NCBI GenBank assembly: GCA_963695855.1
Contig: CAVOHZ010000010.1
Span: forward strand, 1,440,001-1,504,000
DNA: 64,000 bases
Origin: an uncultured Nitrososphaerales archaeon
Lineage (GTDB): Archaea > Thermoproteota > Nitrososphaeria > Nitrososphaerales > Nitrososphaeraceae
Direction: 5' to 3'
Position numbers and translations under genes: made by a program. The notes beneath the pieces are model-generated. The model did not search any database. It was not told the origin of the DNA and worked only from the letters and a program-made list of their open reading frames with translations. This document shows positions 1 through 64,000 of the stretch, piece by piece; the stretch's first letter is position 1; each line of letters starts with the position of its first letter.

Positions 1-393
1 TTTACAATCATAATAAAGTCATACATCTATAGAGAAATTTATTTAACTTTATTCGTGGAAGGTTATATATGGTTGTAACAAAGGTTAGCAAACAGATTTG
101 TCTAACCGAACACGGTCAAAACTATAGTTGTAGACTTAAAAAGAAAATACGTCTAATCAAATATCAAATATAGTGATCGAAAACGAACTAAGAAGAACTT
201 TACTCATCTTGGTGCTTTATATTTCAAGATGGAACTCGGTTTACTGCAAAAATCATACAGAAATGACGAAAATACAACATTCTAAATGGCGAATATTTGG
301 AAAAGACAATAAGAAAAGAAAATAGTGGATGGGTGCTTTGGTTTATTTATGTCAGACTACTTTACATAATTATAATAACAATAAACCTCTTAA

Positions 394-2343
394 ATGGACT
401 CATCTATGCCATCCTCTAAAAAATCAATTCCTGCTTCTTCTTGGAAAGTAGTAGCAATCCTAAGTTTCATTGCTACAATGGTTATGTATGCTGAGACTAT
501 GCTAGTACCAGGTATTCCTGTTCTAATCAAGGATTTTAATATCCTCTATAGTACGTCATCTTGGATACTTTCAATATATCTAATAACGGCCGCTATTATG
601 ACTCCTGTTGCTGGCAAGTTATCAGATATCTATGGCAAAAAGAGGATTTTGCTTATAATAATGATATTTTATACAGTTGGAGTTTCCATTGCAGGATTTT
701 CAACAAACATAGACTTTATGCTAATTGCAAGAGCATTCCAAGGAGTTGGATTATCAATGTTTCCAATTGCATTTAGTATTGTGAGAGCTCAATTTCCTAG
801 AGAAAAAATGGCAATAGGTCAAGGAATAATCACTTCTATGTATGGAGGTGGTGCCGTAATAGGTCTTTTAATGGGAGGAATCATAATTCAACACTTCAGT
901 TGGCATTTCACATTTTTTACACTATTACCAATTGCCATTATACTTCTATTTGTAATTTGGCGTTTCATTCATGTAAATGAAGAAGAAATAGAACAAACGA
1001 GAGTAAAACAAGAACAAGACCTACAAACAGATCATATAGAGAGAAAAAACAATTCTGAATCTGTTAAAAGAGAAACAACAATACCATCATCATCATCAAC
1101 AAACAATAAATCTATTATTACTAGCCACACCAGTATAGATGTAAAAGGTGCAATAACACTTGCAGTTACTATAACATCATTTTTAATTGTACTCACCTAC
1201 TGGGAAATAGGAAGTAATAATAATAATTCTGTTACTAGTAATCCATTAACAATAACTATTACAAGTATTTTTATTATAGGAATTATTTCTTTAGTGCTAT
1301 TCATATTTGTAGAAAAAAGAGCATCATCACCACTCTTTGACTTTAGCCTGATGTTGAACAAAAGGATACTTCTACCTACTCTCATAATCATATTTGTTGG
1401 TATTTCGATGTTTATCGTTTTTCAGACAATACCTATTCTAATTGAAAATCCTCTACCTGTTGGATTTGGTGGAGATCCTATTAGTGCTACCCATGTACAA
1501 TTACCGTTCGCTCTTATATTTCTCATATTTGGACCAATATCAGGCATTTTAGTCGCCAAATTAGGTTCAATGAAACCACTTTTACTAGGTACAATTGTGA
1601 CCGGAATTGGGTTCTTTGGTATTGTAATCTTCCATTCAACTGAATTCTTTTTATCCTTAAATCTTGCGATTATTTCTATAGGCCTATCATTGTCTAGCAT
1701 AGGTGCTCAAAATGTCATTATATTATCTATTCCTAGACAGAATAGTGGGGCATCACTTGGTATGACAAGTTTTATGCGGCTTGTAGGAAGTTCTATAGCT
1801 CCCGCACTGTCGGGTATGTTTATGCAGAGATATCAATATACTCTAAATATAGAAGGAAAACTACAATCCTTTCCATCTTCTGAAGCATATAATCTCATAT
1901 TTCTAACTGGTGTAATCCTGTCTATAATATCTGTATGTATATCTCTACTTTTATTGAAAAATATGCCACCTAAATGTCAAAACCATTTACCAGAGGAAAA
2001 AGGAGCCGTGGGTACAACAATAACCGAAAATATAAAAAAAGGGATCCTCTCATGGCCAGGTGTTACATCTAACCCATATCAATTTGGTGGTATTGAATTT
2101 CGTGTTAATAAAAGAGATATGGGCCATATACATGGTGAAAAGCTTGCCGACCTACCATTTCCTATTGAAATCCGAAAAGAGGTCATAGCCTCAGGAAAAG
2201 CATTACCTCACATTATATACCCAGAATCTATGTGGGTAAGCTATATCATTCATAGTGAAGATGATATTTCTAAGGTTATAGATCTGTTCCGATTACAATA
2301 TGAGCGACTAAAAAATAAACCCACGATATTACCCAGAAGATGA
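394..2343 (+). CDS. MFS drug-efflux-type transporter (about 14 TM) fused to a C-terminal DUF5519/luciferase-like soluble domain
   Basis: Motif A GKLSDIYGKK, RAFQGVG and many hydrophobic helices; soluble tail WPGV..FGGIEFRV...MGHIHG..LADLPFP...PH...PES.WVS. Confidence 0.85.
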   Translation: MDSSMPSSKKSIPASSWKVVAILSFIATMVMYAETMLVPGIPVLIKDFNILYSTSSWILSIYLITAAIMTPVAGKLSDIYGKKRILLIIMIFYTVGVSIAGFSTNIDFMLIARAFQGVGLSMFPIAFSIVRAQFPREKMAIGQGIITSMYGGGAVIGLLMGGIIIQHFSWHFTFFTLLPIAIILLFVIWRFIHVNEEEIEQTRVKQEQDLQTDHIERKNNSESVKRETTIPSSSSTNNKSIITSHTSIDVKGAITLAVTITSFLIVLTYWEIGSNNNNSVTSNPLTITITSIFIIGIISLVLFIFVEKRASSPLFDFSLMLNKRILLPTLIIIFVGISMFIVFQTIPILIENPLPVGFGGDPISATHVQLPFALIFLIFGPISGILVAKLGSMKPLLLGTIVTGIGFFGIVIFHSTEFFLSLNLAIISIGLSLSSIGAQNVIILSIPRQNSGASLGMTSFMRLVGSSIAPALSGMFMQRYQYTLNIEGKLQSFPSSEAYNLIFLTGVILSIISVCISLLLLKNMPPKCQNHLPEEKGAVGTTITENIKKGILSWPGVTSNPYQFGGIEFRVNKRDMGHIHGEKLADLPFPIEIRKEVIASGKALPHIIYPESMWVSYIIHSEDDISKVIDLFRLQYERLKNKPTILPRR

Positions 2344-2561
2344 AATTTATTATGATGAAAGAAGAACTATTTGATAAAGACAAAATAAATAATAATAAAA
2401 ATAATGAAAGAAAATAAATAGGTTTCAAATAATGACAATTCTAGAATTATATATATATTTTCTTGAATATACCGTGGCTATTAATAAAAAAGACTATAAA
2501 ATATTCTGTTATTACTAACAATATAAACAAATAATAAAATGACTAGACTCATTTACGTCTG

Positions 2562-3749
2562 TTATAAACCCTTAGTATTTATACCTTGAATCACTTTATT
2601 TGTCTGCAGTTCTCCATCTTTTATAGAATTCTTTATGACATTTACTGAGAAATCAGCATTTTCATAAAGATTAGAATCTTTTTCTTCTCGTGTTATATAA
2701 TATGTTTCCTTAATTTCTGCACCATGGTTTTCTGATATTCTTTTATATCTTTTACGAATTCTTTCAAATTTCTTTATATCTTCTTTATTTTGTGAATTAA
2801 AATTATTTTCAAGCATATTATAAAGATCTTTTATTAGCTTCAAATAGACTGTAAAAGCTTTGGACATTTTTATATTGTGCATTGTTTTATCGCTAAACAA
2901 AATGTCACGTGTCCTATGTTGCACCTCAAACAAATTATCAGGTAAATTATCAATTTTTTTTGGATAATTTTCAACTAGAAAGATCCGTTTATTTTTTGAT
3001 GGAGAAGCATCAATGACTTCTCTTAGCGGGGTATTACTAAGTAAACTACCATCCCATGCGAACATACCCTCTTCTACTTCTACCCATTGAAAATAGTAAT
3101 TAGGATAAGCAGTTGCAGCAAGTATATGTTTTGGAGTTATTTGTTGCTTAGAACTATCAAATGCTAATGGTTCTGCTGTCAAAACATTAACTGCAGTTAT
3201 TATTAAACGACTATCAGGATTACCATTGGGTTGTAGTTTGTTAAAATCAAGATATTTTTCTAATGTTTTTATTAGTGGAGAATGATCATATAAATATGTC
3301 CATTTATTAGGATTAAAATATTCTGGATCACTGAAAGCATATTCTGCATTCCAACGTGGAATAAAGACCTTATTATTTCCAAAAACTGCTGATTTATAGA
3401 ATGATGAAATAGACTTGATTTGTGAACCATGAATATTTCTTGAATGGTCCGCTACCGAAGTTAATGGATTTGTTAATCCATATGATAACCACTTAGTAAA
3501 AGGATATGAATGAGAGTTTATATCACCTTCTGCTAGTTCTAACCAGAATTGCTCTAATGCCTTTTCAGGACTATATTTCTGTTTACATCCAGCAATGATT
3601 GAAGCGTTTACTCCACCAATTGATGTACCAGCAACTATGTCTATTTTTATATTATTTTTTACAAGTGCTTTAAAAACACCGCATGCGAAAGCACCTAGAG
3701 AACCACCACCCTGAAGTATTAGAACATTTTCAATTTCATCCGATGGCAT
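2562..3749 (-). CDS. Patatin-like phospholipase
   Basis: LQGGGSLG oxyanion motif, GTSIG nucleophile elbow, WDG catalytic Asp. Confidence 0.9.
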   Translation of the reverse strand: MPSDEIENVLILQGGGSLGAFACGVFKALVKNNIKIDIVAGTSIGGVNASIIAGCKQKYSPEKALEQFWLELAEGDINSHSYPFTKWLSYGLTNPLTSVADHSRNIHGSQIKSISSFYKSAVFGNNKVFIPRWNAEYAFSDPEYFNPNKWTYLYDHSPLIKTLEKYLDFNKLQPNGNPDSRLIITAVNVLTAEPLAFDSSKQQITPKHILAATAYPNYYFQWVEVEEGMFAWDGSLLSNTPLREVIDASPSKNKRIFLVENYPKKIDNLPDNLFEVQHRTRDILFSDKTMHNIKMSKAFTVYLKLIKDLYNMLENNFNSQNKEDIKKFERIRKRYKRISENHGAEIKETYYITREEKDSNLYENADFSVNVIKNSIKDGELQTNKVIQGINTKGL

Positions 3750-3847
3750 ACTAAAAAATAATATTCGTTATAATAATTTATAGCTATTATTTTAATATAC
3801 AGTTATTAGTAATGAATTCTAAGACAAACAATGGCAATCTAAATCTG

Positions 3848-4576
3848 GGCTCTGTTCAGATAAGCAGCAAAAGATATAGCTGAGAATATTCTAAATATAC
3901 TATGAAAATCAAATTTGAAAGAAATAAAACATCTTCTTTTATTGTAATGTATTCTCTTTATCTATATTCTCTTGGTTTAAGTTTAAGAAATACTTCTAAA
4001 GCATTAACTATATTTAGAGAGGAGAAGAGAAGTTATGTTTATGTTTGGAATTGGATTCAGAGATTTGGATCCTGTCAGATCTATAACAGAAAAAGAATAA
4101 CTGCTTTTATTATTATAGATGAGACCATTATTCAGATTGGTAACCAGCACTTTCTGGTTATGGTTTTGTATTGAACCAGTCCACAGTTCTGTGCTTGGAA
4201 TCTATCTCTCAGAAGAGAGAAACATGATAGTTGCTGAAAAGTTCATAAGGTCTCTTGTATCAAAATATGGAAAACATGTCGTGTATACAGATAATGGAGG
4301 TACATGGTATGATAAAGCATGTAACGTAATTGGATTAAAACAGTATCTACACTCACCATTTCAGAAAAATTTTGATGGAAAGAGTCAACCAGTATTTGAA
4401 AGACAGAATAGAAAGTTTTGATGACTACTCTCCTTGTAGGCAAAAAGAGGAATGCAATCTATTTCATGTACATAACTGGATACAATTCTTTGTTTCGATG
4501 TATAATGATACTATAGCAAATAATAAGAATTATTTTTGGTTAAAGGAGGTGGATATTATCTTAAATTAACACAGCC
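3848..4576 (+). mobile_element. IS6-family element; transposase broken by two frameshifts
   Basis: Imperfect TIRs GGCTCTGTT / AACACAGCC; fragments LSLRN, IDET, VYTD, MER.N...KDR spread over ORFs 3902, 4119 and 4372. Confidence 0.85.
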
Positions 4577-4661
4577 CAATTAAATAATATAGATCACAAG
4601 TATTATATCGTAGAATACCTTATCAATAGTATGACAGTCATAAAATTGGAAGTATCCTTTA

Positions 4662-5138
4662 ATGATAATGTTAATAATAATGATAATGTTAATAATAAAA
4701 TCTTCTAAGAGGGGACCAAGAATAGAAGAGAGAAAATTTCTAAAATCAATATGTAAGAATCTTGTAAATAAACTATGTGAAACAATATATGTAGGCATAA
4801 TAGATAATAACAAAAAACTACTTACTGGTACTTCAAACCAATATAATATAGATCTCTATTCATATTATGAATTTAGTAAAGAACGTATAATCAAATCACA
4901 AATATATGATGCATTTACATTTTACTATATTATAAGAGACATAGATTTAAGTCAAGATTTGACAAGTATTGATTACTTTGATTATGTAGCTATCTATAAT
5001 CCAATAGATAAAAGAATCAAGTTAATTATTATACCCTTGAAACATATTTATGATAACCATAAATACAATTTGTGTATATATCTTAATTCCCAAAAACCTG
5101 TAGAATCTATTACAAAAACAATTTTTAATCTAATATAG
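4662..5138 (+). CDS. Hypothetical protein
   Basis: 158 aa ORF; 18-bp tandem duplication at the 5' end makes the start uncertain. Confidence 0.5.
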   Translation: MIMLIIMIMLIIKSSKRGPRIEERKFLKSICKNLVNKLCETIYVGIIDNNKKLLTGTSNQYNIDLYSYYEFSKERIIKSQIYDAFTFYYIIRDIDLSQDLTSIDYFDYVAIYNPIDKRIKLIIIPLKHIYDNHKYNLCIYLNSQKPVESITKTIFNLI

Positions 5139-5577
5139 ATAACCTAATCCATTACAGTGAAAACCGATTGTCCTGATAGCATCCTTCTAGTAAATAAATA
5201 TCATTACAATGATTAAAGAACGAAAAGCAAGCAAGAATTCTTAAAATCTGTCTTGATATATGAATTGAATATGAGTTGATACCTGCTACAAATAGAAAAC
5301 CCTTATAATATTTTTCCTAAATTATTCTTATTTGCAGATGAGAAACTTTGAGATGTTAAATAACAAGAGAATAGGTTGGACAAAAAAACGAGAGACTGAT
5401 AAGAAGAAAATATCTCATAATATTAAACAGAAGATTAAACAGAAAAGATTATACAAACTTTAGTTTAGTAAACGCGATCGCTCTTATACGTCTGAATATA
5501 TACTTCGATTCTGTATGAACGGAAATGATTAAAAATTTTCGTCTATCATTTATATATTTTGTCTAGGTAAAAATTAC

Positions 5578-6051
5578 GTGAAAATACTAAATGCTGGACC
5601 AGATTTTAGCAAACCGATGACTAAAAACGAAGTGATAAAATTTCTTACCACTGGTAAAAGAAATATCTATCTTGGTACTATAGATAAGAAGAACGAACCA
5701 AATATTCATCCAACTTCGTATTATTTTGATCCTGATCAACTGAAGTTTTATGTTGAAACTTACAAATTTTCTAAAAAAATAGAAAACATGAAAAAGAATA
5801 ACATAATATATTTTTGTGTAGATAAACCGACTATACCATACAAAGGTGTACGTGGGAAAGCGAAAACATCATTAAAAGAAGATCTTGATTTTACTGTTTC
5901 TATATGTGAGAAAAATCTGATGAAATATTTGGGTAGTCTAGAACATCCAATGTCCAAAGTTATATTGAATCGTGCAAAAAAAGGAAACTCTATAGTCATT
6001 GAAGTAGCTCCTTTGTATTTTTCAACTTGGGATGATAGTAAAATCATATAA
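5578..6051 (+). CDS. Pyridoxamine 5'-phosphate oxidase-like (PPOX) flavin-binding protein
   Basis: LGTID...PNIHP, SKKIEN.....IYFCVD, YKGVRGK. Confidence 0.8.
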   Translation: MKILNAGPDFSKPMTKNEVIKFLTTGKRNIYLGTIDKKNEPNIHPTSYYFDPDQLKFYVETYKFSKKIENMKKNNIIYFCVDKPTIPYKGVRGKAKTSLKEDLDFTVSICEKNLMKYLGSLEHPMSKVILNRAKKGNSIVIEVAPLYFSTWDDSKII

Positions 6052-6298
6052 TTAATTTATGATATGTTATATCTTTTAAATTCTTATAGAAAACTACAAA
6101 AGTGCAAACAACCTGTATAATATTGCACTATAAACGATGATAGTATCAGATTCGGTTACTCCTAAGCAGTGTCGAATATTTTGATTCGTCTCTAAGAATT
6201 CATGGCTGAATTTGAATAATCATCAGATTTGAGAGAGATGAATTTCTTTCGTACATATATCCAAAGAATAATTAATTGAAGCTAGTAGTTCTTTTACA

Positions 6299-6892
6299 TT
6301 GATAATTGAAAATCCATTATTGATAGTAGTAATTGTTTCCTTATGTTTACTTGTTTCTACAAATAATAATATTAATCCAGCACAATCATTAGTTTTTCCA
6401 GAAGATGACATTTCCCAAAATAGCAATAAAAATAAAATAGTTATTTACAATGATAAGGAGAACTACAAAGATACGGAACAAAAAAAAGTACAATCCAAAT
6501 CTGCAGTACCATCTCCCAAAGAATATGAGCCTCAAGATGATGATATAGAATTAGAAGGTACAGTCAATTATATTGTTGATGGAGATACTCTAGATATTAA
6601 CGATATAAGAATAAGACTTTCTCTTGTAGATACGCCTGAACGAGCGCAAGAAGGATACAAGGAGGCAAAAGAATTTGTCAAGAAACTCTGTCTTAATAAA
6701 AAAGGTCAGGTAGACATTGATGACGGCCAGCGTAGGGGTGACAGATACGGAAGAGAGATTGGCATAGTTTTTTGTGATGGGGTTAATATCAATAAAGCAT
6801 TGATGGATAATAATTTGGCTAAGATTTATACAGAATATTGCGATATCTCTGAATTTAAGAATGAAAACTGGACCAAACCAGATTGTCAATAA
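6299..6892 (+). CDS. Secreted thermonuclease (SNase-like)
   Basis: Signal peptide; VDGDT, IRLSLVDTPE, DRYGR motifs. Confidence 0.9.
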   Translation: MIIENPLLIVVIVSLCLLVSTNNNINPAQSLVFPEDDISQNSNKNKIVIYNDKENYKDTEQKKVQSKSAVPSPKEYEPQDDDIELEGTVNYIVDGDTLDINDIRIRLSLVDTPERAQEGYKEAKEFVKKLCLNKKGQVDIDDGQRRGDRYGREIGIVFCDGVNINKALMDNNLAKIYTEYCDISEFKNENWTKPDCQ

Positions 6893-6971
6893 TTGTAACT
6901 GAAAATTAAAATTTGGACATCCAAGTATTTTAGTTCTTCCCTTTTTTGGTGAAATAATTACGATTCATAAC

Positions 6972-7216
6972 TAAAGCCATCTGCCGTACGATCAAATCTT
7001 TGTAGGTCTGGAGGTAACACTCAATTTTTTGTCTGGAATATATTTACAATCGAAATCTGATGTTCGAGATGATATACAAATGTCAGGATATGAGGAATCC
7101 CATTTCTCAAATTGCACTTCTTTTTGATTATGAGAAAATAAAAGAAATGTGATATCAATAAAAGAAGTACTAATTGAGATAAATCTAACTAATCTAACTC
7201 TCATTTTTACCCTCAT
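6972..7216 (-). pseudogene. Decayed small secreted Excalibur-like Ca-binding/Cys domain gene
   Basis: DSSYPDICIS..DFDCKYIPDK, then after a frame change PPD..RFD..ADG; resembles the CDPSYPDFCIP..DLDC..PPDPHRFDGD domain. Confidence 0.55.
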
Positions 7217-7403
7217 AAAGATTATAATAGATTTCTAGATAGAATCGATTGATCTAATATCAAGATTATATCATACGCTCCACATTTGACAAATTGACAT
7301 TATGATCATAATCCATGGTCTTTAAAAATACAGCATTGGAAAGAAATGATACTTTCTGAAAGTTATCCGGAAAGACTAATTTTAACTACAGAAGATATCC
7401 TAT

Positions 7404-8292
7404 TTAAAAAAAATCTGATATTGATGACTGTTTTGTCTTATTATAATTTAAATCATTAAATTTTGAATAATTTTCATTTCCCATGTTCTCGATAAAAGGT
7501 TTATAATCTAAAATTGGGAATGTTATCTTCTCCTTCAGGTTCATCAGCTCTCCGAACATCTTTGCAGTCATGGGACCAAAACCAGCGTAGTGATTATTTG
7601 ATGATACGATTGCTGTCTTTATGATTGCCTCATTATTCTTTACATCATTTAAAATATTGGACCATTTCTCCATCTCAAGCTTTCTATCTTTTTGTATCTT
7701 TCCAAAATCCTTGTCAAAAATACTTCTATCGCCTATCAATCTCAAATATACAAAATCTGTAGTCATTACCGGAGGAGTGACTAGTTTATCTTGTTGACTC
7801 CATACAATACAAAAATCATTTTGTTTAAAGTAATTGAAAGCTGAGATCATTAAACCAACTATGATGTCTGACTTCTATAGCATATCTATATGAGTTATCC
7901 AATTGGGACTCTAGATTTTTCAGGAAATTAAGTCCTTCAGTAACGTCAAGCCACGGAGGTAACTGTATGAGAAAAGCGACTAACTTTTTTTGTAAAGGTT
8001 TCATTACCTCGAAAAATCGTGGTACATTTTCAAAAAGGCCATCATCAACTTGTTTCTCATGCGTTATAACCTTTGGAAATTTGACAGCGAATTTGAAATC
8101 TTCTGGTGTTCTTCTTGCCCAATTCTGGACCACAAGCCTAGAAGGTATTCTGTAAAAGGTAGAATCTATCTCAACGAATTTAAAAATTTGAGAATAATAT
8201 GAAAGCCACTCTCGAGTATCTAGGTCCTCAGGATAGAATGGACCTTTCCATGCATCATAACTCCATCCCGAACAACCAAGATAAAATTTCAA
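7404..8292 (-). pseudogene. DUF72 family protein, one frameshift near 7845
   Basis: GCSGWSY..W, VEIDSTFY, K.PK.ITH, AIEVRH..W in the first ORF; VYLRL.G, NNHYAG in the second. Confidence 0.85.
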
Positions 8293-8579
8293 TACATTAT
8301 ATTATATTTTCATTGCAAAAACCTTTTAGAAAATTAAGATTAATAAAAAAGTGAATAATTGGTTACAACATTTTTCTGGGTGAGACATATTCAACTTTTC
8401 AAAAAGTAGTTTACTATTTTTCAACAGCGAGGGTACTCTTTATTTTATGCGAATTTTAGCTACATCCTTAAATTTCTTTATTATTCTTATTTATTATCCT
8501 TAGATCTATATTGTATAATCAAGATAAATTAAAACTGAATTTTCTCCAAATAGTTCTCAAAATCAAATCAATAGTATAT

Positions 8580-9101
8580 TTATTTTTTAACTTGTCCTAT
8601 TAATTCCAGTTTATTTTCGGGTTGATATAATTTGACTTCAGATTCATATTGGATATCTGGCTTACCAAAAATACCGTTGTCTACATCAAAGCCTAAATCT
8701 CCTTTATAGACAAAAATTTTGTCTTCAGTTTCAGGGTTGTCCGTACTATTAATTAAATGAAATGAACCTGATAATTTGTAATATTTGTATGAAATAGAAT
8801 CGCGGGTAGAATTTGCCTTATCTTCAACCTTCAGTGTTCCCGAAAAAGTTCTCGAATTATCTTTAAATAAATTATCAAATGATGTTTTCTCAAATTTGTA
8901 TAAACAATTAATTTCTGGACAAATTTTATTACCTTGACCTAATGTCATGTTCGTATTCTGAAAATAAAGATAAGAATCTATCAGATTGCCCTTCTTCAAT
9001 GTTGATTTTATCTCAATTGTATCTAAAGATTGAGCAAAGGAATTGGCTATTGGAATAATTGTGAATCCAACAAGAGTCATAATTAGAAATACGCTTATCA
9101 T
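8580..9101 (-). CDS. Secreted hypothetical protein
   Basis: N-terminal signal peptide, 173 aa, CPEINC. Confidence 0.7.
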   Translation of the reverse strand: MISVFLIMTLVGFTIIPIANSFAQSLDTIEIKSTLKKGNLIDSYLYFQNTNMTLGQGNKICPEINCLYKFEKTSFDNLFKDNSRTFSGTLKVEDKANSTRDSISYKYYKLSGSFHLINSTDNPETEDKIFVYKGDLGFDVDNGIFGKPDIQYESEVKLYQPENKLELIGQVKK

Positions 9102-9150
9102 ATTATAAAGAATCGATATTAATTTAAAATATAAATATTTTTATTTGATC

Positions 9151-9612
9151 TTAAGTTACAATATTAGATCTTTTTCTCGCAAACTCAAATATCCTTTTTA
9201 CTTCTTCCCTCTGGCCTTCAGGAACTTCATAGTATACGATAATATCAAGTATCCCGGTCTTGACGTCTTTATCCCTCTGCGAACCATGAACCTTTCCATT
9301 ATGATTCCTTATGATATCTAATAGAACCTCATATTGTTTTTGTACTTCCTTTACTGAACCCTGTAGTAATTCAAAGGAGTTATCCATCTTCGGTTTTGAT
9401 AAAGTTGAATATCGTCCTTTTCTGTATGGAGAAGAAGTGTTTGATGATGTACTTGTAGGTTTGTTACCATAATTGCCTCTATTAGGACAAATATGCTTTT
9501 TGCTTGTATATGCTTCCCAATATTCATTATGGTCTGCATTCCAAAAGATTTGAGTATTACAACCATATATACATGTCTTGAATTTAGTAGCGTCGCTATC
9601 CTTAGAACTCAT
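9151..9612 (-). CDS. Element-associated hypothetical protein with N-terminal C-x-x-G-C...H-x-C Zn-binding motif
   Basis: Clear homolog of 41352..41788 (shared GKVHGSQRD, YYEVP, REEVKR). Confidence 0.8.
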   Translation of the reverse strand: MSSKDSDATKFKTCIYGCNTQIFWNADHNEYWEAYTSKKHICPNRGNYGNKPTSTSSNTSSPYRKGRYSTLSKPKMDNSFELLQGSVKEVQKQYEVLLDIIRNHNGKVHGSQRDKDVKTGILDIIVYYEVPEGQREEVKRIFEFARKRSNIVT

Positions 9613-9618
9613 TTTTTA

Positions 9619-9852
9619 TTACTCACTAAAATTAGATTTCTGAACCTCAGTTTTTTGTATAGCTACTTTTTCTCCATCAGTAAGGATCTGAATGTCATCG
9701 CATAACCACATACATGATTTTTCAGCAACCTCTTTAGGAACACTTGCTATCACAGGAGGATTGGTACGGCCTCTTTTGACTCTTACTTTACGATGGGCAT
9801 AAACACCAAGCTTCTTTGTAGTCATGATTATACTATTAATGACAAATTCCAT
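9619..9852 (-). CDS. AbrB/MazE/SpoVT-like DNA-binding protein
   Basis: RKV....G.....IASVPKEVAEK......D.IQI..DGEKVAIQK pattern. Confidence 0.6.
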   Translation of the reverse strand: MEFVINSIIMTTKKLGVYAHRKVRVKRGRTNPPVIASVPKEVAEKSCMWLCDDIQILTDGEKVAIQKTEVQKSNFSE

Positions 9853-9942
9853 GTATAACTATATCATGTATCGACTATATGTATGTGTCTTATATAACGA
9901 TACTATTGATATAGATCTAACCATATAATACTTATAAAACAA

Positions 9943-10277
9943 ATGGTTTCTAAACAAATTGTAGCACAGAAAACAACAAAAAACAGATGATACGTAAAGG
10001 TATCTATTAGGCATGGTGTGCAACCAGTGACAATAGACAGTTATTTGTAAGAGCTAATCTTTCCTCGTTTGGATATGGTTCCTGCAAGAACTACAAATCG
10101 AAAGGGTCGGAGAAATGTAAACATCTGTATGTGACAAAATCCACTATAAGGAGGGAACTTTGAAAGAGACAGACATAGTACCTACCTGTTATGCTAAAAT
10201 AAATAATAGGATTCACAGTCCAATCAGTATGAGCAGAAGCAACCTAGCCTTGTAAGTCCGACGATCATTCTTTTTAA
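9943..10277 (+). pseudogene. Degraded SWIM Zn-finger gene, homolog of 42453 and 49946
   Basis: MVSKQ...KNR then stop; fragment SSFGYGSCKNYKSKGSEKCKHLY...IRR; ends SDDHSF-stop (family ends DDYSF). Confidence 0.75.
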
Positions 10278-10994
10278 TGAATATTATCTATAATAAGCAC
10301 CAGACTTTAACACTATAGGCCCGCATTAACAACTACAGAAATATAGGCACTGCAAAAACCATATCAAGGTTAAAAATCAGAGAAACACAGAACAGATTGA
10401 TTGATTGATTAGGTGCTTACTAGCAGAATGAGAAGACTTGAAAAACTACCGACTAGATATGGACCAATTCCTTATAGGTAGTACAATATTGTTAGTGTAA
10501 CAGATTAATTAATCCAATTTTTAGATTCAAGATTTTTCAATTTTATCATTGAAAATTAAAGTTTATACGTATCTTAAATTACTCTCTTTTTTTAGATCTA
10601 TTACTATCTTCTCTGTGAAGTAAAGACTTGTAGCATTAAGTTTCTATTTAATGCACATTAGTAAAAAAATTATTAATTAAATAATAAATAAATTATTTAT
10701 TGCCCTAGTGATATTGCTACCGACATAGATTAAAGGATCTTGCATAGAAGTATGAACAAATTTTCTATGGCGAGGTTTGATGAACAGAGACCAAAATAGA
10801 GTATTAATCATAGTATTGGGAAAATAAAAGATTATGAAATATTAAATTATTTTTATTCAATTTTGGTAAAAATAAAATATGAAAATCATTAATTCGTTTT
10901 ATAATATACGCATAAAAAAAATAAAGGAATTTATTTATTTACTAGCTGTCCAATATCTGTATTTTATTTACCACATGTAAGGTGAAATACTTTT

Positions 10995-11360
10995 TCACTT
11001 ACCGGACGTAAATATTTTCTCCAATTCATTATAGAATTCTTTATTAGCTGTTGACTTTGTTAAAGATGTTTGCCATTGTTTTTCTACTGTCTTTATAGTT
11101 AGCTCTACAGCCTTATCAATAGTACTTCCCCATTCTTTTTCAATTATTTTTTTCATTTTTTCTACATGAACTTGTTTCAATGCAGTATAGAAGGAACTTT
11201 CCAATAGAGATTTTGCTGCACTAATTGGGTCCATATCACAGCAAGGAGAGCTATTACAGCTTGTTGTTTCACAACCACATGTATCTACATTACTTTTGTT
11301 TGTTGATTCTCTCATTGTTTCATGACTTTCACAATTTGTTTCACATTGATTTTCAACCAT
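10995..11360 (-). CDS. Hypothetical protein with Cys-rich N-terminus
   Basis: CETNC...CGC...C...CC followed by a helical region; divergent from the HxlR gene. Confidence 0.75.
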   Translation of the reverse strand: MVENQCETNCESHETMRESTNKSNVDTCGCETTSCNSSPCCDMDPISAAKSLLESSFYTALKQVHVEKMKKIIEKEWGSTIDKAVELTIKTVEKQWQTSLTKSTANKEFYNELEKIFTSGK

Positions 11361-11449
11361 TTATCTGTTACCTCGTGTAATATACTATACAAAGGTAAGT
11401 ATTTAAACTAGTAAGTTATAAACTAGTAAGTAGGTGAAATTTTAGTAAC

Positions 11450-11908
11450 TTGACAGACCAAAAATTATCTGAACAATATGAAGAAAGAGAAGAAAATATA
11501 AATCAGTTTATGATCGATGATATGAATTGTAAATGTTGTCCAGTTTTTAATACGCTCAATATCATAGGAAAAAAATTCACAACATTGCTATTACGTAATA
11601 TGATTTTTCTAAAACAAAAAAGATTCAGTGAGTTCCTTAATTCCATAGAGGAGATTAATCCAAAGACATTGTCTATTCGACTTAAAGAAATGGAAAGAGA
11701 AGGCCTAATAAAACGAGAAGTATTTAATGAAACTCCTGTAAGAATAGAATACTACTTGACTGAAAAGGGAAAAGCATTACAACCAATACTGACGCAAATG
11801 GCATTATTTTCCATAAAATATTGTGGTCAACAAGTATTTGATAACCCTGATCCTAACAAGATAAATAAAATAAATTCAAAATCCCTTAATAAATATATGA
11901 CCACGTAA
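11450..11908 (+). CDS. HxlR/MarR-family winged-helix regulator
   Basis: CPV...L.IIGKK, RFSE, LS.RLKEME..GLI.R, RIEY.LT.KG. Confidence 0.9.
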   Translation: MTDQKLSEQYEEREENINQFMIDDMNCKCCPVFNTLNIIGKKFTTLLLRNMIFLKQKRFSEFLNSIEEINPKTLSIRLKEMEREGLIKREVFNETPVRIEYYLTEKGKALQPILTQMALFSIKYCGQQVFDNPDPNKINKINSKSLNKYMTT

Positions 11909-12120
11909 ATAACCATATCCTTAAATTTTTAGTTCTTTTTTTATTAATCAAATTTTCATGTTCTGTTAATTTTTTAACTATCTATTGAAATTTGTCATAA
12001 ACAGAACGTTAACGTGCATTGAATGCAACTCTGTATTTGTACTTTTTCTCGGTCTACGCAATTTACATAAATCACTGGCAATTTTTAGAAATGAAATTAA
12101 ATTATGTGTTTGTGTAAAAT

Positions 12121-12150
12121 TGAATTGAATTGAATTGAATTGAATTGAAT
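12121..12150. repeat. Pentanucleotide microsatellite (TGAAT)x6
   Basis: Direct reading. Confidence 0.95.
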
Positions 12151-12199
12151 TCAACAATTTGATACATGTCACAAATATAAAGAAAAAGAGTATCCCCAT

Positions 12200-12495
12200 G
12201 CATTAGAGATGAGACTGTTATTCAGATTAATATTCAACAATTCTGTTATCTTGTTGTATCGAACAGGTATGTCGTTATGTGCTGAGAATACACATGTTAC
12301 GGGACACAGAAATATGTTTGGCAATTACCATTTATTCATTCATTGGTTGAAAAATATTGAAAATATACTGTATAAGATAAAGGTAAAAAGTATCTGAGGC
12401 TTACAATGTAATGGGATTAAAACTTGCTCACAATCCTAAATTGAGCAAAGTTTGATGGAAAGAATTATCCAAAATTTCAAAAAATAAAACGTACC
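12200..12495 (+). pseudogene. Highly eroded IS6 transposase remnant
   Basis: GATGAGACTGTTATTCAGATT (DETVIQI), RNMF, VEKY and AGTTTGATGGAAAGA (SLMER), collinear with the IS6 copies at 3848 and 25784. Confidence 0.65.
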
Positions 12496-12524
12496 TTTTT
12501 TATTTATAATTTTCAGTATACCTT

Positions 12525-13658
12525 ATGCAAATTCTTTTTACAGGTGATGTTATGCTAGGTAGACTTGTAAATGAAGTTCTTGCAAATTCTAAATTTACTT
12601 ATGTATGGGGAAATACCATAGACATTATCAAGAGAGCAGATTTTTCTCTTATAAATTTAGAATGCGCGATATCCTCAAGGGGAAAAGAATGGAATAAGAC
12701 ATTCAAAGTATTCCATTTTCGTGCTAATCCTGATGCCATTAAAGTTTTGAATTCTGCCTCTATTGATTATACATCTCTTGCAAATAATCATGTATTAGAT
12801 TATGACTTTGAAGCGTTACTAGATACTATTAATTTTCTGAACGAGAATAATATTTCTCATTCTGGCGCAGGTATGAATTTAAAAGAAGCTATGAAGGCCG
12901 CTTTCATAGAAAAGAAAATAAAACCACACTCAAATAATATTGATTCTTATCATGATGACGCCGACTATGAACAAGTCAACAATAATAATATCAAAAATAC
13001 TATAAGAATTGCAGTAATTTCTTTAACTGATAATGAGCCAGAATGGGAAGCAAAAGGTGACTCTGCTGGGATAAATTATATTCCAATATCATTGGATCCC
13101 GAAGAATATTATCATAGACTTAAAAGATGTATTGAGGAAGCTAGAAGAGAATCAGATTTACTTATTGTCTCGTCTCACGTTGGACCTCACTTCAGAGAAA
13201 CACCTTCTACTCAATACGTAAATCTTGCACACAAAATAATAGATTTCGGTGCTGACATATATTGGGGGCACAGTAACCATATGCCCCAAGGAATCGAGAT
13301 TTATAAACCAAATAATAATAAGAATAATAAAATAATATTATATGACTGTGGAGATTTTATAGATGATTATGCTATAGATTCTTATTACAGAAATGACTTG
13401 TCATTTATTTTTATATTGCATTTTAATCTGGATAGGAATTATCAATTTTCAAATAGCAGAGATAAAGGCAACATACTATTACCAAATGGCATAATTGAAC
13501 TTATTCCTACGAAGATAAGCAACTTCAAGGTTAACACTATTTCAGCAGACGATAAAGATGCTGATCTAATAATAGACAGAATGGTCAAAAGATGTTCAAA
13601 TTTAGGGACAAAATGTTTTATAGATGAAAAGAAAAAAAGAATAATAATATTTCTTTAA
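12525..13658 (+). CDS. CapA/PGA_cap family metallophosphoesterase
   Basis: GDVMLGR, NLE, LANNH.LD, H.G, GH..H motifs. Confidence 0.9.
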   Translation: MQILFTGDVMLGRLVNEVLANSKFTYVWGNTIDIIKRADFSLINLECAISSRGKEWNKTFKVFHFRANPDAIKVLNSASIDYTSLANNHVLDYDFEALLDTINFLNENNISHSGAGMNLKEAMKAAFIEKKIKPHSNNIDSYHDDADYEQVNNNNIKNTIRIAVISLTDNEPEWEAKGDSAGINYIPISLDPEEYYHRLKRCIEEARRESDLLIVSSHVGPHFRETPSTQYVNLAHKIIDFGADIYWGHSNHMPQGIEIYKPNNNKNNKIILYDCGDFIDDYAIDSYYRNDLSFIFILHFNLDRNYQFSNSRDKGNILLPNGIIELIPTKISNFKVNTISADDKDADLIIDRMVKRCSNLGTKCFIDEKKKRIIIFL

Positions 13659-13959
13659 TTAAAAACATAACATAATGATATACTAATAATAAATCTTTAA
13701 TTTGATATTAGCTACACTATTATTAGTACTTTTTGCTTGTTTATTTTTTATTGTCAGAAATTTGTATCAATAACATTTAACTTCTCTACTATTGAATCCA
13801 CTTAATAGTCTACTATGAAATTATTAACTGGAGAAGAAATTATTTCTAGCTAATAAAATCAAAAATTCAAGAAATGAGATATTAATAGTTCTCATATATG
13901 GTTCATATCTTAACAATCTCCTAAATTCATTCTGGAAACAAGTTAAATTAATAAAAAAC

Positions 13960-14385
13960 TTACAATTTCTTTGATAATTTTTTAGAACGTATTTCAGAAA
14001 GATTTTTGATACTAAAAAATATCAATAACGCTTGTAAAATATATCCACCAAGTATCAGTACTATTGCATTTAATGGTTTAGAAAATGTTAACATCAAATT
14101 TACATGCGGAGGAGCAAGGGTATTACCAACTATTACTAGCACTGATATTGGTATACATGCATACAATGCTTTTGTATATCCTTTCCATAAAAGAATAGAC
14201 AGGATAACAAATGATAGTTCCAACCCGATTGCCCTATAAATGAACTTTGGATTTCCTATTGGAATAGCAATTAAACCAATAATAATTATGGAAAATATGA
14301 TTGCTAGTGTTGTTTTTTTGTAGTCAATATACATATAGATTATAAAAAGATAAATCAATAAACGCAAATTTAAGTCTAATAACAA
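13960..14385 (-). CDS. Small membrane protein (about 4 TM)
   Basis: Hydrophobic helices; start probably near 14336. Confidence 0.65.
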   Translation of the reverse strand: MLLDLNLRLLIYLFIIYMYIDYKKTTLAIIFSIIIIGLIAIPIGNPKFIYRAIGLELSFVILSILLWKGYTKALYACIPISVLVIVGNTLAPPHVNLMLTFSKPLNAIVLILGGYILQALLIFFSIKNLSEIRSKKLSKKL

Positions 14386-14970
14386 AGCTTTCTTTTATTA
14401 CTATCATGTAAAGCATTTGATATAGTAATATACTTTTTCCTAAAATTTCCATGACAAGTGAGATTAGAAAATGAAATTTATGGAAGAAAACAGATCCCAA
14501 ATTACTTCTCATATTCGGAGCCATCAGTTACGTTCCTTTTGTACGGGTCTCGGATATATCAAAAAACATAATGATAAATAAATTATATTTTTCATTGGAC
14601 TGTTATATTACTATTCTAGAGAATGGGTATTAACACCTTGCATATACATTCTCTAGATAGTATGGATTTGATTCCAAAATAATCTTTGGATTTTATTTAT
14701 TATAGTTTGCTACAACTAATTCTATAACAATTTAAAATGAGAATTACTAATCTGTCAAACCTAGTTTCATCTGTTAGAGTACTTATGCCCTAGCTCTTGA
14801 TAACTCGAAACGATTTAAGTCCATCTTTCAATAGCACTTTTATTATCAATACATCAGTATCCGTAAGTATGAATGCCGTTTTTATAAAATAGATGTATGT
14901 ATTTTCTATATATCATGTTTTACAAATGTAAAGTCTAGTACTTATACATGTATTTGTTTATTACTACAGT

Positions 14971-17172
14971 ATGGCAAAAGATCCAATATGTGGAATGTTT
15001 GTTGAAGAAACAAACGGTTCAATTCAACACACAATAGATAAAAAAAAATATTATTTCTGTAGTAATCAATGTTTAGATGAATTTATTCAGCCTGAAAAAG
15101 AACTTAAAAAACTCAAGTTTCATGTTGCGATAAGTATAGCTCTAACCATTCCTATCGTATTATTTTCACTCCCCCATATGTTTCCGACACAATTTGTCAA
15201 CCTGTTTCCCATGGAAATTATGCACAACAGCAAATACATAATGCTAGCACTGGCTACACCATTACAGTTCTGGATAGGCTGGAGATTTTATAGAGGATTT
15301 TGGGACGGGATTAAAGCGAAGGCATCAAACATGGATACATTGATAGCTATAGGGACAACTGCTGCATATTTATACAGTGCAATTGTTTCAATTGTTCCAT
15401 CATATTTTCCGTTTGAATCTGTATATTTTGAGACGGCTGCAATTATAATCACATTGATCCTAATAGGAAGATTATTAGAATCAAGAACCAAAGAGAAGGC
15501 ATCTAGTGCTGTAAGAAAATTGTTAGATTTACAACCAAGGATGGCTAAAGTAATAACAGAGGACGGTACAGAAATCGAGATCCCGATAGAACAAATTCAA
15601 GAAGGGCAAACTATTATTGTCAAACCAGGAGAAAAAGTACCTACAGATGGAATGGTAATAGAAGGTGCATCATCTATTGATGAATCAGCAATTACAGGTG
15701 AAAGTATACCTGTAGAGAAATCAATAGGAAGTGATGTAATAGGGGCAACAATTAACAAGAATGGATTGCTAAAAGTAAAAGCAACAAAAGTTGGACAAGA
15801 TACAGTACTTTCCCAAATCATTACATTGGTAGAAGAGGCAAGAACCGGTAAAGCTCAGATACAAAAGATGGTTGATCAGGTTGCAAAATATTTTGTGCCC
15901 GCTATTATAATAATAGCTTTAGGAGTATTCGTTGGATGGTACTTTATGGGTGATGCTGGCTTAACTTATTCGTTACTTGCATTTGTGTCTGTAATGATTA
16001 TTGCATGTCCTTGCGCATTGGGTATTGCTACTCCCGCAGCTCTTATGATGGGTTCCGGCAAGGCTGCTGAAAATGGTATATTGTTTAAAGGGGGCGAATA
16101 CTTGGAAATTGCAAAAAAGGTAAGAACTATTGTATTTGACAAGACAGGAACATTAACTACTGGAAAACCATCTGTTACCAATATTATCGACATATCCGGA
16201 ATTGGTAAAAATGAACTTCTCAGGTTGGCGGCTATCGCAGAATCAGGGTCAGAGCATCCTTTAGGTCAAGCTGTAGTAAGAAAGGCAAAAGAAGAAGGAA
16301 TTATTGTTTCAAATCCAGAATCATTTGAAGCAGTATCAGGGCATGGACTCAAAGCAACATATTCTGATCATGTCATTATAATAGGCAACAGAAAACTTTT
16401 AACTGAAAATAACATATCATGTGAAAGAAGCGATCTCATTTTAAGAGAATTTGAAGAGGAAGGAAAAACTGCTATCGTAGTTGCTATCGATAACAAGCTA
16501 TCAGGAATTATTGCTATTGCAGACACTATTAAGGAAAATGCAAAAGAAGCTATTGATCTATTAAAATCTCAAGGAATGGAAGTTATAATGCTTACAGGAG
16601 ACAATGAAAGAACTGCAAAAACAATTGCTTCAAAACTTGGAATAACAAAAGTAATAGCTCAAGTTATTCCACAACAGAAAGAAGACGTAGTTGCCAAGCT
16701 AAGGTCAGAAGGAAAAGTTGTTGCCATGGTTGGAGATGGAATTAACGATGCGCCTGCATTGGCAAGAGCAGATTTGGGAATTGCAATTGGTTCTGGAACA
16801 GATGTAGCTAAAGAGACAGGTGGAATCATACTGATAAAGAATGATTTAATGGATGTTGTTACAGCGTTGGAACTAGGAAGAAAAACAGTCTCTAAAATAA
16901 AACAGAACTTATTTTGGGCATTCGTCTATAATACAGGTTTAATCCCTATTGCAGCAGGAGTATTAGTTCCATTTCTTGGGTTAGGAATTTTCGGATGGCT
17001 TCCAATGCTTGCAGGATTAGCAATGGCTATGAGCTCTGTAACAGTAGTTGGAAACTCTCTATTGCTTGGAAGATACAAGCCAAGCTCCTTTGTTAAAAAA
17101 TCTAAAACAATGTTACATAACTCCAAAAAATATAATTTAATTGAAGTAACTGATGTGATTCATAATAGGTAA
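14971..17172 (+). CDS. copA: Cu(I)-transporting P1B-type ATPase with N-terminal YHS/TRASH domain
   Basis: DPICGM...FCS..C, TGES, CPC, DKTGT, SEHP, GDGIND, YN, MAMSS. Confidence 0.93.
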   Translation: MAKDPICGMFVEETNGSIQHTIDKKKYYFCSNQCLDEFIQPEKELKKLKFHVAISIALTIPIVLFSLPHMFPTQFVNLFPMEIMHNSKYIMLALATPLQFWIGWRFYRGFWDGIKAKASNMDTLIAIGTTAAYLYSAIVSIVPSYFPFESVYFETAAIIITLILIGRLLESRTKEKASSAVRKLLDLQPRMAKVITEDGTEIEIPIEQIQEGQTIIVKPGEKVPTDGMVIEGASSIDESAITGESIPVEKSIGSDVIGATINKNGLLKVKATKVGQDTVLSQIITLVEEARTGKAQIQKMVDQVAKYFVPAIIIIALGVFVGWYFMGDAGLTYSLLAFVSVMIIACPCALGIATPAALMMGSGKAAENGILFKGGEYLEIAKKVRTIVFDKTGTLTTGKPSVTNIIDISGIGKNELLRLAAIAESGSEHPLGQAVVRKAKEEGIIVSNPESFEAVSGHGLKATYSDHVIIIGNRKLLTENNISCERSDLILREFEEEGKTAIVVAIDNKLSGIIAIADTIKENAKEAIDLLKSQGMEVIMLTGDNERTAKTIASKLGITKVIAQVIPQQKEDVVAKLRSEGKVVAMVGDGINDAPALARADLGIAIGSGTDVAKETGGIILIKNDLMDVVTALELGRKTVSKIKQNLFWAFVYNTGLIPIAAGVLVPFLGLGIFGWLPMLAGLAMAMSSVTVVGNSLLLGRYKPSSFVKKSKTMLHNSKKYNLIEVTDVIHNR

Positions 17173-17203
17173 AATACAAATATAAAAAATTTTTTCTAAA
17201 TGA

Positions 17204-17439
17204 TTATCTATATGAGGATTTCCTTACAAATTTGTATCCAGATCAGATTTTTCCAATTTTTCTTTAATCGCCTCCTTTGATATCAATGATGAATTGTATT
17301 GCACTATTACACTATCCGTCATGTAATCTAGATCTATTCTCTTAATTCCTTTCTCGTTCTTGAGTTGCTTTTCTACTATTGGTTTACAACTAACACAATA
17401 CATTCTGACAATTCTAAATAATGCTTTGTCGATCTACAT
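17204..17439 (-). pseudogene. CopZ-like HMA copper chaperone (not in ORF track), TAG at codon 2 and a 5-bp duplication frameshift
   Basis: Translation DKALFRIVRMYCVSCKPIVEKQL...V.VQYN...I...LEKS(GYKFVR); CAGATCAGAT duplication at 17239-17248. Confidence 0.75.
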
Positions 17440-17732
17440 TTTATTGAAATTGAATATGGATAGAATTAGTTTGGTAATAAAATTTTTTTAGATCGATCTG
17501 TTTTGCGTCCATACCACAATAATTATTCAATGCTATTTCCATAATAAATCAGATTCTTAAGTATTATAACATGATAGAATAAACTTTATTTTCTTTTTTT
17601 GGCATCTAAGAACTTGGAAATGTCATAGTAAAATCCATATTTAACATCAAATATCGATTAATTTCTCCCAAAAGACAGACGCACATAGGTATTCAAAACC
17701 TTTTATTGATGGACACAGAAATAAATTAATAA

Positions 17733-18710
17733 ATGGATCTACAAAATTTTAAGAGTCTATACTTAATAGCTATAAATCAAGGAAATACAAAAATTGTATA
17801 CACATTATTACTATTTGCTGTAGCTGGATTATTGTTCATTCACGGTAATATCAATAATTTCGATTATGTCTATGGACAAAAAGAGGATATTATAATTAAT
17901 ACAACGAAATTGACCGATAATATCTACATGCTCCAAGGATCAGGAGGAAATATTTTAGTCTCAGTAGGACAAGATGGAACCTTTATTGTAGATGATCAAT
18001 TTGCACCTCTTACTGTAAAAATTAAAGATGCAATTTCGAAGATAACTGATAAAGCTATAGAGTTTGTAATTAATACACACTGGCATCCAGACCATACGGG
18101 AGGAAATGAGAATCTTGGAGAAGCCGGAGCAATAATAGTGTCACATGATAACGTAAGAAAGCGTCTCAGTACAGAACAATTCTCCGATTTCTTCAAACGA
18201 TCGGTTTCACCTTTGTCTGAAAAAGGATTACCAATTATTACATTCTCAGATAACATGACAATCTATCAAAATGGGGAGGAAATAAGGATAATCCATATGG
18301 ATAATGGTCACACGGATGGTGACTCCGTAGTCTATTTTCCAAATAGTAACGTAATTCATGTTGGAGATGACTTTAGTGACAAGTCATTTCCGTTCATAGA
18401 TATATCAAGTGGTGGATCAATAGACGGATTGATCGCTTCATTGAAAATGATATCGTCAATAATTAATGATCAGACTAAGGTTGTTTCTGGACATACTGGA
18501 ATATCAAACAAGACCAAAGTTATTGATTTTGAAAATATGTTAACAGAAGTACGTAACCAGATAAGTCAAATGATAAATGATGGAAAATCTTTACAGGATA
18601 TTATTAATGCACAACCAACATCCAACTATGAGAAAATCTATTATGACTATACCTCAATAAAGCCAGAAGACTTTGTGACACATACATATCAGAGTCTTAC
18701 AAAAGAATAA
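17733..18710 (+). CDS. Secreted MBL-fold metallo-hydrolase (cyclase-like)
   Basis: THWHPDH, GHTDGD, GD, GH motifs. Confidence 0.9.
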   Translation: MDLQNFKSLYLIAINQGNTKIVYTLLLFAVAGLLFIHGNINNFDYVYGQKEDIIINTTKLTDNIYMLQGSGGNILVSVGQDGTFIVDDQFAPLTVKIKDAISKITDKAIEFVINTHWHPDHTGGNENLGEAGAIIVSHDNVRKRLSTEQFSDFFKRSVSPLSEKGLPIITFSDNMTIYQNGEEIRIIHMDNGHTDGDSVVYFPNSNVIHVGDDFSDKSFPFIDISSGGSIDGLIASLKMISSIINDQTKVVSGHTGISNKTKVIDFENMLTEVRNQISQMINDGKSLQDIINAQPTSNYEKIYYDYTSIKPEDFVTHTYQSLTKE

Positions 18711-19067
18711 ATGCATGATAATATTTCCCCTTTTTTGATTATTTATTATTAATATAGTGAATATTCTATTTCCAAGAAATATTTTATTTTAATAAGTAAA
18801 TAATTAGAATTATTAATCTCACTTTATAGCAGATTGAAAATGATAGTACTTCATCTATAGTTTTTTAATATTTCCATCAAAAATTATAGAGAATATTTCA
18901 AAAAAGTTACCAAAAAAGACTGATATTAGTTTACGGATCCTAATAACATTTCATACTCGGAATCTTCCAGACTATATACCAGAGTAACAACTTCTTTATT
19001 GATTTTAACTTGTATAATATTATTGCATGAGTATTCATACAGTAATATGACAAGTCATTGATAACAG

Positions 19068-19622
19068 CTACTTATACTCTTCTTTTACGTCATTTCTATG
19101 ATTCTGAATTAGTTTGTGTAGTTTCGGATTAATAACAAAAGTACAATATGGAGCATCCTTATGTTTTTCATAATAATCTATGTGATAATCTTCTGCAACA
19201 AAAAAATTGATAAAAGGAGTAATTTCTGTTACAATTGGATCTTTGTAAACATTTTCTTTTTCAAGATTTGTTTTTGATTTTTCTGCGATCTGTTTCTGCT
19301 TTTCATCATGATAAAATATTGCGGAACGGTATTGAGTGCCTACATCGTTACCTTGCCTATTCAAAGTGGTAGGATCATGTGTACGCCAGAAAATATCGAG
19401 TATTTTTTCAAAAGTTATAACATTCGGATCAAATTCTATCTGAATGGACTCTGCATGACCTGACCTACCAGTGCACACCTGCTCATAAGAAGGATTTTTT
19501 AATGTTCCTCCAGCATATCCAGGTAGAATATTTTTTACACCTTTGATTTTTTTAAATATTGCTTCTGTACACCAAAAACATCCGTTGGCAAGTGTTGCTA
19601 TTTCAGTTTTATTGTTATTCAT
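19068..19622 (-). CDS. msrA: Peptide methionine sulfoxide reductase MsrA
   Basis: GCFWC, GHAE, RQG.D.G.QYRS, AEDYH. Confidence 0.95.
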   Translation of the reverse strand: MNNNKTEIATLANGCFWCTEAIFKKIKGVKNILPGYAGGTLKNPSYEQVCTGRSGHAESIQIEFDPNVITFEKILDIFWRTHDPTTLNRQGNDVGTQYRSAIFYHDEKQKQIAEKSKTNLEKENVYKDPIVTEITPFINFFVAEDYHIDYYEKHKDAPYCTFVINPKLHKLIQNHRNDVKEEYK

Positions 19623-20004
19623 TTTTTACTTTTGGCAACTCCTTGTCATTTTTGAGAAAACGTATGGATAATGAATTGACACATTCCCGTCTGTTTTTGT
19701 CTGTCAAATTTTCTCCAAGAAATTCATGTCCTAAATGCCCTCCACAATTTGCACATTCTATTTCTGTTCTTATTCCATCAGGATCAGGGACGTGCCTTAT
19801 TGCATTCGGGAAATATGCATCAAAGCTCGGCCAACCACATCCAGAATTAAACTTGCTTTTTGATGAAAAGAGAGGAGCATTACATCTTCTACATATATAC
19901 GTTCCATCTTCGTAAAAATTGTCATACTCGCCAATGAAAGGAGGTTCCGTTGCTTTATCTAATATGACTCTTTCCTCTTCTGAGTTTAGTTTATTGTAGT
20001 CCAT
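19615..20004 (-). CDS. msrB: Peptide methionine sulfoxide reductase MsrB
   Basis: CRRC, SGCGWPSF, RTEI.C..C..HLGH, R.CVNS. Confidence 0.95.
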   Translation of the reverse strand: MDYNKLNSEEERVILDKATEPPFIGEYDNFYEDGTYICRRCNAPLFSSKSKFNSGCGWPSFDAYFPNAIRHVPDPDGIRTEIECANCGGHLGHEFLGENLTDKNRRECVNSLSIRFLKNDKELPKVKNE

Positions 20005-20452
20005 ATTATTAACTTCCTAGACAAATTTTTGAACCTTCCGATTTCAGATTCTATTTTGTAATGTAATTGACATGATTTTCATGACCGAATTAGTAATAGA
20101 ATAATATCAATATTCATTAAACAAGGTGAATATAACAAAAAATTGTTGTGTGCCATATTTAAGATCTAGAATTTTCGTCTTTACAATTTTCGAAAGCTCC
20201 AATAGCTACATAATCTCTTTATATCTTTATTCCACAAATCGAGTTGAACGAAACTAATAAGAAAAAAGAAAAAGAGTGGATGTCTTAACCTGTTTCGAAT
20301 TTCTAATATATTATAATTCATCTAAGAATTTAAATTATTAAAATAGTATGTTACCTAAACATAGGATAATTAGTATTTGAAATGTTCTTATATTATCTAG
20401 CAATGATAAGCTGATTTTCCCTATCATAAAAAAAGAAATTCTAGAATCTCCA

Positions 20453-20752
20453 ATGTATTCAAGTAAAGTACTTAAATACTCTAATATATATTGTCTATCA
20501 AACATGATAAATAATTCGGTAAAAAAAGAAAAATCGTATTCTGAAGACAAGAACTTAAGTAGCTATAAAAAAGTGATTAAAGGAAAAGAACTTGACCAAA
20601 TAGAGGAATTGAGTATCAAAATTGATTTATTAGTGGAATTATTATCAGAAAAAGGAATTATAAATAAAAAAGGATATACCAACAATTTGATGATGCGTTT
20701 ACATCAAACATCTAAGGCAAAAACCTTTGAGGAAATGGAAGAAGAAATATAG
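20453..20752 (+). CDS. Hypothetical protein
   Basis: LVELL.EKGII pattern; start probably near 20504. Confidence 0.55.
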   Translation: MYSSKVLKYSNIYCLSNMINNSVKKEKSYSEDKNLSSYKKVIKGKELDQIEELSIKIDLLVELLSEKGIINKKGYTNNLMMRLHQTSKAKTFEEMEEEI

Positions 20753-21138
20753 CTAAGTCCAGTATAAACAAGCAGGTTATTTTCCTTCTTCACATTAATT
20801 CTTGTAACGATTCATTAGCCAAGATCAAGTAAATCCTTAATTGTTTTTTGATAAATAATAAAATAAAGTATAGGTTATTGACTTTATAATTTAATATAGT
20901 TTACAGTTTACTATAACTTAGTTTATTTCGTTATTGTATAAATAAAGTAAATGAAAAAATTTTAATGTTATGTTATTTAAATAAATATAAAGCAATTCAT
21001 AAATTAGTATTTATATTATTCATAAATAAGAGGAAAAGAATACAGTTAAATCATTTATTTTAATAAATCACACTTTTTATGGATTACAGTAGATATGGTA
21101 TAGTTACAGTAATATCCCTATAATTTTATAACTACTTC

Positions 21139-21471
21139 ATGAATGATGTAAACTACAAAGAGTTTAATAATGTTGTATTTTCACAAGATAAAAGCTTAGT
21201 ATTATTTTATGCAGATTGGTGTCCTTATTGTAAGAGCTTTAAACCAATTTTTGAATCAAAAGAAGATCCAGACAATCAAAATTATACATTCTATAGTGTG
21301 AAATTAAATGAGGAAGAAAATCCTCTTTGGGATGAATTTAATATAGATTCGGTTCCTACTATAATAGCATTTGAAAAAGATAAAATGGTTTCTCGCAGAA
21401 ATGCGAAAATGGGTATTGGATTATCGAAATCTGATATCGATTCAATACTCCTAGAATTAAAATGGAGTTAA
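21139..21471 (+). CDS. Thioredoxin family protein
   Basis: FYADWCPYC, I..VPT. Confidence 0.9.
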   Translation: MNDVNYKEFNNVVFSQDKSLVLFYADWCPYCKSFKPIFESKEDPDNQNYTFYSVKLNEEENPLWDEFNIDSVPTIIAFEKDKMVSRRNAKMGIGLSKSDIDSILLELKWS

Positions 21472-21796
21472 TTACAATCCCATTATATTTTAAATATAGA
21501 GATTACGTTTCAATATGATAACTATAAAATCTGAAGGAATTTTAATTATACTGGATTATAATAATCAAAAATTTAAAATTATATGCTACTTAGGATCTTT
21601 ATAAGTAGAATTTTAGGTCTCTTTTTGAGCTCTTACCTGTTGAATTTTGAGTGAATCAATTGACTATTTCTAAAAGTTTGAATATTTTGTATTACAGAGT
21701 TTTCGTTAATAATACATTGAAAAAAAATTGGTGGTTCAAATTCATGTACTCAAGTTAATCACTTCTCATTTTCTACATATGATTGATTTTTAGATT

Positions 21797-23518
21797 TTAT
21801 TTTTTTTCCAAAGTAACTTCTACCGGCGTTGGATGTGAAATGATATCGAAGACTGGTGATCTCTTTTGTGCAAGCAGGTACTAGTTCTTGTAGTTTTTTT
21901 TCTGGAGCATCTGATTTGATTTTAAATGTAACCTTTATCTTTTCATAGCCGTTTCTTATATTTTCATCCAATCCAAGAAAGCCGTGTAGGTCGATGTCTC
22001 CAGAAAATGATGTTTCCACTTTATCTATCTTTATTCCCTGTGCTGCGGCATGATAAACAACACTTGTAGTCAAACATCCGTCAAGTGCTGCTAGTGCATA
22101 CTCTACAGGATTTGCGCCATGGTCTTCTCCTAACAATATTGGAGGCTCATCTTTTTCTAAAATAAATGATTGACTTCTTTTGAATGTTTGACATGCACCA
22201 TAATAATCGTTGATAATTGTTCTATTATACCAATTAAGATAAATATGCTTACTCACCTCCAACCAGGTAATTTCTCATATTCAGATTGAATCTTTTTGTT
22301 CTAAAATATGTAGATATTTTAATTATGAAATCTGTAAATGACCGATAGTATTGTAGGACAAGCAGATCGTTTTTGGCTATATTCCAGCATTCTTCCAGTA
22401 CCATAAATTCTGGAGATGCTGTTGGAAGATATACTGGAATCAGATCCTTTTTGTGTTTGTCAAAATATTGCAGTACCTTTTTTGATTTATAGTGTTGTTT
22501 TGCTTTATCCAGAAATATATAACATTTTGGAAATTTCCTGTGTATCTGTTTTAGATAATTAAGAAATGTATTTTCATCAAACCAGTCATATTGCCTGAAC
22601 AGTTGTTTTCCTTCTAAACTTGTGGCACCAAATAGAACTGACGCCTGATGAGATCCATTAATTCTCACTACTGGTCTTTCATCTTTTCTTATCCAGACTC
22701 TTCTTACAAGAGAGTCAAAGAAAAAGAATGATTCATCAGTAGATACTACTGTAAATCCTTCTTGGAGATTATCCAGTATCTTTCTTGCTCTTTTTTAAAA
22801 CCTTCTTTCTCTTCTTTTGGTGCAGTGTTTACATGTACTTTTCTAGGTACTTTCTGTTTGAATCCCCATCTGCGAAGTAAGGTGTAGATGTAAATATGAT
22901 GGTAGTGTATACCGCTATCTCTGACTATGATATCATAAACCTGTTTTGTAGTCCATCCCTGTTTGCTAGACGACAGTTTATTTTTTATCTTGTATACTGT
23001 CTCTTCTGGTATATCTGGTGGTCTACCACTTTTTGATCTGTTTTTTAATCCTTCTATACCTTCTTCCCTGTACCTCTTTAACCAATCAGAAGCCCATGTT
23101 CTGCTTCTGTGGAGATCTCTTGCAACCTGTGCAGGAATATGTTTGTCATATACTACGTTTAACACAAGCAACATTCTTTCCTTTACACCTGCATCAGATT
23201 CTCGTTTATACAGTTGCTCAAATCTTGTTCTAGAAAGATTGTTGCTCTCAATCAAATGATAAACTGTATGCTTCCTTTCTTAGCTAAATCTATTATTGTC
23301 TAAAGTGTATGACCATGATGTTAAATTAATGTCAGCATAATTATATTAATTGGTATACGTCCGCCATTTACCCATTTACCCTGTGCTTTGAAGTTGAATT
23401 TTGCAATTTCAGGTTTTTGTTTAATTACTCTAGCTGTCTCAAAGAGTTTGCTTACATTGACTCCGTTTACAATATTTTCTTTTTCTTCTATTTTATTTTC
23501 TTGATTTATCTTATTCAT
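21797..23518 (-). pseudogene. OsmC-family protein interrupted by IS630, plus a 3' frameshift
   Basis: N-part NGVNV...F.F.A...W.NGG; C-part DEP..LLG.D.GANPVE..L.AL..CL, GDIDL.GFLG; removing the IS and one TA restores NGGRNRT in frame. Confidence 0.9.
22228..23355 (-). mobile_element. IS630-family element, two-ORF transposase (22746..23255 and 22249..about 22790)
   Basis: 22-bp TIRs TACCAATTAA(G/T)ATAA(A/T)TATGCT; TA duplication at 22226-27 and 23356-57; HTH ORF plus DES/LD/PE..EE.W catalytic ORF; slippery TTTTAAAAAAG at the junction. Confidence 0.92.
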
Positions 23519-23524
23519 AATAAT

Positions 23525-23574
23525 GATAGCATGATATCATTATATAAATGTTTCAATATAGATATCATGATATC
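23525..23574. promoter_or_regulatory. Two palindromic operators GATA(G/T)CATGATATC flanking a TATATAAA box in the divergent osmC/regulator promoter
   Basis: 23525-23538 GATAGCATGATATC; 23561-23574 perfect palindrome GATATCATGATATC. Confidence 0.65.
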
Positions 23575-23618
23575 AAATTAACAAAATATATATAACTTAA
23601 AGATATTAAAAATAAAAC

Positions 23619-24323
23619 ATGACTCGTGATTTACTAATTAGAGGATTTGATGATCAAATCCATTCGCAATTGTCCGAATTAGCTAAAGAGAAGGGAGTAT
23701 CTATAAATTCAATTGTAAAGGATGCAGTTGACAAGTGGCTTAATCAGCAATCAGATATTCCAAAAAAACATTATCTTGTAATTTATTCCGACGATGATTC
23801 CATATTAGGGTTACTAAAGGCTATGGACAGACTTGCAAAAGAAAGTGATTTATTTAGATGTTTTTGTGGTCCACCCTCCACTAGTTCTACTACCCTCCTA
23901 TCGAGATTAAATTGGTACGATGGAACATTAATGCCATATTATTATGAAGGCGATGGAACACTCAAACAACAAAAGCATAAACCAGGTCAAAATAATAAAA
24001 GTATTATGAAATATTGTACTAAGGTTATGGAAAATATAGCAGGTCATACCAATAAGAAACAAATTTGTTGCATTGATTTTCTTATAAATGATATAGCAAA
24101 ATCTTCATTACAACAAGCCTTGACAATAGAAAAAGCTTATGATAATAGTAGAATTCCTGGACTTATGTATTGTACTTACAAGACTGCAACTCTGCTAAGC
24201 TCAGATATAAAAGATCTTGTAGAATTGTTTGAAGGACATGACCAAGTTTTTATAATAAAACAAGACGATGTCTACAAGCTTCATATCACAAAGGAAAATG
24301 TGCATAAGCTTTTCTTTAATTGA
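23619..24323 (+). CDS. Ribbon-helix-helix regulator with a C-terminal sensor-like (MEDS-like) domain
   Basis: DLLIRGFDD..HSQL..LAKEKGVSINSIVKDAVD.WL N-terminus. Confidence 0.7.
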   Translation: MTRDLLIRGFDDQIHSQLSELAKEKGVSINSIVKDAVDKWLNQQSDIPKKHYLVIYSDDDSILGLLKAMDRLAKESDLFRCFCGPPSTSSTTLLSRLNWYDGTLMPYYYEGDGTLKQQKHKPGQNNKSIMKYCTKVMENIAGHTNKKQICCIDFLINDIAKSSLQQALTIEKAYDNSRIPGLMYCTYKTATLLSSDIKDLVELFEGHDQVFIIKQDDVYKLHITKENVHKLFFN

Positions 24324-24418
24324 TACTGTACACTAAATCAAAAACTTAGCTACATCGATAATCTAGATTTTAAATAATACCTGTTTATATCCTCATTTAT
24401 TAATAGATATATCTAACA

Positions 24419-24485
24419 TTGGAAGCACCATTATCTAATCTTGTAATATTCTATCATTCTGAATTATTGACTATAAGAAGAATAG
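24419..24485 (+). repeat. 67-bp dispersed repeat, copy 1 (others at 39346-39412 minus and 53166-53232 plus)
   Basis: 61/67 identical to the 53166 copy by manual alignment, no indels. Confidence 0.85.
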
Positions 24486-24816
24486 AAAATATGTTAACAT
24501 ACAAAGTGAAATCGTACTGCAGCAAGTAACTAAAAATATTTATCCTAAATCTTCTTTCTTTTATTCATATTAATTGTTTGAACAACAAAGAAGAGAACAA
24601 CAATTCAAGCTAATTCAATTAACAAGGGAGACTTTTCTAAGGGTAAGCGAGCATAACAGATATTATAATCATGATGATGACAATACAATTTCTTTTGATG
24701 ATGTTATTTATTATTGTGAGACTAATAAATTTCTAAGAGAAAAATAAAGATAATTTCTGCGATTATTATATTCAAAATTCAATATCTTTAAAAGATAAGA
24801 TATTAAAAAATTAGTA

Positions 24817-25377
24817 ATGATAATAATCACTTTAAGTGGTGTCATTATTCTTTTTATCCTCAATTTTTCTGTAATTACTAATATTTATGCACAAAATAGT
24901 AATACAACACTAGAAAAAACTTTATATTTTCAAGTTGAAATTCCAGATGATTGGACATATGAAGTCTTTTCGGATAGTTATGCTACAGAACTTATGGGTT
25001 TTGGTCAGTCTAACTCAATAGGTGCAATGCCATCAGAACATTTTGGGTCAAACACAACTTATGCAGCAGCATCTTTTAAACAGGATGCTTATTATAGTAT
25101 CAAAAATGCACCTCTTGATGCGTATGTAAAATATATGATAGACGAACAAAATTTAATGAAAGTTATTTCAGAGAAAAATGTAACAGTGGCTAATGAAACC
25201 TCAAGACAGATATATGCAGAAGGAATTGGAGAGAAGGAAGGATTCAAGTTCTTACAATATTATGTAATTCATAATAAAGAACCATATCGTATAGGATACA
25301 CGGCTTCTGGAAATCTATATGATGAATATTTTCCAGACTTTGAAAAAATGTTAAAATCGTTCAAGTGGATCGATTGA
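24817..25377 (+). CDS. Secreted PsbP/Mog1-like protein
   Basis: Signal peptide; F.VEIP.DW; Y.I.Y......YD.Y...FEKMLKSFK. Confidence 0.7.
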   Translation: MIIITLSGVIILFILNFSVITNIYAQNSNTTLEKTLYFQVEIPDDWTYEVFSDSYATELMGFGQSNSIGAMPSEHFGSNTTYAAASFKQDAYYSIKNAPLDAYVKYMIDEQNLMKVISEKNVTVANETSRQIYAEGIGEKEGFKFLQYYVIHNKEPYRIGYTASGNLYDEYFPDFEKMLKSFKWID

Positions 25378-25783
25378 TTCATAATTAGTTGTTATAAGTC
25401 ATGTTTGATAAATAATAAGGTAAAATAAATAAAAATGAGTTCTAGCAATACCAATAACATTTAAAGTCCTATTAATAGTCTAATAAATATACTAGTAAAA
25501 TGGATGTAAATGAGAAAATCGAAATAAATAAGAAAATTTTTTTATCTCTGATTAAAGGCAGTGATATAGAAAAACAGATCAAAGTTACTATAGAACATGA
25601 CATAGAAGAAGATAATAAGAATAAACAGAAATGACCAGAAAATCAGACGAAGATGAAGAGTTCAGAGGGGAATGAATCTACTAAACCAAGCGAGGCCGAC
25701 TTAGAGCAATGGCACATATAACAAAAAATTATCTTCAAATCAAAGGAATTGAAAGTAATCCCAAAAATGTGGATGGTGGAATG

Positions 25784-26516
25784 GGCTGTGTTAATTTAAG
25801 TTAATATTCACATCCTTTAACCAAAAATAATCCTTATTATTTGCTATAGAATCATTATACATCAAAACAAAGAATTGTATCCAGTTATGTACATGAAATA
25901 GATTACATTCCTCTTTTTGCCTACAAGGATAGTAGTCATCAAAAGATCCGATTCTGTCTTTCAAATACTGATTGACTCTTTCCATCAAACTTTTCTGAAA
26001 TGGTGAGTGCAGATAGTGTTTTAATCCAATTATGTTACATGCTTCATCCTTCCATGTACCTCCATTATCTGTATACACGGCATGTTTTCCATATTTGTCA
26101 ACCAAGGATCTAATGAACTTTTCAGCAACTATCATGTTTCTCTCCTCTGAGAGATAGATTCCAAGCACAGAACTGTGGACTGGTTCAATACAAAACCATA
26201 ACCAGAAGTGCTGGTTAGCAATCTAAATAATAGTTTCATCTATAATAATAGAAGCAATTACTCTTTTTCTTTTATAGATCTGACAGGATCCAAATCTCTG
26301 AATCCAATTCCAAACAGAAACATAGCTTCTCTTCTCGTCTCTAAATATAGTTAATGCCTTAGAAGTATTTCTTAAACTTAAACCAAGAAAATACAGATAA
26401 AGAGAATACATTACAATAGAAGAAGGTGTTGGTGTTTTATTTCTTTCAAATTTAATTTTCATGTTATATTTAGAACATTCTCAGCTATAGCTTTTGCTGC
26501 TTATCTAAACAGAGCC
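25784..26516 (-). mobile_element. IS6-family element, second copy; transposase with in-frame TAG (CAG in copy 1)
   Basis: Same TIRs as 3848-4576; near-identical sequence in reverse orientation. Confidence 0.88.
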
Positions 26517-26599
26517 AAATTATTTATTATAGTTCCTCATAATATTTATATAATAATCCACAAAAAAAAATAAAAGTATATTAAAATATATATTAACAA

Positions 26600-26776
26600 A
26601 TGTCCTCGATTGATAACAAGGGGGAAAATGAATTTAATTATGACGAATCAAACATGGTTGGGAAATCTGAAAATTCGGAAGAGGAAGAAGATGATGAGAT
26701 ATCAGATAGAATAAAAAAAGAAATCATGAAAGATAAAGATGTTATAACTCAACAGAAAAAAAAAGATAGCAAATAA
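26600..26776 (+). CDS. Small acidic hypothetical protein (58 aa)
   Basis: ATG..TAA read by hand, preceded by a TATA-like AT run. Confidence 0.45.
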   Translation: MSSIDNKGENEFNYDESNMVGKSENSEEEEDDEISDRIKKEIMKDKDVITQQKKKDSK

Positions 26777-27659
26777 TTTTATCACTAATTTACCATTGTT
26801 ATTCTATTGTCTTAATAGTTAACTTGAATTCCTTGTCAATATTAATTCCCAAATTTTTTTCATGATATTTCTATTTTGATTATTCAAATTACATTAGATG
26901 TTAATTCTAAAGGAAAAATAGAAATTTGGTTTAACAATTAATATGTTATTTTTTATGTCATTTATATTCTTCTGTACTAAAATCTATGTCACAGGCCTCA
27001 CATTGATATGCTTTTTCTAAATTGGATGGCATGTGATATAATAGTCAACATGTGATTTAACAATTATTACTGTGATAGTCAATTTAAGTCATATTAATTA
27101 GATTTTATTTATTCATTATTAACCCAAAAGAATTACATTTGTGCAATTTATGTTGTATTAAAATATTTAAATCATTTCAGAATAAAATATTATTACAGGT
27201 TAGTTTAACTTTAATATTGAAAGTCAGAAGTTATCTCAATTGTGGCATGACATATTACAAATAATAATTAAGATGGCTGTTCTACCATCACTTGATAAAT
27301 ATTGATTTATTATACCAATTAGCCTATATTTCTAATGAGATTTTATTATTATCATCTATCAAGAGTAAAAGCTATCTGTCATTATGTTTATTTCACCTAA
27401 TATCATTACCGTGCTATCTAGGAGTTCTAATACTGGCTAACTTAATTGCGTGTATTCTGTAATATTGGAAAATATCAATTTCAAGTGTAATAAACATTTT
27501 TTATCCAAAGAATTTGTAAATGAATTTTTGTTAGCCAGTATATTATATTTACACTTGATACATTTCATTGAGAAATTAGAATAATATCATTTGCCAACCT
27601 ATTTATCATATTATTATATTCCTTTTATACAGCAATAATTCAAAAAAAATAACTCTTAA

Positions 27660-28562
27660 TTATAGGTATTTATTCAAAAAATCTAGTGTTTTTTGCCATG
27701 CATCTACTGTTTCCTTGGGTGCATAATTTTCATTCGATGGATTTGCAAAAGCATGTCCAACATCTTTGTAGATATAAATTTCGTTTACAATTTTGTTAGC
27801 ATCTAATGCATTTTTGAATTGATTTACCTGTTCACCAGGAATAGAAGTATCCTTATCACCGAATATTCCCAAGACTGGCCAATGGATCTTTGATAGTGAT
27901 TGTTTATCCGTTATCAAATTACCATAATAAATAATGGTTGCATTTAATGGATGTTGTTGACTGTTTAATGCTAATTGTAAGGACTGACCACCTCCAAAAC
28001 ACCAACCGAGAGATGCAATTCTTGATTTGTCTACGTTTTCGAGTGAGCTAAGAAACCCAACTGCTGCTTTAAGATTAGTAATTGCTTCTTCTGGATTTGC
28101 TCTCACGATACCGGATAATTCTCTCGCGCGATCTGGATCATTTGTTACCTTTCCATTATATAGATCTACGGCAAGTACTGCATATCCTTCTTTAGATAGT
28201 TTATTTGCTGTTTTTTTAATATTATCATTTAATCCCCACCATTCATGAATCATTATTACAGCCGGGAATTTATGTACATTGTTTGTCGCATTTAAAACTG
28301 AGGGATATACTAAATAGCCTATAGCATCATTATAGTAATTTGTTGTCTTATTTTGTAATAATATTTTGTATGGTAATTCATTGGAATTTTGATCTGATAT
28401 GGGTTTATCAATTTGACCATACAGTATATTTAAATTAATTAAGCCGATAGAAATAAAAATTCCTAAAATCGAAAATAAAATTTGACATAATAAATTTATT
28501 CTCATAATGTTTAATATCAATTTCTTAAAGTTAAACTTTTCTAAAAATTTTTCATTTTCCAT
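27660..28562 (-). CDS. Dienelactone hydrolase family protein
   Basis: IHEWWGL, GWCFGG, GHAFAN. Confidence 0.92.
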   Translation of the reverse strand: MENEKFLEKFNFKKLILNIMRINLLCQILFSILGIFISIGLINLNILYGQIDKPISDQNSNELPYKILLQNKTTNYYNDAIGYLVYPSVLNATNNVHKFPAVIMIHEWWGLNDNIKKTANKLSKEGYAVLAVDLYNGKVTNDPDRARELSGIVRANPEEAITNLKAAVGFLSSLENVDKSRIASLGWCFGGGQSLQLALNSQQHPLNATIIYYGNLITDKQSLSKIHWPVLGIFGDKDTSIPGEQVNQFKNALDANKIVNEIYIYKDVGHAFANPSNENYAPKETVDAWQKTLDFLNKYL

Positions 28563-28999
28563 CCTAACTTGGATCCCTTTATCGGGGCGTAGACTTTAAT
28601 GTATTCTTGTTTGGGTAGATTATTTTTTGTAAATATGATAAAGCTTTGTTTATTGGCAGTTGTACTCAACTTTATATTAATTTTTTAATTTTATTTGTAA
28701 ATTGCTTTTTATTATCGGAAGAAGTTCTCTAATTTAGAGGAAATTATTAAAAGAAATCCCAAAATTTATCCGAACAGATTCTTTTCAGGACTATAATAAT
28801 AAACGTTTTAAATATATATTTTTAATCTAATTTGTAGACTGTTAACTTGAACATAAACTAGTAAAACAGTACTGATTTTTGAAAGTTTTTTAAATGCATT
28901 ACAGAATTCTTCTTCATATAATCATCGATTTATATGAGATTTGTACCCTGATCTACTATTTTGGATCAGTTTCCATATTTCCTTTATTTTATAGTCTTA

Positions 29000-29422
29000 T
29001 TATGAATTAGCTCTATTCTGCTTAAAAACTCCTCGAGATAATGATGCAACATCAATAAATCCTAAATTATATCTTTTATTGCTACCAACTACATGGAACT
29101 TGTATTGTTTCTTATAAATATCCTCGTAAAATTCTGAATAATGTTTAGCAGCATCGTATGTTAGAAATCGTGTTCTTATTCCTTCCAGAATTATATCATT
29201 TCCATTAATATCTATAATTTTTATCACATAAAACTTCGGTAATTTCTTGACATTTCTTATTGTAATGTATACAACTACAAGAAAAAATATAACTACACCC
29301 ATCAAAACTAACATATTCCCAAATGCCTTACTAAAGTTCAAAACACTATCTACTATATTGTGATCTAACCAAGTGTAAAGTATACTGAAAACTCTAACAA
29401 TTATGAATATATCAAAAAACAT
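29000..29422 (-). CDS. Hypothetical membrane protein
   Basis: One TM segment followed by a soluble domain. Confidence 0.55.
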   Translation of the reverse strand: MFFDIFIIVRVFSILYTWLDHNIVDSVLNFSKAFGNMLVLMGVVIFFLVVVYITIRNVKKLPKFYVIKIIDINGNDIILEGIRTRFLTYDAAKHYSEFYEDIYKKQYKFHVVGSNKRYNLGFIDVASLSRGVFKQNRANS

Positions 29423-30178
29423 ATATTTTTACTCTCCCAAATTTTCTAATATTATTCATATCTAATTGTATATGTTCGGACATTAATAAAAGTTCTATGT
29501 ATAATTATTATTTATTAAATAGGTAAAATACGTATAGATTCCAGTTTTCCGTTTAATTTAAAGTTATTATATCATCAAATTAGTTGAAGAAAAAATTACC
29601 TGTAAACAGTAACTGATTTAAGCTATTGAAAAAACCATAAGGATCTGGATTGAATTAACAATAATAAAATCGCCTTGAGAAAGATTGAAAAATATATTAA
29701 ATTAAGATAAATGATTTTACTTTATTTATCAACAATGACTTGTTCTCTCAGAAAATACGACATAGTGTTAATATAATTTTGTTGCATGTAAATATCCAAC
29801 ATTATCTTGTGATAAAGATTTTAGATTAGTACCGTGGGCCATTGAATACTGAGTTTGTATCCAATTCCAAAATAACTAGCTATATTAAAGTTGACTGTCT
29901 GACGACAAAATGATCTTGACAATAAAGGTATTTTATAAATATTTTAAGGATTGTGTTTATGAACTTCATTCAAATGAATCTAACAAAAACATATGACTAA
30001 GAGATGAACCAATAGAGTGTTTTGGTAATATATTAAATTTCTAAATTTATATAACAAATTATGTCAACAACAATCCGGTTATCAGACCTCATCAGTATGA
30101 AATGTTTGTAAGCAAAGGAACAGAATCAATATTTTTGATAGGGTAAAAACAAGAAAGATTAAAATCTTTTATTTTATT

Positions 30179-30754
30179 TTGAGGTTGTATTATATGAAAT
30201 TGCCATGGAACGATCCATATTCAAACAAATTTGCAACGACTATTGGCTTGATAACATCAAATGGTCGTTATGGTAATGATATAATGGCTTGTGAATGGAC
30301 ACATCACATTTCGTATGATCCGGGTCTAATAGCAATCTCTTTAGGTCCCACGAAAGCCACAGTTAAAAATATTAAGATATCTAAAGAGTTTGGTGTGAAC
30401 CTATGTGCACAAGATCAATCCATGATAGATAGTGTGGCAGGTGGATATAGTAGAATTAATTACAATAAGATTGAAGCTTTAAAAGAATTAGGATTTGAAT
30501 TCTACCAAGCAAAAAAAATCAAATCTTTAATGTTAGATAGAGCTTCATTGAATGTTGAATGTAAGCTTTTAAGAGAAATAAAATTTGGAGATCATATAAT
30601 GTTTATTGGTGAAGCAGTATATGCCGTACAGAATCCAGAAAAATAATCATTGATTTATCATGATACAAAATATTGGTCATTACAACTCTTGGTAAAACCT
30701 AGCCATGAGGAATGCGAAAGAATAAGAAATGTTCTAGAAAGGTATAGAAAATGA
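30179..30754 (+). pseudogene. Flavin reductase-like (DIM6/NTAB) protein, in-frame TAA at 30644-46
   Basis: LITS.G....MACEW, EFGVN, ECK, GDH.MFIGE; frame continues SLIYH..KYW to TGA at 30754. Confidence 0.75.
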
Positions 30755-30977
30755 TTATTATGCTATTCATTACATTAAAATGAATTCAAGATGCCGTATT
30801 GCGCTTAAAAGCAAATGATTTAATATCTAAAAACAAATTCGAGATTTATTATAGACTTTATGTATTGAAAGAGATATCGCTTAATAAAATAAAATAAAAT
30901 AAAAATTAAATTATTTCAATAAAAAAATTTAACATCATACATACAAACATAAATAGATTCTAAAACAAGATAAATTA

Positions 30978-31556
30978 ATGAGATTTCAAAATTCTAAAGA
31001 TATATCAGTTACTCGAAATGGTATTATGTTAATATTAACAATTATGATTATATCATTGATATTTTCAAGCAATGTATCTCTATCACAGACCGACAATAGA
31101 CAGTCTAATGACAATATCATGGAGTCATCAAAAAATAATTCTGTTCAATTCGGGGAACCAATATTTGTGGAAAAATATTCGATTTTATATAAAAGACCTA
31201 TTGTTATGCATGGAGAGAATGCAACTCAATTCGTTTTTTCAGGTAATGGAACTGTTAATAAAATAAATGTCAATCTTTTTGGGGAGGGAGTTTCGATTCC
31301 TCAATCACAAATGATACAATCGATTATTGGAAGAGCTTTTATTTCAACAGAAACAGAAGAGGGTGGACATGCATCATACTTTTTTCAAGCAGTAGGACAT
31401 TCTGAAGAAGAGTTACAAAAAAGTAAAGGAGCTGTATTCTTTAGTTCAAATGCAACAGGAACTCTTTCTCTTCTTAGTAATATGGTAGGTATTTACAAGA
31501 CAGAGTTAAACAAAAATAATGATCTAGGTACGTTTGTTATGTGGGAATGGAAGTGA
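30978..31556 (+). CDS. Secreted hypothetical protein
   Basis: Signal peptide; beta-rich; ends WEWK. Confidence 0.75.
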   Translation: MRFQNSKDISVTRNGIMLILTIMIISLIFSSNVSLSQTDNRQSNDNIMESSKNNSVQFGEPIFVEKYSILYKRPIVMHGENATQFVFSGNGTVNKINVNLFGEGVSIPQSQMIQSIIGRAFISTETEEGGHASYFFQAVGHSEEELQKSKGAVFFSSNATGTLSLLSNMVGIYKTELNKNNDLGTFVMWEWK

Positions 31557-32677
31557 GCTACAGATTTTAAACAATGAGGTAAGTCCTTATTTATGGGTTG
31601 TATTTTATAAAAGTCTTATTATAGTAAGGTAAATTCGGGTTTCTATATATGAAATTATATTTCTTATCTAGCATTGTATCTGGCGATACTGGCGATAAGA
31701 GGTTCAATCCAATGAAAGATTGACAAATCTCACTTCATATTCTTTTTCTTGTTGATGTATGGAATAATGATTATCAAAGGTCGATATCTATCTTTAAAAT
31801 ATATTATTACTATTTCAATCAAACTTTTTTTAATACGTAATGTAATATAATTTCAGGTATAGAAAATCACATGGATGTAGATAATAGATAACATAAACAG
31901 AGTAACTACAAATATATCTGAAATTTTGATATTAGTAATAGTTTATGAGCTTATTATGAAAAGATATAACGAATAATAATGATCTCCAATCTGAATCATG
32001 GTTTCCTTTATGATGAATATGACAGTTATCGTTCCTGTTTTGCTATAAATTTGATATTAACAATATCAATATAACAAATTTTATAGAGAAAAGTAACTTC
32101 ATTTATAGTTCCTGAATGAACGTATATAATGCCCTGAATTAATCAGTAAAATTAAAAATCTAGAAATACATAAAAGATATGACTTTAAATGTACTATCTG
32201 TTACTAGCAAATTTGACTAGCAGAAGTTGAAATATGATATTGTCAGCTAGTATTATTTCATTAAACTGCTCGGTTATCCTGTCAGAATTATTATCTAGCA
32301 TAATCCATTTAGAACATTAAATCAATATCGCTAGAGAACTATTTTAACCACGTTTTATTTATAGAAAATTTGTTCTCTGCATAATTCTCTTTGTAGAACT
32401 AATTATCTACTCCATAACAAAATATCCTTAGATCAATATAGGTCTAAATATTTTCTATTATAAATAAAAATAAACCGGTTTATCATAATTACACTTACCG
32501 ACTTCGTAATTGGTGACTCGCATACCATTCCGGAACGAAGAAAGTGCACATTTGTCAACCACTTTCTACTCCGGGATTATTGAAAATTCTGATTTTACAT
32601 TTCAGTATATCGCTAGAGTAAAAGATTAATTAATTCAAGAAAAAAAGAAAAAAAGTAGGTAGGTTTAGACTTATAGC

Positions 32678-33533
32678 CTCAAACATATATGTTGTCAATT
32701 ATGCTGTGCTTAGCAATTTTTATGTCTATTCCTGTTCTTTCATCCTTTACATAAAACTGCACAGATTGATTATTATTTGAACATTCAAGTAATTTATTTC
32801 AGTTTACTCCTAGTCCATGTTTATACAGTCTATCAACATTTTCGGGAGAAAAATGCATTTCATAAACTTCGTTACTGCCTATTGGTCCTTTACTTTCTTC
32901 GATAAATGTATCGGTTTTTTCATCATATCTTCTTTGATGTGCAAATTCTGTTTTGGCCCATACTTCCGGTTTGGATATACTTCTACTTATGGGAGAACCC
33001 AATGAATCAGATCCCTGTAATTGACTCGTCGAATAAGGATATTGGTTACCCTCACCTCGTTTTATTCTAATAATGTTGGTTATTACATACCTGGCATAAT
33101 CACTTTTTGTATTTTTTGCTTTTAGTGTATTAATAAAATTTTTATAAAGAAATTCATCTTCTTGCGTTAATGGTCCTTCTTGTTCTTGTTTGAATTGTTA
33201 TTGTTTGAATTGTTATTGTTTGAATTGTTATTGTTTGAATTGTTATTGTTTGAATTGTTATTGTTTGAATTGTTATTGTTTGAATTGTTATTGTTTGAAT
33301 TGTTATTGTTTGAATTGTTATTGTTTGAATTGTTATTGTTTGAATTGTTATTGTTTGAATTGTTATTGTTTGAATTGTTATTGTTTGAATTGTTATTGTT
33401 TGAATTGTTATTGTTTGAATTGTTATTGTTTGAATTGTTATTGTTTGAATTGTTATTGTTTGAATTGTTATTGTTTGAATTGTTATTGTTTGAATTGTTA
33501 TTGTTCTTGTTTTGTTACTACGGATCCAAGCAT
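32678..33533 (-). pseudogene. Relic homolog of element gene 53468..54148, with a stop-containing repeat expansion and a second stop at 32799
   Basis: Frame reads ITNIIRIK...G.D.LG...EVYEMHFS...VD.L...VQFYVK versus ITRIVRIR...GKDWQG...EVYYVPFS..AVDDI...IKFLVK. Confidence 0.6.
33186..33500. repeat. Perfect tandem array (TTGTTTGAATTGTTA)x21
   Basis: Direct count of 15-bp units; no spacers. Confidence 0.97.
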
Positions 33534-33661
33534 AACAAGATAAAACAAACTACATAAAGTATATTTTGATAATATATCTTGTCAATTTTTCATTAAATTG
33601 ACAACAGTGAATAATTTATGAATATACATAAACATGACGATAAGATAGTCAATTTTGGATA

Positions 33662-33991
33662 TTACGTTGATCTGTTTTTAATAAAACGTTCTTCTATCTC
33701 GTTCAATCGTCTTATTAGATCTTCATTATCCTTAACTTGTAAAATAGAGGGATAATTTCTAATATTATTAAGAGTAGAAAGTACTTCCTCAATCTTAACT
33801 CCATGTAGTATATCATATTCAATTTCTTTACATACATAAGTAAGTCGTCCAAAGTATTTCTCATGATTTCTCTTTTGCAGTTTTGATGAATTTTCTGGCA
33901 ACCCCATGACAAATCTCAGAATAGTTTTTTCCATATGTTGTATATGATATTCTTTCATAGGAAATTTATTACTAGTCTTTTCAAAAGCCAT
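33662..33991 (-). CDS. Hypothetical protein
   Basis: 109 aa ORF with plausible composition. Confidence 0.65.
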   Translation of the reverse strand: MAFEKTSNKFPMKEYHIQHMEKTILRFVMGLPENSSKLQKRNHEKYFGRLTYVCKEIEYDILHGVKIEEVLSTLNNIRNYPSILQVKDNEDLIRRLNEIEERFIKNRST

Positions 33992-34262
33992 TCATATTAT
34001 ATATGCGTCATACAACTATATAATATGATCATATTATAAAATCTCGAGAGGTTAAATAATTCTATCAATTATAAATAGTAATCATCTATTAAGTTTAATA
34101 AAGAAAGATAATATTTTTTATAAAGATTTCATCATAGAAACATAATAAAATAAAGAAGTCTAATTTCCAATAAAAATGTTGATCGCAATTCAATTTACAT
34201 TATACGAATTTTTATTTCAAACAAAAAATTGAAATTAAAATTAAAAAGAAATTAAATGGATT

Positions 34263-35409
34263 TTATGATGATATAGCACAAGAATTAGGACCTGCTTCCA
34301 AGTCTGGCATTTCCATTTCGTCATGTGTAGGCATTTTTTTGTTAATTGATATTATAGTCTTATAATTCATAGGTCGTGGGGGTAATGTATCAATTACAAA
34401 TTTAATAAATTCATTCCTGGGCATAGATAGAAGTTTTACCTTGTTGATTATTGAACCAATAGTATCTGATATAGGAATGACATGTTTTAAAGTGATTGAA
34501 GTTCCATTAAAATGTGCAGGAAGAATTACGGTGTTCATTGGAAATTTGAGGATTTTTTGATGGTAGGAATTATATAGCATTTCTGCAAATTGACTAGCTT
34601 GATCTCGCAAATCTGGTCTTCCGATACCATCAACGAAAAGTGTATCTCCAGTAAATAAATAACTATTTGGAGTATCATTGTTATCAATATTGATATTGTT
34701 ATTATCAGTATAATTATGTTCTAGAATAAAAGACATGCTACCGTTTGTGTGTCCTGGTGTATGAATTGCTTTCAATTCAACATTTTGGCCTATGAATATA
34801 ACATCTCCATCTTGGATGTACTTTATATTATCAAGATCAGATTTGCTGAAATCATAATCTTCATATGAACTAAAATATGCAAAACAATTTTCGGAGTCAG
34901 TATCCTTTTTTTTATCTTTCATCAATCTAGCAACTCCCGAAACATGATCTGCATGTTGATGAGTGTCGATTATTTTGGTTATTTTTAATTTATTTTCATT
35001 TGCAATCCTAAGAAAAGACTCTTCAATTTCACGACTTGGATCTATAATTGCTGCTGTTTTATCTTGTTTGGAAGAAATAATATAGCCGATACATCCTTTC
35101 GATATTCTTCTTATTTGCCATATCTGAAATGGAGCATTTTTAGAAACAGGAACCTCTGCAATGTCAGATACTTTATTCCAGCCTGCCATTCCACCCCTGA
35201 CACTTTTAACATTGTAGCCCAGTTGATTTAACAATTTTGCAGCTATTAGAGATCTGTTTCCATGTGCACAAATTGTTACAATTTCTTTATCTTTTGGAAT
35301 TTCTTTTAAGAAGTTAGATGTATTTCCAAATAAACGATCAACAGGGATTAATTTTGGATTCTCATGTTTCTCATAAGATATTCTCCAAGATTCATATTCT
35401 GCAGGTGTG
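34263..35409 (-). pseudogene. Rhodanese + MBL-fold (persulfide dioxygenase-like) fusion, 5' truncated
   Basis: CAHGNRS rhodanese loop, GGM.GW, THQHADH, TPGHT, FTGD.LF, P.H; the expected LDVR before TPAEY is replaced by terminase-derived sequence. Confidence 0.8.
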
Positions 35410-36232
35410 CCTTTTGGCATTGGGACGTAACACAGCATAGAGATAAATATGTTCTAACTAATGGTAATTGTTGTTTTCAGCATATTTTAGGACTATCTAA
35501 AGACAATAAAACAGGTAAAGAGAATCCATCATTTGACTATCAAAAAATAATTCTTGATTCATTACAATACAATAGAAGTCTATTCATTCTCAAATCCACC
35601 TGACTTGGTATAACGGAATTATTTTTGAGATATATGGCTTGGTTATGTTTAAAAGATAATACTTATCAAAATAGTCAGTTCGTTATCGTAACTGGTCCAA
35701 ATTGGGATTTATCCAAGAAACTTATTAAACGATTAAAAATGTTGTTTGAACCTTTAGACATATTTTTTGATAGCAAGAAAACATTACTGAATCTAAATGG
35801 TGTAACTATCGAATCATTCCCATCACATCACGTAGACTCTTTTAGATCATTGGATAACCCCAAGTTTATTCTGTTGGATGAATGTGACTTCTTTTCAAAG
35901 GGTCAACAGGAAGATGTTAGGGCCGTTGCAGAAAGGTACATCGCCAAATCTAATCCCTTTATTGTTATGGTATCAACGCCCAATGAACCAGGAGGCCTCA
36001 TGGAATCCATAGAGAAGGAACCGGAAGATACCTGCCTATATAAACGATTAAAACTAGATTATAGGTATGGACTTTATCGAATATATTCGAAAGAAGACAT
36101 CGAAAAAGCGAAACAGTCACCGTCCTTTGATAGAGAGTACGACTTAAAGTATCTTGGTAAGATCGGTAATGTATTCGCACTTGCAGATATTGATAAAGCG
36201 ATAGAACTAGGAAACGCAACACTGCAGGACCA

Positions 36233-37242
36233 TGCCTTGTTGCACAACTTGTTCTTCTCAACACATTTAGCTAACCAATTCTAGTCATATTATGTGAACT
36301 GGAGAAATTACAACGAATCTCTTGTTAAACGTGGCGAGGTATTACTGGATTTTGATATTATAGATAACTGGAATACTGAACTAGAGAAGATGAATAAGGA
36401 AAAGGAAGGTAGGAAATTCGTATATCCAGATTCATTTGTCAAGTTATTGGGATACATGAGAGCATACTTTCACTTACCCTACAGACAAACTGAAGGAGTA
36501 GTAAGAGAACATGCTTCAAACACTTTGCCATCAATTCCAGATTATAGTAACATTAGCAGAAGAATAAATAGACTGGATATCAAGATTTCTGATGATATAA
36601 CCAAATCTAACTTGCATGATGATAATTTTGTTATTGCAATTGATTCTACCGGTATAAAGGTATCTAAGAGGGGTGAATGGATTAGACACAAGTGGAATGT
36701 AAAAAGAGGATATCTAAAGATACATTTAGCAGTCGATATAAAAAAGAAGAGAATTCTATCATTAGATGTTACTAGTGAAGAAGTACATGATGTAAAAGTA
36801 CTTCCAAAATTGGTTGATTATATAGCAATAAAACAGAATAAGGTAATAGATACTGCTATCATGGATGGTTCCTATGATAGCAACAAGATCTTTCAGTTTC
36901 TATCATTTAAAGGCATACAACCAGCAATAAAGGTAAGAAAGAATTCTAGATGCAGAAAGACCAATCATTACCTTAGAAACAAGATGGTGAAAATGCAGAA
37001 GAATGATTTGCAAGAATGGAAAGATAGTGTACGCTATGGACAAAGATGGATGGTAGAATCTGTTTTTTCCTCTATGAAGAGAATGTTTGGTGAATATGTT
37101 ACTGCTATCAGGTTAGAGAACATGATAAGAGAGATAATGTTGAAAGCATCGTTGTATAACTGGTTTCAAAGTATAACTGTTACATAATTATCAATTATAT
37201 AATAATGAGAACGATTGGTTAAACGAGTTATGCAACAAACCA
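36233..37242 (+). mobile_element. IS5-family element with intact transposase
   Basis: TIRs TGCCTTGTTGCACAACT / TGGTTTGTTGCATAACT; 8-bp target duplication CAGGACCA at 36225-36232 and 37243-37250. Confidence 0.93.
36294..37187 (+). CDS. IS5-family DDE transposase
   Basis: NW..YN.SLV.RG, IDSTG, K.HLAVD, DG.YD, Y..RW.VE..FS..KR. Confidence 0.93.
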   Translation: MNWRNYNESLVKRGEVLLDFDIIDNWNTELEKMNKEKEGRKFVYPDSFVKLLGYMRAYFHLPYRQTEGVVREHASNTLPSIPDYSNISRRINRLDIKISDDITKSNLHDDNFVIAIDSTGIKVSKRGEWIRHKWNVKRGYLKIHLAVDIKKKRILSLDVTSEEVHDVKVLPKLVDYIAIKQNKVIDTAIMDGSYDSNKIFQFLSFKGIQPAIKVRKNSRCRKTNHYLRNKMVKMQKNDLQEWKDSVRYGQRWMVESVFSSMKRMFGEYVTAIRLENMIREIMLKASLYNWFQSITVT

Positions 37243-38595
37243 CAGGACCAGACAATAAATCCCTACTGTCTGGACATAGGTGGAATTGATTTTGGCTTCT
37301 CTACATCCATTACAACTATATACATTGGTGAAGTCGATACAGAAAACCAAATAGTTAAAATCGTTATAGGAGAGGAATATTACAAAACAACTCCTTCTGT
37401 AATCGGTGATCGTATATTTCAACTCCATACTGAAATCCCTAATCTATGGTGGTTTGTGGATGGAAGTAATCGGGCTGCCGTTAATGAATGTAAATCCAAA
37501 TTCGGTGAGTTTAGACTGGGACCGCTCCGAAGACATAAATCCTGAATCCAACTTTGTGATATCTGTATCCTTTGCAAAGGAACATAAACAAATGTTGGAA
37601 CACACATATCAACTTTTAACAAAACAGAAACTTGCTATACCCTCCAAATTTGATAGATTAATCCTGTCACTAAAGACCGCTTACGCTAATGAATGGAACC
37701 TTGACAAAAATGTGAGTGTCCACAACGATGACTTCGACGCGCTTCGTTTGTTATTAAAAGGAGCTAAATTCGTCACCAGTGAATAATAATAGCGGGGTAC
37801 ACAAACGTTGCTTATCATCTTAAATGACCAGTTCTGGCGTTCTCCAATGCACTATATAATTTATCTAAATGATCTGATTTCAAATACAGTGTAACACTGA
37901 AATGATTATCTCCCATTTGTTTATTCAAAATTAAGATCAACGATTTCTTTTTTTTATGGCAAAAACATACTGTAACAATATCCGCATGGTTCGGCATTTA
38001 TTCAAAATGGAATATAGCAATTAATCATTCGTAATAACCATTCTTCATTATCAGGGTTTCAAGTTATTAGGGAGAAAGAAAGGAGACAAATTATTTATAT
38101 TGCTAAATGATAAAATTGGAAATAAATGGAATCTCTGATTCCATCAAAGGTCATAGTTTCCTCGTTTTATTATCTTTTCTTGTTCTAATACTTTATTCGG
38201 GTCCAACTAAACCAAAATCATCATTAATAACCCCTATCAGAATAAATCCTATAAATGCAAGTGAACCCACAGTAATTATATATTGTAATATTTTATTTTT
38301 ATCAATTTTTGTTTTTAAAGAAAACAAACTCATGTTATCTATGTACAACTAAAAGTACTATACACATATTAATTTTTTAAGATTTAATAATGTTATATAA
38401 TAATGGTATATTATTAAGTAGAAATATTCTATGTTAGAATTTGTTAAGCGCCCATATTCTTTATATGAAAACGTTCTTGATACTGATTATATTCAGGATC
38501 TTCCATCGTTATGACTTTAAATCCAGTTTCATATAATCTTTTAATTAAACGAATATTTTAATATTCGAAAGTAGAATCCACATCTGATGGACGAA

Positions 38596-38617
38596 GGTTC
38601 GAATCCCACCCCGTGCG
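38596..38617 (+). other. tRNA 3'-end fragment (T-loop plus acceptor strand), att-like
   Basis: GGTTCGAATCCCACCCCGTGCG; no D-arm or anticodon arm upstream; G discriminator compatible with tRNA-Ser. Confidence 0.7.
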
Positions 38618-38950
38618 CTAAACTCGCAGAGTCTATTGTTTTAACCATTAATAATTAAAATTAATATAACAAATTTACAATAATGAGAGATCAGATGTTG
38701 GATTTTCAATTTCATTACTCTACCAATATTCTTTCTTTCTCCATGGGTCCTATGATAGTTGCTGCAGTCCTACGATTTCACTTTCTACCTAAACATCATT
38801 TTCTATTATTCTTATTGTCAATAATTCAGAATCTTGAAATATTACAAGATCATATGATGACCATTTCTATTCTTCTTATTGCTGTTAATTTAGTCTTGAA
38901 CTAGTATAATATCATGTAACATTTTATCCAACCTCAGATATATCAAAACA

Positions 38951-39175
38951 GTGACTAATTATATAATGAGTAAGCAAATATTAGTTTTAACATCAATTTT
39001 GATATTAACATTAACAGCGGGTTTATTCGCTCTAAATCCATCCATGATAACAAACGCAAATGCAGAATATTGTGACAGTGAAATTTGGGATGAGAATTGG
39101 ATAGATGAGGACCAACCGGCAAAAATTAGTCCCGCAACAAATGAACCACAGCCCTGTGAAGAATGCTTGCAGTAA
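38951..39175 (+). CDS. Short or truncated paralog of the element-borne secreted protein
   Basis: LFALNPSMITNANAE...PCEECL matches 52451 LLALNPSMIENAQAE...TCEECF. Confidence 0.6.
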   Translation: MTNYIMSKQILVLTSILILTLTAGLFALNPSMITNANAEYCDSEIWDENWIDEDQPAKISPATNEPQPCEECLQ

Positions 39176-39446
39176 CAACGACTGCTAGTGAGCATATAGA
39201 AGGAGAATACTTTTTAAATATTTAAATTAATTAATTATTCTATAAAACCATAGATATTGCTTGTCTTAGTGTGGTTTCTATCTTTTAGCATGTCTCTTTT
39301 GTACCTGAAAATCATCTTCTATTCTTTTTATCTGAACATCAAATGCTTTTCTTCTTATAGTCAATAATTCAGCATGATAAAATATTACAAGATTAGATAA
39401 TGTTCCTTCTAACCATAGATATAATAAATTCTCATTTAACAATGTA

Positions 39447-40449
39447 ATGAGCAATAGTAACAATAGAATGATAGTTTTTGCTTCTATACTAGGAGCAATA
39501 CTAGCAACAATTATGCTCGCTCTAAACCCGTCAACAATTACAAACGCACAAGCAATGCCATATGGCAGTGGAGATTATGACGATCGACATTCCTATCGTG
39601 ATCAATATGGATATGATAGCAACTATTACCAAGATGACAATAGGTATAGTTACGATAAAAAAGATTCAAAAAGTTCTCATGGAGATATCCAGAAAATATC
39701 CTGTGTAAACAAGTAACATAAATGTAAACGGTGTAGATATTACCCAAATACCTCAAGACGGTACTGCAACAACAGCAGCAAATGAAGAAGGAGCAGCAGA
39801 CGCAGCAAATACACAACAGAATGGTAACGGACTCGATAAAATAAACTTCGACAGGAACCTTGTAAATATATGTATAAATGTTAATGGGAATGAACAGATT
39901 CGTATAACAGAACCAGAAACAGGTTCATTGACCGTGAATAAACAGGTGTTTGGCTGTAATAATTTAAGCGATTCTGCTATTATGGATTGTGATGAACTAC
40001 AAGATGGTGATTCACGATGGCTTCCCTGTACCGATCCTTTAATCAGCGGTACAGATTTCTGTCAAAGATTACCAGCAAATCTATTTGATATTGAAGTATT
40101 AGATGACCAGCATATAATACTACAACAGTTTAAAGGAAGTACACAGGGGACAACAATTCAAAATCTACAACCAGGTACCTATATAGTAAACGAGTTAAAA
40201 AATCCGAATAGTAATGTCAACCAGTTAGGACCAGAAGCAACTACCGAAGACCACTGTGTTAATAACCAAGGATTTGATGATGGTGGAACTCTATCCCGCC
40301 AGAATGTAAATCCTTTCATAGATTATCGTATATGTTTTGAATACGAAGATGAACAGGGAAATGACTGTAGTACTCTAACATTAGCAGCAGGGGAAAATAA
40401 ACTGTGTACGGTTAAAAACTATATTTCCGTAGCAAGTGCGGACGTCTAA
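39447..40449 (+). pseudogene. Secreted/surface Cys-containing protein, +1 frameshift near 39710
   Basis: N-half nearly identical to 52451..53131 (IQKISCVN-SNINVNG.DITQIP); different beta-rich C-domain. Confidence 0.8.
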
Positions 40450-40755
40450 CTCTACATTTTTTTATTTTATTTTTTACTATTACTAAAACACTTATAATTA
40501 TTTATTCGTGAAAGTTATCCACCAGATGGGCGTGAAGATTCTCCATAGGTTGTGTTACATACTTCTTTTTTTCTTTCTGCATTAAGTTTGGTGCCGCAAA
40601 AATACAGTATAGAGATTCTGGTGTTAACTGTAACGAAATTAATTCAGGTATTTAATAGTATGCAATACGTACGTAACAGTGTTCCGTATTAGACAACTTT
40701 AAGTAAAATAAAATGAAATTCGGAAGAGTGTTCCGAAACTTAGTTAATCAATCAA

Positions 40756-40979
40756 TCAATCGTACTTGTGACTTGGTCCTTCGTTTTGTTCATAAAACCT
40801 TACGAGATTAATTAACACTTCATCATAACGGGGATTTGAATAGTAGCGGGACGCATGCTCTTTCGACACCCGAAAAGTCTGTTCTGTTATTTGCATGGTC
40901 CTGCAGTGTGATGAATGATTTGGATCTACTAGACGGGTAAGTCTGCTATATCAATCCTTGGAATATTACTTCTAGCCAT
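40756..40979 (-). pseudogene. RHH-like small protein, homolog of 52106..52357 (not in ORF track)
   Basis: RTMQITEQTFRVSKEHASRYYSNPRYDEVLINLVRFYEQNEG versus RTMQLSEQTFQMLKEHASRYYSTPSYDEVLVNLVKFYEQHEG; 5' frameshift, or start at 40896. Confidence 0.8.
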
Positions 40980-41059
40980 GATTATTATCAAATAAAAGTA
41001 ACTAAGTCTTTATTAAAAATATTTTTGGTTATTTTAATTATTTAGATAATAGATATGTA

Positions 41060-41257
41060 CTAACAGTGCGGAGATACCAGGAATCCATATCGTGCACAAA
41101 GTTCACTTAAATTATCTGTAATATAATAAACTACGTAATCATATACTGTTATTATTGCTAATGCAGACACAAACAGTATAATCAATGTCATGATAATTGT
41201 GGTTGCGTAACTTTTGATTTTATTTTTTTGTTCCGAGTACATTCTTACCGAATACAT
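41060..41257 (-). CDS. Small single-TM hypothetical protein
   Basis: 65 aa with a hydrophobic helix. Confidence 0.5.
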   Translation of the reverse strand: MYSVRMYSEQKNKIKSYATTIIMTLIILFVSALAIITVYDYVVYYITDNLSELCARYGFLVSPHC

Positions 41258-41351
41258 TTTAGAATATTTACCAGGGTAATCTTTTATATATTTTGATTAA
41301 GATTTATAGTACATTCTATGAAACAGTAAAGTTAAAAATTATATACCATGA

Positions 41352-41788
41352 TTATTCTGCAAAAACGGAAGGCGTTTTTTTGATAACTTCAAACCTTCTT
41401 TTTACTTCTTCCCTGCTGTCTTGGGGAACCTCATAGTAAACAATCAAGTCTAATAAACCGGTTCTTGAATCTCTATCTCTTTGTGAACCATGAACCTTCC
41501 CATTAAGTTCTATTACGATATCTGATAATACTTCATACTGTCTCTGAACACTTGCAACACTACCGGATAGTAACCCGAAGGAATTAGACATTTTTGGTTT
41601 AGGAGTCCAGGTTTTTTACTATAAAAAGTGGATTTAGTACTAGCATTAGCTGAGACATTGGTTCTATTAGGACAAACATGCTTTTTCTGTGAAAGAACTT
41701 CCCAATACTCGTTTACAGAAGTATTCCAATAGATACGGATATTGCAACCATATCCACAATTTTTTGGATAAATATTACTTTGAGACAT
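41352..41788 (-). pseudogene. Homolog of 9151..9612, frameshift in an A-run near 41612
   Basis: CGYGC..IYWN...EYWE...KKH.CPNR plus MSNSF.LL.GSV..VQ.QYEVL. Confidence 0.8.
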
Positions 41789-41794
41789 TTCTGT

Positions 41795-42208
41795 TTACGA
41801 TTCGTTCCCGAAATGATGATTATTTAGAGTCAGGTATGGGTCGTCTTCATATCCTGCATCTGGATAATCTCCGCTTTCTATCCGAATTTGTAGATGATTC
41901 ATGAAGTTATCCCACTTGTCAGCACCGAAGCAACTAGGAAAGTAAGCAATCTGACATATATTATCGAGTGTGTACATAACGCCTAAACATGAACTCGTTT
42001 CTAGATTCGAACATTCGTTTAATCCTGCTTTGATTACTTCATCAATTTTGGTGAAGTTATTATTTTCTACTTTCCATTTTACAGGTTGTTGAACTTGTGC
42101 GTCGGTTGTTGCTTCTGCTATTAAAGATATCAATACCACAACAAATAACACGAATCCACAAACCACAAATATTTTGTATAATTTTTCTGCTGTTAATGTA
42201 ATAGTCAT
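41795..42208 (-). CDS. Membrane-anchored hypothetical protein
   Basis: N-terminal TM segment, four Cys. Confidence 0.65.
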   Translation of the reverse strand: MTITLTAEKLYKIFVVCGFVLFVVVLISLIAEATTDAQVQQPVKWKVENNNFTKIDEVIKAGLNECSNLETSSCLGVMYTLDNICQIAYFPSCFGADKWDNFMNHLQIRIESGDYPDAGYEDDPYLTLNNHHFGNES

Positions 42209-42402
42209 TTCTGAGATTTCCCTTTACCATCTTCCTTTAACAGTAAATCAATTGCTTTATTGAATAATTCATTGAGAGTCGTTTGTTCCTGTGCTGCCTT
42301 AATTTTTAACTTGATTATCTTATCAATATCAAGTCTAAATACAACTTTCTTTGATTCGGCCAATATTTCTATTTCTTGTTTCATAAACTTATATTTATAC
42401 AA
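42205..42402 (-). CDS. Ribbon-helix-helix regulator
   Basis: KKVVFRLD......LKIKAAQEQTTLNELFNKAIDLLL. Confidence 0.75.
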   Translation of the reverse strand: MYKYKFMKQEIEILAESKKVVFRLDIDKIIKLKIKAAQEQTTLNELFNKAIDLLLKEDGKGKSQK

Positions 42403-42452
42403 TTACTGTATTTATAACTTACTATAGTGCTATATCTCTATATATCTACACA

Positions 42453-42920
42453 ATGAAACAAACAGTTTCTAAAACAGTTGAAAAGAAAAATAGAAGAGAG
42501 GGACGGGGTAGGGTGGTGGCCCTATCCCGCTATGTATACAGATTGCAGGGCAAAGATACCTACTACGTAGAATCGAAATCCTGCGATTCAAGATACTATT
42601 TTTCAAGATTTAACTCTTCATTCGCGGGTGGTTTCTGCAGTTGCAAAGACTATGAATCGAACCGTTCAGAAAGGTGCAAACACCAGTACGCGATAGAGTA
42701 CGCGATAAGATTCAATACAGTAAGGGAAGTTGCCAAGTTACCGGAAGAGGTACGCGGTAAGAAGAAGACTACTACAGCAGAAGCAACCCAAGAAAAAGAA
42801 TATTTGGAAAAGCAATCAATCAGAACCTTGAACGATATTGAGAAGGCAGAAATTGAAGCAGAAGAATACAGAAACCAACGACGGCTAATAACTTATGAAG
42901 ACGACGACTATTCCTTCTAA
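42453..42920 (+). CDS. SWIM Zn-finger protein with acidic DDYSF tail
   Basis: CSC.D......CKH.YA. Confidence 0.85.
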   Translation: MKQTVSKTVEKKNRREGRGRVVALSRYVYRLQGKDTYYVESKSCDSRYYFSRFNSSFAGGFCSCKDYESNRSERCKHQYAIEYAIRFNTVREVAKLPEEVRGKKKTTTAEATQEKEYLEKQSIRTLNDIEKAEIEAEEYRNQRRLITYEDDDYSF

Positions 42921-44303
42921 CTATTTTTTATTTTTTATTTTTTTGTACTTTTTTTCTAATGTTCTATATAATTCATTTTCCTGTTTAATTTGCTTGCTTT
43001 GTGCTTCAATATATTCATCGAATTTTTCAGGCTTTTTCTTTCTGTTGTTGGCGTTGGCAAAATCTAGGCTTTCATACTCAACATTTAACGTTTTTGCCCT
43101 TTTCCTATGTTCTTCTGCCAGATTAAATTTCTCTTCAATACTACGTAATTGTTCCTGCAGACTTTGAACCTGAGATTTTACGTCTTCCTGACTTTTTATC
43201 TTGTTTGCAAGTTCTATCTTTTCCAGGCGTTCCCGTTCCACGCTGTTTATTGTTAGCATTGGTTCTACGTACAGATAGTCTGCCTTACGTTCTGGAGTGC
43301 ATTCGAGCAACTGTTTAGTAGTGGGTACGAGATAGGAATTTCTTACACCTGGCATCTTATGGCCTGTAAGTAGATCAGCCCAATCCGGAAGCATACCGCC
43401 TTCATTTACTACCTGAGAAGTGAAGAACTTGCGAAATGCATGAATCATTGCAGTTGGATGTTGCTTTCCTATCATCACTCTTCTGTTCTTTTTATCATAG
43501 GGAAGTTTCTTCTTTAATGGCGAATGCTTCGTTAATAGCTCATTAATCAGATACGATATAGTTGGCCTCTTTATCTTCTGCGGATTCATTACCTTCAGCC
43601 TGTCTGCAGTATTAAACTGTTCCCTTATGAGAGAGCTCGAGTTTTTTAACTCTTCACCGCAATTTTTCCTATATTCTAGGTAAGAATCGATTGCCCTGGC
43701 GCATTCCCTGGAGCAAAATGTTGTATAGGCTTCTTTGAAATCGTTGTAAACTGTTATCTCATATATGCCGTTGTGGTCCTCATTTTTCTTCAGATCTCCC
43801 ATTACCAGGTCAGGCACTGCGCCAAGACGCATACCGTTGGATGCCATCAGTAAGATAGCTACCTTGGTCCTTGGGTCACGCGCATTCTCAAGCATTATCT
43901 GAATCTCTTCAAGCGTGTAGCCTCTATCCTTTCCTTTCTTCGCTGGTCCTGTATCCTCTCCCAAATGGTTCTTAATGCGTTTCCATTTAAATTCAAAATC
44001 AGAATTTTCATAGTAAAAGGCCTTTATGGCACTTAGATAATGATTTGCAGTTTGGTATGTCACCCCCCTCTCCTGGCGCAAATATACCAGGTATGACTTT
44101 ATCTGGATTTCAATGGCGTTTTTGTCCTTTCCTTCCACTAAATCGGCATAATTTCCTTCAGGAATCCCCAGAAATCGCATAAAATCCTTAATAGTCATGC
44201 CATAATCGTCCTTTGTGGCCTTGCTACTCAGGGAATTTATAAAGTTTGCATAGTAAATATCGTGGTTTGTGTGTGTTATTTGTTGGTCCAGAATCCTCTG
44301 CAT
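42921..44303 (-). CDS. Tyrosine recombinase/integrase with C-terminal coiled coil
   Basis: SNGMRLGA (R), HAFRK (HxxR), LTGH......SY (H, Y). Confidence 0.92.
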   Translation of the reverse strand: MQRILDQQITHTNHDIYYANFINSLSSKATKDDYGMTIKDFMRFLGIPEGNYADLVEGKDKNAIEIQIKSYLVYLRQERGVTYQTANHYLSAIKAFYYENSDFEFKWKRIKNHLGEDTGPAKKGKDRGYTLEEIQIMLENARDPRTKVAILLMASNGMRLGAVPDLVMGDLKKNEDHNGIYEITVYNDFKEAYTTFCSRECARAIDSYLEYRKNCGEELKNSSSLIREQFNTADRLKVMNPQKIKRPTISYLINELLTKHSPLKKKLPYDKKNRRVMIGKQHPTAMIHAFRKFFTSQVVNEGGMLPDWADLLTGHKMPGVRNSYLVPTTKQLLECTPERKADYLYVEPMLTINSVERERLEKIELANKIKSQEDVKSQVQSLQEQLRSIEEKFNLAEEHRKRAKTLNVEYESLDFANANNRKKKPEKFDEYIEAQSKQIKQENELYRTLEKKYKKIKNKK

Positions 44304-44362
44304 ACTAGTGGTTGAAACACTAAAACTACTATTTATTGCTAGTATATGTTTGAAGTAATTTC

Positions 44363-46003
44363 TTATACTGTGATTGTGTGATATCCAGTAGCTCCGTCTG
44401 GAAATGGTTTCGTTAACTCAGAAGTTTGAACTTTTCCAGTTTTGTCCGTCGCTCGCACTATAATTTTGTAATTTTTCGCATCAGGAGGAACATATCCTGC
44501 TGTCCAAAGTACCCAAGTGTATTTTGAAAGTGGATCCTTTATTTGAGCAGTCTTCCATGTAGAACCACCATCTGTACTTACCTCAATCTTGGAAATTCCT
44601 TGATCACCTCCAAAAGCTATTCCCGCAATAGGCATCCCATTATTAATTGAATTGTTGGAAATTTCATCTAATCCTCTAAATCTCTGGCGTATCGGAGCGC
44701 GTCCTGGAATTACGATTGATGAGCCAGTTTGATAGTTTGCTAGATTAGTCCATCCATTTCTTTGCCAATATCCTTCATACACACCACTGACCAACTCTAT
44801 TTCAGTTATCCACTTTGGATTCATCATACCGTAAAGCCCAGGTACGATAGCTCTTAGTGGAAATCCATGTTTCGAGGTTAAAGGAGTAGTATTCATTTCA
44901 TAGGCTAATATCGTTTCATCCATCAGTCCCTTCGCTAGAGGTATTCCTACATCATAACCATCAGAACATCGGAATACTATATATTGTACATTTGAATTAA
45001 GTATTGCTTTTCCAAGAATATCCTTAAGACGTACTCCTTTCCATAATGCAGTACCAATAAGATCTCCGCCGATCTTGTTACTTATACATTCTAAGGTAAC
45101 ATATTCTTCAATTGAGGGCATTGTCTTTATCTCTTCATAACTTAACGATATTGGATTATCCACCAATCCATTTATCTTAAGATTCCAACTACCGACGTCA
45201 ACTTCTGGAATAACTGGATTTATATCTATGCGATAAAATAAATATGTTGGCGTAACTTCGGAGGCAAGAAGAGAGGCAAGTTTTGGGTCTTTGAATCCTT
45301 GTGGAATTGATACGGATTTTGGTATCAGATTAGGTAAATTTTTAGTTATTTCCTTATCTTCTTGTATTGAAAATAAACGATTTAGTCCAAAAAAAATAAC
45401 AGGTAAAGAAATAATAGATGCGATCATAAGACGGATAAATTCGCCTCTTCCATAGTATAGTCCACTCTTATCATCTATGACATTGTTCGTAAGATGTTCT
45501 TTTTGTACCGGTACGACTTTTTTCGAAAAGGATGAAAAAAGCAGTCCAAATACAATTTGTGATGGTATAAGAGAGAGCATAATCACATAAAAAGGAATTA
45601 TTTGAATGCCACTTCTAGCTTGAATTGTTGTTACTAACAAGATTGCAATTGACACTAATAATATATACAATATTGATGACGATAAGACTACTTTCTTAAA
45701 ATATCCAGTAATACCATATTTAATAAATATTCTACCAAGGAATATTGAAGAGAGTCCATAAATTAAGATATTTGTGATTATTGCTCCTATAAATGTAGAA
45801 TATTTGGCAAGAGGACCTAAAGTCTCTGTTGCCTCGGATTCAAATTCCCCAGGGGTTAAAGAAAATAATGCCTGTGATGCAAGCTCTGGAAGAAACAGGC
45901 CATCACCAAATTCCTTTATCAGAAGAGATAGTGCAATGGAAGCTACTCCTGAAACGATCCCTGCAAGAAATAAAAATGCAACGTAATTCGACCTATGGGT
46001 CAC
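44363..46003 (-). CDS. Membrane-anchored sulfite oxidase-family molybdoenzyme
   Basis: TLECISN, A.W.GV.L, HGFPLR..VPG.YG...KW, EVSTDGG.TW, VRATD..G. Confidence 0.9.
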   Translation of the reverse strand: MTHRSNYVAFLFLAGIVSGVASIALSLLIKEFGDGLFLPELASQALFSLTPGEFESEATETLGPLAKYSTFIGAIITNILIYGLSSIFLGRIFIKYGITGYFKKVVLSSSILYILLVSIAILLVTTIQARSGIQIIPFYVIMLSLIPSQIVFGLLFSSFSKKVVPVQKEHLTNNVIDDKSGLYYGRGEFIRLMIASIISLPVIFFGLNRLFSIQEDKEITKNLPNLIPKSVSIPQGFKDPKLASLLASEVTPTYLFYRIDINPVIPEVDVGSWNLKINGLVDNPISLSYEEIKTMPSIEEYVTLECISNKIGGDLIGTALWKGVRLKDILGKAILNSNVQYIVFRCSDGYDVGIPLAKGLMDETILAYEMNTTPLTSKHGFPLRAIVPGLYGMMNPKWITEIELVSGVYEGYWQRNGWTNLANYQTGSSIVIPGRAPIRQRFRGLDEISNNSINNGMPIAGIAFGGDQGISKIEVSTDGGSTWKTAQIKDPLSKYTWVLWTAGYVPPDAKNYKIIVRATDKTGKVQTSELTKPFPDGATGYHTITV

Positions 46004-46106
46004 GTAATTATATTAAACCTACACGATTTAAGGTTTATCATACTTTAAGTTTTTGATAGGTTTTAGATTAAAAGTGGTTTTCAAAAAATTATCAGTATAG
46101 AATAAT

Positions 46107-46454
46107 CTACTTAGTAAAATTCATGATACTCATCTTTTCCATTGTTCTTATCATGTTCATCATATCCATCATCTGCTTTTCATGCATTTTGATTCCGTCC
46201 TGTGTCAGGTTTAATTGTATTAGCGCGCCCTTGATATTTCCTTCTTCTAGATCCATAACTGCCTCCATCAAATGCATCTTAGCATTATCAAGTGATGAAC
46301 CAAATGTCATATTAAGTCCTGGCATCATTAGACTAACATTATCTTGAATTGAACCAAATGTTTCGGAAATAAAATTTACCAAAAATGTAAATATAATAAA
46401 TGTGGTAACAAAACTTAATTTTGTAAATAAGAATCCTTCTTCCATTATTTTCAT
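46107..46454 (-). CDS. Met-rich secreted hypothetical protein
   Basis: Signal peptide; MMDMMNM tail. Confidence 0.65.
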   Translation of the reverse strand: MKIMEEGFLFTKLSFVTTFIIFTFLVNFISETFGSIQDNVSLMMPGLNMTFGSSLDNAKMHLMEAVMDLEEGNIKGALIQLNLTQDGIKMHEKQMMDMMNMIRTMEKMSIMNFTK

Positions 46455-47066
46455 AAATTATAAAATAATTATAATTATTATTAAGAATTGCTAATACAAG
46501 AATATAATATTAAAAATGACTGACAAATTTTAGGAAATTTAAATTTCAATATAAAAAGATGCGGTATAAATATATGAATATAAAATATCTAGGATGATAA
46601 AAATAACTGGTTATAGTTCTTTTTTGCACAACTATTATTTTGTTAATTTTAACCAAAAAGAAGACCTCAGACTTATTTAAGAAATCCGTTTTTGTCAATT
46701 TATTGCTAAGCAAAGCAGTACAAAGAACAAATGATATTTTCGCAGCTTCTATTATATTTCCCTTAGTGGTTTCCTCTGTTTTTTATAAGAATGATATTAG
46801 CAGGAGGTATCTTATGAAGGCGTGTTCAGTGGCAGACCTAATATATCTTTATTTGATACATTGAACATTTTGTTGTAAGGGTCTGATTTATTATTTAATA
46901 ATTTTTACACTTTTTATACATTGTTCACCGTACCTTGTTTTTTCAGATGTCGTAATTAAATTGGACCGTTATATAAATAATCAAAGCGACGCCAGCTATT
47001 TGTTCTCTTAAACTCAATACAATTTTATAGTTAAAGGTAGATTTTTTTTGCTAGAATCGATTTGAG

Positions 47067-48095
47067 TTAACCTCCTATTGTATGCATAAGGTTTAAGGTT
47101 GGTTTAAGTGCATTTAGTCTAATTAATTTTACTATTCCCTCTGGTTTCTTTTTTTGACACATATATATATAATCCATTATATCTTTGTCTGTCTTACCAG
47201 TACGTATCAACGATTTTAAATCATATCCTTTTTGATCAAATAGACAAGTAAGAAATTTTCCATCAGATGTCAATCTTACCCTATCACAATTGCTACAAAA
47301 GGGTTCTGTAATAGAAGAAATGAATCCGATTGTTCCTTTACCGTCAGCGAAATTATAGATAGTCGCGGGGTCAGAACATTGGTAATTGCTATCTTTTAAA
47401 GGAAATATATCCATAAAATTAGAACTAATTTTGTTTATTATCTCGTTCTTGCTTACTACCAGATCATTGTTCCAAATACCTGTCCCATCAAGTGGCATAA
47501 ATTCAATAAACCTTACAAGTACGTTGTAGTCTCTTGCAAATTTTGCGAAATTTATTATTTCATCATCATTCCAATTTCGTATTACTACTGTATTAATTTT
47601 TATTTTTAATCCTAAATCCCTAGCCTTTTGAATTCCTTTTATAACCCGGTTCAAATTAGATATACCGTTGAGTGTTCTAAATCGCTCTTCACTGAATGTA
47701 TCAAGACTAATATTTAGGCTTGTAATTCCAGCATATGACAATTGATCTATTTTTTCTTCTAATAGCATACCATTTGTTGTCATACTGATAGTTTTTATTT
47801 TGCTGATCTTTTTTAGATCAGTAATAAGATTTTCTAGGCATGGTCTAAGTAATGGTTCTCCTCCAGTTATTCTAATTTTATTGATACCTAAATCTGCGAA
47901 AATTGATGTGATTCTTACAATTTCTTGAAAACTAAGAATTTCTTTATCTTCGAACCATTTAATATTATGTTGAGGCATACAATAGATACATTTCATATTA
48001 CACTTGTCTGTCACAGAAATTCTTAGTTTCCTAGCAACTCTGTCAAAATTATCTCTTAAAAGTAATTCGTTAACATCTCGTTCCAAATTATTCAC
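47067..48095 (-). CDS. moaA: GTP 3',8-cyclase (Moco biosynthesis, radical SAM)
   Basis: LRISVTDKCNMKCIYC, TGGEP, RFIEFMP, FC..C.R.RLT.DG...CL, C-terminal IGG. Confidence 0.95.
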   Translation of the reverse strand: MNNLERDVNELLLRDNFDRVARKLRISVTDKCNMKCIYCMPQHNIKWFEDKEILSFQEIVRITSIFADLGINKIRITGGEPLLRPCLENLITDLKKISKIKTISMTTNGMLLEEKIDQLSYAGITSLNISLDTFSEERFRTLNGISNLNRVIKGIQKARDLGLKIKINTVVIRNWNDDEIINFAKFARDYNVLVRFIEFMPLDGTGIWNNDLVVSKNEIINKISSNFMDIFPLKDSNYQCSDPATIYNFADGKGTIGFISSITEPFCSNCDRVRLTSDGKFLTCLFDQKGYDLKSLIRTGKTDKDIMDYIYMCQKKKPEGIVKLIRLNALKPTLNLMHTIGG

Positions 48096-48356
48096 TTGTA
48101 ACTTATTAGGTTATGAATTGTAAGATTTTCAAAAAAAAGATTGTTCCATTTCTCTCGGATATCATTAACTACTTTTTTCATACGAAGAATATTTTCATGA
48201 TGTTTTGTCACAGACTCCATACTATTCTTTACAATTAATTCTTATTATCTTTTTTTATGACTGTTAAGAATGTCTATGTTTGACAAGTTGTTTGTGAAAC
48301 TTACGTTTTAGAACCGAAGTTGTACCTTAAATTAAAGGATTTCGTATAAAAATGCG

Positions 48357-49688
48357 TTGCAAAAAGCGTCTTACATACCCAAAAATACACCTTATGAGAA
48401 CTTTCTGAACGCAATTCATAGTGATGACAGCAAGATTACGTATGGATATCATTTGAAAGGCTTCCTAAAATTCTGTGATTTTGACAATTACAAACAGTTA
48501 CTCGAGATTTCAGATAAGCAGAAGTTTCAAGCAATAAGGGAGTATATCGACCATAGAATTAACAAGGATAAGGTTTCCTATTCCAGTGTCAACCTGTCAA
48601 CTGCAGCAATAAAGTTATTTTATGAAATTAACGGGGTTGAAAGTATACCCAACTGGAAACAAATAACAAGACTTAAGGGTAAATTTAGACGTGTAGTAGA
48701 TGACGAACTTTATACTGATGAAGAAATAAAGTTATTGCTTGAACATGCTGACTTGACAGAGAAGGTTGCAGTCCTTACTTTGCTAACAAGCGGCATGCGT
48801 GTTGGTGCACTTGCAGGTTTGCGGTATAAAGATATCAAACCTGTGATTTTTAGAGATTTCAAATTTTACAGATTTGTACCTTATGGAGATGACTTAAATG
48901 AAAGGTATGTTACGTTCTGTACTCCTGAATGTGCTTCTATGATAGACATTTATCTCAAACACCGTAAAGAGAAGGAAAATGAGACACTGACAGATGATTC
49001 ACCATTTATCAAACATAAGACAAACTCTGTCTATGGAGTGAAGATGAAGGGGTTTTACAGTTCCAAGGGTCTTCAAAAAATGCTGGAACGTCTGAGATAT
49101 GACGCCAACATTGAAAGTAAGACTGCAGTAGAGTCGGGAAAACATACAGAGTCTGGAAGGATAAGAAAGCGTACAATGCGCGCACATGTTTTTAGAAAGA
49201 TTTTCAATACCAGATGTGTAGAAAGCAATGTTAACCATACTGTAAAGGAATCGTTAATGGGACATAAGGCAGGTTTGGGAATGGACGTGTCCTACTTTAG
49301 AGGAAGTAATATCAAAGAGTTAGCAGAATACTGGAAGGTTGTAGAATCATTAACGATAAGCAGAGAGAACAAACTATCGAAGAGACTCCAGGATAAAGAC
49401 AAGATACTAGAAATCAGACTGAAAGAGAGAGAAGATGAGATACAGGATTTATCTGCAAGAATAGAGAGATTAAGCGAAACAAGAGAACAGGAAATGGAAG
49501 CGGTTAACAGTCTAAAGAGTCAGGTCAAAGAGTTGGTGAAGGAGAAGAACGAGATAGAACGTAATTTTGTTGAAGTCGTACAGCACATACAAACCGGTTT
49601 TACTGACGTCATACAGAAGTCAGACGATTTGAGTAAAGAAGTAGAGAGACTAAAACGCACGAATAAGAAAAAAAGTATAAAAAAATAA
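48357..49688 (+). CDS. Tyrosine recombinase/integrase with C-terminal coiled coil
   Basis: TSGMRVGA, HVFRK, LMGH.......SY. Confidence 0.92.
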   Translation: MQKASYIPKNTPYENFLNAIHSDDSKITYGYHLKGFLKFCDFDNYKQLLEISDKQKFQAIREYIDHRINKDKVSYSSVNLSTAAIKLFYEINGVESIPNWKQITRLKGKFRRVVDDELYTDEEIKLLLEHADLTEKVAVLTLLTSGMRVGALAGLRYKDIKPVIFRDFKFYRFVPYGDDLNERYVTFCTPECASMIDIYLKHRKEKENETLTDDSPFIKHKTNSVYGVKMKGFYSSKGLQKMLERLRYDANIESKTAVESGKHTESGRIRKRTMRAHVFRKIFNTRCVESNVNHTVKESLMGHKAGLGMDVSYFRGSNIKELAEYWKVVESLTISRENKLSKRLQDKDKILEIRLKEREDEIQDLSARIERLSETREQEMEAVNSLKSQVKELVKEKNEIERNFVEVVQHIQTGFTDVIQKSDDLSKEVERLKRTNKKKSIKK

Positions 49689-49697
49689 AAAAATAGG

Positions 49698-49901
49698 TTA
49701 GAAAGAAGATTCGTCTATTTCCTCCTCGTATCCTAGCGCCCACTCCAAAGCGTGAATTAATCCAGTGATATAATTAAAGTCACGCCTTATTTCAGCAGAT
49801 GTATCCGAATCCGAACCGCTAATGCTAGTAGAATCCTGATGATCTTCCCGTACTTTGTAGTAATGGGATAATTTATCCCTAATTTCTTGTTCTGATTTCA
49901 T
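49698..49901 (-). CDS. Small hypothetical protein
   Basis: MKSEQEIRDKL...GLIHALEWALG. Confidence 0.65.
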   Translation of the reverse strand: MKSEQEIRDKLSHYYKVREDHQDSTSISGSDSDTSAEIRRDFNYITGLIHALEWALGYEEEIDESSF

Positions 49902-49945
49902 GCTCTCACTCTCTTTTAATTTAACTACAGATGTAACATCGGGAA

Positions 49946-50335
49946 TTAAAATGAATAGTCGTCGTTTTCCCAGGACTTGGGTGTTTTTACTATCATTGTT
50001 GTGGATTCTGTTGTTGCTATTACAATATCCTTCTTTACTAGTACGTCAGCAGGTAACTTTGGAACTTCCTTTATCGTATTGAATCTTATCGCGTACTCTA
50101 TCGCATAGAGGTGCTTACATTTCTCGCCTCTTGTCGAATTGTCGAAACATGAGCACCATTCAAACGAGGTAGGTTCAAATCTTACGAAATAGTACCTTCC
50201 GTCACTGCTTTCGGACTCGACATAAAAGGTGTCCTTGTTCTGTAGGCGGTACACTCGGCGGGATAGGGCCAGCACCCTACCCCGTCCTTCTCGTCTATTT
50301 TTCTTCTCAATTTTAGAAACTTCTGTTTGTTTCAT
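49946..50335 (-). CDS. SWIM Zn-finger protein with acidic DDYSF tail
   Basis: WCSC.D......CKHLYA; close homolog of 42453..42920. Confidence 0.85.
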   Translation of the reverse strand: MKQTEVSKIEKKNRREGRGRVLALSRRVYRLQNKDTFYVESESSDGRYYFVRFEPTSFEWCSCFDNSTRGEKCKHLYAIEYAIRFNTIKEVPKLPADVLVKKDIVIATTESTTMIVKTPKSWENDDYSF

Positions 50336-50476
50336 ATTTGTAATAATATAATACTTATACTTGATATATAATCATTATGCTATAATACCCTTTAGCATAT
50401 TTCGAGATACTTCCATATACTCCTCTATGTCTACAATATAATCTCTATATTATAGTATAGTTATAATAGTGGTACA

Positions 50477-50635
50477 ATGTTAATAGAAAATGAAGAATTG
50501 GAAAAGAGATCAACTATAGCAATCTCCGATGATTTGCGTAATGCCTTGAAGGATTTAGGTAAGAAGGGTGAGAGTTATGAAGATGTTATCTGGAAACTTG
50601 TAAACTTCTATAATGAGAAACAGCATAAGAAATGA
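50477..50635 (+). CDS. Small RHH-like regulator (52 aa, not in ORF track)
   Basis: RSTIAISDDLRNALKDLGKKGESYEDVIWKLV; stop overlaps the next start (ATGA). Confidence 0.75.
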   Translation: MLIENEELEKRSTIAISDDLRNALKDLGKKGESYEDVIWKLVNFYNEKQHKK

Positions 50636-50823
50636 CTACTACTACAATAGATAAAGAAAAGATACAAGAATTGATAAAAAAGTATCAAGAACATATTGAA
50701 GTACTAGAATGTAGAAAACCTGAAGATGTACCTAAACACCTACAATCACTTGCAACTAGTTTTGCGGGGATGGCCTTCAGTTTGAGGTTAATAATCAAAG
50801 ACTTGGAGGAATTATTGAAATGA
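50632..50823 (+). CDS. Hypothetical protein
   Basis: ATGA-coupled operon gene. Confidence 0.65.
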   Translation: MTTTTIDKEKIQELIKKYQEHIEVLECRKPEDVPKHLQSLATSFAGMAFSLRLIIKDLEELLK

Positions 50824-51080
50824 CTTCCCAAAATAATATTCCAGATGAGAATCAACCATTAGCAGTATTTCCAATACATGAAAGAACACTCTGTTGTATC
50901 GTTCCATGTGAAAGACCTGTAAGTGTCTATGTAACGCTCGATTATAATGTACATGTAAATTTTGGAGCACTTGGAGAACAGCAGCAGATAATGGTTCCAC
51001 TTTGCCAATTTCATTATAATAAAGCATGGAATGAAAATGAAAAAGATTTAGCAAATTCACTGAGTAAAGAAAAGAAATGA
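50820..51080 (+). CDS. Small Cys/His Zn-binding protein
   Basis: CC..PC...LC..H; ATGA-coupled. Confidence 0.65.
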   Translation: MTSQNNIPDENQPLAVFPIHERTLCCIVPCERPVSVYVTLDYNVHVNFGALGEQQQIMVPLCQFHYNKAWNENEKDLANSLSKEKK

Positions 51081-52024
51081 CTTCATACAAAAATGCTCCA
51101 ATACGAAAATGGAAGATGGATGAGTTAACCAAAAAACTCAAAGGTATTGAAGAACATGAAGGACGCAAGTTAACCCAAGTGGAAAAGATATATCATATAT
51201 TTGCACATACGTTCAAACATTATGATACTGAAGAAGAAGAAGAAACTAAAGGTGTATCAGCAAGAGAACTTATTTTAATTCTAAATATATCATATGATAA
51301 TTATCCTTATGGTTATGGTAGAAGTAATAAGATAACAACGCAGGACATAACAATGTCTGAAAATGGTTATGATTGGGCTGGTAAGCGTGTATATAAAGCA
51401 GTTCAAAATCTAAAATCAACTATTCAAAGATTTAAGGATTGGCAGGAAGATGGATTTAGTGGTCAATACCAAGATAATGATACTGCATTTAATATCTATT
51501 GTCTAAAAACAAAGAAGGGAAACTGGTACTACTACAACGTAATGAACGATAAAGATTTAGAAAAAATGAAGTTGCACAAAGCAAAAATGGCTTTAGGATA
51601 CCAGAAACATATCAGGAAATTAGATGAAGAATTAGACAAGATTGAATTAAACCCAGAAGAATACAAAAAGAAGAAAGAAAAAGAAGCAGCAGAATTAAAG
51701 AAGCAACAAAAAAGAAGGGTGATAAACACGTATAAACGACTAATGGAAATGGAAGGTAAACTAGGAAGAAAAAGTAGACATGATTATGTAGAAGAAATTA
51801 AAAAAAGATTATCATATATTACTACAAAAGAAGAAGATAATGAAGTTGAATTAGAACTTGAACAATATGCTGCAGAAATAGAAATAAAACAAATGAAAGC
51901 CGATTTGAAGGAACAACAGAAAAAAGAGAAGGAATTATGGGATAAAAAACCGCATGTAGATGTTTCATTGAATAAGAAAATGGAAGAATACGTTATTGAA
52001 GAAAAGGAAGGTAATAAGAAATGA
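51077..52024 (+). CDS. Hypothetical protein, possible winged-helix N-terminus plus coiled coil
   Basis: 315 aa; GVSAREL; K/E-rich C-half. Confidence 0.7.
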   Translation: MTSYKNAPIRKWKMDELTKKLKGIEEHEGRKLTQVEKIYHIFAHTFKHYDTEEEEETKGVSARELILILNISYDNYPYGYGRSNKITTQDITMSENGYDWAGKRVYKAVQNLKSTIQRFKDWQEDGFSGQYQDNDTAFNIYCLKTKKGNWYYYNVMNDKDLEKMKLHKAKMALGYQKHIRKLDEELDKIELNPEEYKKKKEKEAAELKKQQKRRVINTYKRLMEMEGKLGRKSRHDYVEEIKKRLSYITTKEEDNEVELELEQYAAEIEIKQMKADLKEQQKKEKELWDKKPHVDVSLNKKMEEYVIEEKEGNKK

Positions 52025-52105
52025 CTTTTTTTTGCTAGAAAAATAGCAATTTTCTTTGCTATTTTAATCAAAAATATTTTTATTATATTTCTCTATTAAA
52101 ATAAA

Positions 52106-52357
52106 TTGATTGGAGTGACAAGAAATAGTAAGTTTTTTGGTAATTATACCAGAACAGATCCAACGAACATTGTTAGAACTATGCAACTGTCCGAACAGAC
52201 GTTTCAGATGTTGAAAGAGCATGCTTCCCGGTATTACTCAACTCCCTCGTATGATGAAGTGCTTGTTAATCTGGTAAAGTTCTATGAACAGCACGAGGGT
52301 GCAAAACATTACACTCATTATAACAGTATCAATGCTAATATTGTGACTATCGATTGA
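52106..52357 (+). CDS. RHH-like small protein
   Basis: RTMQLSEQTFQML.......SYDEVL..LV.FYE. Confidence 0.7.
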   Translation: MIGVTRNSKFFGNYTRTDPTNIVRTMQLSEQTFQMLKEHASRYYSTPSYDEVLVNLVKFYEQHEGAKHYTHYNSINANIVTID

Positions 52358-52450
52358 CTAACTAACCAACCAATAATTAAATTAATTAAATAAATTAATA
52401 AAAAATAAAATAAAAAAAATAAAAAAAATTGATGATTATATTTAGGGTGG

Positions 52451-53131
52451 TTATCCTATAATGAATTCAACTCCTGCGTCTTCAAGACATTCTATCAAAT
52501 CATCAACAACTTCTGGATCTACACTAGGTAGAGCCAACCTGAAAGCATCTTCAGGAATGACTGATCCATCTTCAGGATTAACAAATAGTATACAAAATCG
52601 TTCGATCGATTCAACTCCAAATAGTTCTACAAAAGTGGTAATTTCGTCTGGAGATAGAAATTCTTCAAAACATTCTTCACATGTTCTTTGTGGAGTACTA
52701 GTTCTTATCTGTTCATTCGCATTAACATTTACACATATATTTACCAGGTTCTTGTTGAAGTTTATTTTATCGAAGCCATTTCCATTTTGTGCGTTTGCTG
52801 CGTCTGGACCTGCTTGTTCGTTTGCTGCTGCAGTAGCAGTAGTGTCTTCAGGTATTTGGGTAATATCTATACCATTTACATTTATGTTACTGTTAACACA
52901 GGATATTTTCTGGATGTCTGTATGAGAACTCTTTTTTTGATGGTTATCGTCATAACTATATCTATTGTCGTCATGGTAATAGTTATTGTCGTATCCGTAT
53001 TCATTGGCGTACAATTCCGCTTGTGCGTTTTCTATCATTGATGGGTTTAGAGCCAGCAATCCTGTCGCTAGTATTGCTCCTAGTATAGAAGCAAAAACTA
53101 TCTTTTTGCTGTTGTTATTACTATTGCTCAA
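52451..53131 (-). CDS. Secreted/surface protein (cargo)
   Basis: Signal peptide, Y/D-rich linker, CVNSNINVNG module, CEEC...C...C C-domain. Confidence 0.85.
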   Translation of the reverse strand: MSNSNNNSKKIVFASILGAILATGLLALNPSMIENAQAELYANEYGYDNNYYHDDNRYSYDDNHQKKSSHTDIQKISCVNSNINVNGIDITQIPEDTTATAAANEQAGPDAANAQNGNGFDKINFNKNLVNICVNVNANEQIRTSTPQRTCEECFEEFLSPDEITTFVELFGVESIERFCILFVNPEDGSVIPEDAFRLALPSVDPEVVDDLIECLEDAGVEFIIG

Positions 53132-53467
53132 TACATTGTTAAATACGAATTTATTATATCTATGGTTGGAAGGAACATTATCTAATCTTGTAATATTTCA
53201 ACATTCTGAATGATTGACTATAAGAAGAATAGCAATTGATCTACAAGTATAATATGAAAGAAAATTAGATATTAATACCATTAGTTGAGATAAAGAATGA
53301 ATATTCACCTACTATTGTGTATATCATCTGCCAACAATGACAGGAAAATTAGTAGTGTTGCCATAACTATAGATAGTAAAAATAATTACTAATTACTAAT
53401 CCTTTCATTTTTTTATTTAGTTACGAACTGAAAAAACAACGTACAAAAAAATAAAAAATAAGAATTA

Positions 53468-54148
53468 TTAAGAGTACTGTTTGTTCTGTTTCTGGACATC
53501 TGCATCTTTCCTTTCCTGCTGTTGCTTCTTATCGTACTCGTATCGTGGAGGCCCACCATTATACATTATCATAGTTATACATTCATCCCATGAAGAATTA
53601 ACAAACTGTTCAAAAGTAAATGAATCATTACGAATTGTTGGAGTTTTTACTAAAAACTTGATTTGATCTTTGTTATCATAAGTGGATTTTGCTATGATGT
53701 CATCAACCGCTTTCTTGCTGAATGGTACGTAGTAGACTTCATGCTGTCCTGTTCTATCGTATCCTATTATCTGGTCTCTCTCTATTACGGGCTCTAACTC
53801 CTGCTCCCAGTACTTGCCCTCTACATGATCTGCCACCGGTGCTACTTTACGGCCTTGCCAGTCCTTCCCATACCAATTCTCGAACCAGTAAAGGAATTCT
53901 TTCATCTCCCTTCTCTTAGAATTATAGTCAATTGCTCTAATGCGTACTATCCTCGTTATTTCTTTCTCTACTGGATACTTTTCTGCATCAACCAACATCA
54001 AAAAATGCTTGTTTTGATAATCTAGGTGCTCTGGAACGTCAAGACCATTCTTCCTGTAACTTTCTTCTGTTCTGTTATTCCAACCCTTCAAAATATCGGG
54101 TACTTTTTTCTTCTTTTGTTCTACGGGTACTGCTACTCTTCTAGCCAT
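53468..54148 (-). CDS. Conserved element hypothetical protein
   Basis: 226 aa; relic homolog at 32678..33533. Confidence 0.8.
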   Translation of the reverse strand: MARRVAVPVEQKKKKVPDILKGWNNRTEESYRKNGLDVPEHLDYQNKHFLMLVDAEKYPVEKEITRIVRIRAIDYNSKRREMKEFLYWFENWYGKDWQGRKVAPVADHVEGKYWEQELEPVIERDQIIGYDRTGQHEVYYVPFSKKAVDDIIAKSTYDNKDQIKFLVKTPTIRNDSFTFEQFVNSSWDECITMIMYNGGPPRYEYDKKQQQERKDADVQKQNKQYS

Positions 54149-54262
54149 AATAACCTCTTACTAATTCTTATCTTAGTCTTGAGAATATTTAAATGTATAT
54201 GTATATCTGTTTTGACAGCAAGACGGCAATCATTATAAACATGGAAATGAATATTAAATTAT

Positions 54263-54466
54263 ATGGCAACAAGTCAACAACTAATAATGAAGGAAGAAGA
54301 ACAGGAGGAGGAGGGGATCAGTAAGACCACGATTAGATTACCAGACGAGATGTTAAGGGAATTGAAACATTTAGCCATAGATGATAGGAAAACCTTGACA
54401 GAGTTAGTTACTGAAGCATTAAGCGATTATCTGAAAAAGAGAAAAAAATTAGCACAAAATAAATGA
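54263..54466 (+). CDS. Ribbon-helix-helix (CopG-like) regulator
   Basis: KTTIRLPDEMLRELKHLAID...TLTELV.EAL.DYL. Confidence 0.85.
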   Translation: MATSQQLIMKEEEQEEEGISKTTIRLPDEMLRELKHLAIDDRKTLTELVTEALSDYLKKRKKLAQNK

Positions 54467-54828
54467 ATTCTTGTTATTGAAAATTTAAGTAGTCAGAACT
54501 TAATAATATTAATACCACTGGCAATCTCTGTAGTGAGAAAACTAGTTCCGTTGATGAAAAGAATATCAGGCCTGCGTCCGACCGATATTCTAATATCATC
54601 ATCGTAGTACACGTTTTACCACTATCTAGAGTGTGTGGGCTCATTCAGTGGTGTTGGAGGGAGAAAGAAACAAATAATGAATGAATATCTGGTTGGTCAT
54701 TCGCTCCATGATGATGATTGACGGATATCTGAATATTTGTATTCTTTGTTGTAATCCTTCCATCTCTCTCTCCAACGGTTATTATTAGACAAAAAATTGG
54801 TATCTTTATGTTTCTTGTTGTATGTAGG

Positions 54829-55308
54829 TTATCCTTCTTCGTTTGTTGATTCGTATCTTATCAATCTTGATCCTTTCTCTAGATGTCTTCTAACATCTGG
54901 GTCGTCTTCCAGATTTACCCTATTTAATCTCCTGTTAATAGTCTTTAACTTTCTAGGCTTGATAAAGTGTTCTACCGTTAGCCTTTTGCTGTCGTATATC
55001 GTTTCTTGGACGTCTCTGATGCCTGCTATCTGAGATTCCTGTTTGGCGTGTACCGTTGCCACTATTAGGCCACAGCGATAGCACTGTACCCAGTTCTCAG
55101 AATCTTGGGGTTTATCACCGTTAATAAGTTCTGAATCATGATAGATACGTTCCTTTAGTACATTATAATGTCCATAAGATTCACAATTAGGACAGTAACT
55201 ATGAGAGAAGTCTTCGCTATCTGAGTAATAATAATTGTTATCAGCAGTAGTTACAAAATAATCTCTTCTCTTTTTAATTCCAGGCATATATCTTCTATTG
55301 TTCTCCAA
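54829..55308 (-). CDS. Zn-ribbon protein
   Basis: CPNC...QCYRCG. Confidence 0.7.
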   Translation of the reverse strand: MENNRRYMPGIKKRRDYFVTTADNNYYYSDSEDFSHSYCPNCESYGHYNVLKERIYHDSELINGDKPQDSENWVQCYRCGLIVATVHAKQESQIAGIRDVQETIYDSKRLTVEHFIKPRKLKTINRRLNRVNLEDDPDVRRHLEKGSRLIRYESTNEEG

Positions 55309-55484
55309 TCATGCATGATATAGCCGCAATCCCAACACTGTAACCAGTCATAAGAGTCCTGTGGTAATTCGCCATTAATTAATTCCTCTTTTCTGTATAG
55401 ACGGGGAATTAATTGAACATGAATTCCTGCTTCTAGACAACGAGGACACCAACTTGTTTCACTTTCCTTACAATTTCCTGGCAT
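55251..55484 (-). CDS. Zn-ribbon protein, tandem paralog of 54829
   Basis: CPRC...ELING..PQDS..W.QC..CG shared with 54829. Confidence 0.7.
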   Translation of the reverse strand: MPGNCKESETSWCPRCLEAGIHVQLIPRLYRKEELINGELPQDSYDWLQCWDCGYIMHDWRTIEDICLELKREEIIL

Positions 55485-55503
55485 TTATCTATCCACCTCT
55501 TTA

Positions 55504-56928
55504 TCACTCCCTCAGTATCACACCTCTTAAAGATAAACGTAAGGAGTCTAAAAAATCTGAGTATATGGTGATATTCTTGTCAAGATCGAACTCGGTACCG
55601 TACGCAGATTTTAAGGATAGTATCAGTTTCTGGTACTTGGGATCTATTGCAATCTTCTTCTTTGATAGAAGATTATATGTCCATTCTAACATTGATTTGT
55701 GATTTTTTTGAAAGGAAATAGGAATAATATAATTATCATAAATTGATACGTCTTCGGATCTTTCCCATGTTAAAGATTCCCCGAACCTGGATTTTAATTC
55801 GTTGGTGAAACCTCTATTGGCAGAATCTACGAAAAACAGGCAGTTGGGTATCTGTGTATGTATTTGAAATATTCTGTCCGCCACGACTGAAGGACTTGCC
55901 TTATCATGTTCTTCCGATAGTATGACCCTTACTACCTGGTTCTCTAAATCTATCTCACAAACGGTTATGGCTGTAATAGACGAACTAAAGCCTGGATCAA
56001 TACCTGCAGGATGCAGACATCCATGATTGATAGGCAACTCGCTGTATTGCACACCTAACTGGACCGCTGTATCGATATCCTGCAAACTGAAGATATTGCC
56101 TATACGACCCTGGTATTTGAGACAGTATTCACGTTCAAAGTATGCCTCATTCTTTTCTCGTTCAATGAAAGCAGAATCGTATATCTTGTTAAGGCCTACA
56201 GTATAATGGAGGAATATTTTATGAAAGAAGTCTTTGAATATTTCGTTTCTCTCTATACGATCAAATAATCCTAATGGTTTATTCGGTGTACTTGCCACTA
56301 TAATTTTACACTTGCTTTTCTCCTCGTATGCCTTGATAACATATTCTAGTTCAAATTGTTCTGCAGGATCAAAAAAGTCAGCCTCATCAATGAACAGATA
56401 AGAAACGTCCGTGTAGCCTCTAAGGTCCTGTATTCTCTTCGTAGGAAATACCTTAATCCAGGTTTTGCCTAGCATTAATTCCGTGTACTTGGATTCAAAA
56501 TGAACATTAGGAAAATTGCGTTCAAATAAATTCTCTAATCTAATCTTTATGTTATTACTGAAATCTTCCCGTGTCCCAGATACCAAAAATATAGACTTAC
56601 CATGTAGTTTGTCAGAAGATAAACAGGACCACGCCAAATAGCGTAAAATCAGAGTTGTGAGGCCTATACCCCTAGCCTTTTTTACCCCTACATGCTGATT
56701 CCCTTCGATTGCATCAATGATATCTTTTTCATAGGAAAAAAGTGGGTATTCCTTGTTATTCTTGAGTGGCCATCCAATCAGACAATTAAAACAATCATCA
56801 ACATGGTTATGATTTTCGATTTCAAAATAGAAGGGTTTACCTTTGAATATCTCTAATTGGATAGGTTCAGCCGATTCAGCGAAACCTATTGAAAGAACAT
56901 CACTTGCCTTCTTGAAGCAGTTCAGCAT
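55504..56928 (-). CDS. terL: Terminase large subunit (packaging ATPase plus RNase H-like nuclease)
   Basis: VKKARGIGLTT (Walker A-like), LFIDEA (Walker B), ASTP (motif III), GIDPG, FVDSA, SDFLDSLR. Confidence 0.85.
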   Translation of the reverse strand: MLNCFKKASDVLSIGFAESAEPIQLEIFKGKPFYFEIENHNHVDDCFNCLIGWPLKNNKEYPLFSYEKDIIDAIEGNQHVGVKKARGIGLTTLILRYLAWSCLSSDKLHGKSIFLVSGTREDFSNNIKIRLENLFERNFPNVHFESKYTELMLGKTWIKVFPTKRIQDLRGYTDVSYLFIDEADFFDPAEQFELEYVIKAYEEKSKCKIIVASTPNKPLGLFDRIERNEIFKDFFHKIFLHYTVGLNKIYDSAFIEREKNEAYFEREYCLKYQGRIGNIFSLQDIDTAVQLGVQYSELPINHGCLHPAGIDPGFSSSITAITVCEIDLENQVVRVILSEEHDKASPSVVADRIFQIHTQIPNCLFFVDSANRGFTNELKSRFGESLTWERSEDVSIYDNYIIPISFQKNHKSMLEWTYNLLSKKKIAIDPKYQKLILSLKSAYGTEFDLDKNITIYSDFLDSLRLSLRGVILRE

Positions 56929-57356
56929 GTTCTAGTTTTGCCTTTATCTGTGCTATGACTGGTGTACCCAGACTTAGTTCCTGCAGCAGTTTAACATTCT
57001 CTCTAATTTCATATCTCAATTTCATTATTAATTCTTGATTCTTTACATGCGTAGGTTTATTTTGTTCTAAGTAATCACGAATTGTATCATTCTGTACCAT
57101 CTCAACCACTTCAATTATTTGCTGATGCTTGACTACAAAGCCGACTCTGGAAAAGTAGGACATCCATTGATTGGCGTACTGCCCTGAATCTACCTGTTTC
57201 TTCCTGCGGTAATATGTCTCTACTGATATCTGCTTTCCAAGTCTGGCATGTATGTATGTATGCTAAGGCTTCTTTCTCAGATAAACCGTAATTTACGGTA
57301 TCCGCTACCAATGGCATAAGTATTTGTTTCTCTTTGGCTGTGAAACTTCCTCCCAT
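56900..57356 (-). pseudogene. TerS-like HTH protein split by one extra 4-bp unit in an (ATGT)n run
   Basis: Removing 4 bp at 57248-57262 gives one 150-aa ORF: LSEKEALAYIHARLGKQISVETYYRRKK...WMSYFSRV; overlaps the TerL start. Confidence 0.7.
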
Positions 57357-57397
57357 TTACTTCGTCTGCACCTCGTACCTTGACAAATTAACTGTTA

Positions 57398-58480
57398 TCA
57401 TTTTTTATTTAAATATTCAATCAGTTTTTCCCTACGCATTGGCGGGATTTGTTTGTTCGCTGCAATCTGTAACGCTCTCTTTATTCTGTGGTTGTAATTG
57501 ACTGATCTATCCAACTTTTCCATTTCATTGCATTTGTCTAACCACTCTCTAATTATTTTAAATGATTTCTCAAATTCCTTTTTCTTGACTACTATAAGGT
57601 AAGGTGCTAAGACAAGATCAATCGTTCGCTTTCTGCAATCTTTAATTGGTGCATTTAATAACTTTTCAATCCATTCATAATAATTTGAATCAAATAAATT
57701 ATTTGGTTTACGATTTTTCCATATTTTTTCATCTTCTAATCTTTTGTTTAATTTCTTCTTGATTAGATAACCTTGGAATTCTATTATTAACGCCTTGGTT
57801 ACTCTGGGCCTTATACCATTCCACTTCTGCAATATCTTAACCTGTTTATTACGTTTGTAGTTTATGGAGCCTGGGATCCTTAACAAGCAGGACCTAAAAG
57901 AAGGATTGTGTGACTTGTCCGCTTTACCATTCGATAGAAAATCTTTATAGAATCTTAGGAATTGTTCAGAAGGCTTATCGCCGTATTCGTTGAATTCCTT
58001 GATTCCCTCCAAGGCGGGACATTCTACTGGCTGTATTACATGGTATCCGCCCCCGCTGTGTAGGACCGTAGGGCTAGCCGAATCGCCTAACCATTCTTTG
58101 ATATTCTTCAAGGTTCTATCAAGTGCAACCCGTAAACTTTTACAAGATTTGAAACCTTGTAAATCTAAATCTATGAATATTAAATCAGGTTTCCAGAATA
58201 AACCCCCTGTTTTCAGGTCCGAATAGTAAAAGGCGTTAATTCTGCAATCTTCATAATTGGATTCTTTAAAGTAGTCTAACGCTTGTTCTTTCGAATTAAC
58301 TTCTTTCTGCACCATTGTTTTAGGAGTCATTATGGTTCTTGGGAATACTGGACTCGAAAAATGGGATAAAAGAAAGTCTAAACCCTGTGAAGGTGTGAAG
58401 GGTGTGAAGGCCCCTAGGATAGGGGGGTAGGTGTTTTTAGAACTTTTTTGTTCTATTTTTGCAGCAGAAGCAGTGGTCAT
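57398..58480 (-). CDS. Archaeo-eukaryotic primase (AEP) with PriX-like C-terminal domain
   Basis: IFIDLD (DxD), SGGGYH, LLRIPGSIN; WIEKLL..PI.D.RK......LAPYL. Confidence 0.8.
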   Translation of the reverse strand: MTTASAAKIEQKSSKNTYPPILGAFTPFTPSQGLDFLLSHFSSPVFPRTIMTPKTMVQKEVNSKEQALDYFKESNYEDCRINAFYYSDLKTGGLFWKPDLIFIDLDLQGFKSCKSLRVALDRTLKNIKEWLGDSASPTVLHSGGGYHVIQPVECPALEGIKEFNEYGDKPSEQFLRFYKDFLSNGKADKSHNPSFRSCLLRIPGSINYKRNKQVKILQKWNGIRPRVTKALIIEFQGYLIKKKLNKRLEDEKIWKNRKPNNLFDSNYYEWIEKLLNAPIKDCRKRTIDLVLAPYLIVVKKKEFEKSFKIIREWLDKCNEMEKLDRSVNYNHRIKRALQIAANKQIPPMRREKLIEYLNKK

Positions 58481-58985
58481 TCCCAGGGATTCCCCCTAGG
58501 TACCAGTTGTGATTTACGCCAAGGTTTTTCATTTACAACAATAAATAATTCTGTTCTGTTTAAGTCTTCGATATACTGCAGGGATGGATGTAACGGTTGT
58601 TTAGGGTGATTGCTATGACAGTGTCTATTGTAATCGTATAGGGTTATGAACTCACTATTGAAACTTGGACAGTTTTGATGGTGACACCTTAACCTTTTAC
58701 CTTCCTTCAAGTGTTCAAGAATCTTTTGTCTGTTCTCAGAATCAAGATAACCATAACTAAAGAATGAAGGTGCTCCTGCTTCCCTTTCCCTTGCAGATAA
58801 TTCCTTCTTTTGCTTGGGTGTTAGTGTCAACGTAGGATTTACCAAGGTGGACTACCCTCCCGCCATTCGCCTTTCTCCCCAAATTGATAGTGTATCTCAT
58901 CCGCCGCTTCGGCTCCCTCGTCACTTTTTTCAAAATCAGGGGTACCCCCTTCCTCAGATGTCTTCACACTATTCACGCCTTCACC
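58386..58985. other. Candidate replication origin: two inverted triplets of NGTGAA(G/T)R iterons
   Basis: 58386-58410 plus TGTGAAGG x3; 58985-58961 minus GGTGAAGG/CGTGAATA/TGTGAAGA; same 8 then 9 bp spacing; each followed 10 nt later by AGGGGG. Confidence 0.6.
58477..58845 (-). CDS. C2H2 Zn-finger protein
   Basis: C....C.....F.....Y..H....HP; overlaps the primase start. Confidence 0.7.
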   Translation of the reverse strand: MVNPTLTLTPKQKKELSAREREAGAPSFFSYGYLDSENRQKILEHLKEGKRLRCHHQNCPSFNSEFITLYDYNRHCHSNHPKQPLHPSLQYIEDLNRTELFIVVNEKPWRKSQLVPRGNPWE

Positions 58986-60789
58986 TTCCTCTTCGGGCTC
59001 TGATTCTGACTCTTCATCATCATCTTCTGATTCTTCTGATGATGATTGAGTATGATTGAGTAGTTGTTGTTGTTATTTCCTTAACAATTATTCTGGTTTT
59101 ATCATTCTCTATATCCGACTTTACCAGTTCCTTAATTACGGTACGGTCAAATACCAAGATGTTTCCTTTATCGCCATGCTTTATACTTGCACCAAAGCAA
59201 TCACAAACCATGCCGGATATCGTTGTCCTGTATAAAGTCCCATAATCGTCTGTATGAAATTCATTAGGCTTATGCAGGTCTGGCAGTCCTGGAATCTCGT
59301 TGATTATTGCCTTCCAAAAGTCTAGAGAAGATACTTGATTCGTATTCTCGGTTAATTTATCAATTATTGGCAGTAGAACGGATTCGATTGATGATTGTTT
59401 TTTATTATTCTTGATGTCCAAAAATGTTTGGAGCGTCTCAACTACTTCATTCTGACATTTGCATCCATGAAAGAGTTGGACGCAGTATTTTACAAGTTGC
59501 CTATCCCTTCCTTCAACTCCTATATCTAAATCTGGAATCATCTCCTTGAAATGCATTAATCTGTAAACCAGCAACAACTTTCGAAAGTTCATAATCTCCT
59601 GCAGCAATCTCTTATTATCGGGTCCGCCTGTGTTAGTAGGATTCAGGACTTCCAGGATATCATGTTTTATACTTCCCTTGAAACAGTTGATAGAAAAGAT
59701 TCTCGAATTAACACCTTTTGCAATTGATTGATTCAGTGACCTTTCAGATATAATTATTTTAGGACAGTATGTAAAGTGGCGTTCAGATTTTGATGTGTAT
59801 TGGTTGATTTTAGGAGTCCATCCTCCATATGAGAAACCCGTCTTCAATACTGCCATTAATTCAGGCGACTTGTCTATCTTGTCAGCCTCTTCCAGTACCA
59901 TGGTACACTGCATAGACTCCACCATTCCTAGCGATCTAAATAAGTTGGGTGCGCTTGGGTCTGTCATTACTGCGGCCCTATACGCTAACCCCCTAAGTGT
60001 CTCTGCAATAGACGTCTTACCGCTTCCATTACCACCAACCAGATAAAGATAATGAGTTGTTGAGAACCTATCTTGAAAGTGTGAGGTGATTATGTTTATT
60101 GCTATTAATTTTAATTTGTGTGGTAACTGGTTGTTATATCTAGAAACTATTTTGTAACATGTCTTATAGAGATAATCTCGGTCTATGTCGTTATCTTCAA
60201 TGAACCTGGCGATACCGTTAATCTCATCCAGACTATCAAATTCATAAGGTAAGTGTGGACATTCTTCTATTGCCGGAGGTACTAGGATTCTAGTGGCCTC
60301 TTCTATCTTATCAATTCCTTCAAATGTTCCTGTATTATTGTTGAATCTTATGTATGTCGCGAATCCTGCAATAAACACAGATTCATGCAGTTCACCTCTT
60401 CCCATCTCGGAGTATTTGAAAGTTGAAATGAGTTGCTTTGGTTTTTCTTCGTCTTCCTCTTGTGTCTGTTCTTTAGACTTATTATTACTAGTGTTATTAG
60501 GAGATGTTAAAATATCCTCATTATCGTTCAGGAATCTGTAAAATATTGACCTCTGTGTCTTATCGGTGTACCCATATACCTGGGCTTGGTCCCACACTAT
60601 CTTGATATTACGTGGCCAATCATCTATTATCGGTGTAAATACTATATCGGCGTTTATCTTTCCATTTAATGATATTTTTACACGGTTTCTATCAGGATAA
60701 TAAAACCCCTCTTTAATCAATTCGCTATTCTTGACTTCTGGACTTTGCTTTAATTCTCTAACGTTATTATTTTCTTCGTTGGTAGTCAA
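58839..60789 (-). CDS. AAA+/P-loop replication helicase-like ATPase; a 10-bp duplication at 59043-59062 removes the acidic tail (current stop 59020)
   Basis: LYLVGGNGSGKT, VLEEAD, SR arginine finger; the other frame continues SSEESEDDDEES...PPW-stop at 58839, overlapping the next start. Confidence 0.75.
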
Positions 60790-61043
60790 CTGAAAAACAC
60801 CCCTTCTAGTAGCGCTTTACCAGACATGATTTCGTAATTGTACTTTATTCCGCTATCTTTACAAACCCAACACGGACATTTGGACCTGGTAATTATTGTC
60901 TTTCTACTACCATTGTTAGTTTCTTGTGTAAACTGACTTACTTTAGGTAAGTTTAATAAATTGTTTTGGGTATCAATAATCACAAGTTCGCCATTACTCG
61001 TTTGTCCACTGGATTTCTTGCCAGTGGCCTTTTTTATCCTCAA
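60786..61043 (-). CDS. Hypothetical protein (CPCWVC), first gene of the replication operon
   Basis: Stop overlaps the helicase start (TTGA). Confidence 0.55.
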   Translation of the reverse strand: MRIKKATGKKSSGQTSNGELVIIDTQNNLLNLPKVSQFTQETNNGSRKTIITRSKCPCWVCKDSGIKYNYEIMSGKALLEGVFFS

Positions 61044-61167
61044 ATTTTGTTACGCCCTCCGACCGATAATATTATGTCTAACAGTGTACCTAATCATCGG
61101 TTGACCTAGGACCAGCAGAGCCAACGATAATCCTAGGCCGCCGGAGGGGGTGCTAGCGTAATAAATT
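61042..61167 (-). ncRNA. Predicted three-way-junction structured leader RNA
   Basis: Stems CCCTCCG/CGGAGGG, CCTAGGA/TCCTAGG, ACCGATGAT/ATTATCGGT (G-U pair only on minus), outer TTACG/CGTAA. Confidence 0.5.
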
Positions 61168-61179
61168 CGCAAATATTTG

Positions 61180-61210
61180 CATTTTTTGACATTTTTTGAC
61201 ATTTTTTGAC
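61180..61210. repeat. (CATTTTTTGA)x3 direct repeat
   Basis: Direct reading. Confidence 0.9.
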
Positions 61211-61358
61211 GAACAATTGCAGCACAATCGCAAAATACAGTACAAACCTTTAAAGGTGAATTTTTACTATCTTTCATTGACGTTCACTTCTGGTAGCGGT
61301 GCCGGTTGCTGTCGTCGTCCGTTGTTGCTGTCGTGCGTTCGCTTCGAATCACGATATT

Positions 61359-61389
61359 GGCTTTGGCCGAGGTAATGGGCGGCCAAGCC
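61359..61389. terminator. GC-rich hairpin followed by TTCTTTT near the right end of element B
   Basis: GGCTTTGGCCG...CGGCCAAGCC. Confidence 0.4.
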
Positions 61390-61934
61390 TTCTTTTAATA
61401 ATATTATCATCCTTTACTTTCAGTCTCCAATGGTTTTGATGTTTTCTCTAAAAGTTGGAGTTACAACATCATTCAAACTATCCTATGATGTTCCCATGTT
61501 TCTGAGTCTTTGAAAATTTATATCGTCTACAAGTATGTGATGCGTTTTTTTATTATGTTTTGTTTGTTGAGAAGTAGTAATAATCGTACTCATAGTTAAA
61601 AATATTAAGAAGTAACTTACTTATTAATTATAGTTTTTGATTGATTTTTTGTCTATTTACCCATGTTAGGGGTACAAATTTCAGTCACAATCTATAAATA
61701 CGGAACAACCAAAGAACTGCTAAATGAGAACATAAACCAAGACGGCTCCTAACTTACCATGATAAGAACATAGGAAACATATCCTAACAAAATAAACAAT
61801 AATAACATAAGAAAAATAATCTCTTGCTCACAATTTAATGTCAAACTTTTAATGTAGACTATTGGTTTACTAAAAGCGCCAAAAAAAATGTTAGCAAAAA
61901 AGATAATTGATTAAAAGATATATAATATGTTTTA

Positions 61935-62321
61935 TTATAGGTGAAGTAAAGTATCAACTGGTTGGATGGAGATCACACCAATCTTTTTTTCACTCTTGTC
62001 ATTTATATGTTTAAGTTTTTGTACTAACTCCTCTAGAATATCTGACTGTGCTATGGTTACTATAGTCTTGCGATTTGAGGATATAGTAGCAGTTTGTCCT
62101 CCTGCTTTTCCTGACCTTATTTTTTGCTTGGACTGTCCATAACCATGCGAGTCATATAATGTGGCCTCTAAGTTTAAACTCTCAATTCCTGAAATTATTT
62201 CATCAACTTGTTCGGGACTAGCAAAAATTTCTATCTTTTTTAAACCTGCTTTAATTTTATTTTCATCTGTCTTTTCAGATTTGTCTATTTCGAAAGGTAA
62301 AACAGCTTTTTTATCTGTCAT
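61935..62321 (-). CDS. Divergent P-II (GlnB/K-like) signal protein
   Basis: LKKIEI.......VDEI......T.....GYG, G.ISIQPV C-terminus. Confidence 0.7.
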   Translation of the reverse strand: MTDKKAVLPFEIDKSEKTDENKIKAGLKKIEIFASPEQVDEIISGIESLNLEATLYDSHGYGQSKQKIRSGKAGGQTATISSNRKTIVTIAQSDILEELVQKLKHINDKSEKKIGVISIQPVDTLLHL

Positions 62322-63437
62322 TATAAAAATATATAATTACAATCTAAATAAAGTATTTGTTTATAAAATTTTTCATATTTTTTGTACCCCTCACAGCGGT
62401 TACTTGGATATTGCTACTCGTTAAAATTTATTATTCTAGTTATCAGCAGATTTCCATATAACTTGAATACTTTGTCATGATTTCATTAAATTCCGTCTAT
62501 CTATCAATAACAAGAAAACCCATCATTTCTCTAGTATTAGTATATATAGAAATGCACGTCTAAAAATAATTTATAATTCTAGATTTAAAAACAGTTCTTT
62601 TACTTCTTCTAGTTGCTTATGGCGTGTTTCGACCAAACTCAATCCTCAATGCTATATTTATCAAGGATATCTAAATTCTTAATCATATTAATCCAGTCCT
62701 GACTTATCGTGAAAAAATTAAACGGATCCAATATGTATTTTTTTATTTATCGATTAGTCACATCCAACGCAGACGACGAGGATATATTGCTTAAGGAAAG
62801 TATTGCCGAGTTTTAATCATACCAGTTTGTGAATGTTCTATCTCCGTAAATTTTCGGCAGCAAAAAATTGTCAATATATTCAGAATAACAAATACCGGAA
62901 AACCACAAGTATTTCACATCCTGTTTTCAGTATATTTCTCTATATTGTTGTTAATTAATATTCTACAGTTCTTGTTTCCATTTTTCAACTTTGGGTATTT
63001 ACTATTATTGTGATTTTACCTCTCAACTCAAAACTAACTATTTTTTTGTCATTTTATTTATTGTTGCTACTTTTGATAATAGTAATAATAATTTCTTTCG
63101 TTATTTTTCTACTAGAACTCTAACAACCCTACAATTATGTCGTCAAATCAATCTAGGTTACGATGCCTCTCACTATGTCTTCTTAACCATTGAGTCTCTT
63201 CATTTAACTGGATTAATCTGATTTCTTTAGTACTAATAGCAGATATATGTTAATAGTACTGATTGTATTAGGTATATTTTTTATTTTTAGGAAATCATTT
63301 CTTATTCTTATTATCTATATATAGTCAAGATAATTAATTACTGTGATTCATACACCTAAATATTTTCTATATCATGATTACTAAGACAAACCCAGCTAAA
63401 ATTTTTATACATTGATCAAGCAAGAAAAGAGGATTAT

Positions 63438-63815
63438 ATGTACATAAAAAAGATTTTGACTTTGAGTATAATAATGACAAGCATGCTATTCACTGGTATT
63501 TTATCGAATCCAACAACGGTTGCGATCGCTCAGCAACAAGAATCAGTAACAATTACGCAGGGTGCAGCTGATGAAGGCAATCTCGAGCCATTTTTGCCAC
63601 GTGCAGTTAATGTTATGCCAGGAAGCATAGTTTCATGGACAAATGAGGATTCTATACCACACACGGTAACTGCTGGAGGAACTGGTGAACCACTATTTCA
63701 CTCAGGTCCTATTTCTCCTGGAATGACATGGGATAATCGGTTTGATTCTACAGGGACATTCGGTTATCATTGTTCGATACATCCATGGATGATGGGGAGG
63801 GTTATGGTTGGGTAA
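63438..63815 (+). CDS. Secreted blue copper (plastocyanin-like cupredoxin) protein
   Basis: F.P....V..G..V.W.N.D..PHTVT, YHCSIHPWM.G. Confidence 0.92.
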   Translation: MYIKKILTLSIIMTSMLFTGILSNPTTVAIAQQQESVTITQGAADEGNLEPFLPRAVNVMPGSIVSWTNEDSIPHTVTAGGTGEPLFHSGPISPGMTWDNRFDSTGTFGYHCSIHPWMMGRVMVG

Positions 63816-64000
63816 TAATTAATCATTCTTTTTGCGCAAGTAATCTAATGCTTTATCCTTATTTTTTTAGGGTTTCAAGTTCCTGTTAATTTTCCTATTT
63901 TTTTGGATTCTATGTTAGACGTTTTATCCTTATCAATATGTTCCTTAATTGAGGATAACACTGGATTGAACTATAAAATCTTGCAAAAGCCGGGTATCGA

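What the first reader, a model, noticed from the sequence alone, without database searches (positions are those of the whole stretch)
48300..61400. Capsid-less, terminase-encoding integrative element: candidate archaeal virus satellite
Seen: about 13 kb with an integrase, a divergent regulatory switch, and one leftward run of helicase, Zn finger, AEP primase, TerS-like HTH, TerL and Zn ribbons, plus cargo. No ORF is recognisable as portal, HK97 capsid, protease or tail. Known: PICI and P4 satellites are this size, with integrase, primase/helicase and packaging-redirect genes, and borrow helper capsids, though most encode only TerS. Inference: a satellite family of ammonia-oxidising archaea with its own full terminase, or a TerL repurposed for non-viral DNA processing or transfer. 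Related relics recur three more times in this window.
Basis: partly seen in the sequence, partly recalled or inferred. Interest (0 to 1): 0.88.

Follow-up and report, generated by a model that had tools for sequence, protein, structure and literature searches.

The report
Capsid-less terminase-carrying archaeal integrative element
A 13-kb integrated mobile element in a soil ammonia-oxidising archaeon carries its own DNA-packaging enzyme and two other genes otherwise found in the head-building gene set of 60-kb tailed viruses, but no capsid, so it looks like a hitch-hiker on those viruses, a kind of element barely known in archaea.

Summary
Window 48307-61693 is a ~13.4 kb integrated element. 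It has a tyrosine integrase, a P-loop NTPase, a Zn protein, an AEP/PriX primase, a TerS-like gene, TerL, two Zn-ribbon proteins, an RHH protein, a conserved 226-aa protein (o226b) and cargo.

No portal, capsid, protease or tail gene was found. The two largest unknown ORFs were modelled and show no capsid or portal fold.

It belongs to a large family:
- TerL relatives occur in 67 of 101 sampled genomes of the same archaeal family, about 12 loci in this genome.
- The portal and capsid genes of the two related virus types occur in 0-1 of 101.
- TerL, the Zn protein and o226b have their nearest relatives in the head module of ~60 kb tailed-virus contigs. These contigs lack the element's integrase and primase.
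- Of 80 soil-metagenome TerL loci, 18 show the element context, 15 the virus context and none both.
- TerL, Zn and o226b are under purifying selection.

Best reading: a satellite-like element that packages itself into capsids of such viruses. This is inferred, not shown. This copy is probably crippled, because its TerS-like gene is frameshifted. The published precedent is NitKor-E1 (2019).

The parts
48307..48356 (.). Left end: homology with paralogous element B begins here, just upstream of the integrase
   Evidence: blastn of A against B; hit to C10:1532408-1532457
48357..49688 (+). Tyrosine integrase, 443 aa
   Evidence: PF00589 1.2e-7; phrog_1 3.3e-16; XerA-like NF040815 3.9e-17, below cut-off
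49946..50335 (-). SWIM-like Zn-finger protein, 129 aa; it sits beside the integrase in other copies
   Evidence: SWIM 0.0069, below cut-off; 8 tblastn hits in the genome; maps
50477..52024 (+). Rightward genes of 52, 63, 86 and 315 aa. The 315-aa protein is helical with a coiled coil and is specific to this copy (cargo or regulator)
   Evidence: No paralogue of the 63-, 86- and 315-aa ORFs. AF2 model of the 315-aa protein: pLDDT 66.4; no capsid or portal match
52106..52357 (+). Small conserved protein o83, 83 aa; recurs in family elements
   Evidence: 7 tblastn hits; only weak Pfam hits
52451..53131 (-). o226a: predicted secreted or membrane-anchored cargo protein of a large paralogous family
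   Evidence: 36 tblastn hits in the own genome; N-terminal hydrophobic segment read from the sequence
53468..54148 (-). o226b: conserved 226-aa protein. Its homologue lies just after the capsid-like gene in related tailed-virus contigs. The fold matches nothing solved
54263..54466 (+). Ribbon-helix-helix (CopG/Arc-like) regulator, 67 aa
   Evidence: PF01402 5.7e-7; Arc-like PHROGs
54829..55308 (-). Zn-ribbon protein, 159 aa; homologous to the Zn protein that follows TerL in virus contigs
   Evidence: L084 139-aa protein matches at 30%, E 2.6e-7; family maps
55251..55484 (-). Second Zn-ribbon protein, 77 aa; paralogue of the first
55504..56928 (-). Large terminase subunit (TerL), 474 aa, intact
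   Evidence: phrog_2 4.2e-22; invariant motif columns G87/G89, D181-E182, S213/P215, D311, D368, D458 (their assignment to Walker A, Walker B, the coupling motif and the nuclease aspartates is recalled); weak T4 gp17 hit 0.0064
56900..57356 (-). TerS-like gene (family TerS2), broken by a frameshift at about 57245-57256 in an ACAT repeat
   Evidence: a homologue sits directly upstream of TerL in virus contig L091
57398..58480 (-). Primase, 360 aa: C-terminal PriX domain, N-terminal AEP-like motifs
   Evidence: PF18689 5.8e-9; NF033412 4.1e-17; PDB PriX 4wyh 9.4e-4
58477..58845 (-). Zn-binding protein, 122 aa, between the NTPase and the primase
   Evidence: Conserved in element B at 86%; no family hit
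59020..60789 (-). P-loop NTPase, 589 aa; putative replicative helicase by position only
   Evidence: AAA_21 1.8e-4, below cut-off; no PDB hit; paralogues at 84% and 55%
60786..61043 (-). Small ORF, 85 aa, first gene of the leftward run; conserved in element B
61656..61693 (.). Right end: 38 bp shared with the end of element B (84%). Flank homology to two close relatives resumes at 61686-61689

Best explanation
Window ~48307-61693 is one copy of a family of integrative elements of Nitrososphaeraceae. The family joins two parts:
- a plasmid-like backbone: tyrosine integrase, SWIM-like and RHH regulators, P-loop NTPase, Zn protein and AEP/PriX primase;
- a small module taken from, or shared with, the head-morphogenesis gene set of ~60 kb tailed viruses of the same hosts: TerS, TerL, a Zn-ribbon protein and o226b.

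The family has no portal, capsid, protease or tail genes.

Proposed mechanism (inferred):
1. The element sits integrated until a related tailed virus infects the cell.
2. It excises and replicates with its own primase and NTPase.
3. Its TerS recognises the element's own DNA.
4. Its TerL, which falls in the same strongly supported tree clade as the virus TerLs (47-48% identity), docks on the helper's portal and fills helper capsids with element DNA.
5. The Zn protein and o226b assist at the terminase-portal or head-completion step.

Shown here: the gene content, the family, the link to the viruses and purifying selection on the module.

Not shown: induction, excision, packaging or any helper.

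This copy has a frameshifted TerS-like gene, so it is probably no longer able to package itself.

The confidence of 0.5 is for the satellite mechanism. That this is a member of a conserved capsid-less terminase-carrying element family I hold at about 0.9.
For: (1) Anatomy.

(2) Family within this genome. There are 17 TerL match rows at about 12 loci. Four copies are full length and intact. Element B has the same gene order.

(3) Spread. TerL is found in 67 of 101 sampled family genomes and 16 of 18 genera. That tally includes the unpublished genomes G035 and G077.

(4) Decoupling from virions:
- The capsid and portal of the Nvie-Pro1-type provirus are each in 1 of 101 genomes.
- The capsid-like p387 of the G115-type virus is in 0 of 101 and its p506 in 1 of 101.
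- The own genome has no PF05065, PF04860 or phrog_267 match.

(5) Virus link. IMG/VR contigs G115 and G117 are ~59.5 kb and rated 100% complete by CheckV. Their gene order is TerS - TerL (47-48% identity) - Zn protein (30%) - p506 - MuF-like (phrog_115 1.5e-8) ... capsid-like p387 (ESM Atlas look-alikes with Phage_capsid_4 and Phage_capsid, score 0.98) - 86 aa - o226b homologue (29-30%, E 1e-16 to 1e-19) ... tape measure (phrog_167 3.1e-6). These contigs have no homologue of the element's primase or integrase (0 of 5 records each).

(6) Soil metagenomes. Of 80 TerL loci, 18 show the element context, 15 the virus context, 0 both and 47 are undetermined. Thirteen loci carry o226b, and none of those has a portal or MuF label.

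(7) Tree. An element-only clade of 11 TerLs (SH-aLRT 97) is sister to a group of 11 virus TerLs plus this copy and its G012 relative.

(8) Selection. dN/dS is 0.17 for TerL (D against E), 0.17 for o226b (A against C) and 0.23 for the Zn protein (A against B). In most other pairs dS is saturated yet the reading frames are intact.

(9) Modularity. Close relatives G048 and G106 carry the same backbone at the same MoaA-adjacent site, without TerL, Zn or o226b.

(10) No capsid or portal fold in o226b (pLDDT 84.3; best VIA Z 2.7; no Foldseek hit with E<=0.001) or in the 315-aa ORF.
Against: - No experiment or read-level evidence exists for excision, circles, concatemers or encapsidation. The only runs that hold the element are short soil-metagenome contigs, and they show no informative joints.
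- No attachment-site direct repeat of 10 bp or more was found at the ends, and the window has no tRNA gene.
- This copy's TerS-like gene is frameshifted. Element B has a split NTPase and a split integrase. Most paralogous TerLs in the genome carry stops or are fragments. Decay is therefore common.
- No candidate helper provirus was found in this genome.
- The nearest TerL relatives of this very copy may be virus TerLs rather than the element-only clade. A recent capture or a recent loss cannot be told apart. The AU test does not decide it (p 0.133).
- Portal and capsid proteins of these viruses are so divergent that PHROGs and Pfam miss them. A divergent structural gene among the small unknown ORFs cannot be fully excluded.
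- No characterised satellite known to me carries TerL without a capsid gene (recalled).
Confidence: 0.5

Rival explanations
1. The terminase module has a role other than self-packaging. One option is an interference or defence device: a decoy TerS/TerL plus head-module proteins that sabotage packaging of infecting G115-type viruses, to the host's benefit. Another is a nuclease-ATPase used for the element's own concatemer resolution or for transfer by a non-capsid route.
For: - TerL, Zn and o226b are conserved and under purifying selection without any capsid gene.
- No helper provirus was found in the genome.
- In other family members the slot between TerL and Zn-o226b holds unrelated cargo. 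One example is a TIR plus pentapeptide-repeat protein (L176), a defence-like domain set.
- Bacterial satellites are known to interfere with their helpers (Zhou et al. 2025 preprint, discussion passages read).
Against: - PADLOC found no real defence-family match in 10 element proteins. The only rows were P-loop matches with no passing stretch, E 7.7e-5 to 0.0095.
- A TerS gene next to TerL, in two alternative families (TerS1 and TerS2), points to DNA recognition for packaging.
- All ATPase and nuclease motif columns are kept.
- Interference and self-packaging are not exclusive in known satellites.
Confidence: 0.25
2. It is a remnant of an integrated tailed provirus that lost its portal, capsid and tail genes by deletion. 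TerL is then just the last surviving viral gene, the reading given for NitKor-E1 in 2019.
For: - Homologous TerLs lie next to portal and capsid genes in the G079 provirus and in IMG/VR contigs.
- Many copies in this genome are visibly decayed.
- This copy's TerS-like gene is broken.
- Krupovic et al. 2019 called the NitKor-E1 terminase 'likely a relic'.
Against: - The same capsid-less order TerS-TerL-Zn-o226b-integrase recurs in this genome (A, B, C), in G012 and in G083 of another genus. Thirteen metagenome contigs carry TerL and o226b with no portal or MuF label, most also with the Zn protein and seven with an integrase. TerL identity across these is 36-68%.
- An 11-member element-only TerL clade exists.
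- dN/dS is well below 1.
- The related viruses have no integrase or primase homologue of the element.
- Their capsid and portal genes are in 0-1 of 101 host-family genomes, against 67 of 101 for TerL.
- Relatives at the same site have the backbone without the module.
Confidence: 0.07
3. It is an autonomous small virus. Its capsid and portal are among the unrecognised proteins (o226b, the Zn proteins, small ORFs), so it needs no helper.
For: - Archaeal virion proteins often escape sequence searches. Even the virus contigs' portal and capsid were missed by Pfam and PHROGs.
- o226b has a confident model with no known fold.
Against: - All known TerL-using viruses need a portal of about 400-600 aa and an HK97-fold capsid protein (established knowledge, recalled).
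- The conserved non-replication genes here are only TerS, TerL, Zn proteins of 77-159 aa, the RHH protein and o226b.
- In the viruses, the o226b homologue coexists with a separate capsid-like gene.
- The o226b model has no HK97 or portal match: best Z 2.7, no Foldseek hit with E<=0.001.
Confidence: 0.05

Closest known systems
NitKor-E1, a cryptic integrated element of Ca. Nitrosopumilus koreensis AR1 (Krupovic et al. 2019, PMC6563490; passages read)
   Same: A thaumarchaeal integrated element with a tyrosine integrase and adjacent TerS and TerL, and no other recognisable tailed-virus gene. Its authors called its function 'enigmatic'.
   Different: It was described as a single element and judged a likely relic. 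Here the element belongs to a multi-copy family found in 67 of 101 sampled genomes. It has its own primase and NTPase, two further virus-derived genes (Zn protein and o226b), identified virus relatives and purifying selection. I did not test homology between the two TerLs.
Bacterial phage satellites: PICI/SaPI, P4-like, cfPICI (recalled; cf-PICI and P4 are cited in the passages of the Zhou et al. 2025 preprint read)
   Same: Size of about 10-15 kb, an integrase, own primase and replication genes, regulators, accessory cargo, a partial packaging module homologous to that of tailed viruses, and no full virion gene set.
   Different: PICIs usually carry only TerS. cfPICIs carry TerL together with capsid and portal. 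P4 has no terminase. A complete TerS+TerL set without a capsid or portal gene is not a described type, as far as I recall. The host here is an archaeon. Helper dependence is untested.
Archaeal satellites pSSVx/pSSVi, haloarchaeal SRCEs (10.1101/2025.02.15.638363, passages) and the putative Asgard satellite NMV2S (10.64898/2026.08.12.739948, passages)
   Same: A plasmid-like replication module combined with an incomplete virus morphogenesis module. NMV2S is linked to a head-tailed archaeal virus.
   Different: pSSVx, pSSVi and the SRCEs exploit spindle-shaped viruses and carry an AAA+ ATPase and/or a capsid protein, not a terminase. [quoted passage not shown]
Nitrososphaera provirus Pro-Nvie1 (FR725450) and the ~60 kb IMG/VR tailed-virus contigs G115/G117
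   Same: Homologous TerL: 31% identity to Pro-Nvie1 and 47-48% to G115-type contigs. The G115 type also shares the Zn protein and o226b.
   Different: The viruses have portal-like, MuF-like, capsid-like and tape-measure genes. They lack the element's integrase and primase. The element has none of the virion genes.

Membership tests
Large terminase subunit (TerL) of tailed dsDNA viruses | Sequence membership in a TerL family profile | tested here: met
   phrog_2 'terminase large subunit' 4.2e-22 over residues 60-416. No Pfam hit for this protein itself. Homologues carry PF03237 (L084 TerL 4.9e-5, 23.5 bits against cut-off 22). The family profile hits T4 gp17 3ezk at E 0.0064.
Large terminase subunit (TerL) of tailed dsDNA viruses | ATPase Walker A and B motifs and three acidic residues of the RNase-H-like nuclease | tested here: met
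   Invariant or near-invariant columns K84, G87, G89, D181-E182, S213-T214-P215, D311, D368, D458/D461 in 17 sequences, numbered on this protein. The assignment of these columns to the named motifs is from my knowledge of TerL, not from a tool.
Large terminase subunit (TerL) of tailed dsDNA viruses | Works on a portal-bearing procapsid | not testable with these tools
   No portal found in the element or the genome. Function is untested.
Tailed-virus provirus (Caudoviricetes) | HK97-fold major capsid protein | tested here: not met
   No capsid family hit in 20 ORFs. None in the whole genome with PF05065 or phrog_267. No homologue of the related viruses' capsid genes. The models of the two largest unknown ORFs show no such fold, but the 315-aa model is of low confidence.
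Tailed-virus provirus (Caudoviricetes) | Portal protein | tested here: not met
   PF04860: 0 in the genome. The portal candidates of L050 and L084 have no tblastn hit in the genome. No unassigned ORF of 400 aa or more remains in the element.
Phage/virus satellite (PICI-, P4-, cfPICI-like in the broad sense) | Integrase and own replication module | tested here: met
   Integrase. Primase with a PriX domain. The NTPase is unverified as a helicase.
Phage/virus satellite (PICI-, P4-, cfPICI-like in the broad sense) | Incomplete morphogenesis or packaging module homologous to that of a helper virus | tested here: met
   TerL, the Zn protein and o226b have homologues in the head module of G115-type virus contigs. 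TerS2 has a homologue upstream of TerL in virus contig L091.
Phage/virus satellite (PICI-, P4-, cfPICI-like in the broad sense) | Helper-dependent induction and encapsidation in helper-made particles | not testable with these tools
   Only short metagenome contigs were available, with no informative joints.
Cryptic integrated element with terminase (NitKor-E1-like, Krupovic 2019) | Integrated element with an integrase and adjacent TerS+TerL, and no other virion genes | tested here: met
   Definition taken from the passage read. Sequence homology to NitKor-E1 itself was not tested.
Site-specific integrative element | Flanking attachment-site direct repeats, often in a tRNA gene | tested here: not met
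   No repeat of 10 bp or more between the two ends. No tRNA gene in the window. The ends were set by homology only. Short or imperfect att sites would be missed.

The most novel reading that the evidence does not exclude
These elements are the first satellites of archaeal head-tailed viruses and a new satellite design. They bring a complete terminase (TerS+TerL) and two head-module proteins (a Zn-ribbon protein and the unknown-fold o226b), but no capsid or portal. They therefore take over helper procapsids at the packaging step. With up to dozens of copies per genome across soil ammonia oxidisers, they would be a major route of gene transfer and of virus interference in nitrifying archaea.
Probability: 0.4. 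Interest if true: 0.85.

Novelty: new variant of a known kind. Interest (0 to 1): 0.72.

Why it matters
Terminase is treated as a hallmark of complete tailed viruses. Provirus finders and virome surveys count TerL as a virus marker. In soil ammonia-oxidising archaea, most genomic TerL genes appear to belong to capsid-less integrative elements instead. That affects estimates of lysogeny in this group.

If the elements are satellites, they extend helper-satellite biology to archaeal tailed viruses. They would also show a design not described in bacteria: own TerS+TerL with no capsid. The work names concrete candidate helpers, the ~60 kb G115-type contigs.

The o226b family has 417 representative clusters, no Pfam family and a confident model without a structural match. 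It is a well-defined target for finding a new head-module function.

Tried and rejected
- Attachment sites. Direct-repeat searches over 46000-64000 and between the two ends found nothing of 10 bp or more. tRNA scan: 0 genes. Rfam at gathering threshold on 46000-64000: 0 matches.
- Empty site. The two closest relatives (94% flank identity) have the site occupied by a related element, so no empty site could be read.
- A single-protein scan of IMG/VR with TerL found nothing. The alignment-based scan found 10 loci.
- o226b. Foldseek against PDB and BFVD gave no hit with E<=0.001. VIA wide gave best Z 2.7. ESM Atlas gave no usable hit. Pfam on 28 family members gave only one stray SHOCT hit. Its function stays unknown.
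- 315-aa ORF. The model is of low confidence (pLDDT 66.4, pTM 0.45). It produced only generic long-helix matches with Z<=7.8 and no Foldseek hit with E<=0.001. This is weak evidence of absence only.
- P-loop NTPase. No PDB sequence match at E<=0.1, no NCBIfam hit, and PADLOC rows without a passing stretch.
- Sequencing runs. No RNA holder is listed. The best DNA holder has 41% of the sampled words. All four runs laid are short soil-metagenome contigs. No joint shows a circle, a concatemer or an empty site. Three small 'skips' of 98-141 bases each occur in a single contig. One 604-base contig covers the TerS frameshift without a difference, but it may come from the sample the genome was assembled from.
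- Defence-island reading: no PADLOC family match.
- Complex prediction was not used. I claim no specific protein-protein contact.
- Literature. The searches found no paper that describes a TerL-carrying capsid-less element family in Nitrososphaeraceae. The 2025 AOA virome preprint (10.1101/2025.08.23.671958) has 0 occurrences of 'terminase', 'TerL' or 'satellite' in its main text. Supporting data file 1 of Krupovic 2019 and the supplementary datasets of the 2025 preprint were not seen and may list such elements.

Full report
WHAT IS THERE

The window is G000:C10:1440001-1504000 of a 3.55 Mb, ~31% GC genome. Public names on close homologues read 'Nitrososphaeraceae archaeon'.

The element lies between a MoaA-like gene (47067-48095, minus strand) and a P-II-like gene (61935-62321, minus strand). 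Both flanking names are my reading of the translations, not a family search. Genes in order:
- tyrosine integrase 48357-49688(+): PF00589 1.2e-7; phrog_1 3.3e-16
- a small ORF and a SWIM-like Zn protein, transcribed leftward (49698-50335)
- a rightward set of 52, 63, 86 and 315 aa (50477-52024)
- o83 (52106-52357)
- a secreted-looking cargo protein, o226a (52451-53131)
- then one leftward run, listed from right to left: an 85-aa ORF; a 589-aa P-loop NTPase; a 122-aa Zn protein; a 360-aa primase with a PriX domain (PF18689 5.8e-9; NF033412 4.1e-17); a TerS-like gene; TerL (phrog_2 4.2e-22); Zn-ribbon proteins of 77 and 159 aa; an oppositely oriented RHH regulator (PF01402 5.7e-7); and o226b, 226 aa.

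None of the 20 ORFs scanned matched a portal, capsid, protease or tail family.

BOUNDARIES
- DNA homology with a paralogous element (B, C10:1520800-1532457) starts at window 48307 and ends at 61693.
- Flank homology to two close relatives (G048 and G106, 94% identity) resumes at 61686-61689.
- The element is therefore about 13.4 kb.
- I found no att direct repeat of 10 bp or more and no tRNA gene.

CORRECTIONS TO THE OBSERVATION
- The 'helicase' has only a sub-threshold P-loop hit and no PDB or NCBIfam match.
- The 'TerS-like HTH' is two overlapping ORFs. In elements B, E and I and in G012 it is a single 146-151 aa ORF. Here the frame slips inside a short ACAT repeat near 57245-57256. The gene is broken in this copy.
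- Inside the window there is one clear decayed sister element (35367-44276: TerL fragments, o226a, o83, SWIM, integrase) and two small patches of family genes. That is not three relics.

A FAMILY, NOT AN ACCIDENT

In this genome:
- The genome has 17 TerL match rows at about 12 loci, all on contig C10.
- Four copies are full length: A, B at 62% identity, and two at 46%.
- One is an 828-aa fusion. The rest carry stops or are fragments.
- Element B repeats the whole order: NTPase - Zn - primase - TerS - TerL - Zn - Zn - RHH - o226b - SWIM - integrase. Its NTPase and integrase are split.
- Other copies (D, G, H) use a different small protein upstream of TerL (family F3/TerS1, 163-173 aa, weak HTH_38).

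Across the archaeal family:
- TerL relatives were found in 67 of 101 sampled genomes and 16 of 18 genera, often many per genome. The tally includes the unpublished genomes G035 and G077; without them it is 65 of 99.
- I fetched 20 genomic TerL loci. Exactly one (L050 in G079) has a portal-sized gene and a capsid gene (phrog_267 6.7e-8) after TerL. I take it to be the published Nvie-Pro1 provirus: the deposited Pro-Nvie1 record is the only phage-database match of this TerL (31% identity), but I did not compare L050 with that record directly.
- The other 19 loci have TerS-TerL, and most also have an integrase, primase or o226b within the fetched flank; none has a recognisable virion gene.

DECOUPLING FROM VIRION GENES
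- The capsid and portal proteins of L050 are each found in 1 of 101 genomes, the provirus itself.
- The own genome has no PF05065, PF04860 or phrog_267 match. It has no tblastn hit to any virion protein of the related viruses.

THE VIRUS RELATIVES

An alignment-based scan of IMG/VR returned 10 loci. Three of them (G115 at 59.7 kb and G117 at 59.4 kb, both rated 100% complete by CheckV, plus G116) have 33.5% GC and a TerL 47-48% identical to this one. Their gene order is:
- TerS (143 aa), then TerL
- a Zn protein, 30% identical to the 159-aa Zn protein here
- a 506-525 aa portal-sized protein
- a MuF-like minor head protein (phrog_115 1.5e-8)
- a methyltransferase, p381 and p158
- p387, whose ESM Atlas look-alikes (score 0.98) are clusters carrying Phage_capsid_4 and Phage_capsid; I treat this as a lead, not a proof
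- an 86-aa ORF
- a 222-aa homologue of o226b (29-30% identity, E 1e-16 to 1e-19)
- and, about 20 kb further on, a 1018-aa tape-measure-like protein (phrog_167 3.1e-6).

G115 also carries a gene 59% identical to a chromosomal gene of this genome. This fits a host in or near this genus.

These virus records have no homologue of the element's primase or integrase (0 of 5 records each). Their capsid-like p387 and portal-sized p506 are found in 0 and 1 of 101 host-family genomes.

So the element shares exactly TerL, the Zn protein and o226b with these viruses, and nothing else. TerS2 is shared with another virus contig, L091.

METAGENOMES
- A scan of JGI metagenome contigs returned 80 TerL loci from soils.
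- By neighbours, 18 have the element context (o226b, integrase, primase or NTPase, with no portal or MuF label), 15 have the virus context, none has both and 47 are too short to tell.
- Thirteen contigs carry TerL and o226b, most with the Zn protein between them and seven with an integrase beyond, at 36-47% TerL identity to this copy.
- Between TerL and Zn-o226b many of them hold unrelated genes on the opposite strand. Examples are a TIR plus pentapeptide-repeat protein and a CrtC-like protein. That is a variable cargo slot.

TREES AND SELECTION
- In a 50-row TerL tree (quick IQ-TREE, LG+G4, SH-aLRT only), a 24-row clade (support 100) splits in two. One part is an element-only clade of 11 rows (support 97). 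The other is a group (support 94) that holds 11 virus TerLs plus this copy and its G012 relative.
- Starred branches force at least 5-6 switches of context over the whole tree.
- An AU test does not reject holding the 13 element rows of that clade together (p 0.133). I named that group after seeing the tree.
- Where synonymous divergence is not saturated, dN/dS is 0.17 (TerL, D against E), 0.36 (TerL, A against B, a mosaic pair), 0.17 (o226b, A against C) and 0.23 (Zn protein, A against B). Elsewhere dS is saturated while the frames stay open.
- All motif columns of TerL are invariant or nearly so across 17 sequences, including this one.

CAPSID TEST ON THE UNKNOWN ORFS
- o226b has only 15 close homologues in the 5.8-billion-protein set. 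A profile search finds 417 representative clusters. None of 28 members scanned has a Pfam family.
- Its AlphaFold model is confident (pLDDT 84.3, pTM 0.75): a long five-stranded antiparallel sheet with flanking helices.
- That model matches nothing: no Foldseek hit with E<=0.001 in PDB or BFVD, and best VIA Z 2.7. It is not an HK97 or portal fold as far as these tools see.
- The 315-aa ORF, unique to this copy, gives a low-confidence helical and coiled-coil model (pLDDT 66.4). It produces only generic helix matches.

MODULARITY

G048 and G106 carry, at the same MoaA-adjacent site, an element with a closely related integrase (87% and 83% amino-acid identity over the best segments), SWIM and o226a. 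G048 also has the primase (59%) and an NTPase fragment. Neither locus has TerL, a Zn protein or o226b. G048 has no TerL anywhere in its genome. The packaging module is thus a gain or loss on a common backbone.

READING

The data fit a satellite-like element best. It has an integrative, self-replicating backbone. It keeps, under selection, a minimal packaging and head-module set related to that of co-occurring tailed viruses, and it never has a capsid or portal.

- I put about 0.9 on the statement that this is a member of a conserved capsid-less terminase-carrying element family.
- I put about 0.5 on the satellite mechanism.

Against the mechanism:
- there is no evidence of excision or encapsidation;
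- no att site was found;
- no helper is present in this genome;
- decay is frequent, including the broken TerS-like gene here;
- the portal and capsid proteins of this virus group are hard to recognise.

Rivals are an interference or other non-packaging role of the module (0.25), a deleted provirus (0.07) and an autonomous virus with unrecognised virion genes (0.05).

COMPARISON WITH PRINT
- Krupovic et al. 2019 (PMC6563490, passages read) described NitKor-E1: TerS+TerL plus an integrase without other virion genes. They called its function enigmatic and the terminase a likely relic. They also stated that terminase had not been found in non-viral elements.
- Zhou et al. 2025 (preprint, passages) state that only pSSVi and pSSVx were known archaeal satellites before their spindle-virus SRCEs.
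- A 2026 preprint proposes an Asgard satellite of a head-tailed virus. The passages read mention no terminase.
- A 2025 survey of ammonia-oxidiser viromes does not mention terminase or satellites in its main text.
- My four literature searches found no description of this family.

VERDICT

I rate it a new variant of a known kind (satellite-like integrative elements; NitKor-E1 is the single precedent). Interest is 0.72.

Noticed in passing
G000:C10:478547-481033 (outside the window; locus L008:61-2547, minus strand): An 828-aa open frame joins a TerL-like ATPase half (phrog_2 2.3e-16 over residues 66-344; DEAD 2.3e-6) to about 480 residues with no match. A TerS1-family gene lies upstream and an integrase about 4 kb away. 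It may be a TerL ATPase given a new C-terminal domain.
   Followed up: partly
window 52451-53131 and 36 tblastn places in the genome: o226a belongs to a large paralogous family of about 225-360 aa proteins with an N-terminal hydrophobic segment and N/D/Y-rich repeats. The family often sits in tandem inside family elements, for example C10:1774744-1779518. Function unknown.
   Followed up: no
window 35367-44276: A decayed sister element lies directly left of the studied one. It has TerL in at least three fragments (closest to elements B, D and E at 76-92% over the fragments), o226a, o83, SWIM and a 460-aa integrase. The two elements sit back to back around about 4 kb of host genes.
   Followed up: partly
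L078 (G048:C26:1-13300) and L079 (G106:C21:1-12700): Two close relatives carry, at the same MoaA-adjacent site, an element with the same integrase, SWIM and o226a (G048 also the primase) but no terminase module. The site is a recurrent integration spot and the module comes and goes.
   Followed up: partly
L097:4725-5798 (G115:C1:21724-22797): The ~60 kb tailed-virus contig carries a 357-aa gene 59% identical to a chromosomal gene of this genome (C10:1432399-1433553). It is a host-derived auxiliary gene and useful for host assignment. Its function was not looked up.
   Followed up: no
L176:9732-11129 (metagenome contig): In a related element the slot between TerL and the Zn-o226b pair holds a 465-aa protein with a TIR domain (2e-10) and pentapeptide repeats (1.9e-21). 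It is a defence-like cargo gene.
   Followed up: no
window 3905-4566 and 25794-26459: Two places match a 219-aa ORF of G012 (L053:1896-2555) at about 79-81% identity. The first copy is broken into three frames. The family was not identified.
   Followed up: no
G091, G038, G076, G027: Some genomes of the archaeal family give 47-101 first-look TerL candidates. This points to very high copy numbers of these elements or their fragments in certain lineages.
   Followed up: no
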